From Thermodesulfobacteriota bacterium (GTDB taxonomy: Bacteria > Desulfobacterota > WTBG01 > JAGOGO01): 32,000 bases of DNA. The stretch covers positions 2,802,651-2,834,650 of the forward strand of contig CP113000.1 in assembly GCA_026625185.1 (NCBI GenBank), given 5' to 3'. Shown here in pieces: positions 1-32,000 of the stretch. Below the pieces are notes generated by a model. That model did no database searches, was not told where the DNA came from, and worked only from the letters and a program-made list of their open reading frames with translations. Numbering within the stretch: position 1 is the stretch's first letter; every line of letters begins with the position of its first letter. The position numbers were made by a program, and so were the translations under genes.

Positions 1-1
1 C

Positions 2-541
2 GGAGGAGTAAAGGCAGCTAAAAAACTTTTTCCTAACCTGGGGGTAGTCCAAATCGATGCCCATGCTGACCTTAGGGACTCGTACCAGAACAATCCCTTT
101 AGTCATGCGTGTGCGATGCGCAGGGTTTTAGATTATGCCCCATTGTTTCAAATTGGCATTCGCAGCCTTTCCAAAGAAGAATTTACCCTAATTCAAGAAA
201 AAAAAATTACTACCTTGTTTGGCCATGAACTTTCCGCTCGAAACCTGGACTTATTTTTTGCCAAACTCCCAGAAGACATTTACCTAACCATTGATTTGGA
301 TGGCTTTGACCCGGCTGTGGTTCCTGGAGTTGGTAATCCTGAACCCGGAGGCTTAAACTGGGAAATGACCGATCATATCCTCGAACAAATAAGTTCCCGA
401 TCAAAAATCCGGGCCTTTGATATCGTTGAATTACGTCCTTTAGCTGATGAGGCAAGGTCGGAGATTACGGCTGCACGACTCCTCTATAGAATTTTAGGTT
501 ATTGTGCCCGAGATCAAGTTTTGCCGAATTTTGCGCTGTAA
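2..541 (+). CDS. speB: Agmatinase/ureohydrolase (arginase-fold) family protein, 5' end cut by the window edge
   Basis: The frame is open from base 2 and reads GGVKAAKKLFPNLGVVQIDAHADLRDSY, which contains the DAHxD Mn-binding motif. Downstream are LTIDLDGFDPAVVPGVGNPEPGGL and FDIVEL, typical of agmatinases. Stop codon is TAA at 539-541. Confidence 0.85.
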   Translation, partial: GGVKAAKKLFPNLGVVQIDAHADLRDSYQNNPFSHACAMRRVLDYAPLFQIGIRSLSKEEFTLIQEKKITTLFGHELSARNLDLFFAKLPEDIYLTIDLDGFDPAVVPGVGNPEPGGLNWEMTDHILEQISSRSKIRAFDIVELRPLADEARSEITAARLLYRILGYCARDQVLPNFAL

Positions 542-667
542 CGTTATCCAATTCTTTTCGTAAATAAAAACGAAGTAACGGAGCAGTGCTTTTTACCACT
601 GTTAGCCGCATTCCATCACTCCAGTTTCCTATAATGCCGCCTTTGGCAAAAATGAAATATAAAACGG

Positions 668-895
668 GTGATTAAGAAATATTTTAAATTGGTTATTGGC
701 TATATTTTTATTGTATTAGGGATACTGGGACTTTTTCTCCCTTTTCTCCAAGGCATACTTTTTCTTGCCATTGGGGCAATGATCCTTTCCAAAGAAAGTC
801 CAACATTTCATAAGCTAAAAGAAAAAATAAAAGCTAAATATCCAAAGCTCTATCATTCACTAAGATCACGCATAAAAAAAACGGATAAACAGTGA
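668..895 (+). CDS. Small inner-membrane protein, YbaN/DUF454-like
   Basis: 75 aa with two hydrophobic helices. GLFLPFLQGILFLAIGAMILSKESPTFHK resembles the YbaN LPxLPTTPFxLLAAxxFxRSSPRFHxWL region. GTG start. Confidence 0.55.
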   Translation: MIKKYFKLVIGYIFIVLGILGLFLPFLQGILFLAIGAMILSKESPTFHKLKEKIKAKYPKLYHSLRSRIKKTDKQ

Positions 896-953
896 AAAAC
901 CGCATAATGGGTTAGGGGGAAATTTCAAGTGCTGGCCCTTTTGGTCGGTAGTC

Positions 954-2189
954 TCACGGCACCCCCTTGGACTTTAGAGCGGAAATGGCCAAGTCGGTCA
1001 TTTCCATAGCTTTTGGTGAACCTTCATAAATGGCCCTAATGGCCTCCTTAAAGAGTGATTCGAGAGCAGAATCACATTTGCCCCAACCCCTTACGACCTC
1101 CAGATATCCCCCTTCGGTGTAATGCTCTAGGAAAATTTTCGCCCGTTCCGCCCGAGAAAGGGACTGGAACTTGTCGATAATGTCCAGGATTCCTCCTTTT
1201 ATCCTGGAAAGAGGGCCTTTCACAGTGAAAAGAGGATTGGTCATCTGAAGGGTTTCTATGGTGCAATCGAATTCCAACCCTTCAAAAAGCAACTTTATCT
1301 CCTCCAGCAATTGGTCCTCCGAACAACTCTGAAATTCCCCTTGCCGCCACATCTCATAAAGGGGAGCTCCCTCCACCACCGCAAGGCTTCTCACTCTCAC
1401 CTCATCCGGTTGAATTTTGTTCAGGACGGTCACCGTATCTTCCATGTGTTTCCTGGACAGCTCACTTTTTGCACCTGCAAGACCCGGCATCACAAAAGCA
1501 GCCATGCGAATCCCTGCCTCTTTAAGCTTGAGTCCTCCACGCACATGCTCTTCAGCCGTAACCCCTTTATTCATGAACTTCAGCACCTCGTCACAACCCG
1601 ACTCGATGCCCACATAACACCACGACAGCCCTGCTTTGCGCAAGTCTTCCAGTTCCTGCGAAGACCTGCGCCCGGAGGTTACGGATCGGGCATAGGTTGA
1701 GATCGTCTGAATGTCGGGAAAAATATCTTTGAGATAAAGCAGAACCTCGGTGAGTGAACCCGCCTTTAAACCCAGGGCATTGGCGTCCTGCAAAAATACC
1801 TTTTTCCCGCCATAACGAAACCAGTTCGCCACATTTTGCAGGCTCCTAAAGGCGGCCCATTGAGGAGCAACGCCGCTACCCTCGTTGCCTTCAAGGACGA
1901 GACAGTCCCTCACAATCTGTCTGAGATTCTCCCGGGAGGTGCAGTTATGAAGACCCATTTTCCCGGAGTTCATCTCGATAAGGTCCCGCAATCGCCGCAC
2001 CACATCAATATCCCGCTTGATATCACCGACGTCACGGGCGCTGTACATTTTTCCCTTGTAAACATTGCAGAAGGAACACCGGTTCCAGGGACAGTTTCTG
2101 TTGACCCTCAGGATGAGAGACTCTCCCTCTCCGATCGGACCCATGGGTCCTTCTTCCATGATTAAATCTTCCGCTTTAAATTTTTCCAT
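954..2189 (-). CDS. Radical SAM domain protein with a non-canonical CX4CX2C cluster motif
   Basis: 411-aa ORF. N-terminal NRNCPWNRCSFCNVY, followed by GIESG and a TIM-barrel-like core typical of radical SAM enzymes. Confidence 0.75.
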   Translation of the reverse strand: MEKFKAEDLIMEEGPMGPIGEGESLILRVNRNCPWNRCSFCNVYKGKMYSARDVGDIKRDIDVVRRLRDLIEMNSGKMGLHNCTSRENLRQIVRDCLVLEGNEGSGVAPQWAAFRSLQNVANWFRYGGKKVFLQDANALGLKAGSLTEVLLYLKDIFPDIQTISTYARSVTSGRRSSQELEDLRKAGLSWCYVGIESGCDEVLKFMNKGVTAEEHVRGGLKLKEAGIRMAAFVMPGLAGAKSELSRKHMEDTVTVLNKIQPDEVRVRSLAVVEGAPLYEMWRQGEFQSCSEDQLLEEIKLLFEGLEFDCTIETLQMTNPLFTVKGPLSRIKGGILDIIDKFQSLSRAERAKIFLEHYTEGGYLEVVRGWGKCDSALESLFKEAIRAIYEGSPKAMEMTDLAISALKSKGVP

Positions 2190-2292
2190 GATATCTTATC
2201 AACAAGGAAGTCAAGAGCAGCAAAGGCTTCGATTTCAAGTTTGGAACAAATTTTCAAACACGCCGGGCCTGCCTGTTGCCTTAACTTGAAGG

Positions 2293-2625
2293 TTATAAGC
2301 TTCTTAGGCCCATTCTTCTTTTTACATATTCTGCAGTGGCCGCCTGAAGCATCTCCTTCCATGAGCTAAAGTCGGAAACACTTGATATATATTTATCCCA
2401 GTCGGCATCAGGAATTGCTTTGAAATCTTCTTCGCTATTAATCGTAAACCCACTTTTATCAAATAGCTCTTGAGGATCTTTAAATTTTGAATGTTTCGCC
2501 AAAAATGACCGAGTGAGCAATTCAGAAATTGGAACTTGGTGCTTTTCCTCAAGTTTTTTTGCGCTGTCAGAAATTTTTTCTAATTTTTTCTGTAATTTAT
2601 TAAACCCTTTGATTTTTACACTCAT
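2293..2625 (-). CDS. Hypothetical small helical protein, downstream partner of the cyclase-like gene
   Basis: 110-aa ORF with SD AAGGAGGA upstream. Charged helical sequence with no TM segment and no motif I can name. Same strand as the upstream gene, 118 nt away. Confidence 0.55.
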   Translation of the reverse strand: MSVKIKGFNKLQKKLEKISDSAKKLEEKHQVPISELLTRSFLAKHSKFKDPQELFDKSGFTINSEEDFKAIPDADWDKYISSVSDFSSWKEMLQAATAEYVKRRMGLRSL

Positions 2626-2743
2626 ATATCCTCCTTACATTGCTCTTAAAGTATTTCCCAGCCCCGAAGGAACCGAGTCGGCTGAAAAAAAATGTTAGCG
2701 GTTGTTTTATGTCCTTTGAAATTACTGGTGTAAATTGCTCCGT

Positions 2744-3559
2744 TCAAAAATCGTCACCGTGTTTAAAGGGCGGTTCCTTTGCCCCAATGTAGAACGAACG
2801 CAATTCAACTGGCAAATTGCTTTGGTCCTTTACAAATAGCCTACCTTTTTGAACAAACGTTTCAACGTACCTCAGGGTATTGTTTACTTTTTCAGCAACC
2901 TTTGGGTCATTGCTATCACTGAAGAGTGAACGGGTGCCTTTCTCGACTATCAAATTCCAGCGCCAATTTAGAGTTTTGAGTTTTTTTGTCGTTCCGTCTT
3001 TAAGTGGGACTGCATACTCGAATATAAGGTCGTTTAGAATCGGGTATTCATCTTTGTCGATGACTTCGAAGACCGTAGGAAATCTTTCAACAACTGAAGG
3101 ATCTATAGCCACTCCTATCCAGTTCTGACAACCTTCAAGTTCGTATGCCTTTGCTAAGGCTTTTCCAACAAAGACATTGAGGTTTGGATTCTGATACATC
3201 TCTCCAAAGGCTATGCCTCCACGGAGGGGGGTACCCGAAGCCATGAAATGTTGTGAAAGTCGCCATGCATATACAAGGAGTTTCATACAACTCATAATAT
3301 CCTTGTCGTGAGATACTAAGATGATAGAGTCCGAAAAAACGTGTTTTGAACACCAAGGGAGTTTGGGTGGGTGTTCTCTAAACAATGTAGGAGTCTGCCC
3401 ATTTGGATCGAATGGACGGTTCATGAAATGCGATTCGAGTATTTTTCTTTCGTAATAGTGAGCAAGTTCAAGAAGGGGCGTGTTGAATAGCTTCGCTTTA
3501 AACCCCAAAATATCGAGGAAAGCAACAGTTCTTAAAGGAATGTCTGCCGACTCAGACAT
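2744..3559 (-). CDS. Hypothetical protein with an N-terminal palm-domain (class III cyclase / GGDEF / mCpol-like) signature
   Basis: 271 aa. VAFLDILGFKAKL resembles the FxDIxGF(T/K) beta1 metal-Asp motif. HVFSDSIILV is a candidate second acidic motif. TPLRGGIAFGEMY resembles cyclase RxGIHxG. The C-terminal ~100 aa are unassigned. Confidence 0.6.
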   Translation of the reverse strand: MSESADIPLRTVAFLDILGFKAKLFNTPLLELAHYYERKILESHFMNRPFDPNGQTPTLFREHPPKLPWCSKHVFSDSIILVSHDKDIMSCMKLLVYAWRLSQHFMASGTPLRGGIAFGEMYQNPNLNVFVGKALAKAYELEGCQNWIGVAIDPSVVERFPTVFEVIDKDEYPILNDLIFEYAVPLKDGTTKKLKTLNWRWNLIVEKGTRSLFSDSNDPKVAEKVNNTLRYVETFVQKGRLFVKDQSNLPVELRSFYIGAKEPPFKHGDDF

Positions 3560-3792
3560 GTCTCAGTTTCTCTCACTTCTCTGCAAACCATGTTTATATT
3601 GATCCGTATAAAACCCTAGAAAGCCAACTTTGTCAATATAAGAAACCTAAAAAATACTTTAAAAAATCGCTGTAACATTTTGTTATTATAGTTTATTAAA
3701 AATACACTTCATTTATTCAGGGGTTTTATGCGGATCGGTATAAAACCCCACAAATCCTCCTCGATCCTCCTTAAGAAAAACTGTATTAAAAT

Positions 3793-3900
3793 GTCATTCT
3801 GAGTTTTGCTGGACGCGAAGCAAAGAACCTATTTTTCCTAAGCTTTCGCGGAGTCTGTCCTGAACAAGATTCTTCAGTCGCTATCCTCCTTCAGAATGAC
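3793..3900. repeat. About 108-bp imperfect palindromic element (GTCATTCTGA ... TCAGAATGAC)
   Basis: Perfect 10-bp terminal inverted repeats at 3793-3802 and 3891-3900. Internal arms are partly complementary (GCGAAGCAAAGAACC versus AAGATTCTTCAGTCGC). It resembles the widespread gtcattctgag...ctcagaatgac intergenic palindromes. Confidence 0.5.
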
Positions 3901-4229
3901 AAGGCGACGGATTCATACCAAGTTGCATTCAAAAGTAGATCGAGGCGGCGACGAGGAATCGACGAAGGCGTACATTTTAGTATGTCGAGGAATATGACGA
4001 GGAGCCAACAAAGATATACAAATAAAGGCTACTTGGTATCATTTAAAAACAAAAAAAGCCTCTCACCTTTATGCTTGGTAATTCGGCCTTATTTTATTTT
4101 CATCATTCATGAAACCCCCTTCCTCGGACAAATAGATTTTACTGAAATTATTGGTTGGGGAGTTAATTAATTATATTCTTTTTTATCTTATCCAACGAAA
4201 AAGTCAAGGGAAAAGCGCCAAACCAAAAA

Positions 4230-4652
4230 TCACGAAATATCTTTTCCGGTGGTGGTCATGCTGAGCTGGCAGTGCATTACCCCTTTCATTGATTTAATCT
4301 TATCGGCCAGTTCTTTTATGGTATCTGTTTTCCCTTTAACGATAGTCGCTTCCAGACAATGGGTATGATCCAGGTGGATGTGCTGGCTTGCTAAAACCTG
4401 ATGGCTGTATTTGTGCTGGACATCCAGAAGGGAGTGAACTAACTCCCGTTTATGATGATCATAAACAAAGGTTATGACTCCGACCACGTCCTTTCCCGCA
4501 TCTAATTCAACCCACTCTTTTTCTACCAATTTATCCCGAATTAAGTCCCTGATTGCTTCGGAGCGGTTCTGGTAATTGCGCTGGGCGATATAGCGGTCGA
4601 ATTCTTTTAAAAGGTCTACCGGCATGGAAACCCCAAATCTCTGCAGGTCCAT
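4230..4652 (-). CDS. nikR: Nickel-responsive transcriptional regulator NikR
   Basis: 140 aa. N-terminal ribbon-helix-helix (RFGVSMPVDLLKEFDRYIAQRNYQNRSEAIRDLIRD) plus a C-terminal ACT-like nickel-binding domain with HHxxxxxH...HxH...C (YDHHKRELVHSLLDVQHKY, HIHLDHTHCLE). Confidence 0.9.
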   Translation of the reverse strand: MDLQRFGVSMPVDLLKEFDRYIAQRNYQNRSEAIRDLIRDKLVEKEWVELDAGKDVVGVITFVYDHHKRELVHSLLDVQHKYSHQVLASQHIHLDHTHCLEATIVKGKTDTIKELADKIKSMKGVMHCQLSMTTTGKDIS

Positions 4653-4665
4653 AAAACCCTCCTTC

Positions 4666-5364
4666 TTACATCAGGTGATTAAACTTCTTAATTACTTCCA
4701 GGCTTTTCCCACCGCAGTTTAACAACAAGTCAAGAACTGAAAGGTTGTAAATAAACTCTCCCCATAACTGGGGATAGACCGGGGGGATAAATTTGAAGAA
4801 TTTGATGGTAATCCCTTGTTGTTCAAAAAGATTATCATCCACATATTTTTTACTCACCAGAGGCGCAAGATAGACATCCGCTCCGGTTTCCCTGGTTATT
4901 TTGGCCAGAAGCTCAGAACCCTGGGATTGAATGTGCAAGGACGATTGAAGGATAATTTTTTTGCCGATACCTAAGCTGCCGGCTAAATAATCAATCGCGG
5001 CAACATTGAGGTCAATCAATTTACTCCAGTGCGTCTGCAATAAGTCTTCGAAAAACGAGCGATGTTCAGCAAAATAGGGAGCGTGGGTATAATTTTGTGA
5101 TATACCTTGAAAAAACCTCCGGGGCCAATTCCCCTCATCAAGGACTTCCACATCACGGATTTTTTGTAATCCCCTGCCCTTCTTTTTTACCGGCACGGTT
5201 AGCCAGAATTCTCCCTGGTCACATTTTAACCGGTTTCGGTTAACCCAGGTAAACCCCCGGGCAAACTGGACATCATCCAGCAATACCAGCAGATCAGCTA
5301 ACCAGGCTTTGTAAAAAAAACCTATCCAGGGCAAAAAATTAGGCTGATGGCAGGCTACAATCAC
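4666..5364 (-). CDS. WbqC family protein
   Basis: 232 aa. The N-terminus IVACHQPNFLPWIGFFYK is the WbqC-family signature. GTG start. Confidence 0.8.
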   Translation of the reverse strand: MIVACHQPNFLPWIGFFYKAWLADLLVLLDDVQFARGFTWVNRNRLKCDQGEFWLTVPVKKKGRGLQKIRDVEVLDEGNWPRRFFQGISQNYTHAPYFAEHRSFFEDLLQTHWSKLIDLNVAAIDYLAGSLGIGKKIILQSSLHIQSQGSELLAKITRETGADVYLAPLVSKKYVDDNLFEQQGITIKFFKFIPPVYPQLWGEFIYNLSVLDLLLNCGGKSLEVIKKFNHLM

Positions 5365-5585
5365 TTATCCTTTTTACCCCTCCATTTTTCCATGGGGTTT
5401 GGTTTTGGTTGAAACTTAGATTCCATCAAACGTTTCTGTTGAAAGCGCTCCCTCCTCTTTTGTTCACCATATTTCCCGTATCGTCCACCCTTTTTCATCA
5501 TCGTCATAGATTCGCTAAATTTTCTTAAATTTGTTATAAAATACTATCATGAATAATAAGGTAATTCAAGAGTCAAAGGCACCCT

Positions 5586-6251
5586 ATGCTTGAACCAATC
5601 GTTTTAACCTGGAGCGGTGGTAAAGACAGTGCTTTGGCTCTCTATTATTTAAAATATAGCGGTCAATACCAAATCACGTCCCTTCTCACCACAATAACCC
5701 GCGATTACGACCGCATCAGCATGCACGGAGTTCGGCGAATATTGGTCGATAGCCAAGCTGAATCATTGGGTCTTCCATTAGAAGAAGTTTTTATTTCCAA
5801 AAATTCATCAAACGAAGATTATGAAAATCAAATGAAAGATAAACTAATGTTTTTTCAGGGTCAGGGAGTTTCGTCAATAGCCTTCGGCGATCTCTTTTTG
5901 GAAGACATCCGACAATATCGTGAAAAAAATTTATCTCAGGTAAATATGAATGGAATTTTTCCTTTATGGGGAAAGGACACTCATGCCCTTGCCCGTGAGT
6001 TCATCGAGCTTGGTTTCCAGGCGGTAATTACCTGCATTGATTCCCAAAAACTGGATAAAACATTTGCGGGAAGATACTTTGACCGCCGGTTCTTAGCTGA
6101 TCTTCCAGTTGACGTTGATCCGTGTGGGGAAAATGGAGAATTTCATTCATTTGTCTTTGACGGCCCGATTTTTAAAAACCCAATCTCTTTCAAAATCGGT
6201 GAAGTGGTTATAAAAGAGGAGCGCTTTTATTTTTGCGATTTGCTTCCATAG
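5586..6251 (+). CDS. PP-loop ATP pyrophosphatase, Dph6/MJ0570-related (adenine nucleotide alpha-hydrolase)
   Basis: 221 aa. The N-terminal LTWSGGKDSALAL is an SGGKDS PP-loop. AFGDLFLEDIRQYRE and CGENGEFHSFVFDGP are typical of the MJ0570/DUF71 family. TAG stop. Confidence 0.8.
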   Translation: MLEPIVLTWSGGKDSALALYYLKYSGQYQITSLLTTITRDYDRISMHGVRRILVDSQAESLGLPLEEVFISKNSSNEDYENQMKDKLMFFQGQGVSSIAFGDLFLEDIRQYREKNLSQVNMNGIFPLWGKDTHALAREFIELGFQAVITCIDSQKLDKTFAGRYFDRRFLADLPVDVDPCGENGEFHSFVFDGPIFKNPISFKIGEVVIKEERFYFCDLLP

Positions 6252-6347
6252 AAACCAGGAGACAGGACCCAGAAGACAGATTTCAGGAGATAAATAAATT
6301 TATTCTGACTCCTGACTTCTGACTTTTATCAAAAGTGTTTAATCATA

Positions 6348-7259
6348 GTGATGCGGTACTATTCATTTAGTCAATTTCTGAAAGAAAAGTTTGGAGAACG
6401 GGTTCAGAAGGTCACGCTTGATGCTGGCTTTGGGTGCCCCAATCGAGACGGCACCAAAGGTTGGGGAGGGTGTATTTATTGCGATCGTTTCGGCTCTGGA
6501 AGCGGGACACGGGAAAAGCATCCGGATATAAAGTCGCAGGCTTTGGCAGGAATGGAATCCATAAAAAAGCGATACCAGGCGCATAAGTTCATGCCGTACT
6601 TTCAGTCTTTCTCCAACACCTATGCTCCGGTGAACCAGCTCCGTTCTCTTTACGAGGAAGTAATCCATCTCCCAAACGTCGTTGGAATAGCGGTCGGAAC
6701 CCGTCCCGACTGTTTGACCAAAGAGGCGCTTGACGTGCTCGCCGGTTATGTTCCTCAGAAAATGGTCTGGCTGGAACTCGGCCTTCAGAGCGTCCATGAT
6801 GAAACCTTACGGTTGATTAACCGGGGACATACTTATCAGGAATTTTTAGAAGGCTATCACCTCGCCCGAAAATACCATCTTCTTATTTGTCTCCATGTTA
6901 TTATCGGTCTTCCGGAAGAAAATCGAGAACATGTTCTTGACACCGCCCGCGAAGTCGGCCGATTAAAACCTGACGGTATTAAAATCCATTCTCTTTATAT
7001 CAACCGAGATACTGTTTTGGGAAAAATGTATTGCGAAAAAAAATTCACGCCGATGAAACAAAAAGAATTTGTTGACCTAACCTGCGACTTCCTGGAACTT
7101 TTGCCGCCGACGGTGGTGATCCAGCGTTTAACCGGCGATCCTAATCCAAAAGAATTGGTTGCCCCGGAATGGACCTTAAGAAAAAGTGAAACCCTTCAGC
7201 TCATTCATAGGGAACTGGAAAGAAGAGATAGCCGGCAGGGAAAAAAGTACGCGATTTGA
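6348..7259 (+). CDS. TIGR01212-family radical SAM protein (YhcC-like)
   Basis: 303 aa. FGCPNRDGTKGWGGCIYCD matches the unusual TIGR01212 cluster-binding region, followed by WLELGLQS and IKIHSLY. Confidence 0.85.
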   Translation: MMRYYSFSQFLKEKFGERVQKVTLDAGFGCPNRDGTKGWGGCIYCDRFGSGSGTREKHPDIKSQALAGMESIKKRYQAHKFMPYFQSFSNTYAPVNQLRSLYEEVIHLPNVVGIAVGTRPDCLTKEALDVLAGYVPQKMVWLELGLQSVHDETLRLINRGHTYQEFLEGYHLARKYHLLICLHVIIGLPEENREHVLDTAREVGRLKPDGIKIHSLYINRDTVLGKMYCEKKFTPMKQKEFVDLTCDFLELLPPTVVIQRLTGDPNPKELVAPEWTLRKSETLQLIHRELERRDSRQGKKYAI

Positions 7260-7275
7260 TTTATCACGACACTCA

Positions 7276-7890
7276 CTATTGGTGGTTTTCATGGAGGGGA
7301 AATTTTCCTTTTAATTCACTTTCAAACGCTTCCTTGCTCTGAAAAATGATGCCTTGAAGGCCCCTTTGTTTTGCTCTTTCGATATTACCCTGATTATCAT
7401 CTACTAATAACGCTTCCTCTGGTTTTACTCCCATCTCCGCCACAACATAATCAAAGAGAGCTAAATCTCTTTTACACATGCCGATATAATAACTGTTAAA
7501 AATTCGTTCAAACAATTGGAAGAAACCATAGTTTTTAGCAAACTCATCCAGCCAGGTGGTCTGATCACTTAAAATCGCCACCCGGATACCGGCTTGTTTT
7601 ACTTTTTTTACAATGTCAAGCATCCATGGCCTTATGGTAAAACGGGAAAGTACCTCATGCGTAAGGGCATCATTAGAAGCATGTATCCCGGTCTTTTCAC
7701 GAAGCATTTGCCAATATATTTTTCCGTCTATTTTTCCGGTGACAAATCCATGATTAAACGTTAAGTCAACCGCAGTTTTCAAAAATTCCTGCGGATCAAG
7801 GCCGTGCTGCCGGGCAATAGCTAAGAGTCCTTCACGAAATCCTTCCTCTGCTAAAACACCGCCAAAATCAAAAAAAACAACCTTAATCAT
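7276..7890 (-). CDS. HAD-superfamily hydrolase
   Basis: 204 aa. Motif I FFDFGGVL (DxG variant), motif II ILSDQT, motif IV LVDDNQGNIERA. Confidence 0.8.
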   Translation of the reverse strand: MIKVVFFDFGGVLAEEGFREGLLAIARQHGLDPQEFLKTAVDLTFNHGFVTGKIDGKIYWQMLREKTGIHASNDALTHEVLSRFTIRPWMLDIVKKVKQAGIRVAILSDQTTWLDEFAKNYGFFQLFERIFNSYYIGMCKRDLALFDYVVAEMGVKPEEALLVDDNQGNIERAKQRGLQGIIFQSKEAFESELKGKFPLHENHQ

Positions 7891-9089
7891 TGATACTTAA
7901 ACTCTCCTTTTTCATAAATAATGACTTTTTTCCCTGAGAAAAGGTGGGCGGTAACCATTTTCTCCTCAGTATTAACCAGATCCCAGTGAAGGGCTGAGTC
8001 ATTCAACCCAAGGTGTTTCTTCTTTTCGTGGGTAAGTTCAGCCGGATTTCCTCGGTAGGTATCAGAATAGGAAGAGCCAACCGCAATATGACAGTTTCCC
8101 GAGGGGCCTCCAAAGTTTTCATCAAACAGAGTATTCGCCATAAACCGGTCAATTTTGGAAAACCTTCGGTCAGTCAACGAAAATTCACCCACTCTTTTTG
8201 CTCCGGTATCCATGGCGAGTTGCTTTATGGTAAATTCTTCTCCTTTTTCTGCCTTTATTTTATTCACCGAACCTTTTTTAAATTCCAGCCGTACACCTTT
8301 AACATAGTTGCCGCTGCGAAAAGACGGCTGATTAGCAAAATAGGTCCCTTCAGTTCCTCTCCAATCAGGAGAAAGGAAGAGTTCAAAGCTCGGAATATTG
8401 TGCCCTGAAATACCAATCCACCTCCTCTGTTTGCCCGGAGTAATTCGTAAATCAATATTTTTTGATTCAATGTGGTACCAGTTCACCTTCATGCTATTGA
8501 GCCATTTTTTAATGGTTTGCGCCCTGTTATAAATGGAATTCCATGCTTTAACCGGATTACTTTCATCAAGATAACAGGCCGTTGCTATCTGCCGGGTGTA
8601 TTCCTCAAACGAAAGCCGCGCCTGTTTTGCCAGTTCAAGGGTGGGCAATGTACATAGGGTCCAGCCAAAACTTCCAATTTCTTCCCTTCGTGAAAGTATA
8701 TCGCGGAAAGGTTTTCGCGCAATCAGCGCTTTTGCAATCCTTTTCGGATCAATGTCCTTAAGATGAGTAAGTGACTCGGGTGCGTAAAGGTAAATGGCAC
8801 CATTGAGACTCTCAAAGAGTTCTTTTGTTCCTGGTGCCTGGAAAACAAGCTGGTTTTGGTTTGATTTTTTATAAAAAATTTTTTCCATCGGCACTGTAGG
8901 CCCGAGCCTAAGGACCGGGTTTATTCCTAAACCTAGGAGCTTTTCCTGAAGAATTTCAGCCAGCTTAATTGCCGGCAGGTCATAGTGAACCAAGACGATA
9001 TCGTTTCTTTTATACTGTTTTGTTCTCGCAGTTTTAACTCCCCAAATAAGTACATCCGCATATTGATTCAGTTGTTTTGCAGTCAGCAT
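7887..9089 (-). CDS. Aminopeptidase, M29 (AmpS/PepS/aminopeptidase T) family
   Basis: 400 aa. MLTAKQLNQYADVLI, GEFSLTDRRFS, NTLFDENFGGPSGNCHIAVGSSY and HWDLV are typical M29 motifs. It overlaps the downstream HAD gene by 4 nt. Confidence 0.85.
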   Translation of the reverse strand: MLTAKQLNQYADVLIWGVKTARTKQYKRNDIVLVHYDLPAIKLAEILQEKLLGLGINPVLRLGPTVPMEKIFYKKSNQNQLVFQAPGTKELFESLNGAIYLYAPESLTHLKDIDPKRIAKALIARKPFRDILSRREEIGSFGWTLCTLPTLELAKQARLSFEEYTRQIATACYLDESNPVKAWNSIYNRAQTIKKWLNSMKVNWYHIESKNIDLRITPGKQRRWIGISGHNIPSFELFLSPDWRGTEGTYFANQPSFRSGNYVKGVRLEFKKGSVNKIKAEKGEEFTIKQLAMDTGAKRVGEFSLTDRRFSKIDRFMANTLFDENFGGPSGNCHIAVGSSYSDTYRGNPAELTHEKKKHLGLNDSALHWDLVNTEEKMVTAHLFSGKKVIIYEKGEFKYQ

Positions 9090-9346
9090 TGAGTAACCTC
9101 ATGGATTTTTTTAATAATTTATATTACTAGAGTATTAAGATTAGTTCAGATTTTTCATATCATAAATTTTAGAAAAAATAAAAAAATATATTGACAAATC
9201 GAAATAGAATATATTATTTTTTAGCCCCCATATGGGGAATAAATATAGATTAAGGGCCAAACAATCTAATGCGTATGATGAGCGATAGAGGTGAGAACTG
9301 TGGTGGAAAATTGTGGATGTTTAATAATCAGCAAAGGAGGTGTGAA

Positions 9347-10297
9347 ATGCGACGCGAAAAAATAAAAAATCTGATATTGATGGTACTCACAATAGCCTTA
9401 GTATTCGGAATAAATATTAAGCCGCTGAAGGCAGAAGGAGATTTTGACAAATTTATCAAACCAGTAACCAATCCGGTTTATTTTGATGAACCTTTTAACC
9501 GGACCTATATTCATTTGTTAACTGCTTATCAAAACCTGCCTTCTCATGTAAATACGACGTTAGGAAACGTCGGTCTCGATGGTCATTTACAGTTGACCGC
9601 GCTAAGGATCAATTATGCGGTCAATGAACGGTTTTCAATTGTTGCGGCAAAAGACGGCTATATTGATTTTAAACCTCATAAAACTTTAAAAGATGAAAGC
9701 GGGTGGGGAGACATTGCTGCCGGATTGAAATACGCGTTTCTTCTTGATCCAAAAAATGAATTTGTGCTTTCCGGAAAAGTCCTTTTTGAATTTTCACAGG
9801 GAACCCGTGATGTGTTTCAAGGGAACGGGGACGGGAATGTATCGCCCTCTTTGAGTTTTCTCAAAGGTTATAAAAATTTCCAATTGTGCGGAATCATCGG
9901 CGGTATCATTCCCTTTGACACCAAAGAAGAAAGCGCCGAGCTCTATGACAGCTGGCATATCAGCTATGACCTTATGAGCGGGCTTTGCCGTCCGGAAGCC
10001 ATGAACAAAATTTTTCCCCTTGTCGAGATCAATCATTTTCGCGTGTTGAACAACGGTCATAGTGATGATCTAGTACCCAGTATAGTTAAATTTGAAGGCG
10101 GAGATGTTGTCAATTTAGGCGCACAGAATTCTGATGATCATCCTGATTTTGTGACCATGGGGGTTGGGTTCCGTTATCGGTCAAATTATCCTTGTTTACC
10201 TATAGATTTTGGGTTTGCCTATGAATTTCCTCTTTCTCAAAAAGAAAATGGCCTTATGAGTAACCGGCTTACCTGGGATTTAATGTATCGCTTCTAA
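9347..10297 (+). CDS. Putative outer-membrane beta-barrel protein (transporter / MetA-pathway-like)
   Basis: Start chosen at ATG 9347, preceded by AAGGAGG at 9334-9340. Signal peptide MRREKIKNLILMVLTIALVFGINIKPLKA, alternating beta-strand pattern, and C-terminal aromatic ...DLMYRF. Confidence 0.6.
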   Translation: MRREKIKNLILMVLTIALVFGINIKPLKAEGDFDKFIKPVTNPVYFDEPFNRTYIHLLTAYQNLPSHVNTTLGNVGLDGHLQLTALRINYAVNERFSIVAAKDGYIDFKPHKTLKDESGWGDIAAGLKYAFLLDPKNEFVLSGKVLFEFSQGTRDVFQGNGDGNVSPSLSFLKGYKNFQLCGIIGGIIPFDTKEESAELYDSWHISYDLMSGLCRPEAMNKIFPLVEINHFRVLNNGHSDDLVPSIVKFEGGDVVNLGAQNSDDHPDFVTMGVGFRYRSNYPCLPIDFGFAYEFPLSQKENGLMSNRLTWDLMYRF

Positions 10298-10313
10298 AAA
10301 TAACATTTACTAT

Positions 10314-10366
10314 AAAGGGAGCGCATTGGTTATAAATTCACTTTAATGCTCTCCCTTTTTTATTTT
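10314..10366 (+). terminator. Rho-independent terminator after the OM barrel gene
   Basis: AAAGGGAGCGCATT (10314-10327) pairs with AATGCTCTCCCTTT (10345-10358) with one mismatch, followed by TTTTATTTTT. Confidence 0.7.
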
Positions 10367-10523
10367 TATACTGATTCTTAATCTTATAGCTTCATTTTTC
10401 ACCTTCACCATCAAATACCTTCCTTATTCTTATCTCTTTTTAAAATTAAAAATTTGTTTGTAAATCGCCGTTCTCCAAAGTATAATGATTTTTTTCCTAT
10501 AAAACCGCTATATAAAAAACTAA

Positions 10524-10871
10524 ATGTTTTGTCCTCAATGCAAATCAGAATATCAGGAAGGTGTTGTGATCTGTTGTGATTGCAACATTCCCTTAGTTTC
10601 GGCGCTCAAATGTGAACCCAAACTTGAAGTTGCGGATTTCGAAGAGATTCTTATTACGAATAATGAGGCAGATATTGCGATAATAAAGTCGCTTTTCGAC
10701 AGCGAAGGAATTGTTTACTATTTTCTGGGAGAACATTTTGCCTTTCCGATAAGGCTTATGGTCAACAAAGACCAAGCGGATGAAGCGCGAGAGTTGCTGA
10801 AAGACCTCATCGCATCGTCTTTAGACAATAATAATTCGGATGAGAATTCAAAAGAAACCGAAGAAAAATAA
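10524..10871 (+). CDS. Zinc-ribbon plus DUF2007 (putative signal-transducing) domain protein
   Basis: 115 aa. N-terminal CPQCKSEYQEGVVICCDC zinc ribbon, followed by ILITNNEADIAIIKSLFDSEGIVYYF...LMVNKDQADEARELL, typical of DUF2007. Confidence 0.65.
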   Translation: MFCPQCKSEYQEGVVICCDCNIPLVSALKCEPKLEVADFEEILITNNEADIAIIKSLFDSEGIVYYFLGEHFAFPIRLMVNKDQADEARELLKDLIASSLDNNNSDENSKETEEK

Positions 10872-10887
10872 TCTGTGGATAAAGGCC

Positions 10888-11661
10888 ATGAAACGTCTTT
10901 CTGGTATTCTTTTAATCGGTTTTTTATTTTCCTTGATCCTCGCTGCTGCAACCTCCCCATCCGCGATTGGTCCATGTTATACTTATAAATTAATCAATGC
11001 CTATCCTCACGACCGCACTGCCTTTACCCAAGGATTAATTTACCAGGATGGGTGCCTCTATGAAAGCACCGGCCTGTATGGGCGCTCTTCCCTGAGGCAA
11101 GTAGACCTTAAAACCGGTATGGTTTTAAAAAAACATTCGCTTCCTTCTCTATTTTTTGGTGAAGGTATTACGGTATTCGGCACCAAAATAATTCAACTGA
11201 CGTGGAAATCAAGAATGGGATTCGTATATAACAAAGAAAACTTTGAAGTGCTTCAAACTTTCCGCTATCCCACCGAAGGCTGGGGGATTACCAACGACGG
11301 TCGGCGTTTGATTATGAGCGATGGTTCCTCCACCCTTTTTTTTCTTGATCCGGAAACATTCAGGGAGGTTGATAAAATAGAGGTGCTTGATCAAGATGGT
11401 GCGGCAGTAAAAGGAATTAATGAATTAGAATATATTAAGGATGAGATTTTTGCCAACATATGGCCAACCACTCGCATCGCTCGAATCTCACCTGAAACGG
11501 GCAGGGTGACGGGTTGGCTTGACCTTGCCGGGATTGTACCCTTGGAAAAGGACGCAGATGTTTTAAACGGTATTGCGTATGATGAAAGGAATGACCGTCT
11601 TTTTGTGACCGGGAAATTATGGCCGAAGGTCTTTGAGATAGAGATTTTTAAAATACGATGA
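10888..11661 (+). CDS. Glutaminyl-peptide cyclotransferase (bacterial/plant beta-propeller type), secreted
   Basis: Start taken at MKRLSGILLIGFLFSLILAAA (signal peptide). YPHDRTAFTQGLIYQDGCLYESTGLYGRSSLRQVDLKTG and NGIAYDERNDRLFVTGKLWP are characteristic. Confidence 0.85.
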   Translation: MKRLSGILLIGFLFSLILAAATSPSAIGPCYTYKLINAYPHDRTAFTQGLIYQDGCLYESTGLYGRSSLRQVDLKTGMVLKKHSLPSLFFGEGITVFGTKIIQLTWKSRMGFVYNKENFEVLQTFRYPTEGWGITNDGRRLIMSDGSSTLFFLDPETFREVDKIEVLDQDGAAVKGINELEYIKDEIFANIWPTTRIARISPETGRVTGWLDLAGIVPLEKDADVLNGIAYDERNDRLFVTGKLWPKVFEIEIFKIR

Positions 11662-12697
11662 TTTTTTCTTTAGGTTCAGCGACTACTTCTCCGATAATTA
11701 CTGCCTCAGGTACGTTTTTTCCCCTTAATTGAATAAGAAGACTATCCGCCTTTTCCCTGGGCACAGAAATCAAAAGCCCACCGGAAGTCTGGGGATCAAA
11801 AAAAATATCCGAAATAAAAGGAGGCATTGTGGAGGCAGGATCAACCCATTTTGAAAAAAATTCTTTGTTCCGAAAGGTTCCGGCCGGCATCAAGCCCTGT
11901 TGAGCATATTCCCGAGCCTCTTGAAAATAAGGAACTTTTTGGGCATGGATAACCATTCCGAAATCATTTCCTCTAACCATTTCACACAAGTGCCCTATAA
12001 GGCCAAAGCCGGTAATATCAGTGCAGGCACTTACCCCCACCTCCTGCATAGCCAAAGAAGCATTTTTATTTAATGCAGCCATTGATTCGGATACCTTAGC
12101 GATAACTTTATCATTCGCCATTCCACCTTTGATAGCGGTGTTAATGATACCAGTGCCTAATGGCTTGGTCAGGACCAAAGCATCGCCTACTTTAGCGTTG
12201 GAGTTAGTTAGAATATTATTGGGATGGATAATACCGTTTATTGAAAGCCCGTACTTTATCTCATTGTCTTCAATTGAGTGCCCACCTACTAAGGTGGTTT
12301 CGGCTTCTTTTAGTTTATCCAGTCCACCCCGAAGGATATTCTTTAATATTTCGATGTCCATGGTCTTGATGGGGAAACAGACTAAATTCATGGCGGTAAG
12401 GGGCTTCCCTCCCATGGCATAAACATCAGAGAGGGCATTAGCCGCGGCAATTTGGCCAAACCAGTACGGGTCATCAACAATGGGAGTAAAAAAATCTACG
12501 GTTTGAATGATCGCCAGGTCCTCGGATAATTTGTAGACCCCGGCATCATCGGATCTCTCGAATCCTACTATCAAGTTAGGGTCCTGCATTACCGGCAATC
12601 CGCAAAGCGCTTTATCCAGGTCCCCCGGACCTAATTTTGATGCTCAACCCGCGCCCTTAACGGTCGTAGTAAGACGAAGTTTTTTCTGTTCTTCCAT
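11648..12697 (-). CDS. selD: Selenide, water dikinase SelD, selenocysteine-containing (in-frame UGA at 12644-12646)
   Basis: The ORF track starts at 12598, but the same frame continues upstream through one TGA to ATG 12697 and reads [55 protein letters not shown]. The U aligns with catalytic Cys17 of E. coli SelD (GAGCGCK). Total length is 1050 nt, which is 350 codons, so the extension is in frame. Confidence 0.9.
12618..12632 (-). promoter_or_regulatory. Candidate bacterial SECIS hairpin of selD
   Basis: Minus-strand AGGUCC-GGG-GGACCU: a 6-bp perfect stem with a G-rich apical loop, starting 11-12 nt 3' of the UGA. Confidence 0.6.
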
Positions 12698-12815
12698 GGC
12701 TACTATCCGCAACCCTGCCTTTCTCGTTTGGTTTTTTTCACAAATCAAACTTGCATATCAATCATAACCAAAAGAAAAAATCAAGCCGAAATAGCAGACT
12801 CAAAAAAGACGATAG

Positions 12816-13058
12816 CTAAAGTGGGCAGATGCCTTGAATATCCAGGTTGCTTTCAATGAGAACCTTTTTTACTCTGGACTCCTCTTTGGTTTCAAAGCGG
12901 ACACAAATTCCGCAATCCGAGCTTAGGTGCCTGGGCACAGGAATAAGCTTGAAAGCCACATTTTCAGCTTTCAATAATTTCTCGGCCCGGAGCGCTCCGC
13001 TTACTGAATAAAAAAGCGCCACCCTATAATTCTTTTCCGGTTCTTCATTAAAGCTCAA
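12816..13058 (-). CDS. DUF3343 (putative Se/S carrier-like) protein
   Basis: 80 aa. YRVALFYSVSGALRAEKLLKAENVAFKLIPVPRHLSSDCGICVRF matches the DUF3343 pattern seen next to yedE/yedF genes. Confidence 0.8.
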   Translation of the reverse strand: MSFNEEPEKNYRVALFYSVSGALRAEKLLKAENVAFKLIPVPRHLSSDCGICVRFETKEESRVKKVLIESNLDIQGICPL

Positions 13059-13629
13059 TTACTTTACCCGCTCCCAACAATGTTGAGGCAATATCATACA
13101 TATTTGAAATCCGACCTATTGCCACCTTATCTTTTATCTCAAAATAACCCAAACAGGTTCCGCAGGCAAGAATATCAATTCCTTTTTCCCCAAGAACACG
13201 CAGATCTTCCAAAACCGGTGATGATTCGACTACCAGTTTAACCCCGGTGTTGAGAAAAATAATCTTCTCGGGAAGCGGGAAAATCTCTCCCAGCGTGTGC
13301 AGAAAGGAGCGCATCAGCAACTGTCCCAGCTCCTCACTGCCGCGGCCAAAGGCATCAGAGGCAATTAGAAAAACGGTCGAACCGGTTTTTTCCTCAGGCC
13401 GCACTGTTTCAGATTCGGCCCTTTCCAGGCTGAGCTGCAGATAAAATAACCCATCTTTCTCTTCGGTTTCAACCCGAAACCCTTTGCTTCTGGCCAAACG
13501 GGATACATTCTCCTTTGCTGCTTCATTATCAACAATGGTGGTGATCGCGTCGGATTCTCCTAAAGCCCGATTGGTCAAAACAACCGGTTGGGGGCATGAA
13601 AGCCCGCGGGCGTCAATAACTATCGCCAT
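13048..13629 (-). CDS. yedF: Selenium metabolism protein YedF, long form (TusA/SirA-like N-domain plus DsrE-like C-domain)
   Basis: 193 aa. N-terminal IDARGLSCPQPVV (TusA CPxP motif). The C-terminal half reads FLIASDAFGRGSEELG...ILACGTCL. Sits in selenium gene context. Confidence 0.8.
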   Translation of the reverse strand: MAIVIDARGLSCPQPVVLTNRALGESDAITTIVDNEAAKENVSRLARSKGFRVETEEKDGLFYLQLSLERAESETVRPEEKTGSTVFLIASDAFGRGSEELGQLLMRSFLHTLGEIFPLPEKIIFLNTGVKLVVESSPVLEDLRVLGEKGIDILACGTCLGYFEIKDKVAIGRISNMYDIASTLLGAGKVIEL

Positions 13630-13640
13630 ATAATCTCCTT

Positions 13641-14804
13641 TTATTTGGCCTTGGAAGCAATTTTTGCGATTGCTTCGAGAAATGTCTTGATATTGTCTTC
13701 GGTGGTGAAATACCCGGGACTTATCCGCACAGTTCCTAAAGGAAAAGTTCCCAGTGTCTTATGGGCCAGAGGAGCGCATTGAAGTCCAGGACGACACATA
13801 ATATTATAATCCTCATCCAATTGCAATGCCACCTCAGAGGAAGAAAGCCCGGCGATATTAAAAGAAACCACCGCCACTTGTTGGCGAGGATCCCCGCTTC
13901 CATAAAGGGTTACTTTGGGGATCGTCTGAATCTCTTCAATAATGCGTCTTGTTAAGTTTTCCTCTCTTGGGCGGAGATTAGCGATACCTTGAGAAAGAAT
14001 AAATTTAACTCCAGCTGCCAGTCCCGCTAACCCGACCGTGTTCGGTGTGCCGCTTTCGTATTTATCGGGAAGAAAACTCGGCTGGTGTTCTGATTCGGAC
14101 CGGCTTCCCGTGCCCCCCCGCATCAGAGGCTTAAGAACGTCTTCTACTCCTTTGGCGACACAAAGCCCGCCGGTTCCGGGAGGACCAAAAAGCAACTTAT
14201 GGCCGGAAAAAGCAAGTAAATCGATGTTCATCACCTTAATATCAATTGGAAAAGCCCCGGCGGTCTGAGCCGCATCCACGCAAAAAATCACATTGTGTCG
14301 CCGGGCAATAGCGCCGATTTCCGCCACCGGCACGAGCGTGCCCACAACATTGGAGGCATGATTCAGGATAATAAGTCGGGTCTTCGACTTAATGGTTTTT
14401 CCCACGTCTTGCGGATCAAGAAAGCCTTCCGCCGAGCAATTGACGGTGGTTATTTCAACCCCCTGGTCTTCCAGAGCACGAAGCGGCCGCATCACCGAGT
14501 TGTGTTCCATGGTGCTGGTTATAACATGATCTCCCGGCCGCAGGATGCCGCGTACCGTCAGATTCAATGCTTCGGTTGCGTTTTTTGTGAATATGACGCG
14601 CAGAGGATCGTCAAGATTAAAAAGCTGTGCGATGATTTCCCTCGCTTCGTAAACCACGCGGCCCGCCTCGATGGAAAGCCGATGTCCGGAGCGACCAGGA
14701 TTGGCCCCAATATGGCGCATAAAGTTTTCCATCGTCCGATAGACTTCTTCCGGCTTGGGCCAGGAGGTTGCTGCATTGTCCAAATAAATTAAGTTATTAT
14801 CCAT
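13641..14804 (-). CDS. Class-V aminotransferase: cysteine desulfurase / selenocysteine lyase family
   Basis: 387 aa. IYLDNAATSWP, TSTMEHNSV, the FSGHKLLFGPPGTGGL PLP-lysine motif and the active-site loop RGGTGSRSESEHQP. Confidence 0.85.
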   Translation of the reverse strand: MDNNLIYLDNAATSWPKPEEVYRTMENFMRHIGANPGRSGHRLSIEAGRVVYEAREIIAQLFNLDDPLRVIFTKNATEALNLTVRGILRPGDHVITSTMEHNSVMRPLRALEDQGVEITTVNCSAEGFLDPQDVGKTIKSKTRLIILNHASNVVGTLVPVAEIGAIARRHNVIFCVDAAQTAGAFPIDIKVMNIDLLAFSGHKLLFGPPGTGGLCVAKGVEDVLKPLMRGGTGSRSESEHQPSFLPDKYESGTPNTVGLAGLAAGVKFILSQGIANLRPREENLTRRIIEEIQTIPKVTLYGSGDPRQQVAVVSFNIAGLSSSEVALQLDEDYNIMCRPGLQCAPLAHKTLGTFPLGTVRISPGYFTTEDNIKTFLEAIAKIASKAK

Positions 14805-14848
14805 TTTTATTTCTTATAATATGTTAAACAAAGCCAGCCAAACGTGGA

Positions 14849-15607
14849 TCAAGAAACCAGTTGCCCCGCATAGAGAGCGGCGCCTAAAGCTCCGACAGTC
14901 TGCGGGCTATCGGGCACAGTCAGCGGAACTCTCATTACCTGTGCCAAAAGTTTACACATACACGGGTTATAAGCCACGCCGCCGGCAAAAATAAATCTCG
15001 GCTGTTGTCCTACCCGGCGCACCATCGCGCTTACACGATCAACAATGGCCTGGTGAATCCCCTGTGCCACGCAACGGCTGTCTTCTCCCCGGCCGGTTAG
15101 TGAGACCACTTCGGATTCGGCAAAGACCGCACACATACTCGAAAGCCGGACCGCTTTTCCTTCCGCATTCAGCGCGTGTTCACCCAATTCCTTGATATCT
15201 AAACCTAAGGCATTCGCCATATTTTCCAAAAAGCGGCCTGTCCCGGCGGCACAACGATCGTTCATCTCAAATCTTCCCACGCCCCCGTCTGATTTTACCA
15301 GAATAACTTTGCTGTCCTGTCCTCCGATGTCGAGCACTGTCCGAACATCAGGAAAAAAATGATGGGCGCCGATGGCATAGGCTTTTATTTCGGTGATGAC
15401 CTCATCCGCAAGTTTGCGTTCAACGACCAGATGTCGCCCATAGCCGGTGGCAACCAGCCGGTCATAGGAGCGACCGTTGATCAAACGCTGCGAATTTATG
15501 AAGGGATCGACCCCGGTATACGCAACTTCTTCCCGCGTAATTCGCTCCCCATCCCACTCCACCAAGGCAATCGTCCTTGAACCGATATCCAGTCCGGCAG
15601 TCAACAT
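14849..15607 (-). CDS. BadF/BadG/BcrA/BcrD-type ATPase; activase (archerase) of a 2-hydroxyacyl-CoA-dehydratase/DCCP-type reductase
   Basis: 252 aa. GLDIGSRTIALV (ASKHA phosphate-1), DIGGQDSKVI, NDRCAAGTGRFLE and SSMCAVFAESEV, which carry the two Cys that bridge the [4Fe-4S] cluster in HgdC-like activators. Confidence 0.85.
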   Translation of the reverse strand: MLTAGLDIGSRTIALVEWDGERITREEVAYTGVDPFINSQRLINGRSYDRLVATGYGRHLVVERKLADEVITEIKAYAIGAHHFFPDVRTVLDIGGQDSKVILVKSDGGVGRFEMNDRCAAGTGRFLENMANALGLDIKELGEHALNAEGKAVRLSSMCAVFAESEVVSLTGRGEDSRCVAQGIHQAIVDRVSAMVRRVGQQPRFIFAGGVAYNPCMCKLLAQVMRVPLTVPDSPQTVGALGAALYAGQLVS

Positions 15608-15661
15608 TCTATTTCTCCAGGTTTTCCATACCTGACAAACTTCTAAAAATTCAACAAACCG

Positions 15662-16819
15662 TTATATCATTTCCAGAAAAGCCTCAATCCGCACCCTCAT
15701 AGTTTCCCGATCAGCATCGGAAAAATCAGTTGTTAGGTGCAGGAAAGGTTTTTCAAGCTTGTTCTTGACCAAATCGGCAACCCAATATGACTCTATATTA
15801 TAGGTGTGACAGCCGTGCCAAGTCAAATCAACAACGCCGTCAACAGCAAAGTCATGAATCATCCTCTCCAGGAGTTGGATGCGTTTTTTATTAGGTGACA
15901 TCACCGAACACGGAATGCCGACCTGCTTTTCAGCCAACAATAAGATGGGATCGCGGCAATCGGTTTCATCAATGCGCAAATCCAAACTTTTGTAGCCGCC
16001 GCAGATCTCCATTGCGACCACCAAACCGCCATACTCTTCAACCAATGAAACCACCTTATCATCATTTTCACCCAACGGAGTTCCGGTTAACAATATCCGC
16101 GGTGTTTTTTCGTTGCCGACATGATAACCTTGCTGAGCCTTTTTTTTAATTTCTTCTGTTAACCTATCAATCAGGGCAACTCCCGACATTCGATCAATGC
16201 TGTATCCTGCCTGAGCAACAATCACCAGCAGGTCCTTACCGGAAAGCAGAGCCGGTTTATTCCGGTTGAGATCAAACAGTTCCTTTCGGGCGCGAGCTTC
16301 TTCGTTGGTCACATGAATCGCCTCACGCAATGCCTCATCGGTTATTTTAACTCCCAATTCTTTTTCAATCGCAGTTTTGAGCCTCCGCACCTCGCTTTTC
16401 CACAACGTAATTGACATAGGTAAATCCGGGATTTGAGGTAGGTTCATCACATGGATCGGCTTGATGCGCTGCAGTATCTCATACATTTTTTTTTTGCCGT
16501 CGCAGGTGGTTTCAGCGACGATCATATCTGAGGCATGAAAAAAAGGACAGGTATCGCTAACCGCCAAATCATACGATGATCTGATAATCGGGCAGAGATT
16601 AGGAGGCAAATCATTATCAGCGGCAAGGAATGGTTCTTTCTTGTTCCCACATAAAGGAACCGCGATAGCCCCGGCCGCAAGCGCCAATTCTACCGGGCTG
16701 TAGGCGCAGTAATGGCCGATTACCTTTTTGCCTTCTTTTTTGGCCGATAAAAGGGCCCCAATATTTTCATTTCGCGTTTCTGAAAGTGCTGAAAAAAGTT
16801 CAGACCGTAATTCAAGCAT
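15662..16819 (-). CDS. 2-hydroxyacyl-CoA dehydratase / BcrC-BadD / double-cubane-cluster-protein (DCCP)-like reductase component
   Basis: 385 aa. GHYCAYSPVELALAAGAIAVPLCG, NLCPIIRSSYD, AETTCDGKKKMYE and the conserved Cys spacing are typical of the HgdB/DCCP superfamily. It lies directly upstream of its cognate activase. Confidence 0.8.
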   Translation of the reverse strand: MLELRSELFSALSETRNENIGALLSAKKEGKKVIGHYCAYSPVELALAAGAIAVPLCGNKKEPFLAADNDLPPNLCPIIRSSYDLAVSDTCPFFHASDMIVAETTCDGKKKMYEILQRIKPIHVMNLPQIPDLPMSITLWKSEVRRLKTAIEKELGVKITDEALREAIHVTNEEARARKELFDLNRNKPALLSGKDLLVIVAQAGYSIDRMSGVALIDRLTEEIKKKAQQGYHVGNEKTPRILLTGTPLGENDDKVVSLVEEYGGLVVAMEICGGYKSLDLRIDETDCRDPILLLAEKQVGIPCSVMSPNKKRIQLLERMIHDFAVDGVVDLTWHGCHTYNIESYWVADLVKNKLEKPFLHLTTDFSDADRETMRVRIEAFLEMI

Positions 16820-16890
16820 GGTATTTCCTAATCAACTTCCTAAAATTTTTATCAATATGAATTTATAGAATATTTTTGTATAAATCACCA

Positions 16891-17109
16891 TTACTCTTTG
16901 TTAATGGTAAGGTGATATTCGTTCCCTTCGGTCTGAATCTGTTTCACCTTCCACCCTTTGCTCGCTACTGCGCGGGCTACATTTTCTTTGGCAGTATCAT
17001 TGTCAACCAAAACCACCATCTCTCCTTTTTCCAGTAACTCCATTCCCTTTAACGTCACCAGCACCGGCTGAGGACAGGAAAGTCCACGTGCATCAATTTT
17101 TTTTAACAT
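16891..17109 (-). CDS. TusA/SirA-family sulfur (selenium) carrier, short YedF-like
   Basis: 72 aa. KIDARGLSCPQPVLVT is the CPxP motif. It lies immediately downstream of yedE, as in the E. coli yedE-yedF pair. Confidence 0.85.
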   Translation of the reverse strand: MLKKIDARGLSCPQPVLVTLKGMELLEKGEMVVLVDNDTAKENVARAVASKGWKVKQIQTEGNEYHLTINKE

Positions 17110-17120
17110 GATATTTCTCC

Positions 17121-18215
17121 TTATGCGACCTTATTTCTCATAGTGCCACCAATGAAAAGACAAACAAAAATTCCGACAACAACCGCTGCAATACCATGCG
17201 GTCCAATTCCTTGAGGGGAACTGGCTAACCCAAAATTATGGGCAAAAGCCGCGCCAACAATCATCCCCAGAACAAAAATCGCCGCATCCCCATCTCCCTC
17301 TCCAGCCAGAAATAATTGCCTTCCGGGACAGCCACCGGCAAGAGCAAACGCGAGTCCCGCCAAAGCCATCCCGCTGAAGTTCCACAGACCCATGGTGTGG
17401 GCAATCGGTTGATTCTGGAAACCCGGATGAAATTGCCCAAGTATCATATTCATAATAAAGGCTGCCACAATAAGGGCAACAACCCCTGAAAAAAGATGGA
17501 GTTGCCGGAACAAAATAAGGTCCCGGAAAGCACCCATGGTACAGAACCGGCTTCGTTGGGCCAGAAAACCCACTGCCACCCCGGCAATCAAAGACATTAC
17601 CAGCGGAGCATGCATTGCGCCCGGCCCCTTTGCGCTGTAAAGAAGAACTCCGCTGCTCTCTTGCCCTTCAAGAGGAGGAAAAATTATCCGTAAAAATAAA
17701 AATCCCATCATGATCAGCGGCAAAATCCAACCCACCGGAGTAAGCGTCGGCTGAGAGCGCCCCAGGTTGTATCCGCCTCTGAAAAATAACGTCCCGATCC
17801 AAATGCCAAAAATCAGGCCGAGCAAGCCCAATATCGCGTTTCCATCCCCGCCGGCAAGCCGTAATAAAGTCCGCCAGGGGCATCCGAGAAAAACCAGCGC
17901 CCCGATCATGGCAAATACTCCAAGAACAAACCGCACAATGGGAGCGGAACCCGCACGGGCCCGAAATTCTTTAAAGAGGTAGGCTGCAAGCAAAGACCCC
18001 AAGACAAAACCAATGATCTCCGGTCGCATATATTGCACCACCGCTGCCCGATGAAGTCCTAAGGCCCCGGCAATATCCCGCTCAAAACAGGCAACGCATA
18101 TCCCCATATTACCTGGGTTGCCGAACTTTTGTAAAAGGGGCGCAAGGATTCCGATAACTGCCCCTACCCCAATGATTCCCCAGCGGCCAGCAAATATGTT
18201 TTTCAGGCCATTCAT
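17121..18215 (-). CDS. yedE: YedE/YeeE-family membrane protein (putative selenium/sulfur compound transporter)
   Basis: 364 aa, polytopic. GNMGICVACFERDIAG, RSRFCTMGAFRD and GGCPGRQL are conserved Cys-containing re-entrant motifs of the YedE/YeeE family. Confidence 0.85.
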   Translation of the reverse strand: MNGLKNIFAGRWGIIGVGAVIGILAPLLQKFGNPGNMGICVACFERDIAGALGLHRAAVVQYMRPEIIGFVLGSLLAAYLFKEFRARAGSAPIVRFVLGVFAMIGALVFLGCPWRTLLRLAGGDGNAILGLLGLIFGIWIGTLFFRGGYNLGRSQPTLTPVGWILPLIMMGFLFLRIIFPPLEGQESSGVLLYSAKGPGAMHAPLVMSLIAGVAVGFLAQRSRFCTMGAFRDLILFRQLHLFSGVVALIVAAFIMNMILGQFHPGFQNQPIAHTMGLWNFSGMALAGLAFALAGGCPGRQLFLAGEGDGDAAIFVLGMIVGAAFAHNFGLASSPQGIGPHGIAAVVVGIFVCLFIGGTMRNKVA

Positions 18216-18270
18216 AGCTTTCCTCCTTTTTGCTCAGTTAAAACAGTAATCTTCAAAAAATGGTTTTTTT

Positions 18271-19677
18271 CTAAAAACCCATTGCTGCCTGAAAGGTAAC
18301 GAGGTTTTGATCTTTTCCGCTGAATTCACCCTGAGGGCTATTAACTTCTTTCCGCTGATCGATGAAGGTCCAATCCAGGGTAAGTTTTGCATCATGGCCC
18401 TTAATTAAATAGTTCAGGTCTAAAGAAGTGAAGGCGGTGTCAGGCTTTTGGTCTACCGCCAGCCTTTCATAGCGAAGATAGGGTTGAATTCTCCCTGTCC
18501 CAATTTTGCAAGGTAAAAGATAGCCTCCCTGAATATAATAAATTTGAGCGTTATCTCCACTAATAAGCCGGCTATATTTAAGGGTCTGAGTCACGTTTTT
18601 TACATCAATAAAGGCGGACTCGACAGTTACTGCCCCTTGCCCAACAGGATGGTCGAAAAAGAGGTCGACTGTCCATCCGATATTATTTTGATCAAGTTTT
18701 TTACTTAAAACAAGGCCCTCTTGATAATCAAACCCAGCGCCAAGTGCCAAAACTTTTTTCGCACCGAGATAAGATCCCTGGTTAAACCAGGTCGTTTCCG
18801 CCTACAAAAGGTTAAGTGAGACTCTTCCAGAAAACCGGAGGTTATCGTTTGGATTGTCGGTATTACTTTCAACCCCCTCAGACATACCAAGTCGGTACTG
18901 AAGCAAACCTTTAAATAAATTTCCCCAGAGAACCATTCCATCATCCCGCCCCACTTTACTTGCATAAAAAATGCTTCCCCGTACTCCCCCCTGGTTAAAT
19001 GGAAGTTCGAGGGGCAGCAAAGTAAAAGTTGATGTGGTACCGAAACTTCTGGTAAAGGGGACGTACATCCTTCCCATTTGAATCTTAAATGACTCGTTCA
19101 AGTTATAGTAAATCCAAGCATCGCGAACCGCAATGCCGCTTCCCAGTCCTACAGATGAGTTATCCAGCCCATCCTGACCGATACGATCACCGGCGATATG
19201 GGCAAAAAATCCGATTTTGGGAGTAACTTCTCCTGATAGATAAAAATAGAACCTGCGTAGCATAAAATCATTAAGATTTTTAGTACCGCTCTTTTTCCCA
19301 TCTTCCATAAACTGATACCACGTCTGCAAGCGCAAACCGGCCTTTAGCTTGTGCTCTTCCATAAACCTGGCTACTCGCTCAAAAGAAAAATGCTGTTCAT
19401 CGACCTTAGTTTTTAGCTCACTAACAGTAGTTTTTAGCTCTTCGACTTCAGTTTGGGGGGACACAGTTTGTTTTTTCGTTTCTTTTTCTAAAACCATAAT
19501 CCTGTTTTTTAATATTTCCAACTCGGCATCTCTTCTTTGTTCGATCTCTTCTATCTTTTTCTTCAGCATTTCAATTTCTGCATCCTTTGACTGGGCGAAT
19601 ACCAGATTTGGGTGAAGAAAAATCAGCCCGGCGGTTAAAAACGTTAATGCTGTCATTGCTGCTAATCTTCTCATCAC
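18271..19677 (-). pseudogene. Porin (OprO/P-like, N-terminal coiled coil) interrupted by a single in-frame TAG at 18802-18804
   Basis: ORFs 18802-19677 and 18271-18750 are in the same frame (19677-18750 = 927, divisible by 3). Read-through gives ...RFSGRVSLNLL*AETTWFNQGSYLGAKKVLALGAGFDYQ... as continuous beta-strand sequence. Signal peptide MMRRLAAMTALTFLTAGLIFLHPNLVFA, and a C-terminal ...FQAAMGF. Confidence 0.65.
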
Positions 19678-19864
19678 CTCCTCCTTTTATTTATGGGTTA
19701 ACAATCCGATATTCAGAGCTCCAATTCTATTCCGAACAGGAGCTGAACTATTGTTTTTTGAGAAATTAAATTACTATTTCCAATTTGTCAAATAGATTTA
19801 TTCTATAGATAAAGGCAAAGAAATTAGATTTTTTCTATGGATGTTATCCTGTCGATGAAGTTTT

Positions 19865-20776
19865 TTAAGGTAGGTTTGTTTCGGTTTTTGCTTTTTCGAG
19901 GAGATAATTAAAAAATGATTCACATAGGGGTGATTTGAATTTCCCGCGCCGGAGAACAATATAAAAATCACGAAAAGTTTTTATTTTTTCAATTGAGACC
20001 GCTTTCAGGGTTCGGTTATTTAAATTCTCCTGGACTGCCCGGCGTGACAATATCGAACAACCGATCCCGCTCTTTATCGCCTGTATAACTGCGGTTGTGC
20101 TGCCCAGTCTCATAATCACATTTAAGTGGCCGCTGTCAAACCCATGGTCTCTCAAACTCTTTTCCATGACCATGCGTGTTCCACTGCCTTCCTCGCGAAG
20201 CACAAAAGGGACTTCTTTCAGTTTCTCCAGCGTAATAGATTTCATTTTTCCCCAGACGGAACTCGGAGGAGCAACAAGCACTAACTCATCTTTGACAAAC
20301 TTATGGAAGTCCAGCTTGGCATTCTCCATAACAGCGCCAACAATACCAAGCTCAATCCGGTTATTGACAATATCATCAATAACTTTTTTTGTATCCCCAA
20401 TGGTCAGTTTTATAATAATATCGGGAAAATTATCTCTAAAGTCTTTAATAAGTGAAGGTAAGATATATTCCCCCGGGATAGTGCTCGCCCCTACTACAAG
20501 ATCACCTTTGAGCGCACCCTTGAGGCTCCATAGTGTTTGTTCCGCCTCGCTTTTTAATCTTAAAATTTTCTGTGCGTAATCATAAAGAATACTGCCTGCT
20601 TTGGTAGGAAGCACTTCTCTTCCTAATCGGTCAAGGAGGGTAGTACCCAGATAATCTTCTAACGCCTTGATATGCTCGGTAAGGGTTGGTTGAGAAAGGT
20701 GTGAGGCTTCGGCGGCCCTGGAAAAGCTTCCCAATTCGACTATTTTACAAAATATTTCTATTTGATTAAACTTCAC
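19865..20776 (-). CDS. LysR-family transcriptional regulator (selenium-cluster associated)
   Basis: 303 aa. N-terminal wHTH FCKIVELGSFSRAAEASHLSQPTLTEHIKALEDYLG plus a LysR substrate-binding domain. Confidence 0.9.
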   Translation of the reverse strand: MKFNQIEIFCKIVELGSFSRAAEASHLSQPTLTEHIKALEDYLGTTLLDRLGREVLPTKAGSILYDYAQKILRLKSEAEQTLWSLKGALKGDLVVGASTIPGEYILPSLIKDFRDNFPDIIIKLTIGDTKKVIDDIVNNRIELGIVGAVMENAKLDFHKFVKDELVLVAPPSSVWGKMKSITLEKLKEVPFVLREEGSGTRMVMEKSLRDHGFDSGHLNVIMRLGSTTAVIQAIKSGIGCSILSRRAVQENLNNRTLKAVSIEKIKTFRDFYIVLRRGKFKSPLCESFFNYLLEKAKTETNLP

Positions 20777-20857
20777 TGTAAGTTTCGAACTCCGTTCCCG
20801 TAAGCATGGTTCAGAAGATTATTGATCGGAAACCACGTTAGGAAGGTTTGTCATTGC

Positions 20858-21367
20858 TTAAGATTTTTTCCGACCAAGAATTTTATCTATTTCTTTTTCG
20901 CTTTCCTTGCAAATCGCATTTATTCTTTCTATGCCTTCGGGAGAAAGATTTAAAAATTTTACTCCCATTCCGGCTAACGATATACCATCAGGATTCATCA
21001 CTTCTTCCTTTTGCTGCCATACCACCTCACAAAACACCTCGATTTCTTCTTTTCCATCCGGCAGGACAATTTTTAGATTACATTGAGTTCCCGGTTCCAG
21101 AGGAGCGTTCGTTGGGATAAATACCCCGCCTTGACCAAGATTACCGAGGTAGTGTTCTACAAATGCTTTGGACGTTGAATAAACAATTTTAAATTTCTTG
21201 GGAATGCGTATAAAGCGTCGACGCTCAGAGACACCTTCTTTGGCGGCGACCTTAACAATTTCGGTCAAAAGCTGAATGGTTTCGGATGCGTATGAAGTGC
21301 CGCAAAAAGGGCATTGGAGGGTATCATGATCTATCTCCTTGGTACAATAGGGACAAAATAGTTTCAC
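20858..21367 (-). CDS. Zinc-ribbon plus PilZ-domain protein
   Basis: 169 aa. N-terminal CPYC...CPFCG zinc ribbon. The RRRFIRIPKKFKI ... LGNLGQGGVFIPT pattern corresponds to the PilZ RxxxR ... (D/N)xSxxG motifs. Confidence 0.8.
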   Translation of the reverse strand: MKLFCPYCTKEIDHDTLQCPFCGTSYASETIQLLTEIVKVAAKEGVSERRRFIRIPKKFKIVYSTSKAFVEHYLGNLGQGGVFIPTNAPLEPGTQCNLKIVLPDGKEEIEVFCEVVWQQKEEVMNPDGISLAGMGVKFLNLSPEGIERINAICKESEKEIDKILGRKKS

Positions 21368-21560
21368 GTATTAATCCTCCTCTATACAATGGGTCTTTAT
21401 TCTTTAAACAAAAAAGCGTCCTGATCTTCGCTTCCATGTCTTAAAAATTTCATTTCACTCACTTGATAAAACTTTGTCATAATGTGAGGAAAAAATCAAG
21501 TGATTGAGTGCGCTGGCAAATTTTTTTAAACCTAATTAAGTTATTCGCTTTCGTCAACAT

Positions 21561-21601
21561 GAAAAAGAGCCTCTCAAGCTTATTAAAGCTTGGAGGCTCT
21601 T
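21561..21601 (-). terminator. Rho-independent terminator downstream of the HU-like locus
   Basis: Minus strand AAGAGCCTCCAAGCTT-TAAT-AAGCTTGAGAGGCTCTT (16-17 bp stem with one bulge), followed by TTTTTC. Confidence 0.75.
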
Positions 21602-21622
21602 GAGTACCAACGTGTTTATCAA

Positions 21623-21900
21623 TTAGTTAAGAATGCCTAAAAGCACCTTTAGTGCCTTCCCGAGTTTAAATACCGGGGCAGTTTTGACTTTTATTTATAT
21701 TTTTGCTCCGGTTTATGGATTTCTTCCATTTCTGGCTTTCTTTTTCCTTGCACCAAAGGTTCCAAAACCAATCAGGGTTACCTCTTCTTTTTTCTTAGCA
21801 CTTTGGCAATAGGGGCCAGCACACCATCAAACGCCGCCCCGCCCGTTTTTTTTCTTTTTGTTACCTGGGCAAACGCTTCTATCAAATCTGCTTTATTTAT
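21623..21900 (-). pseudogene. HU/IHF-family DNA-binding protein gene, decayed
   Basis: SD GAGGAGGG plus 8 nt leads to ATA where ATG is expected. Translation reads INKADLIEAFAQVTKRKKTGGAAFDGVLAPIAKVLRKK, then a 1-nt frameshift in an A-run, then [48 protein letters not shown]. The two in-frame TAA codons lie where HU has GRNPxTGExIxI. Confidence 0.75.
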
Positions 21901-21927
21901 CTTGTTGTCCCTCCTCGCTCAATTTTT

Positions 21928-22122
21928 CTACTCCTTTTTGGCTTTCTTTTTGGGTGCGGCTTTTTTAACAGGTTTCTTTTTCCCTGCTGCAGCTTTCGCT
22001 TTTTTGAGATCTGCCTCGAGTGTTTTCAGTTTTGCTTTACCTACCTTAAGCTTTTGCGTTAATGAGGTTAAGCTGGTTTTGGCATATTTGATCCTTAATG
22101 CAAGCTGTTTTGCTGTAGCCAT
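21928..22122 (-). CDS. Lys/Ala-rich histone H1-like nucleoid protein
   Basis: 64 aa with SD AGGAGG 8 nt upstream of the ATG. The C-terminal tail is AKAAAGKKKPVKKAAPKKKAKKE. TAG stop. Confidence 0.6.
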   Translation of the reverse strand: MATAKQLALRIKYAKTSLTSLTQKLKVGKAKLKTLEADLKKAKAAAGKKKPVKKAAPKKKAKKE

Positions 22123-22817
22123 AATATCTTCCTCCTGTTTAAGGATTGATGAGGATTAATTATAATTTGATTCTTTTTACCAGATTGTAACTGCATTGTA
22201 AAGGATTTTTTTTATTTTTAGGCATTTTTTTCAGATCTGGGTAATGAAGAAAGTGGAGAAGCCAATTTCACCCTTCTTTATTCGGTGCTCCTATGCTGCA
22301 CATTGCCATTGTCAAAGGGAGTCATGAATATCTTAAAACGCCTTTCATACAATGGTTAGACCAAATCGTGTCAGTAATGAGTTTATTTATAGCAGGCATG
22401 CTATTATCAGTATCGCAGTCATGCTTTAGTTTCAGTTAAAATCATTTATTCCTCCGGTTACTTTTTAGTTATGCGTTATCAAATCAGTAATCAATGTTCC
22501 CTACCGAAGTACGCAATGGGATTTTTTACCCTGCTTTCGAGTTACTAAAGAAAAAAAACCGCAGAGCTCATAACGCCACCCCCAAAAACGTTTATAATAA
22601 AACCCGACAACGATAAGATTGCCCACCTTATTAGTATTGAAACCGGGGCTCACAATAATATGTGGAAAATCGTTCTCCATAAGACAATATCTTGAACATC
22701 CGCCGAAATTTATAATAAGAAAACCATAATTTTTCTTGACGGCTATGGAAATTTGTCATAACGTTATGGTGACAAAATAATTTGTTAACACGAAAATTCC
22801 TTCTCTTAGGAGGGTTG

Positions 22818-23414
22818 ATGACCATGGAAGAAATAAAATCTCTTTATAAAAAGGCCGGAGAATTTCATGGGAGTGTATGCGCAGGTATAATATTGGGAGT
22901 CCGGATGGCTTGCCTGGCGTGCCGAATGCATGGCATAAACGATCCCAATAGCCCGGAAAATCGCAAACAATTAATGACCTGGGTGGAAATCGACCGGTGT
23001 GCTACTGATGGTATCCAAAGCGTAACCGGTTGTTCTCCGGGACGTCGCACTCTTAAAGTAATGAATTATGGAATTATGGCGGCTACATTTTTAAATTTAT
23101 TTTCCCAAAAAGCCTTCCGTATTTCCGTTCATCCTGATTCCCGCAATAAAGCCAAAGCGCTTTTCCCTGAGTTGACCGATAGTAATCATATCTATATAGA
23201 AGCCTATAAGCAAATGACCGACGACGATCTTTTTGTGGTAGAAGAGGTTAGGGTAGAGGTCCCGGAACGGGAAATGCCCGGCCCACCCCCCAAACGGACC
23301 GCGTGTTCTATTTGCCGCGAGGAAATTCATATGGGTTGTGAAATAATAAAGGAAGACAAAACACTCTGTCGGCGCTGTGCGGACATGCCCCTTTATTATA
23401 CTCCGCTGAAATAA
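22818..23414 (+). CDS. FmdE-family protein with C-terminal zinc ribbon
   Basis: Start at ATG 22818 after AGGAGGG. EFHGSVCAGIILGVRMA and VEIDRCATDGIQSVTGCSPGRRTL are FmdE motifs. C-terminal CSICREE...CRRC. Confidence 0.8.
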   Translation: MTMEEIKSLYKKAGEFHGSVCAGIILGVRMACLACRMHGINDPNSPENRKQLMTWVEIDRCATDGIQSVTGCSPGRRTLKVMNYGIMAATFLNLFSQKAFRISVHPDSRNKAKALFPELTDSNHIYIEAYKQMTDDDLFVVEEVRVEVPEREMPGPPPKRTACSICREEIHMGCEIIKEDKTLCRRCADMPLYYTPLK

Positions 23415-23496
23415 CCGTTACAATCAACTAACCGATTGAGAGGCCACATCTCTTCAATTACCGATAATAAAAATTATTAGCAAAAAGAGTAGTACC

Positions 23497-24531
23497 ATGT
23501 TAGAAAAGATTAAATTACAAGATGCAATTGGAACAGTTCTTGCTCATGACATCACTGAGATTAAGGCAGATCATAAGTTTAAAGGACGCGCCTTTAAAAA
23601 AGGGCACATTATCACTAAAGATGATATCCCCCGACTACTGGACCTGGGGAAAGAAAATCTCTTTTTTATTAAAATCACCGATGATGAAGTCCATGAAAAT
23701 GAAGCCGGGGAACGAATTTCCCGAGCGATCGCCGGTAAAGGGGTTTATCTTTCCGACGAAGTAAAAGAAGGACGGGTCAATCTCTACGCAGCTTATGATG
23801 GGTTACTCCGGATAAATACTGTGGCTTTGGAAGAACTAAACCTCATCGATGAGGTAATGTGCGCTACCCGCCACAATAATTTTCTGGTAAAAAAGGGAGA
23901 AATGCTTGCGGGCACGAGAACAATTCCGTTGTTGATAAAAAGAAAAACGGTGGAGAAAGTCGAAAACATATCATTAAAATATGGAAAAATAGTCGAGGTT
24001 CTACCATTAAGGTCAATAAAGGCGGGCCTTCTGATCACCGGAAACGAAGTATATCATGGCCGTATTAAGGATGCTTTTGAACCAATAATGCGGGAAAAAA
24101 TAAAAAAAATTGGTTCGGAAGTAATCAAGGCAATCTTTGTTCCTGATGAGGTCACTATGATCGCCGAGGGAATAAAAAACCTTATTGCTGCGGGTGCGCA
24201 ATTAATTATTCTAACTGGTGGGATGTCGGTGGACCCGGATGATCTCACATTAAAGGGGGTAAAAGAAATCGGCGCCACCATCACTTCGTATGGCGCTTCA
24301 GTATTGCCCGGCGCGATGTTTTTAATGGCCTATAGTGGTGAAATTCCTATCCTGGGAGTTCCGGCCTGTGGAATGTACCATAAAAATACTATCTTTGATT
24401 TAATCCTGCCGAGGGTTTTAGCCGGGGAAAAGATCGGAAAACCGGAAATAGCAAAATTAGGGCATGGAGGCCTCTGCCTCGATTGTCCCACATGCGACTT
24501 TCCGCATTGTGGTTTTGGGAAAGGAACGTAA
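23497..24531 (+). CDS. Molybdopterin-binding protein (short MoeA-N-like plus MoaB/MogA MoCF-biosynthesis domain, Cys-rich C-terminus)
   Basis: 344 aa. LQDAIGTVLAHDI (MoeA N-like), LITGNEV...ILTGGMSVDPDDLT (MoCF domain) and the C-terminal CLDCPTCDFPHCGFG. Confidence 0.8.
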   Translation: MLEKIKLQDAIGTVLAHDITEIKADHKFKGRAFKKGHIITKDDIPRLLDLGKENLFFIKITDDEVHENEAGERISRAIAGKGVYLSDEVKEGRVNLYAAYDGLLRINTVALEELNLIDEVMCATRHNNFLVKKGEMLAGTRTIPLLIKRKTVEKVENISLKYGKIVEVLPLRSIKAGLLITGNEVYHGRIKDAFEPIMREKIKKIGSEVIKAIFVPDEVTMIAEGIKNLIAAGAQLIILTGGMSVDPDDLTLKGVKEIGATITSYGASVLPGAMFLMAYSGEIPILGVPACGMYHKNTIFDLILPRVLAGEKIGKPEIAKLGHGGLCLDCPTCDFPHCGFGKGT

Positions 24532-24613
24532 GGTTGGATCATGCATAAGTCCTATCAAAACAACGCTGAGGACCACTGGCGTAAATGGGTGGGTATCTAA
24601 CCCGCAATTTTAT

Positions 24614-24676
24614 TTTTTTAGCCGGTCAGAAACTGTACTAAGGTTAATTAAACAATCTGTGATCTCGAACATAATC
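24614..24676. repeat. About 60-bp direct-repeat copy A: truncated duplicate of the moaE-like 5' end
   Basis: TTTTTTTAGCCGGTCAGAAACTGTACTAAGGTTAATTAAACAATCTGTGATCTCGAACATAATC differs at about 5 positions from copy B at 25123-25185. On the minus strand it encodes MFEITDCLINLSTVSDRLKK*. Confidence 0.85.
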
Positions 24677-24800
24677 TTATTGTTCCAGCAATATCCAAAG
24701 CAATGGTTGATGGTATTCTTTTTTCATAACACCCAAGATATCATTTCTTATCCTAAACTTTGCACTTCCTTATGGAACTGGTGGTTTCAATCTACTCCTT

Positions 24801-25181
24801 CTATTTTTCAAATATTTCTTTTTTCTTGAAAGTTTTCATTTTTTTAAAGCAATTCACTGCATCCTGGCATAGTCCAAAAGCAGATTCCCGGTGTTCCGCA
24901 GAGGCAGCAACCACTGAAATAGCCTCCCCAATGGATAACTTTCCAATCCTTCGAATCAGAAGAACATCTTCTACCGGCCATGTTACCCGGAGACTTCTTT
25001 CTAATTCCATCATTTCCCCTTCAGCGTCACCCTCCAGTTCAAATTTTATTGAACTGGTTTTCTTCCCTGACTCCGTGCTCCTTACAATAGCATAATGCAT
25101 CACTATGGAACCGGAACTTTCTTTTTTTAGCCGGTCAGAAACTGTATTAAGGTTAATTGAACAATCCATGATCTCGATCAT
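24801..25181 (-). CDS. moaE: MoaE-family protein (molybdopterin synthase large-subunit-like, divergent)
   Basis: Start at ATG 25181 after GGAGGTG. VLLIRRIGKLSIGEAISVVAASAEHRESAFGLCQDAVNCFKKMKTFKKKE aligns with E. coli MoaE VIHRIGELWPGDEIVFVGVTSAHRSSAFEAGQFIMDYLKTRAPFWKRE. TAG stop. Confidence 0.75.
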   Translation of the reverse strand: MIEIMDCSINLNTVSDRLKKESSGSIVMHYAIVRSTESGKKTSSIKFELEGDAEGEMMELERSLRVTWPVEDVLLIRRIGKLSIGEAISVVAASAEHRESAFGLCQDAVNCFKKMKTFKKKEIFEK

Positions 25182-25185
25182 AATC
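25123..25185. repeat. Direct-repeat copy B (functional 5' end and SD of the moaE-like gene)
   Basis: See copy A. The two copies are offset by 509 bp. Confidence 0.85.
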
Positions 25186-25487
25186 ACCTCCAACGATTTA
25201 TGCCTACGAAAATATTTATAGCCAATCTTATAAAATATCTAAAACCAAATAAGTCCAAAAATAGAATAGACCTGCAAAGATAAATCGTTACAAAAAACGC
25301 CAAAACCCAAGGATTGAGTGAACCGGGATAGGCGGTGGGTTTATTTTGGCATGGAGTTAAAACCATCGCCTTTGGCCTTTCCTTACGCTTGTTTTGTTTC
25401 ACTCCGCAAACCCTAATGCTTACCACCTCCTTCTTCGGGATAAGCCTAATCGCCGTGGTCAAAAGGTTGTAACGAAAGGTTCTCCTT

Positions 25488-25712
25488 CTATGGGTTTTTG
25501 GATCGTGTCTCAACATATTCCCGGTATTCCTTCAGGAGAAGGTGCCGGTGCTCTTTCCTAGCCGAGGGAGGGATGTAGTTCTTAACTTCCAGCCTCTTTA
25601 CAATCTCTTCGGCTGTATCTATGCTCACCTGTCTGCCTTCTATGTAAAAGTTGGCCAGTATCTCGTCCAAGCCAATAATAGCGATCTGGGTATTATCAAT
25701 AAACCTTAGCAT
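25488..25712 (-). CDS. Small hypothetical protein, minimal ATG-to-stop ORF; a possible 23-codon N-terminal extension with two UGAs is described in findings
   Basis: 74-aa ORF MLRFIDNTQIAIIGLDEILANFYIEGR...NYIPPSARKEHRHLLLKEYREYV. There is no SD before ATG 25712, whereas a strong SD plus ATG lies in frame at 25781. Confidence 0.55.
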   Translation of the reverse strand: MLRFIDNTQIAIIGLDEILANFYIEGRQVSIDTAEEIVKRLEVKNYIPPSARKEHRHLLLKEYREYVETRSKNP

Positions 25713-26378
25713 GCGCCGGCTAACTGTCGGCTTTTCGCTATCGCCTCAAGTAATTCATCCTATCTTTTGAGTTAGTGACATATTTCATCTCCTTAATTAA
25801 TTTCCAATAACCATTCTGCCATTTGGCTGCGGCAAATTTTTTTGGTGAAGAGAATAAGAACGGTTCTCAACTTAAGCCCATGTCCGTACATGTTGTCCAT
25901 GGGGTTGTAAAGGATATGCACACCGCGCCGCTATCGCTCGACCAAAATTGGGCACTCTCAATAACTTCCATTCTATTATTGTTTTTACGGTTCGCATGAA
26001 ACATGACAGATTCCAGTTGGTGTCTCAATCGCATAAGGGAAATATTTCTTTTTGAACCAAAGCGCCACATTAACCAGACTGATAAGCACCGAAAACAGGA
26101 TCAATAACTGTTTCGCCTTCGCATAATGGGCACAGCCCAACCAACCGGCTCTCCGCAATAAAGGCCTAAATTCGCACCTTGGAAATTGATCTAAAAGCCC
26201 CTTTATTGTCCATTTTCAAGTACTTCTATCTTTAGCAATTAATTTGTTGTCCGAATTATTGCTTCGGGAGGCCTCCGGCAAACTTCAATACGCTTTTCAA
26301 CCTCACATTCCCAAATGCTGCCAGCGTGGTAACGTTCATTTTCATTCATCTCGTTTTGCGAAGATCCTACTATTTGCT

Positions 26379-28283
26379 TTAACCTTTATCGCGCAGAGGA
26401 TTTGTTTTGGCCCACAACAACAGAGTTGAGCTGAAAACCACCGTAATGCAACCAGCCTCCTGAAATATAACCGCCAAAACAGGGCTGAGCAACCCCAGGC
26501 TGCCTAACAAAAGTCCCACTGCATTGTAAATGATGGAAAAAAAGATATTTAATTTGATACGCCGCAGCACTTTTTTCGACATGTACACAAAATCAACAAC
26601 CCCCGACAAGTCATCATTCATCAAGGTAACGTTCGCAGTCTCAATGGCCGCATCTGTGCCCGCCGCCCCCATGGCAACGCCGACATCCGCCAAAGCCAGG
26701 GCCGGGGCGTCATTGATACCGTCCCCAATCATTCCCACAAGGTGTCCTTCCTCTTGCAGTTCCTTTACAACTTGTTGTTTCTGTGCCGGAAGAAGCTCTG
26801 CCTGGAAGTTGTCCACACCAATCTGTCCGGCAACCGATTGAGCTACTCGCTGATTGTCTCCGGTAAGCATTGTGATACTCTGAATGCCCATTGCTTTCAA
26901 AGAAGCAATGGCTTGGGAGGTCTCCGGGCGGATCTCGTCCGAAATACCAATCAAACCGATAACCTTCATGCTGTTTGTCACCAGAATGGCAGTTCTACCC
27001 TGCTCCGTCTGACCCAAAACAGTTCTCTCGATGTCTTCACCAAGAGATATGCCTTTACCTCGCAAAAACTCATCTTTGCCGACCAATATCTTTTTGTCAC
27101 CATAGACAGCACTCACCCCCATGCCGGCCTCACTATTGAATTCGTCTGGGTCCGGTATCTCAATACCACGTTTTTTAGAGATACCCATGACCGCTTTGGC
27201 CAAAGGATGCTCGGAGAATTTTTCGGCTATCGCCGCAAGACGCAGGACATGATTTTCTGATATAGTGCCAAAGCCGACCACCTCCTCTACTTTCGGTCTA
27301 CCGAAGGTAAATGTGCCCGTCTTATCAATCAGGAGCCTATTAAGCTTCCCGGCCAACTCCAGGAATACACCCCCCTTGACCAGTACACCTCTACGCGCCA
27401 AATTGGCGATGCCTGCTGTCACCGCTGTCGGAGTGGCAATAGCAAAAGCACAGGGGCAGGCTACAAGAAGGATAGACACTGCAACCCTGATGTCACCAGA
27501 GGTAAAATAGCCTATGACCGCTATCACCAGCACCGTAGGCAGAAACCATGTGGTAAAGCGGTCTGCGATGTTCTGGATAGGCGCTTTGGTATTTTGTGCT
27601 TCCTCTACCAGATGAACAATTTTCGCTAAGGTAGTATCCTCACCGGTTTTGTTTGTCCGAATTTCCAGAAAGCCCGTCTCATTTAATGTTCCGCTAAAAA
27701 CCTCGCTCCCTTTAAACTTTTCAACCGGCATCGACTCTCCGGTAATTGGGGCCTGGTTCACACTGCCTGCCCCCGCCACCACAATCCCATCAACGGGAAT
27801 GCGTTCCCCTGGTCTCACAATCACTACTTCACCAACCTGAACCTCACTTGCTAAAATAGTGACTTCCGCTCCTTCCCGGCGAATCACTGCCATTTTGGGA
27901 CTAAGGTCTAAGAGGTTTCTGAGGCTCCTGCGGGTCTTGTCCAGGGTATAAGATTCCAAGGCCCCAGCTACAGCCATGATGAACACGATGATAGCTGCTG
28001 CTCGAAACTCACCCACGGCAACAGTGGCTATCAGGGCTACGGTTACAAAAACATTGACCGTTATTTTTCGGTTATATATATCCTTAAAACCGCCAAGAAA
28101 TCGCAGGAACCCCCCAAACAGGGTAGCAACCAGCGCAAATCCCGAATTTAAAAAATACGGCCCAATCTGCCAATAAGCCAGCGCCCAGCTTGCCACAATA
28201 AGAATTCCCACGACCACAGGTACAATAGCCAAAACCGCTATTTCACGGTAATTGATCAGTTCTTCCGTTTCATCTTGATACAT
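26379..28283 (-). CDS. Heavy-metal translocating P1B-type ATPase without a recognisable N-terminal metal-binding domain
   Basis: TM CPC motif (LLVACPCAFAIATP), DKTGTFT, MLTGDN and GDGINDAPAL, with 4 TM helices before the actuator domain (8-TM P1B topology). Start placed at MYQDETEEL (28283, AAAGGGGA upstream). The ORF stays open to 28520, but that stretch is Arg/Lys-rich and looks non-protein-like. Confidence 0.85.
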   Translation of the reverse strand: MYQDETEELINYREIAVLAIVPVVVGILIVASWALAYWQIGPYFLNSGFALVATLFGGFLRFLGGFKDIYNRKITVNVFVTVALIATVAVGEFRAAAIIVFIMAVAGALESYTLDKTRRSLRNLLDLSPKMAVIRREGAEVTILASEVQVGEVVIVRPGERIPVDGIVVAGAGSVNQAPITGESMPVEKFKGSEVFSGTLNETGFLEIRTNKTGEDTTLAKIVHLVEEAQNTKAPIQNIADRFTTWFLPTVLVIAVIGYFTSGDIRVAVSILLVACPCAFAIATPTAVTAGIANLARRGVLVKGGVFLELAGKLNRLLIDKTGTFTFGRPKVEEVVGFGTISENHVLRLAAIAEKFSEHPLAKAVMGISKKRGIEIPDPDEFNSEAGMGVSAVYGDKKILVGKDEFLRGKGISLGEDIERTVLGQTEQGRTAILVTNSMKVIGLIGISDEIRPETSQAIASLKAMGIQSITMLTGDNQRVAQSVAGQIGVDNFQAELLPAQKQQVVKELQEEGHLVGMIGDGINDAPALALADVGVAMGAAGTDAAIETANVTLMNDDLSGVVDFVYMSKKVLRRIKLNIFFSIIYNAVGLLLGSLGLLSPVLAVIFQEAGCITVVFSSTLLLWAKTNPLRDKG

Positions 28284-28356
28284 GATGTAAAAATCCCCTT
28301 TAAGAGTGAATGGGGGCTTACGGCTTGACCCATCCGCAGTGCCCCGGTCAAAAACA

Positions 28357-28527
28357 CTATTTCTTCTCGCTCTTGTCACCATTCTTGTCATCAGCGACTG
28401 TTTTATCATCCTTTGTTGCAGGACCCCCGCAACCTTCTCCCGGGCCTCAAGAACATCCACCAGTTTTAGCCATAGATTCCATAATCGCCGACCAGAAGCC
28501 CTTTTTCTTTTTCTCTTCATTTTTCAT
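28357..28527 (-). CDS. Candidate small selenoprotein (56 aa with UGA read as Sec) or 26-aa leader peptide
   Basis: GAGGTGA (28539-28533) plus 5 nt leads to ATG 28527. Peptide: MKNEEKKKKGFWSAIMESMAKTGGCS-[TGA 28449-28447]-GPGEGCGGPATKDDKTVADDKNGDKSEKK-TAG. A hairpin follows 12 nt after the TGA. Confidence 0.45.
28415..28434 (-). promoter_or_regulatory. Candidate SECIS hairpin for the small ORF
   Basis: Minus strand GGUUGCGGG-GGU-CCUGCAAC: 8 bp including one G-U pair, with a GGU apical loop. It resembles the E. coli fdhF SECIS apex GGUUGCAGGUCUGCACC as I recall it. The spacing from the UGA is the same as in selD in this window. Confidence 0.45.
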
Positions 28528-28576
28528 CTTAATCACCTCTCTTCGTGGACATATAATGAAATTAAACTTTTTTCCT

Positions 28577-29365
28577 TTATGTTGTTGGCACCCCAAAATC
28601 TCTGATACCTATCCATTCTCTTGAAAGGAGTGCCATATTTTTTTCAAACTGCTCCAAATGAGTTTCAAGCGCTTTTGCTTCCTGATATACGTAGCGAGCC
28701 TCGTTGGCTAAGCCAGCATCCTTGGCCAATTTTTCAATCCGGCGGGTAAAACCTCCGAGAGGTGCAATCCGGTTTCTAAAATTGTGTGCGATTTCACCTA
28801 CAAAGACCTCATTCTTTTTTATAGATTCAATCATGTGCTCGACTAATTCCGCTCGTCCAACGGCTGCTCCAATCAATTCACCCACCACCTTCAAATAGTC
28901 GAAATCTTTAGAAGAAATAGGAGACCCTTCTTTACCCGAGTCAACAATTAATGCCCCAACTTTATTCTCTTCCTGAGTAACCGGATGTACATACCAAATC
29001 GGAATGATCGCCTTAATCTTGACCGCATCCGATAAAGTGTGTCGGTAACCCTCGGTTTGACGGATATCAGTCAAATTTACCGGTACTCGGTTTTTGACCA
29101 CCTCCCAGACAATGCTCTCCTTGCATACCGGAACTTTTTCTATCGGGCAATCATATTTACCCACCCAGCAGGTGAGCTTCAATTCGTCTCTTTCCATAAG
29201 GACACACCGCGCCCGTTTTCCTAACCTTTGGCTTAATTGATCGAGACAAGTTTTAATAAGATAATCACGATTCATACAGGTGCTCACCAGACGGGCGATT
29301 TCTATGAGATCCTGGTAACGTCTGGAAATATCCCCTTCTTTTCCCTTTGCCTTTTTAGTCCCCAT
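28577..29365 (-). CDS. GAF domain plus HisKA-like dimerisation/phosphoacceptor (DHp) protein lacking a catalytic HATPase domain
   Basis: Start at ATG 29365 after GGAGG plus 7 nt. The central region is GAF-like. The H-box VGEIAHNFRNRIAPLGGF sits near the C-terminus, and the protein ends about 55 aa later with no N/G1/F/G2 boxes. Confidence 0.7.
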   Translation of the reverse strand: MGTKKAKGKEGDISRRYQDLIEIARLVSTCMNRDYLIKTCLDQLSQRLGKRARCVLMERDELKLTCWVGKYDCPIEKVPVCKESIVWEVVKNRVPVNLTDIRQTEGYRHTLSDAVKIKAIIPIWYVHPVTQEENKVGALIVDSGKEGSPISSKDFDYLKVVGELIGAAVGRAELVEHMIESIKKNEVFVGEIAHNFRNRIAPLGGFTRRIEKLAKDAGLANEARYVYQEAKALETHLEQFEKNMALLSREWIGIRDFGVPTT

Positions 29366-29487
29366 CTCAGAACCTCCATCGTTCCTTGTTTTACTCAACA
29401 ATTTTCAGACATCGTAATGCCCTGGGCCAAGTCTCAATAAAATTCTCCATGCTAAAACGCTATGCTTTTAAAAGTGTTTTCCGTGTT

Positions 29488-30117
29488 TCAAAACGTAACG
29501 AGAAAATAGAACCCGGCAATCATCAAAACCGATCCTGAAACCCATCGGGTTGCGGCATCGGCGCCCTTGGCCGCGAGGCTGACTTTGCTCAGCGAAACGC
29601 CCAGCAAGACGGCTCCCAGCGGTATGCTGAAACCAATGGCAAACATGGCCAGCATTAATATCGCCCAAACGACTTTCCCTTGCAGAATCGCCGCTCCGAT
29701 AACGATAAATATGCCGGGATTACACGGGCAAGAACTGACGGCGACAATCCCGCCGAGCACAAGTCCGGCCAAGGCCGCTCCGAATTTTCCCACCCTATTC
29801 GTAATTCCTCCGAGCTTCCCGAAAGATAGTTTAAAGGGCAGAAGGCTCAGCGTGGCCAGCCCCAAAAAAACCGCCACGAGTCCGGCGAATACCTTCCAGT
29901 ACCGGCCCAAGCTGCTCTGGGCAATTTGCCCGACGAACCCGGCGATACCGCCAATGATCATCAGGGAGACAATCGTTCCCACGGTAAAAAACAACGCGGT
30001 CTTGAAAGCCGCCTTCCGATTGTCATTCGCCTGGGCGCCGGAATACCCGACCAGAATCCCCAACGCAGGGAGGGTGCAGCAAGCGCTCATGGCCGCGCTC
30101 ACAGCGCCAAGGAGCAA
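29488..30117 (-). CDS. CcdA/DsbD-like 6-TM membrane protein with vicinal CC and CPC motifs; 5' end probably frameshifted
   Basis: 209-aa ORF from TTG. TM1 carries SACCTLP and TM4 carries VSSCPCNPG. An SD-led ATG at 30185 encodes MLESITNSLQQVASHNP in another frame and would join LGLVFALLLGAV... if the C4 run at about 30133-30136 were C5. Confidence 0.7.
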   Translation of the reverse strand: MLLGAVSAAMSACCTLPALGILVGYSGAQANDNRKAAFKTALFFTVGTIVSLMIIGGIAGFVGQIAQSSLGRYWKVFAGLVAVFLGLATLSLLPFKLSFGKLGGITNRVGKFGAALAGLVLGGIVAVSSCPCNPGIFIVIGAAILQGKVVWAILMLAMFAIGFSIPLGAVLLGVSLSKVSLAAKGADAATRWVSGSVLMIAGFYFLVTF

Positions 30118-30200
30118 GGCGAATACAAGGCCCAGGGGTTGTGCGAGGCAACCTGTTGCAGGGAGTTGGTTATTGATTCAAGCATGAAACACCCCTTTTC

Positions 30201-31319
30201 TCAATTGCATCCGGATGATGGCGCGCAACTCGATGGTCCGCAGCCCCCGGCTCGTGATGTTGCCGTAAATGCCTGCAACAATTTCGATTCCGTAACGTCC
30301 CCGGTGACTGCCGCCATGCCTTTACCCTTGCTTGCGACGAGAATGGCAGGGGCCTGAACTTGAGTAGAGATCTTGGAGTAATCGGGGGAACTGACCGGCA
30401 AGGTATATATTCCAAGGTTGATCTTGTTGGTTTTTAAAGTTTTTTGTGCCGACAGAACGGCGTCTTTTGTCTGGTCCTTAACCGCCTCATCCTTTTCACG
30501 GGGAATGAAAATAAAAACAGCGTCTTGACTCAAAGCTACCTTGTTAAGGTCGCTGAGAGACTCCAGGTATTCCCCAATTTTGGGCACTGCCTTGGAATTT
30601 TTAAGCTCTACTTTCTCTATTTTTTTCTCCTTTTTATTCTCAATGGGCTTTTGATCGACAACTTTAGAGGTTTCTGTAATTTCATTTTTGACAGGCATCT
30701 CTGCTTTGTCGCCATTTAAAGGCTGGGTGGCGCTATCGGTCACTGGTTCAGGGGCCTTGGGTGCGACAGTAAAGCCGGATGTTTTTGCTGCGGCCAAATC
30801 GTTAGATGATTTCCCTTTTGTGACCGATGTCTTGAAGATTAGGATGCCGATGACTACCAATAACACGATAAGGCTGACTGCAACCTTGATTCCCTTGGCT
30901 TTCGGGGGGGCGTTGCAAGCGCACCCGGGTCCGCAGGAATTCATGCCGCTCTGTGGTTCGAGTGGAGATGGGGGGCTGTTAATGGGCGAATGCTCTGCGG
31001 TCACCACCTTGTCAATTCCTATAAATTGCAGAAGTTCACCCCTTAAGGGATAGCTCCCTCTGCTTACAATTACCCCATCCACCAAAATTAGGGGAAGACA
31101 TTTGTTGCCTTCTCGATTCAGAGCTTCCGCCACACGTTCCTCCCGGGCAAACTCGGCGGTATGTGAAGAGAGGTTGAATCGCTCTACCACCACGCCCTTT
31201 TTCCGCAACCAGTCCAGGTCACTGGAAAACCTCACCAAATCGGGATCAACTTTTGGTCCGCACACCACACTCGAACAGCACATCGGCGGGTCGTACACTT
31301 GCAGTTTGGTTTGTTGCAT
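30201..31319 (-). CDS. ArsD-domain fusion protein: ArsD metallochaperone-like N-domain, Cys-rich linker, TM helix, Trx-fold-like C-domain, Cys-rich tail
   Basis: Start ATG 31319 (AGGAG plus 6 nt). KLQVYDPPMCCSSVVCGPKVDPDLVRFSSDLDWLRKKGVVVERFNL...CLPLILVDG matches R773 ArsD, including Cys12/13/18. Then come CGPGCAC, the TM helix IKVAVSLIVLLVVIGILIF, and the tail GGCGPSSCAPSSGCN. Confidence 0.75.
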   Translation of the reverse strand: MQQTKLQVYDPPMCCSSVVCGPKVDPDLVRFSSDLDWLRKKGVVVERFNLSSHTAEFAREERVAEALNREGNKCLPLILVDGVIVSRGSYPLRGELLQFIGIDKVVTAEHSPINSPPSPLEPQSGMNSCGPGCACNAPPKAKGIKVAVSLIVLLVVIGILIFKTSVTKGKSSNDLAAAKTSGFTVAPKAPEPVTDSATQPLNGDKAEMPVKNEITETSKVVDQKPIENKKEKKIEKVELKNSKAVPKIGEYLESLSDLNKVALSQDAVFIFIPREKDEAVKDQTKDAVLSAQKTLKTNKINLGIYTLPVSSPDYSKISTQVQAPAILVASKGKGMAAVTGDVTESKLLQAFTATSRAGGCGPSSCAPSSGCN

Positions 31320-31340
31320 CACTTTCTCCTTTAAATTAGA

Positions 31341-31580
31341 TTAACCACAGCATTTGGAATTGCTGTCAGAACAGCAGGCGCCACTGTTTGATTGGGGCTG
31401 ATTGAGAACCAAGCCAACATGCTTCCTCATAGCAGTTAAGGTGCCTTTTTCAACCATATAGCCGACTTCAATTGCCACTTTTATTTCGTTTTCGTCAACC
31501 TTAAGTTCCCGCGCCTTGCCCAGGTGAACCGTCAGGCAGGGCTGACAATGAGTTCCAACCGAGACACCAATGGCGATCAA
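31341..31580 (-). CDS. Carboxymuconolactone decarboxylase / AhpD-like CxxC protein with a Cys-rich tail
   Basis: (L)IAIGVSVGTHCQPCLTVHLGKARELKVDENEIKVAIEVG is the AhpD-core CxxC motif. The tail is GACCSDSNSKCCG. Family similarity continues upstream (NLIDERIKEL), but TTG 31580 is the only canonical start. Confidence 0.7.
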   Translation of the reverse strand: MIAIGVSVGTHCQPCLTVHLGKARELKVDENEIKVAIEVGYMVEKGTLTAMRKHVGLVLNQPQSNSGACCSDSNSKCCG

Positions 31581-31647
31581 CTCCTTTATGCGCTCGTCGA
31601 TTAAATTGCTCCTTTCATTTTCTTGTTCGTAAGTCGATGATGATCGT

Positions 31648-31875
31648 TCATCCGCAACTACATCCGGGCCCGCAACCTCCCGACTCGCCTCCCGACTTAT
31701 TTCCCCTGCTCACCTTTGAACTGAGAATGCCGAATCCGCCCAGGACGACGCGCCGAATCGGCTCACCCGTGTCGGGATGTGTTGTCAACGCCTCGTCCTT
31801 CATGCTTTGCTGAATCTCATAGATCTTCGGCTTCTCTCCGGGATTTCCCGGAATCGTTTCGTAAACGTAAATCAT
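31648..31875 (-). CDS. FmdB-family-like small protein lacking both CxxC knuckles, with a GCGPGCSCG tail
   Basis: Start ATG 31875 after AAGGAGA plus 8 nt. MIYVYETIPGNPGEKPKIYEIQQSMKDEALTTHPDTGEPIRRVV parallels FmdB MPIYEYxCxxCGxxFExxQxMxDxxLxxCPxCGxxxxR with the Cys positions replaced. The tail is GGESGGCGPGCSCG. Confidence 0.55.
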   Translation of the reverse strand: MIYVYETIPGNPGEKPKIYEIQQSMKDEALTTHPDTGEPIRRVVLGGFGILSSKVSRGNKSGGESGGCGPGCSCG

Positions 31876-32000
31876 GGTGCCATTCTCCTTTTTTTGGCGT
31901 ATCTTCGTTCGTTTAGTACGTAAAAGCGGTCTGTCAAGGAGGCTGGGGAATTCCAGCACCGCGTCTGGTCGAACAGAATCGGCTAAGGCAATCGGATTTC

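Follow-up and report, generated by a model that had tools for sequence, protein, structure and literature searches.

In the stretch of DNA analysed here (the window, 32,000 nucleotides from a Thermodesulfobacteriota bacterium), the genes of a double-cubane cluster protein (DCCP) and its partner ATPase lie within a minus-strand run of selenium genes, and a survey of other genomes showed that the linkage of DCCPs with selenium genes is not due to chance. The best explanation of these observations, which we hold tentatively and at slightly less than even confidence, is that DCCP and the ATPase form an ATP-driven reductase of very low potential that would supply SelD with selenide freed from selenium that is imported or bound to carriers. 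No redox enzyme other than this pair is encoded in the operon, the rest of which spans the steps from uptake to SelD, and since DCCPs are paired with selenium genes in many unrelated bacteria, they are candidates for the selenide-making step.

The run consists of ten minus-strand genes. An ORF check of the whole window placed the ORFs exactly at the coordinates given in the preliminary description, and these coordinates together with family profile matches bore out the ten gene identities and positions proposed there. The first gene encodes a LysR of the selenium-metabolism type (19865-20776; NF040786, 315.5 bits, cutoff 250), followed by a Porin_O_P-type outer-membrane porin with distant similarity to ExtI (18271-19677; PF07396), the putative inner-membrane selenium transporter YedE (17121-18215; TIGR04112, 487.7, cutoff 200), and a TusA-type carrier of 72 aa, which is a short-YedF-like partner of YedE (16891-17109; PF01206, 66.7 bits) with the active-site motif ARGLSCPQP (Cys12). 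Next are DCCP, of the short YjiM-like form with 385 aa (15662-16819; NF040772, 459.7, cutoff 350; PF06050), and the DCCP reductase (DCCP-R), an HgdC-type archerase ATPase of 252 aa (14849-15607; TIGR00241, 212.8, cutoff 125.4), hereafter the activase. The remaining genes encode a PLP-dependent, SclA-like cysteine desulfurase (13641-14804; TIGR01977, 492.9, cutoff 377), a long YedF (13048-13629; TIGR03527, 207.9, cutoff 110) composed of an N-terminal TusA domain (Cys12) and a DsrE-like C-terminal domain (Cys156 and Cys159), the small DUF3343/Se_S_carrier protein with the motif SSDCGIC (12816-13058; PF11823, 77.6 bits, cutoff 25), whose gene shares 11 nt with the 3' end of yedF, and the selenocysteine form of SelD (11648-12697; TIGR00476, 366.7, cutoff 125).

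The set of YedE, YedF, DUF3343, selenium-type LysR and SelD is thus complete on one strand, each member passing its own model. All five families of the selenium sets of Lin et al. 2015 are present in the window, and the core order is that of 62 to 77 of 80 metagenome loci. The window differs from the usual sets by a four-gene insert, DCCP-activase-desulfurase-long YedF, located between TusA and DUF3343. Intergenic gaps downstream of the porin ranged from -11 to 118 bp, and the gap between LysR and the porin was 187 bp; this spacing suggests that the ten genes are co-transcribed. Internal terminator-like sites in the run were not more frequent than in shuffled sequences (13 found against 13.6 expected) and do not inform on transcript structure. 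Rfam (gathering threshold) and ARAGORN detected neither an RNA family nor a tRNA-Sec or riboswitch in the window.

The profile match of DCCP spans positions 3-372 of the 372 positions of NF040772, and the sequence matched 6ENO with E=1e-69. Cys38, 57, 76, 106, 273, 304 and 337 align with the cysteines of 6ENO and were invariant in 28 homologues and in 94 family ORFs; their spacings (X18, X18, X29, X166, X30 and X32) deviate by no more than 1-2 residues from the published ranges of the seven-cysteine motif, which comprises six cluster ligands and one nearby cysteine. The AF2 model (pLDDT 91, pTM 0.89) has the two-Rossmann-domain DCCP fold, and its top Foldseek matches were 7YYL_A and 6ENO (TM 0.93, rmsd 2.0 Å, E about 1e-32). 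The activase gene, which starts 54 bp downstream of the DCCP gene, encodes a protein matching 4EHT, 7YYL_E and 1HUX (E 1e-43 to 1e-50) and carrying the motif GLDIGS of the ASKHA ATP-binding N-terminus at residues 5-10. In HgdC-type activases, a conserved pair of cysteines bridges a [4Fe-4S] cluster in the dimer. In the activase of the window, Cys119 (NDRCAAGTGRF) and Cys159 (SSMCAVFAESEV) align with the cysteine-containing motifs of 4EHT, and these two conserved cysteines were likewise assigned as [4Fe-4S] ligands in the DCCP-R structure paper (C115/C152). Judged by family models, cluster cysteines and the modelled fold, the two proteins are a bona fide DCCP/DCCP-R pair, and DCCP is predicted to bind an [8Fe-9S] cluster and to carry out ATP-dependent reductions.

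The DCCP/DCCP-R pair of Carboxydothermus hydrogenoformans (CHY_0487/0488; 6ENO, 7YYL) shares with the window pair the family model, the seven cysteines, the fold and the organisation in a gene pair with an ASKHA [4Fe-4S] ATPase, although structural alignment of the two DCCPs gives an identity of no more than about 33%. The N-terminus of the window DCCP is ca. 38 residues shorter than that of 6ENO and resembles the short YjiM-like class II, whereas the C. hydrogenoformans enzyme belongs to the long paralog clade; a long form from another locus (L011) matched 6ENO over its full length with 473 bits. Short YjiM-like DCCPs do not have the N-terminal helices that close the channel, so a larger substrate is plausible for them. 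E. coli YjiM, about 40% identical to the window DCCP as estimated from the enterobacterial loci L071 and L080, is likewise a short DCCP followed by an activase (YjiL) and the cysteine carrier DUF3343. The order yjiM-yjiL-DUF3343 was read from the RefSeq annotation under the best matches, and the region matched 5386 of 5426 complete E. coli genomes. Unlike the window, yjiM-yjiL has no adjacent YedE, long YedF, desulfurase or SelD.

To examine the genomic context, selenium genes were sought within 10 kb of DCCP in 80 loci, each from a different species. YedF, DUF3343, SelD or YedE was present in 22 loci, a selenium-type LysR or an adjacent rhodanese was present in five further loci, and 53 had no selenium-linked gene within this distance. 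The counts were 13 for long YedF, 16-17 for DUF3343, nine for desulfurase, six for SelD and three for YedE, against ca. 0.4 expected by chance per family (binomial P 1e-2 to 1e-20). Most of these genes were close to DCCP and on the same strand, with long YedF (12/13), DUF3343 (16/17) and desulfurase (9/9) within 3 kb; the activase was located within 1 kb in 59 of the 80 loci. The linked loci cover Bacillota, Thermodesulfobacteriota, Actinomycetota, Synergistota and Pseudomonadota. An 86%-identical relative carries YedE-TusA-DCCP-activase-desulfurase-YedF-DUF3343-SelD in the order of the window, and the five-gene module DCCP-activase-desulfurase-YedF-DUF3343 was also found in L049, L064, L065, L066 and L068. 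In addition, a selenium-type LysR flanks DCCP in L010, L013, L045, L065, L083 and L084, a tandem rhodanese follows it in L002, L013 and L037, and for 9 of 12 long DCCP paralogs, DUF3343 lies 0-4 bp downstream. When neighbours were clustered without prior selection of families, cysteine carriers were the most recurrent DCCP partners behind the activase and parts of ABC transporters.

According to the preliminary description, its proposal would be refuted if the DCCP clade of the window were not enriched beside selenium genes in other genomes; in DCCP loci, strong enrichment was found for YedF, DUF3343, the SclA-like desulfurase, SelD and the selenium-type LysR. The enrichment is not a trait of the DCCP subclade of the window: it was spread over the short forms of NF040772, the long forms and E. 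coli yjiM. A single selenium-linked subclade was accordingly rejected, as the linked loci were scattered among the short forms in a neighbour-joining tree of 94 members and the long clade was also linked. Multiple DCCP paralogs per genome were common, which suggests several substrates.

The dependence was also examined from the side of YedE, using 80 metagenome YedE loci, 29 of which were at least 10 kb long. YedE was followed by TusA in 77 loci and by DUF3343 in 62, and SelD ended the operon in 17. DCCP was found in 7 of the 80 loci and in 5 of the 29 longer ones (about 9-17%). The core of the selenium operon is therefore YedE-TusA-DUF3343(-SelD), and DCCP is an optional module that is not required in cis. 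Since most of these core loci have no DCCP, the carriers appear to serve SelD rather than DCCP maturation, with DCCP as an add-on. A sequence search found no solved structure for DUF3343. Separately, a conserved Carb_kinase-like gene of ca. 290 aa occurred in 45 of the 80 YedE loci and is missing from the window; it was absent in all desulfurase-containing YedE loci checked. A role of this gene as a substitute for DCCP was ruled out, because both were present together in five loci.

The route that we propose is as follows. Selenium would enter through the porin and YedE and would be held on the cysteine-based carriers TusA, long YedF and DUF3343 or, alternatively, the SclA-like PLP enzyme would release it from selenocysteine. 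In both cases, the bound form may be a perselenide or selenotrisulfide, roughly at the level of Se(0). With ferredoxin or flavodoxin as the electron source, the activase would load the [8Fe-9S] cluster of DCCP with an electron at the expense of ATP hydrolysis. DCCP would then reduce carrier-bound (or free oxidised) selenium to selenide, and SelD would convert selenide to selenophosphate. The gene set would be controlled by the selenium-type LysR. In this scheme we infer the substrate, the direction of selenium flow and the regulation, and the reduction of a selenium species to selenide is the specific chemistry that we propose for DCCP. For the Se(0)/HSe- couple, ca. -0.72 V at pH 7 and 1 M was calculated from standard potentials, a potential at which coupling electron transfer to ATP is reasonable; a literature search gave no citable value. 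Against the proposal, thiol/thioredoxin chemistry or direct transfer from a NifS-like perselenide can feed SelD in vitro without a dedicated reductase, and, to our knowledge, the classical sel screens in E. coli yielded only selA-D, though yjiML is present. In its favour, it has been reported that ATP is required for reduction of the DCCP cluster, which neither dithionite nor Ti(III) citrate can reduce, and that YeeE/YedE relatives take up sulfane-level sulfur via cysteines.

The neighbourhood data do not separate a DCCP that acts on selenium from a DCCP that needs selenium. In the latter case, DCCP would be the consumer: the desulfurase or selenocysteine lyase, YedF and DUF3343 would deliver sulfur or selenium for the assembly or repair of its cluster, which might be, for instance, a selenium-bridged [8Fe-8S-Se] analogue, and DCCP would belong to the regulon because its activity depends on selenium. 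A desulfurase dedicated to an adjoining Fe-S enzyme recalls NifS in nif clusters. DUF3343 trails the long DCCP and E. coli yjiM-yjiL with no SelD or YedE nearby, and Haft & Gwadz, who located 955 of 970 DCCPs in genomes with SelD, listed a selenium-dependent DCCP as formally possible. However, recombinant DCCP made in E. coli was active and its bridge was published as sulfide, and the recurrent neighbour families contain neither an Fe-S scaffold nor a known selenium-insertion factor. Loci that combine DUF3343, YedF and TusA with YedE or SelD also lack DCCP much more often than they contain it, so DCCP maturation is not their primary role, and we consider this explanation unlikely. Scarcely more probable is that DCCP reduces or cleaves the cargo of a neighbouring importer, such as methylated selenides or diselenides, selenocyanate, sulfonate-like or organometallic compounds, which in the window would be one particular selenium compound, distinct from Se(0) on a carrier. 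Among the 80 DCCP loci, 36 have ABC-transporter ATPases, eight SsuA/NMT1-like binding proteins, six DUF3798 binding proteins and seven MtaA-like methyltransferases. Close relatives of the window DCCP, at 62-69% identity, adjoin ABC transporters or an MtaA/corrinoid cluster and not YedE, so the substrate may be some other imported compound; one of them (L083, 63% identity) lies in an mlp-type cluster under a selenium-type LysR. Published links of DCCPs to SAO loci and to methyl-selenide clusters point in the same direction. In SAO loci and type 1 mlp clusters, DCCP and the activase are located by selenium-linked importers (Haft & Gwadz; Balskus-lab preprint). Unlike in these loci, the importer of the window consists of YedE and the porin; the window operon contains no ABC importer, corrinoid protein, MtaA-like methyltransferase or Sao protein, and the partners that recur here are cysteine carriers rather than small-molecule enzymes. 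This explanation overlaps with the preferred one, since both yield selenide from an imported form.

The remaining two explanations dispense with selenium as the substrate. All of the carrier families come from superfamilies of sulfur-transfer proteins, thiosulfate or zero-valent sulfur is taken up by YeeE/YedE relatives, and the Pfam name of DUF3343 is 'Se/S carrier'; YedE, TusA, the DsrE-like protein and the desulfurase could hence carry sulfane sulfur, with DCCP reducing a persulfide or polysulfide and SelD being a mere neighbour. This is improbable in view of the passing scores of the window proteins on the selenium-specific equivalogs TIGR04112, TIGR03527 and NF040786, against 29-38 bits on the thiosulfate TsuA models (cutoffs 400-645). 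Moreover, SelD ends the operon in the window, in the 86%-identical relative and in 17 of the 80 YedE loci, and a potential below that of dithionite is unnecessary for persulfide reduction. An unrelated acyl-CoA-type dehydratase or reductase located in the operon by chance, which the Pfam class HGD-D and older annotations as 2-hydroxyacyl-CoA dehydratase might suggest, is disfavoured and very improbable. 2-Hydroxyacyl-CoA dehydratases and class I benzoyl-CoA reductases (HgdAB/HadBC, BcrBC/BzdNO) have in common with the window pair the superfamily, the ATP-driven electron injection and a homologous activase, but each of their two different subunits carries one [4Fe-4S] cluster, and the heterodimer has a funnel for the CoA ester. 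In contrast, the window protein is encoded by the single HGD-D gene of the window, with no alpha/beta pair and no CoA-ester pathway genes in the operon, and has the double-cubane set of seven cysteines. Every dehydratase and benzoyl-CoA reductase equivalog was far under its cutoff (HadC 95 vs 700, BzdN 56 vs 454, BcrC 48 vs 421), and adjacency to selenium genes in at least five phyla is far above chance.

A broader form of the reductase reading is that DCCP/DCCP-R pairs act in anaerobes as the dedicated selenium reductases that have been missing so far, and that with ATP-energised electrons at an [8Fe-9S] cluster they free selenide for SelD from perselenides on TusA, YedF, DUF3343 or rhodanese. 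This appears possible and is more doubtful than the proposal for the window. If it is correct, the double-cubane cofactor would gain its first physiological function, and the step of selenium assimilation that yields selenide its first assigned enzyme. The correlation between DCCPs and selenium has already been published (Haft & Gwadz; Lin 2015): the activase and a dehydratase subunit are among the top STRING partners of YedE, YedF, DUF3343 and LysR in Table 1 of Lin et al. 2015, and a later preprint already labelled DCCP/DCCPR as putative selenium-metabolism genes. The value of the present analysis therefore lies in a sharper mechanism and not in a new type of system. The recurrence of small cysteine carriers with DCCPs (DUF3343, YedF and, in three loci, rhodanese), even in E. 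coli, was previously unremarked, and the window and the 86%-identical relative offer an unusually complete natural set comprising the porin, YedE, carriers, DCCP with its ATPase, a selenocysteine lyase-like enzyme and SelD.

Some details of single genes are added here. Translation of SelD starts at the ATG at 12697, and its frame contains a TGA at 12646-12644, within the motif GAGUASKLGPG; read-through would give MEEQKKLRLTTTVKGAGU-ASKLGPGDL, and homology suggests that the TGA encodes selenocysteine. A hairpin 10 nt past this UGA (12616-12634) is a possible SECIS element, which folds no better than shuffled sequences (z 0.58). The desulfurase scored 410 bits on the SclA model NF040779, under the cutoff of 525 and thus outside that family, and is possibly a selenocysteine lyase. 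The match of the porin to the ExtI model NF040900 was weak (59 bits, cutoff 150), which likewise leaves it outside the family. Its frame is broken by a single in-frame TAG at 18802-18804 (...LNLL*AETTWF...), which the preliminary description had missed; the gene is either a pseudogene or the product of an assembly error.

ORF calling and profile matching returned the ten minus-strand genes of the operon with exactly the coordinates and families assigned in the preliminary description. They encode, in order, a selenium-type LysR (NF040786, 315 bits against a cutoff of 250), a weakly ExtI-like Porin_O_P porin (18271-19677), YedE (TIGR04112, 488 against 200), a 72-aa TusA protein, a double-cubane cluster protein (DCCP; 15662-16819; NF040772, 459.7 against 350), an HgdC-type activase (14849-15607; TIGR00241, 212.8 against 125.4), a cysteine desulfurase (TIGR01977) similar to the Sec lyase SclA, though with a score below the SclA cutoff, long YedF (TIGR03527), the short 80-aa form of DUF3343 (PF11823), and SelD. 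The selD frame opens with the ATG at 12697 and continues through an in-frame TGA (12646-12644) within the motif GAGU-ASKLGPG. The porin gene is one continuous 468-codon frame but for a single in-frame TAG (18802-18804; ...LNLL*AETTWF...), reflecting either a recent pseudogene or a MAG consensus error. Since the intergenic gaps downstream of the porin gene are -11 to 118 bp and terminator-like sites in the operon showed no excess over chance, a single transcript is a plausible prediction from the sequence. The far end of the operon abuts a convergent glutamine cyclotransferase gene, and a PilZ gene lies upstream of the LysR gene.

The identification of the central pair as a DCCP-like protein and an HgdC-like activase was borne out by profile and cysteines and, for the DCCP, by the modelled fold. 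The 385-aa DCCP matched the solved Carboxydothermus hydrogenoformans DCCP (6ENO/7YYL) at E=1e-69, and its Cys 38, 57, 76, 106, 273, 304, and 337 constitute the published seven-cysteine motif, which was invariant in 28 homologues and in all 94 family ORFs gathered. An AlphaFold model (pLDDT 91) superimposed on 7YYL/6ENO with a TM of 0.93, and the fit to dehydratase and benzoyl-CoA reductase subunits was poorer (TM 0.80-0.86); the protein also scored far under all dehydratase/reductase equivalog cutoffs. Since its N-terminus is ca. 38 residues shorter than that of 6ENO, it resembles the short YjiM-like class, whose channel, as Jeoung and Dobbek suggest, is open to a larger substrate. The 252-aa activase matched HadI, DCCP-R, and HgdC (E 1e-43 to 1e-50) and retains both [4Fe-4S] cysteines (C119 and C159) and the GLDIGS ATP-binding motif.

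DCCP-anchored loci were collected from one genome per GTDB species (80 loci, 40-61% identity, up to 10 kb of flank per side), and all stop-to-stop ORFs in the flanks were translated and searched iteratively with the proteins of the window. DCCP was enriched near selenium genes: at least one of long YedF, DUF3343, SelD, and YedE lay within 10 kb at 22 of the 80 loci (27 of 80 when selenium-type LysR and rhodanese are included), 12 of the 37 full-flank loci were linked, and the linked species belong to at least five phyla. DUF3343 occurred at 16 loci (16 of 17 ORFs within 3 kb), long YedF at 13 (12 of 13), the desulfurase at nine (9 of 9), SelD at six (4 of 6), and YedE at three (both of the 2 ORFs with ≥60% query coverage); these neighbours mostly share the strand of DCCP. 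When neighbouring ORFs were clustered without bias, the carrier families ranked just after the activase (60 loci) and ABC-transporter parts (ATPase, 36 loci). The five-gene set DCCP-activase-desulfurase-YedF-DUF3343 recurred at loci L049, L064, L065, L066, and L068. The LysR adjoining DCCP passed the selenium-LysR model at L010, L013, L045, L065, L083, and L084, and that of L020 fell 4 bits short. A tandem rhodanese directly follows DCCP at L002, L013, and L037, in place of DUF3343/YedF as the adjacent cysteine carrier. In Geomonas edaphica (L013:8156-14104), the selenium-type LysR gene is divergent from activase, DCCP, tandem rhodanese, and transglutaminase-like genes; a transglutaminase-like protein is among the YedF partners in Table 1 of Lin et al. 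(2015).

A DCCP 86% identical to that of the window lies in the same operon, with a long DCCP paralog upstream of YedE in addition. At relatives of 62-69% identity, DUF3798-type or SBP_bac_1-type ABC importers adjoin DCCP instead; one of these is in a corrinoid/MtaA (mlp-type) cluster and two have a divergent selenium-type LysR. What recurs across the close relatives is an importer together with DCCP and activase, often under a selenium regulator. The DUF3798-type importers adjoin the closest relatives (L083:3047-17344, L084:9029-17292, and the contigs of relatives P0008 and P0016), and their binding protein had no NCBIfam match. The L083 locus is a B12-binding/MtaA-like (mlp-type) cluster, and in L083 and L084 a small tautomerase gene accompanies the selenium-type LysR.

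The preliminary description had raised the question whether this DCCP subclade co-occurs with yedE/selD. The linkage is real but not subclade-specific, since linked loci were dispersed among the short DCCPs of a neighbour-joining tree, and the long paralogs (424-484 aa; L011:2538-4079, L022, L025, L037, L047, L053, L066, and L078), a separate clade, are also coupled to DUF3343, which lies 0-4 bp downstream in 9 of 12. The crystallised DCCP is of the long type (L011 against 6ENO, 473 bits, full length), and six metagenome loci have the long form beside YedE. Loci with a long paralog usually also contain a short DCCP and one activase, which suggests a two-DCCP system. The yjiM-yjiL-DUF3343 region of E. 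coli matched 5386 of 5426 complete genomes, and this order is annotated in RefSeq under the best matches (e.g. NZ_CP033092.2 4079943-4082040). DUF3343 likewise follows the pair in the enterobacterial loci L071 and L080, and the link between DCCP and carrier could be studied here in a tractable organism.

The YedE-anchored loci (80 metagenome loci, L085-L164; YedE 72-81% identity) have the core order YedE-TusA-DUF3343 (TusA in 77, DUF3343 in 62) and also carry SelD (17), LysR (12), and desulfurase (8). DCCP was present at 7 of the 80; among the 29 loci that span 10 kb or more, five carry it. Read against this order, the window looks like the core operon with an insert of four genes, DCCP-activase-desulfurase-long YedF, between TusA and DUF3343. 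A conserved gene of ca. 290 aa follows DUF3343 in 45 of the 80 loci (L085:11857-12789 on the plus strand and 44 others); its Pfam match is Carb_kinase (YjeF_C/NAD(P)H-hydrate dehydratase-like; 46.9 bits), and its match to TIGR00196 is below cutoff. Neither the window nor any of the six desulfurase-containing YedE loci checked (L087, L089, L090, L094, L096, and L135) has this gene, which occurs together with DCCP in five loci. It may encode an ATP-dependent selenium-operon component that has so far escaped notice. Many YedE loci carry a long DUF3343 of ca. 190 aa, whose C-terminal extension has a GGGCPDVPY motif (L111:1572-2162, plus strand; L007:2709-3260, minus strand).

The DCCP pair had been proposed to reduce selenium species to selenide for SelD. 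The selenium link stands at the gene level; the reduction is a candidate role and the most economical reading, in our estimate just short of an even chance. The recurring partners, small cysteine carriers and a Sec-lyase-like enzyme, would carry sulfane- or Se(0)-level chalcogen, and DCCP/DCCP-R would supply SelD with selenide by reducing selenium that is imported or bound to a carrier. The Se(0)/HSe- couple lies near -0.72 V at pH 7 by our calculation from standard potentials, and the DCCP cluster is reducible solely with ATP-energised electrons. In line with this reading, relatives of YeeE/YedE take up thiosulfate or zero-valent sulfur by way of cysteines, and YedE transcripts of Methanococcus are up under selenium starvation. 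Counting against this reading, the pairing is missing from the majority of DCCP loci and of YedE loci alike, the multiplicity of DCCP paralogs suggests several substrates, thiol chemistry can feed SelD in vitro, and, to our knowledge, yjiML was never recovered in E. coli sel screens.

Chance adjacency of DCCP to selenium genes is very improbable: for an expectation of ca. 0.4 loci per family (single-copy gene, 3-Mb genome), binomial P was 1e-2 to 1e-20, with the caveats that loci are counted as independent despite shared phylogeny and that the statistic covers DCCP loci alone, not their paralogs. A sulfur-only role for the operon is also quite improbable. Processing of an imported organo-chalcogen by DCCP is rather unlikely. 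Haft and Gwadz, who found 955 of 970 strong NF040772 matches in SelD-containing genomes, proposed selenium-compound processing or a selenium-bridged cluster. We consider it unlikely that DCCP is such a selenium-dependent client: the carriers occur with YedE/SelD mostly without DCCP, an argument for DCCP as an addition to selenium trafficking and against the carriers as DCCP maturation factors. The top STRING partners that Lin et al. (2015) list for YedE, YedF, DUF3343, and LysR in Slackia include, without comment, an activase and a dehydratase subunit, and a later preprint labelled DCCP/DCCPR putative selenium genes. The association has thus been published, and the window adds a clean new example of it; what had not been described are the anatomy of the operon, partner statistics centred on the carriers, the coupling of long paralogs to DUF3343, and the E. 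coli triad. A 2026 review describes the in vivo donor to SelD as still unresolved and does not mention DCCPs. With this operon, two open questions can be put to the test together, though the central idea was foreshadowed in print.

Four proteins encoded at the window's left end appear unrelated to the operon: two radical-SAM proteins with a Radical_SAM_C domain, one WbqC-like protein, and one diphthamide-synthase-like ATP pyrophosphatase (954-2189, minus strand; 6348-7259, plus strand; 4666-5364, minus strand; 5586-6251, plus strand). Genes for an FmdE-domain protein (22782-23414) and a MoCF_biosynth-domain protein (23497-24531) lie on the plus strand ca. 2 kb upstream of the operon, and an FmdE gene and a tautomerase gene are also upstream of the operon on the contig of the 86%-identical relative. 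A separate metal/metalloid-handling cluster on the same strand as the operon (26379-31322, minus strand) encodes a P-type ATPase, a protein with a GAF domain, and a 373-aa protein whose N-terminal domain is ArsD.

Follow-up and report, generated by a model that had tools for sequence, protein, structure and literature searches.

This locus raises the question of which substrate a series of thiol-rich proteins would pass to a P1B-type ATPase, and whether these genes constitute a system of their own. The window, the 32,000-nucleotide stretch of DNA analysed here, contains seven co-directional ORFs on the minus strand (31875-26379) with gaps of approximately 17-90 nt, and the genes and their Cys-rich motifs were present as the initial annotation had claimed. 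That annotation had regarded the block as a free-standing system and stated that acr3 was missing. The latter is correct inside the window, but an Acr3 gene (TIGR00832, score 454 against a cut-off of 283) lies upstream in the same orientation, 3.3 kb past the edge of the window at base 32000. The block is thus not free-standing, and the operon reads Acr3, Trx, CcdA, an unknown gene, FmdB-like, AhpD-like, ArsD fusion, DsbD-like, GAF, peptide and ATPase. It forms the distal portion of an ars operon in a Thermodesulfobacteriota MAG, that of an uncultured, sulfate-reducer-like bacterium. Our favoured explanation is an extended arsenic-resistance operon which probably captures As(III) with thiol/selenol carriers and exports it in an ATP-driven step.

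Six of the seven families, the GAF protein being the exception, recur in ars operons (ArsR, ArsC, Acr3, ArsM, ArsA) among uncultured anaerobes that represent about six phyla, and all loci found came from uncultured organisms. In a genome set of 57 loci, anchored on the thioredoxin-fold domain, 49 loci contained ArsA, ArsC, Acr3 or ArsM and 45 contained ArsR. ArsA was present in 15 of these loci and the ATPase in 14, but the two were never found together. An unbiased metagenome scan for the TM6 motif of the ATPase yielded 119 ATPase loci, 57 of them informative in that they had 4 kb or more of additional sequence; ars or module genes accompanied the pump in 54 of the informative loci, and ArsC, Acr3 or ArsM in 38. 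Only one of the 119 loci encoded ArsA. The complete seven-gene order did not recur, whereas the pair of fusion and DsbD-like genes, the AhpD-like, FmdB-like and peptide genes and the ATPase did so across phyla. The proposal of an undescribed operon type has to be modified: the thiol-rich metalloid-handling set is recurrent and no description of it was found, but it extends ars operons. The high GC content of the block, previously taken as a hint at horizontal acquisition, proved a weak indication, as other parts of the window reach 0.50-0.515. Transfer would be better argued from the cross-phylum identities, since the DsbD-like proteins share 70-83% and the ATPases 63-75%.

Profile and structure searches agreed with most of the families first proposed, namely a Cys-less FmdB-like core, an AhpD-like CxxC protein, an ArsD/TM/Trx-like fusion, a DsbD-like six-TM protein with CC and CPC, and a P1B-ATPase without N-terminal metal-binding domain. 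For the protein described as GAF-DHp, the GAF domain was recovered and the DHp part was not. The FmdB-like ORF (31648..31875, minus strand, 75 aa) combines a Cys-less zinc-ribbon-like core, which reached 14.5 bits with Zn_ribbon_8 and stayed under the cut-off of 34.4, with the C-terminal tail GGCGPGCSCG. The core was free of Cys in all 41 members of the family, whose consensus is MTTYVYETIP..YEIQQSM..HPETGEPIRRV...CGPGCxC. The gene is an optional accessory and occurs in the ars operons of loci L185, L186, L026/L188 and L101. Its CGPGCxC motif is shared with the juxtamembrane segment of the ArsD fusion and with the type-2 peptides described below. The AhpD/CMD-domain protein (31341..31580, minus strand; PF02627, 29 against 23; TIGR00778, 30.8 against 27.8) exhibits a CxxC (HCQPC) and the tail GACCSDSNSKCCG; its start codon is putative, the frame being open upstream as far as 31661. 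Homologues were detected in 16 of the 57 genome loci and 21 of the 119 metagenome loci. The GAF-domain protein (28577..29401, minus strand; GAF_2, 31.6 against 28.6) contains an H-box-like motif, EIAHNFRNRI, in its C-terminal helical region, which matched no HisKA or HATPase model in the profile search. With homologues in L184 and L182 only, it is probably a lineage-specific regulator outside the conserved set.

The ArsD fusion protein (30201..31322, minus strand; NF033727, 112.9 against 90) begins with an ArsD metallochaperone domain bearing an MCCSSVVC triad; this is followed by CGPGCAC, a single TM helix, a linker rich in Pro, Ala and Lys, a domain of thioredoxin fold and the tail GGCGPSSCAPSSGCN. 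Its CGPxCxC motif was invariant in the family alignments. The C-terminal domain was modelled as a thioredoxin fold (AlphaFold2, pLDDT 78.9), and its top Foldseek matches in the PDB were thioredoxins and PDI b domains. The neighbouring DsbD/CcdA-superfamily protein (29488..30185, minus strand) has six TM helices, the first containing CC and the fourth CPC; this CPC is peculiar to the lineage of the window and replaced by LPC in 53 of 55 relatives. The family possesses three conserved membrane-embedded Cys as against two in CcdA. Genes for the Trx-fold membrane protein and the DsbD-like protein were adjacent in 51 of the 57 genome loci, with the latter directly downstream. A fusion without TM helix exists in L026 and P0058, so the Trx-fold domain is not obligatorily extracytoplasmic, and the DsbD-like gene of the window is frameshifted at its 5' end; both observations weigh against arsenic export. 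The frameshift, seen in one assembly only, is a 2-bp insertion relative to L184 near 30142, soon after the ancestral ATG at 30185, and leaves an ORF of 209 aa from TTG 30117 to 29488.

Known membrane proteins offer two comparisons for this pair. ArsG, the aromatic aminoarsenical efflux permease (NF040495), is likewise a six-TM DsbD-fold protein of ars operons with Cys in TM1 and TM4, and the DsbD-like variant of L048 matched its model weakly (E = 7e-12; score 45 against a cut-off of 200), while the window-type proteins gave no match. In contrast to ArsG, DsbD and CcdA, the DsbD-like protein has an extra vicinal Cys in TM1 and is obligatorily paired with the Cys-tailed Trx-fold membrane protein. 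In MerT/MerP, two vicinal Cys are likewise located in the first TM helix and a partner presents thiols on the outer face, and in both cases the metal would cross the membrane by thiol ligand exchange. No sequence relationship to MerT was detected, however; there are six TM helices here instead of three, and the context is one of arsenic, not of mercury.

Proteins of the DsbD superfamily are classically carriers of electrons and not of metals, which is a point against the export of arsenic. The DsbD-like, Trx-fold and AhpD-like proteins and the neighbouring Trx/CcdA pair could be electron-transfer components that keep ArsC, ArsM or exported thiols reduced and neither bind nor move arsenic, the ATPase being a separate matter. 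We regard such a redox function as unlikely, although several findings agree with it: homologues of the DsbD-like protein matched DsbD_2 (9 of 21) and DsbD_TM (5 of 21), despite the lack of any Pfam match for the window copy; the AhpD-like protein contains CxxC; Trx and a canonical CcdA were located near 20 of the 57 genome loci; and a lipoyl/Lpd/OsmC cluster upstream of the block was seen again in L184, L094, L148 and L158. Such a cluster recalls the Lpd-lipoamide-AhpD relay of mycobacteria. The absence of a DsbD-like neighbour from the TM-less fusions would also fit a DsbD-like protein serving an external domain. Yet the Trx-fold domain has no CxxC, the additional conserved Cys of the DsbD-like protein is superfluous for electron transfer, and its partner contains ArsD, which carries As(III), as a fused domain along with a tri-thiol motif at the membrane. 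Moreover, ArsG demonstrates the same fold in an arsenical permease (PMC9144182).

The same machinery might also serve methylarsenite, a thioarsenical or antimonite, and thus protect anaerobes that make or meet MAs(III). ArsM adjoins many genome loci and 23 of the 119 metagenome loci, ArsP is encoded near L185 and L188, and organoarsenicals are the export substrates of ArsG, to which the DsbD-like protein is closer than to any other named protein; the hosts all inhabit anoxic environments, in which MAs(III) would be stable. We nevertheless judge another substrate to be quite improbable. The tri-Cys sites (ArsD triad, CGPGCxC, CPC plus Cys) are a better match for As(III), which is three-coordinate, than for MAs(III), which is two-coordinate, and ArsM is missing from many loci. 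The window's own 21-kb neighbourhood is among these; ArsR, ArsC and ArsA were not found there either, an observation which also speaks against arsenic export as such.

The P1B-type ATPase (26379..28283, minus strand, 634 aa; TIGR01525, 575.9 against 346) has eight predicted TM helices. It had been called as an ORF of 713 aa, which is too long: the actual start is ATG 28283. In L184, a relative with 88% identity, a stop codon interrupts the frame of the extension. The motifs are LLVACPCAFAIATP in TM4, NIFFSIIYN in TM5 and FQEAGCITVVFSSTLLLW in TM6. CPC, YN and QExGC..SS were invariant across 13-14 homologues, none of which has a metal-binding domain. The protein defines a P1B clade that lacks this domain and is marked by the TM4 CPC and an invariant TM6 Cys; its closest sister clade carries APC and QEAGT instead, and the Cys peptide was absent at the one sister-clade locus examined. 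Among solved structures, the Cu(I) pump AfCopA (3J09/7R0G) was the best match with 407 bits. As in the CopZ-CopA system (P1B-1), the TM4 CPC, TM5 YN and TM6 SS are kept and a gene for a small soluble carrier lies beside the pump. The carrier is, however, an unstructured-looking, Lys- and Cys-rich peptide of 55 aa instead of a ferredoxin-fold HMA protein, and alignments with AfCopA and ATP7B showed that Val takes the place of the TM6 Met ligand found in Cu(I) pumps and that a Cys lies three residues before it, one helical turn off. The context is arsenic, not copper.

P1B-ATPases are known for cations and not for a neutral or thiol-bound metalloid, and both ArsR-family regulators and P1B pumps are in use for Cd, Zn, Cu and Pb as well; these observations run counter to an arsenic pump. 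A precedent is TtArsX, a P1B-2 ATPase of Thermus thermophilus HB27, which confers arsenic resistance and also pumps Cd (PMC5960188). Both pumps are tied to arsenic tolerance, and an ArsR/SmtB-family regulator adjoins the ATPase in most related loci, as in Thermus. TtArsX differs in possessing an HMA domain at its N-terminus and the Zn/Cd signature (K in TM5, DxG in TM6), whereas the present clade has no metal-binding domain, keeps YN and SS, carries the TM6 Cys, resides within ars operons and is accompanied by a free Cys peptide. The ATPase and its peptide could alternatively be a pump for soft cations, i.e. Cu(I), Ag(I), Cd(II), Hg(II) or Pb(II), that travels with ars genes on multi-metal islands. 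The pump scored above the curated thresholds of the Cd-type as well as the Cu-type NCBIfam subfamilies, and some metagenome loci consist of nothing more than ArsR, peptide and ATPase, lacking any As-specific neighbour, which again detracts from arsenic as substrate. Still, a soft-cation pump is very unlikely in view of the lost Met ligand, the near exclusion of ArsA, the ars association in 95% of the informative loci of this motif-defined clade and the lack of mer, cop or czc genes among the annotated neighbours.

Upstream of the ATPase, a small peptide of 56 codons (28357..28527, minus strand) contains an in-frame TGA at 28447-28449 and reads MKNEEKKKKGFWSAIMESMAKTGGCS-TGA-GPGEGCGGP... Its layout comprises a Lys-rich N-terminus, an amphipathic helix, GGCS-U-GPGEGCGG and a charged tail. 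A Lys- and Cys-rich peptide of about 55 aa preceded approximately 61 of 63 evaluable ATPase genes; the family includes 48 distinct type-1 peptides and further type-2 peptides, and matched no NCBIfam or Pfam model. The TGA aligns with a Cys of GGCCCGPGE(S/T)CGGP in L047, L049 and L071, a replacement confined to the lineage of the window. A SECIS-like hairpin, GUUGCGGG-GGU-CCUGCAAC (28415..28433, minus strand), begins 13 nt past the UGA; when the 40 nt following the UGA are folded, it emerges as the minimum free energy structure (-11.4 kcal/mol), and it is identical in L184 and resembles the hairpin UUAGGUCC-GGG-GGACCUGG after the UGA of SelD in the window. The 91-nt fold of the region had no significant z-score. 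Conservation in L184, the Cys alignment, the SelD-like hairpin and the presence of SelD (itself with UGA), YedE and YedF suggest that the TGA is read as selenocysteine. Decay of the locus, with a nonsense mutation in the peptide and a frameshifted DsbD-like pseudogene, is scarcely credible: the 2-bp insertion, the single base change from TGC/TGT to TGA and the missing Rfam match of the hairpin would allow it, but the TGA and the intact downstream frame are kept in L184, a relative from another sample diverged by 12% at the protein level, the hairpin and the selenium genes argue otherwise, and the rest of the DsbD-like ORF is undamaged, retains all six TM helices and is 96% identical to L184. 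Sec in place of Cys in a metal-ligand motif, with Cys homologues predominant, is also known from metal-resistance proteins in a review of prokaryotic selenoproteomes, and the peptide family is not among the families seen in its tables (PMC13188914).

We thus return to arsenic capture and export. The conserved proteins show clusters of three or four Cys, or Sec, the ligand set preferred by trivalent arsenic, and from the context we infer that arsenic is the metalloid. As(III), possibly Sb(III) or methylarsenite, would be captured in the cytoplasm by the ArsD domain, the CGPGCxC-type tails and the 56-residue peptide, and passed by thiol ligand exchange to a transmembrane site of the ATPase formed by the TM4 CPC and the invariant TM6 Cys. 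Because the pump itself lacks a metal-binding domain, the free peptide may act as a detachable one, and the metalloid would be exported upon ATP hydrolysis. The Trx-fold protein and its DsbD-like partner would form a second module, which translocates the metalloid or receives it on the outer face like ArsG or MerT; alternatively, the external Cys tail may be kept reduced. The two modules are separable, since the Trx-fold/DsbD-like pair also occurs alongside ArsA.

The R773-type arsRDABC system (ArsD to ArsA to ArsB/Acr3) shares a Cys12/13/18-type triad in the ArsD domain, Acr3 in the same cluster and a chaperone delivering the metalloid to an ATP-driven export step, and the same accessory genes of related loci lie amid ArsR, ArsC, ArsM and ArsA. 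It differs in that the present operon has no ArsA, has an ArsD that is anchored in the membrane and fused to a Trx-fold domain, employs a P-type pump instead of a soluble ATPase on a secondary carrier and adds several Cys-rich families. ArsD together with this ATPase and without ArsA, as in the window, L184 and six metagenome loci, fits a proposed hand-off to the P-type pump. Five or six Cys-rich families for which no description was found, including an all-Cys pump and a Sec peptide, thus recur in the ars operons of anaerobes, in which the unit of ATPase and peptide may represent a functional alternative to ArsA and ArsD.

Seven open reading frames follow one another in the same direction on the minus strand from 31875 to 26379, separated by spacers of about 17-90 nt, as the initial annotation had described. 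They encode, in order, an FmdB-like protein, an AhpD-like protein, an ArsD fusion, a DsbD-like protein with six TM helices, a GAF protein, a small peptide and a P1B-ATPase. Arsenic detoxification is among the best-studied resistance systems, and the block is very probably an extension of an arsenic-resistance operon. A gene for the arsenite permease Acr3 (TIGR00832, 454 vs 283) lies 3.3 kb upstream of the block in the same orientation. The initial statement that acr3 is missing and that the P-type ATPase is the only pump was an artefact of the window boundary, because this gene lies upstream of the window edge. ArsR, ArsC, ArsM and ArsA were not detected by tblastn within 21 kb at the window's own locus (L001), so that the reported presence of ArsD without arsA held; ArsR, ArsC and ArsM occur in most related loci. 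In the closest relative's locus (L184), which is 88% identical and originates from another sample, the operon is shorter and comprises Acr3, a remnant of the thioredoxin, the AhpD-like (CMD) protein, the ArsD fusion, the DsbD-like protein, the GAF protein, the peptide and the ATPase. GC content was rejected as uninformative about horizontal transfer, and the hint of horizontal acquisition that had been drawn from it was dropped.

The contig of the Thermodesulfobacteriota MAG GCA_029216075.1 that carries the window has an identical ArsD fusion, with the window edge at locus position 9320. Between Acr3 and the block, a thioredoxin, a canonical CcdA and a 432-aa protein are encoded in the same orientation. 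The gene for the 432-aa protein (window 31934-32000 for its 3' end, L001 8088-9386) is located between those for CcdA and the FmdB-like protein, and its product matched no NCBIfam or Pfam model. A fragment 73% identical to this protein adjoins the ATPase in another locus (L174, 4439-4912). Farther upstream, a lipoyl-protein cluster on the same strand (L001 240-5067, directly upstream of Acr3) encodes a GcvH-like protein, two DGC-domain proteins, an OsmC-like peroxiredoxin, dihydrolipoyl dehydrogenase, a radical-SAM enzyme and LplA. At least four further loci (L184, L094, L148, L158) likewise have parts of this cluster beside the ATPase and the ars genes. It could be a source of reductant for the AhpD-like protein, or it could be tied to the affinity of arsenite for dihydrolipoyl groups.

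The recurrence of the block was assessed from two sides. An alignment of the ArsD fusion retrieved 57 genome loci, all from MAGs of uncultured organisms, with hosts among Planctomycetota, Verrucomicrobiota (including Lentisphaeria and Kiritimatiellae), Chloroflexota, Omnitrophota, Nitrospirota and Desulfobacterota-type lineages. The tblastn queries run against these loci were the proteins of the window plus ars proteins encoded at one of the 57. A DsbD-like gene was located at most 700 nt downstream of the gene for the protein with a TM helix and the C-terminal thioredoxin-fold domain (Trx-fold protein), on the same strand, in 51 of the 57 loci, a near-obligate pairing; two of the six exceptions were contig ends. 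As counted with single tblastn queries on contigs of unequal length, ArsA, ArsC, Acr3 or ArsM was present in 49/57 loci, ArsR in 45/57 and an ArsD domain in 19/57, mostly in loci with ArsA. By the same counts ArsA was found in 15 loci and the ATPase clade in 14, never together (0/57). The two are thus mutually exclusive, the related loci with ArsA being devoid of the P-type ATPase. The neighbourhood of the ArsD fusion thus recurs as far as the pairing with the DsbD-like gene and the ars genes are concerned; the GAF gene, with homologues only in L184 and in one further locus (L182), does not belong to the conserved set.

For the second approach, the TM6 motif FQExGC..VV.SSTLL was back-translated to a DNA pattern and run on metagenome contigs, again from uncultured organisms, a choice that does not favour loci with the other genes. 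At least 120 stretches matched; of the 120 listed, 119 encode an ATPase homologue 59-96% identical to that of the window. Among the 57 metagenome loci that offered 4 kb or more of additional sequence, 54 contained any ars or module gene, 38 ArsC, Acr3 or ArsM, 34 the Trx-fold protein and 30 the DsbD-like protein, a tight linkage to ars genes. ArsA appeared in one of the 119 metagenome ATPase loci listed, as fragments, and some of the 119 are minimal units of ArsR, peptide and ATPase. No relative of the DsbD-like protein was present among the plasmids of PLSDB. One locus, L185 (6971-7207, 11153-12665, 14476-17812), is a large ars island with uncharacterised neighbours, including a DUF2180 protein between Acr3 and ArsA and family-less proteins of 280 and 225 aa after the DsbD-like gene; a second unit in this island comprises ArsR, ArsP, Thioredoxin_3, Trx, CcdA and AhpC.

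The P1B-ATPase (28283-26379, minus strand; TIGR01525, 575.9 vs 346.25) contains the DKTGT phosphorylation motif (IDKTGTF) and the Cys-Pro motif of TM4 (ACPCAF). The public gene call of 713 aa, which starts at 28520, is too long at its 5' end: the initial 79 codons run over the peptide ORF in a different frame, and this extension (28283-28520) shows no conservation and is interrupted by a stop codon in L184. The small-peptide gene is hidden by this public annotation. Most P1B subfamilies have an N-terminal HMA or His-rich metal-binding domain. The first TM helix of the window ATPase begins about 12 residues in, and no HMA domain was matched. All 13 homologues with their N-terminus on the contig likewise had no N-terminal domain and entered the first TM helix after about 10-20 residues, confirming the earlier description of an ATPase devoid of an HMA or His-rich N-terminal domain. 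The TM4 motif LLVACPCAFAIATP was invariant in 14 homologues, as were NIFFSxxYN in TM5 and FQE[AI]GCxTVVxSSTLLLW in TM6 in the 13 homologues covering them.

The best solved relatives of the ATPase are Cu(I) pumps (AfCopA, 407 bits), and ZntA was the weakest match among the P1B structures. In alignment with AfCopA and ATP7B, the YN and SS residues coincide, the Met of MxxSS is replaced by Val and a Cys appears three residues earlier, about one helical turn. The protein thus shares CPC, YN and SS with the P1B-1 pumps for Cu(I)/Ag(I), but not their signature MxxSS. Pumps of type P1B-2 for Zn, Cd and Pb are characterised by CPC, a Lys in TM5 and DxG in TM6 (PMC5960188). The window ATPase differs from this group, including TtArsX, in having NIFFSIIYN in TM5 and FQEAGCITVVFSS in TM6. 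CPC and the TM6 Cys together amount to three thiols in the membrane, which may form one site. The nearest sister proteins in a representative library at 50% identity (59% and 50% identical) bear APC and QEAGT and no TM6 Cys; as this library merges the tri-Cys clade with the APC/QEAGT sister group, clade size is not obtainable from it. The sister-clade proteins P0162 (L191 1326-3269) and P0163 are also without an N-terminal domain. At the one sister locus read, L191, no Cys peptide was encoded upstream and the ArsR-family neighbour had no CVC motif. The ELCVC motif of ArsR, although present, was rejected as an arsenic marker because it does not separate As from Cd sensors.

The small peptide is encoded by a 56-codon ORF with an in-frame TGA (28527-28357, minus strand), and no NCBIfam or Pfam model matched it. 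A small ORF was located upstream of about 61 of the 63 evaluable ATPase genes, which makes this pairing near-obligate as well. Type 1 peptides (48 distinct instances) read M..KKKKG(L/F)xAxIWESMTKTGGCCGxGxxCCGP and continue into a charged tail; type 2 peptides read ..KESIAKSNDGCGPGCGCH.. and bear the same CGPGCxC motif as the tails of the FmdB-like proteins. Type 2 peptides are encoded upstream of ATPases about 62-68% identical to that of the window (L025, L068, L100, L116, L118, L122, L129, L152, L161, L165, L171, L179, L183).

The window peptide, ..ESMAKTGGCS-TGA-GPGEGCGGP..., had been put forward as a candidate selenopeptide. In three other loci (L047, L049, L071), the position of its TGA is taken by the third Cys of GGCCCGPGE(S/T)CGGP. 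In L184 the TGA is kept, and the downstream frame is intact despite two amino-acid changes after it. The fold of the 40 nt following the UGA contains a hairpin of 8 bp with a GGU loop, which begins 13 nt after the UGA and is identical in L184. The SelD gene of the window also has an in-frame TGA (GAG-U-ASK), and the hairpin downstream of it likewise has 8 bp, with GGG as its loop and CGGGGGNCCUG as the shared core. Folding 91 nt around the peptide TGA gave a structure no stabler than shuffles (z = 0.08), so that it is the resemblance to SelD and L184 on which the case for the hairpin depends. Rfam yielded no SECIS or other RNA family, either in a gathering-threshold scan of the window or in a permissive scan around the peptide. 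Selenocysteine at this TGA is well supported, if not proven. A selenium-utilisation cluster occupies 11648-18215 on the minus strand, with SelD (11648-12697; TIGR00476, 366.7 bits; TGA at 12644-12646), YedF (13048-13629), a cysteine-desulfurase/Sec-lyase-like gene (13641-14804) and YedE (17121-18215). An acyl-CoA dehydratase activase/HGD-D pair sits inside this cluster, and ExtI-like porin fragments lie at 18271-19677.

The ArsD fusion (31322-30201, minus strand; NF033727, 112.9 vs 90; PF06953, 128.7 vs 27) is a protein of 373 aa in which an ArsD domain and a CGPGCAC motif precede a single TM helix; beyond it, a linker of low complexity leads to a conserved domain of about 110 aa and then the tail GGCGPSSCAPSSGCN. 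An exact-sequence look-up found the ATG-started form on record (P0001), but not the GTG-started form. In ArsD of R773, the triad Cys12/Cys13/Cys18 binds As(III). The triad is present in the window protein as DPPMCCSSVVCGP (MCCSSVVC); of the 14 rows with an ArsD domain in the alignment of Trx-fold proteins, 13 have it and P0089 does not. Members of the ArsD metallochaperone family are usually free soluble proteins of about 120 aa with an ArsA partner in the operon, whereas the window protein is fused to a TM helix and a second domain and has no ArsA within 21 kb. In the ATPase loci among the 57 genome loci, the Trx-fold protein usually begins right at the CGPGCxC motif.

The C-terminal domain was matched by no NCBIfam or Pfam model. 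An AlphaFold2 model from 113 sequences (pLDDT 78.9) predicted the order beta-alpha-beta-alpha-beta-beta-alpha, with thioredoxins and non-catalytic PDI b domains as best PDB matches (E about 2e-4, TM 0.5-0.6). The possibility that it is a diverged second ArsD was rejected, as hhalign returned only a 10-column match of Cys motifs at a probability of 30%. No CxxC occurs in the domain; the conserved cysteines are those of the disordered tail (GGCGPSGCGPSxxC) and, just ahead of the TM helix, those of an invariant CGPxCxC. Since ArsD is cytoplasmic, the forms with one TM helix would place the Trx-fold domain outside the cell. A TM-less fusion of ArsD and the Trx-fold domain (P0058, P0056) occurs in Omnitrophota-type loci (L026 9995-10738, L188 7001-7744), with neither the CGPGCxC motif nor a DsbD-like neighbour; its operon also encodes TauE, Usp, a methyltransferase and, in separate genes, three proteins of 72 aa.

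The DsbD-like protein (30185/30117-29488, minus strand) contains CC in TM1 and CPC in TM4, as first noted, although CPC is peculiar to the window lineage. The window copy and that of L184 had no Pfam DsbD/CcdA match (PF02683, PF13386), and no NCBIfam or Pfam model covers the window-type protein. Nine of 21 homologues matched DsbD_2 and five of 21 DsbD_TM (best E = 1.7e-14), and family-level comparison assigns the protein to the DsbD/CcdA superfamily. C36 and C154, invariant in the alignment of DsbD-like proteins, correspond to the TM1 and TM4 cysteines of CcdA. The extra Cys in TM1 forms CC, or CxxC in Chloroflexota, there with CC in TM4. Across phyla the DsbD-like protein is 65-83% identical and its Trx-fold partner only 35-50%, which points to strong constraint and horizontal spread. 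ArsG is an arsenical efflux permease of the same fold (PMC9144182); its model NF040495 gave 45.2 bits for a variant in L048, against a cut-off of 200, and no match for window-type proteins. In the Chloroflexota/Dehalococcoidia loci L052-L063 the DsbD-like protein is about 35% identical to the window type; CxxC replaces CC in its TM1 and CC replaces LPC in its TM4, and ArsD is a separate gene adjoining ArsA. In the window, the DsbD-like gene carries a 2-bp (CA) insertion relative to L184 at about 30140-30185, after codon 14 of the ancestral ATG (30185), which leaves the first 14 codons out of frame with the rest. Either the frameshift is real, with translation resuming from TTG 30117, or the assembly is wrong here; the two assemblies with the window sequence are identical over 21 kb and thus give no independent confirmation of the frameshift.

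The FmdB-like protein (31875-31648, minus strand) has 75 aa, a core without Cys and the tail GGCGPGCSCG. The scores for the FmdB zinc ribbon models (TIGR02605 / PF09723) were low, with 14.5 vs 34.4 for the window protein and 15.6 vs 31.3 for a homologue in L026. The knuckle positions were without Cys in 25 of 25 aligned members, and in the whole family (n=41) the zinc-ribbon-like core is Cys-less and nearly all members carry a CGPGCxC-type tail, which extends the initial observation of a Cys-less protein to the family. Where the context was readable (L185, L186, L026/L188, L101), these genes were located in ars operons; the exception, L187, is at a contig end. The CGPGCxC tri-thiol motif is common to the FmdB-like tails, the fusion protein and the type 2 peptides.

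The AhpD-like protein (31580-31341, minus strand; PF02627, 29 vs 23; TIGR00778, 30.8 vs 27.8) contains HCQPC and ends in GACCSDSNSKCCG. It was found in 16/57 genome loci and in 21 of the 119 metagenome loci listed, and NCBIfam includes an ArsM/AhpD fusion selenoprotein. Its frame is open for 27 codons upstream of the presumed TTG start (31580-31661; ..ERSNLIDERIKEL..), a stretch that matches the N-terminus of homologues (MDERTKEL in L026) and contains no ATG, GTG or TTG. The GAF protein is encoded at 29401-28577 on the minus strand.

Taken with the family memberships and conserved motifs, the ars context makes export of As(III), or of a closely related metalloid, a somewhat probable function of the ATPase. 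As(III) would be bound by tri-thiol carriers, namely the ArsD triad, the CGPGCxC tails and the CC..CC or CSU..C of the peptide, would reach, through ligand exchange, the tri-Cys site in the pump lacking a metal-binding domain and would be exported with ATP. The unit of ATPase and peptide may stand in for ArsA and ArsD. The DsbD-like/Trx-fold pair may be a separate module serving either pump type, as a thiol-lined translocator or acceptor or as a supply of reductant for the external tail. These specific relay steps are rather doubtful. Tentatively, a widespread clade of P-type ATPases would pump As(III) via an all-cysteine TM site, each pump receiving its load from a free peptide of about 55 residues, rich in Cys (with Sec here), in the role of a metal-binding domain that can detach. 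A second route for arsenic across the membrane, a thiol relay, would be provided by a DsbD-fold protein that has three membrane-embedded Cys and by its Cys-tailed Trx-fold partner. Such an anaerobe system would parallel ArsA/ArsD and be built on the reusable CGPGCxC tri-thiol tag.

The closest known systems are the arsRDABC/Acr3 operons, CopZ-CopA pairs, ArsG, MerT/MerP, CcdA with thioredoxin-like partners and TtArsX, a P1B-2 pump that has an HMA domain (PMC5960188). CcdA and Trx have been reported in ars operons (Castillo and Saier 2010). Besides that report and mentions of TtArsX and ArsG, the incompletely covered literature held no account of the clade or module, nor a description of the tri-Cys ATPase clade, the peptide family, the Cys-less FmdB-like family or the ArsD/TM/Trx-fold fusion, and the view that the combination is undescribed was upheld to that extent.

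In anoxic sediments, groundwater and bioreactors, ars operons are accompanied by five or six gene families without assigned function. Should the ATPase clade pump arsenite, the known substrates of P1B-ATPases would include a metalloid besides cations, and the use of a free mini-peptide rather than a fused HMA domain would be a new solution for metal delivery. The markers TM6 QExGC, peptide and CGPGCxC would then annotate arsenic cycling in metagenomes of arsenic-affected aquifers. The Sec variant offers a natural test of whether a selenol improves metalloid hand-off, and the DsbD-like/Trx-fold pair could show the recruitment of an electron-transfer fold for metalloid transport.

Follow-up and report, generated by a model that had tools for sequence, protein, structure and literature searches.

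A candidate selenocysteine-containing AntC-like metallochaperone encoded upstream of a P1B-type ATPase in a Thermodesulfobacteriota genome

Introduction

Among described systems, the one closest to the locus analyzed here is the antRCA operon of Comamonas testosteroni JL40, on which, together with its AntC protein, the primary papers are reportedly those of An et al. that appeared in 2021 and 2024 in Sci Total Environ. According to two other papers, this operon encodes the Sb(III) chaperone AntC and the pump AntA, and AntC of C. testosteroni is a functional Sb(III) chaperone that is active from a separate cassette (PMC12641948, PMC12665635). In the JL40 sequence that we compared (contig60; locus L014), an ArsR-type gene (403–837) is followed by a 61-aa ORF (879–1064) and then by the ATPase; the 61-aa ORF is identified as AntC from its place in the gene order and from secondary descriptions. 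A second point of reference is ArsD, which serves the ArsA ATPase as an As(III) metallochaperone; it is a soluble Cys-rich carrier acting through thiol ligand exchange.

Selenoproteins are recognized by an in-frame TGA opposite a conserved Cys with conservation on both sides and by TGA-containing homologues in other organisms, and further by the presence of selA, selB, selC, and selD in the host and by selenium demonstrated in the protein (PMC13188914). Here, we analyze a small ORF on the minus strand of a 32,000-nt stretch of DNA (hereafter, the window), for which an original prediction had proposed a new small selenoprotein in the leader of a P1B-ATPase gene. Coordinates of the features are collected in Table 1.

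Table 1 Features of the window discussed in the text
Feature	Position	Strand	Remarks
antC-like gene	28357..28527	-	56 codons and TAG stop; product MKNEEKKKKGFWSAIMESMAKTGGCS-U-GPGEGCGGPATKDDKTVADDKNGDKSEKK (translation)
Shine–Dalgarno GAGGTGA	28533..28539	-	5 nt ahead of ATG 28527 (direct reading)
In-frame TGA, proposed Sec codon, residue 27	28447..28449	-	aligns with invariant Cys column
Candidate bSECIS hairpin GUUGCGGG-GGU-CCUGCAAC	28415..28433	-	13 nt after TGA (folding and bSECIS rules)
antC-antA intergenic spacer	28284..28356	-	GGGGC...GCCCC stem-loop and ATPase Shine–Dalgarno (AAAGGGG)
AntA-type P1B ATPase, 634 aa	26379..28283	-	Pfam E1-E2_ATPase and Hydrolase; CPC motif in LLVACPCAFAIATP
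Spurious N-terminal extension of ATPase ORF	28284..28520	-	alternative frame; GenBank 713-aa protein WAC07211.1
GAF-domain protein gene	28577..29401	-	Pfam GAF_2; directly upstream of antC
selD (selenophosphate synthetase)	11648..12697	-	ATG 12697; TGA 12646-12644 in GAG-U-ASK
selD hairpin UUAGGUCC-GGG-GGACCUGG	12616..12634	-	spacing 17 nt; bSECIS rank 8th
TusA/DsrE (YedF-like) protein	13048-13629	-	selenium-utilisation cluster
Class-V aminotransferase/cysteine desulfurase	13641-14804	-	selenium-utilisation cluster
Sulf_transp (YedE-like) protein	17121-18215	-	selenium-utilisation cluster

Results

A conserved small gene precedes the ATPase gene

Re-reading of the sequence recovered every element of the proposed ORF, namely the Shine–Dalgarno sequence GAGGTGA, the 5-nt spacer, ATG 28527, the in-frame TGA, and the open frame to the TAG; after the TGA, 29 further codons remain open up to the TAG at 28359–28357. 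The ORF is co-oriented with the ATPase gene starting at ATG 28283, and a 73-nt spacer separates the two. When the ATPase was used as a query against species-representative genomes, 27 loci of close orthologues were obtained (62–81% identity to the window ATPase), which came from Planctomycetota, Verrucomicrobiota, Kiritimatiellota, Nitrospirae, Syntrophaceae, and proteobacterial plasmids or contigs (Comamonas, Mesorhizobium, and Hydrogenophaga). Immediately ahead of the orthologous ATPase gene, 26 of the 27 loci contained an ORF of approximately 46–77 aa with the same design, and the 27th locus ends at that point; the loci with the syntenic small ORF span at least five phyla. Alignment of the window protein (U entered as C) with 25 homologues (alignment A1) revealed four invariant columns: G10, the UGA position, which is occupied by Cys in 25/25 homologues, G28, and C33, the last two of which lie C-terminal to the UGA. 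A profile search returned 1209 sequence clusters, all of them unnamed (labelled hypothetical) and none with a Pfam domain; searches of Pfam and NCBIfam gave zero matches at E ≤ 1 for any of 26 family members, and a PDB sequence search with the family likewise gave zero matches. The small ORF is a genuine gene that has been conserved.

The window protein and the 61-aa ORF of JL40 share 48% identity over 42 aa (BLASTP, E 2e-07), with U27 paired with the first Cys of GCGPGCGC in the JL40 protein, and both fall in one family alignment together with intermediates from five phyla. The window ATPase, which has no N-terminal metal-binding domain, is 64–65% identical to the ATPase of the JL40 ant locus, and LLVACPCAFAIATP is common to both. 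On the basis of the homology to the JL40 ORF and the antR-antC-antA gene order, we regard the small ORF as an AntC orthologue. The original prediction had treated it as an anonymous leader ORF of the P1B-ATPase; the gene itself proved real, but it has a named counterpart, being orthologous to AntC, the Sb(III) metallochaperone encoded in the ant operon.

The location of the ORF 73 nt upstream of the ATPase start, the stem-loop in the spacer, and the possibility that selenium-dependent read-through could in principle tune downstream expression would also suit a regulatory leader peptide (uORF), in which termination at the UGA controls expression of the ATPase and the peptide has no function as a protein. 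We consider this very improbable, since homologues from different phyla, in 1209 sequence clusters, are conserved in amino-acid sequence and have invariant Cys and Gly residues, and such conservation is unusual for leader peptides; in addition, the C. testosteroni member is described, in the sources cited above, as a functional Sb(III) chaperone working from a separate cassette. A small protein is thus supported over a 26-aa leader peptide, with Cys at the UGA position in 25 homologues and invariant residues beyond it.

In GenBank, this region is annotated differently. A 713-aa ORF from ATG 28520, which the original prediction did not mention, overlaps the entire small ORF in another frame and corresponds to record WAC07211.1 ('MAG: Thermodesulfobacteriota bacterium'); the 634-aa ATPase had no exact match in the protein databases, where the 713-aa version is found instead. 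If this annotation were right, translation of the ATPase would begin at ATG 28520, its N-terminus would be extended by 79 residues rich in Arg and Lys, and the small ORF would overlap this stretch by chance. The frame is indeed open for 713 codons and is chosen by other gene callers as well, and the frame of the JL40 ATPase is also open upstream (a 738-aa ORF). However, in the nearest relatives (L063, L069, and L075; 90% nucleotide identity) the extension frame is interrupted 3 codons ahead of the ATPase ATG, the number of open codons in it ranges between 0 and 142 across orthologues, protein conservation lies in the other frame, and the similarity of the ATPase to its homologues begins with the product of ATG 28283. 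Because the frame is closed in the nearest relatives and variable in open length elsewhere, the 713-aa reading was rejected, and we regard it as barely credible.

Several loci contained an antC ORF that runs in frame, with no stop, from the upstream gene (L015/L016, approximately 3444–4000 and 852–1408; L027, 3157–3813; L003, 2747–3202; L006, 3565–4020). The combinations were ArsD-antC (on a Mesorhizobium plasmid), ArsC-antC, and an unnamed CxxC protein-antC, and they are possibly natural fusions of a chaperone module, or chance. In another homologue (P0096), the ligand loop is duplicated internally (GPGETCGGPVETCCGP), and the Cys cluster is thus able to expand.

The UGA codon occupies an invariant Cys position and recurs in relatives

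The TGA stands opposite a conserved Cys, with conservation on either side. A pattern scan of metagenomes gave 41 matches, five of which were true homologues with TGA at this position, so that the search for Cys- or UGA-containing homologues next to P1B ATPases suggested in the original prediction yielded 25 Cys forms and five further TGA contigs. These five contigs represent three further distinct ORF sequences in two groups; they carry consecutive JGI identifiers and may share one sampling project. Group A (L063, L069, and L075; ...KTGGCS-U-GPGESCGGPATKDGKTVADDKKGDKTEKK, then stop) has approximately 90% nucleotide identity to the window, and group B (L072 and L080; ...KTGGC-U-GPGETCCGPVTE[DN]DKTTTEK.KESDK.GKK, then stop) approximately 72%. 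The UGA context is GGC-U in group B versus GGCS-U in the window and group A; the frame, the invariant residues, the stop position, and the KK end before the stop are kept in all TGA forms. A Shine–Dalgarno sequence of the AGGAGG/GAGGTGA type is also present ahead of the ATG in the Sec-form loci L063, L072, and L080.

In a neighbor-joining tree of the ATPases, the two TGA groups were not sisters, and the ATPases of one group have just 75% identity to those of the other. Close relatives of group B (L100–L105), whose ATPases are approximately 92% identical to those of group B, carry TGC at the codon that is TGA in group B. Such interleaving of putative Sec forms with Cys forms is the pattern typical of selenoprotein families.

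Comparison of the window with L063 downstream of the UGA gave dN 0.061 and dS 0.42 (dN/dS ~0.15), which differs from the near-neutral ratio named beforehand as evidence against translation; the upstream half (dN 0.032 and dS 0.163) and the ATPase (dN 0.038 and dS 0.257) gave similar results. The estimates for the 3′ half rest on 29–30 codons and, though small, are consistent with translation of the 3′ half.

A nonsense-truncated (pseudogenised) antC, in which the UGA is a genuine stop that leaves a 26-aa peptide and a remnant of 29 untranslated codons, has to be weighed against these data. TGC differs from TGA by one base, making a nonsense allele formally possible; the same downstream hairpin occurs in close Cys relatives and hence need not be selected for recoding; and members of each TGA group have diverged only modestly from one another (ATPase dS 0.22–0.28), so that a remnant could still look intact. 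Against this, two groups that do not cluster together and whose ATPases differ as stated above both have the TGA precisely at the codon of the invariant Cys, and zero other in-frame stops were found among the 26 syntenic homologues. The invariant residues, the frame, and the stop position past the TGA are kept in 4/4 distinct TGA sequences, the dN/dS after the UGA is low in the window's group, and the UGA-containing selD implies that the host recodes UGA. We therefore judge truncation unlikely. Taken together, these observations lead us to assign a probability of roughly 0.8 to the reading that the window ORF is the antC of an antC-antA metalloid-efflux unit and that its UGA is read as selenocysteine, Sec insertion itself being inferred from the sequence pattern.

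Low synonymous divergence in the 3′ half of antC in group B was considered as a sign of constraint at the nucleotide level, and this was rejected, as it equals the dS of the ATPase (0.1–0.28). Separately, the 5′ half of antC in L080 (8571–8642) was far more diverged from L072 and L100–L104 (dS ~1) than were the 3′ half and the ATPase (dS 0.1–0.28), which suggests a recombination breakpoint inside L080 antC. Among the other genes at 29400–32000 of the window, examination for in-frame UGA revealed no convincing case.

The hairpin downstream of the UGA

An 8-bp stem with a 3-nt GGU loop is located at 28433–28415, starting 13 nt past the TGA, with the apical loop from 21 nt after the UGA, in agreement with the hairpin with a GGU apex that had been predicted. 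Its folding energy was −10.0 kcal/mol (z −3.8), and 0/200 shuffled sequences folded as well. The hairpin conforms to all four published bSECIS criteria; when these rules were applied to all 1151 UGA triplets in the window, 1.7% qualified, with the antC hairpin in 3rd place and that of selD in 8th. The antC hairpin exceeds what is expected by chance. Its proposed resemblance to the selD hairpin extends to the architecture (8-bp stem and GGN loop), with a spacing of 21 nt in antC versus 17 nt in selD. The resemblance to the apex of the E. coli fdhF SECIS was also borne out: GGUUGC...GGU...CUGCA-C is common to both, and the fdhF SECIS sequence used was confirmed at 100% identity under fdhF.

The fold and its conformity to the rules thus hold, but the hairpin carries less weight than in the original prediction, since hairpins resembling it are present in close relatives that have Cys. 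The hairpin GUUGC-GGUCCU-G[U/C]AAC of L072 and L080 is found again in the Cys forms L100 and L101, and many Cys forms fold as well as or better than the Sec forms; specificity of the hairpin was dropped as an argument for Sec because the energies do not discriminate between the two. Comparable hairpins in the Cys forms can be attributed to the self-complementarity of Cys, Gly, and Pro codons (UGC, GGN, and CCN). The hairpin is therefore compatible with recoding and not diagnostic of it; it may be a pre-existing structure that makes a TGC-to-TGA change viable, or a relic in forms that have reverted to Cys.

The energy of the group B hairpin, −6.4 kcal/mol, narrowly misses the threshold of −7.5. 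When 45 nt of context are folded, a competing structure has the minimum energy for the window sequence, and the fold of the whole region around the UGA is no more stable than shuffled sequences (z +0.46); only the local hairpin stands out. Rfam at gathering thresholds found nothing in the window, the UGA of selD included, and it is therefore uninformative for bacterial SECIS elements here, being silent even at that codon.

Evidence for selenocysteine decoding in the host

The claim that the host decodes Sec was supported by selD, whose in-frame TGA at 12646–12644 was confirmed; a UGA-encoded SelD implies working Sec machinery. Within the 32,000-nt window, selA, selB, and tRNA-Sec (the last searched with ARAGORN) were absent. 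The UGA-containing selD belongs to a selenium-utilisation cluster that occupies 11648–18215 on the minus strand.

Genes and sequence elements around antC-antA

The spacer equivalent to that between antC and antA folds strongly in L072 and L080 (−24.7 kcal/mol, z −4.7), and a weaker GGGGC...GCCCC stem is present in the window and L063. This stem-loop could set the chaperone:pump stoichiometry or mRNA stability. The GAF-domain gene is probably the first gene of the unit; a GAF gene also lies ahead of antC in L101 (1711–2439), L104 (1422–2156), and L105 (1352–2086). These three loci are Cys-form relatives of group B, and there, as in the window, the GAF gene replaces the ArsR-type AntR of Comamonas. 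The GAF protein (approximately 245–275 aa) contains a histidine-kinase-like H-box (EIAHNFRNRI) and has no ATPase domain.

The Cys-Gly-Pro motifs GGCGPGCSCG, CGPGCAC, and GGCGPSSCAPSSGCN are present at the ends of, or within, neighbouring proteins, as had been noted originally. An ArsD-domain protein (30201–31322, minus strand) has a 250-residue C-terminal extension ending in RAGGCGPSSCAPSSGCN, and the ORF at 31648–31959 (minus strand), called FmdB-like in the earlier context and with no Pfam match, ends in GGCGPGCSCG. A similar tail (...SRAGGCCSSGGSGPTVCK) occurs in the L001 ORF at 6483–6617, downstream of the ATPase. Tails of the Cys-Gly-Pro type look like a module common to this island, and the ArsD-domain protein and Cys-tailed small proteins nearby fit metalloid detoxification.

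Discussion

The favoured reading, antC with a UGA-encoded Sec, suggests the following mechanism. SelB and Sec-tRNA(Sec) would bind the hairpin, whose GGU loop lies 21 nt after the UGA, to yield the 56-residue protein. The product is predicted to be mostly disordered, with a Lys-rich N-terminus, one short amphipathic helix (GFWSAIMESMAK), and a charged tail; an AlphaFold2 model of a Cys homologue (P0028) had a mean pLDDT of 54.6 and a single helix at residues 11–21, a low-confidence result that would fit a flexible peptide. The Lys-rich N-terminus and the helix may dock at the membrane or the pump. Three soft ligands follow the helix in the window protein, C25, U27, and C33, with one putative Sec instead of Cys, and the flexible loop C25-S-U27-GPGEG-C33 would offer one selenolate and two thiolates. 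By homology with AntC, these could form a three-coordinate soft-ligand site for Sb(III)/As(III), from which the metalloid would pass by ligand exchange to the CPC site of a pump that has no metal-binding domain of its own. Selenocysteine has a low pKa and is highly nucleophilic. At the invariant ligand position, it would be a fully ionised and more nucleophilic donor, and its replacement of the family-wide invariant Cys would be expected to allow faster capture and hand-off.

We also offer a broader and more tentative proposal, which is possible but to our mind rather doubtful: that Sec has replaced the key ligand of AntC more than once, favoured by proto-SECIS codons, giving an S2Se metalloid site and selenium-dependent resistance. 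The coding of Cys-Gly-Gly-Pro-Ala (UGC GGN GGN CCN GCA) would in itself form a proto-SECIS hairpin at the right distance, and a single TGC-to-TGA change could then be readable as Sec at once in a Sec-competent host. If so, the S2Se site would bind Sb(III)/As(III) via a direct Se–metalloid bond and speed hand-off to the pump, and metalloid resistance would depend on selenium supply.

The Sec-form AntC would add one selenoprotein family beyond the current inventory of 119 and the curated HMM libraries, one in which the role of Sec, as part of a carrier protein, is probably to ligate a toxic metalloid directly and not to act as a redox catalyst; as a 56-aa peptide, it is accessible by synthesis. 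The locus also exposes a systematic annotation error, in which the small gene is missed and the ATPase receives a false 79-residue N-terminus in GenBank. As the AntC family has no model despite its more than 1200 clusters, ant-type systems are under-recognised in anaerobes. In sediment Thermodesulfobacteriota, the locus links selenium utilisation to arsenic and antimony detoxification.

With respect to known selenoproteins, an inventory from 2026, which lists 119 families and subfamilies from prokaryotes (its Table 1), has no AntC-like entry and no C(S)UGPGE motif, the family is not covered in Haft's eight-families preprint, and none of the papers in our literature search linked AntC to selenocysteine. 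Known Sec-containing heavy-metal and metalloid resistance proteins resemble the present case in that Sec takes the place of a metal-ligand Cys and in that they are typically annotated as truncated or missed; in contrast to them, the proposed Sec here resides in a separate 56-aa chaperone and not in the pump, and none of their NCBIfam models matches the AntC-like family. From the absence of an inventory entry and of a match to an NCBIfam selenoprotein model, we conclude that this is a previously unlisted candidate selenoprotein family. Compared with the E. coli fdhF SECIS, in which the GGU starts 19 nt after the UGA as against 22 nt here, a similar position, the window stem pairs fully over 8 bp, lacks the bulged U, and closes a 3-nt loop; recognition by SelB is a prediction.

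The resemblance to ArsD is by analogy: like ArsD, the AntC-like protein would be a Cys-rich soluble carrier that hands a trivalent metalloid to an efflux ATPase, and an ArsD-domain gene lies 1.7 kb from the small ORF in the window. Unlike the AntC-like protein, ArsD has a folded thioredoxin-like domain of approximately 120 aa and serves ArsA/ArsB, not a P-type pump; the two have no sequence relationship, and the small ORF had no match to Pfam ArsD. The closest counterpart is AntC of JL40, likewise a small protein (61 aa versus 56 aa here) encoded immediately upstream of an AntA-type P1B ATPase devoid of an N-terminal metal-binding domain, and the two share a Lys-rich N-terminus, the motif KKG[FL]W..I..ES, a Cys-Gly-Pro-Gly cluster, and a charged tail. 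The differences are that the first Cys of the cluster is UGA-encoded here (the proposed Sec), with a SECIS-like hairpin behind it, that the cluster reads C-S-U-GPGEG-C in place of GCGPGCGC, that a GAF-domain gene stands upstream where JL40 has an ArsR-type AntR, and that the host is an anaerobic Thermodesulfobacteriota MAG. As judged from sequence, the window protein is probably a Sec-containing variant of the recently described AntC chaperone family.
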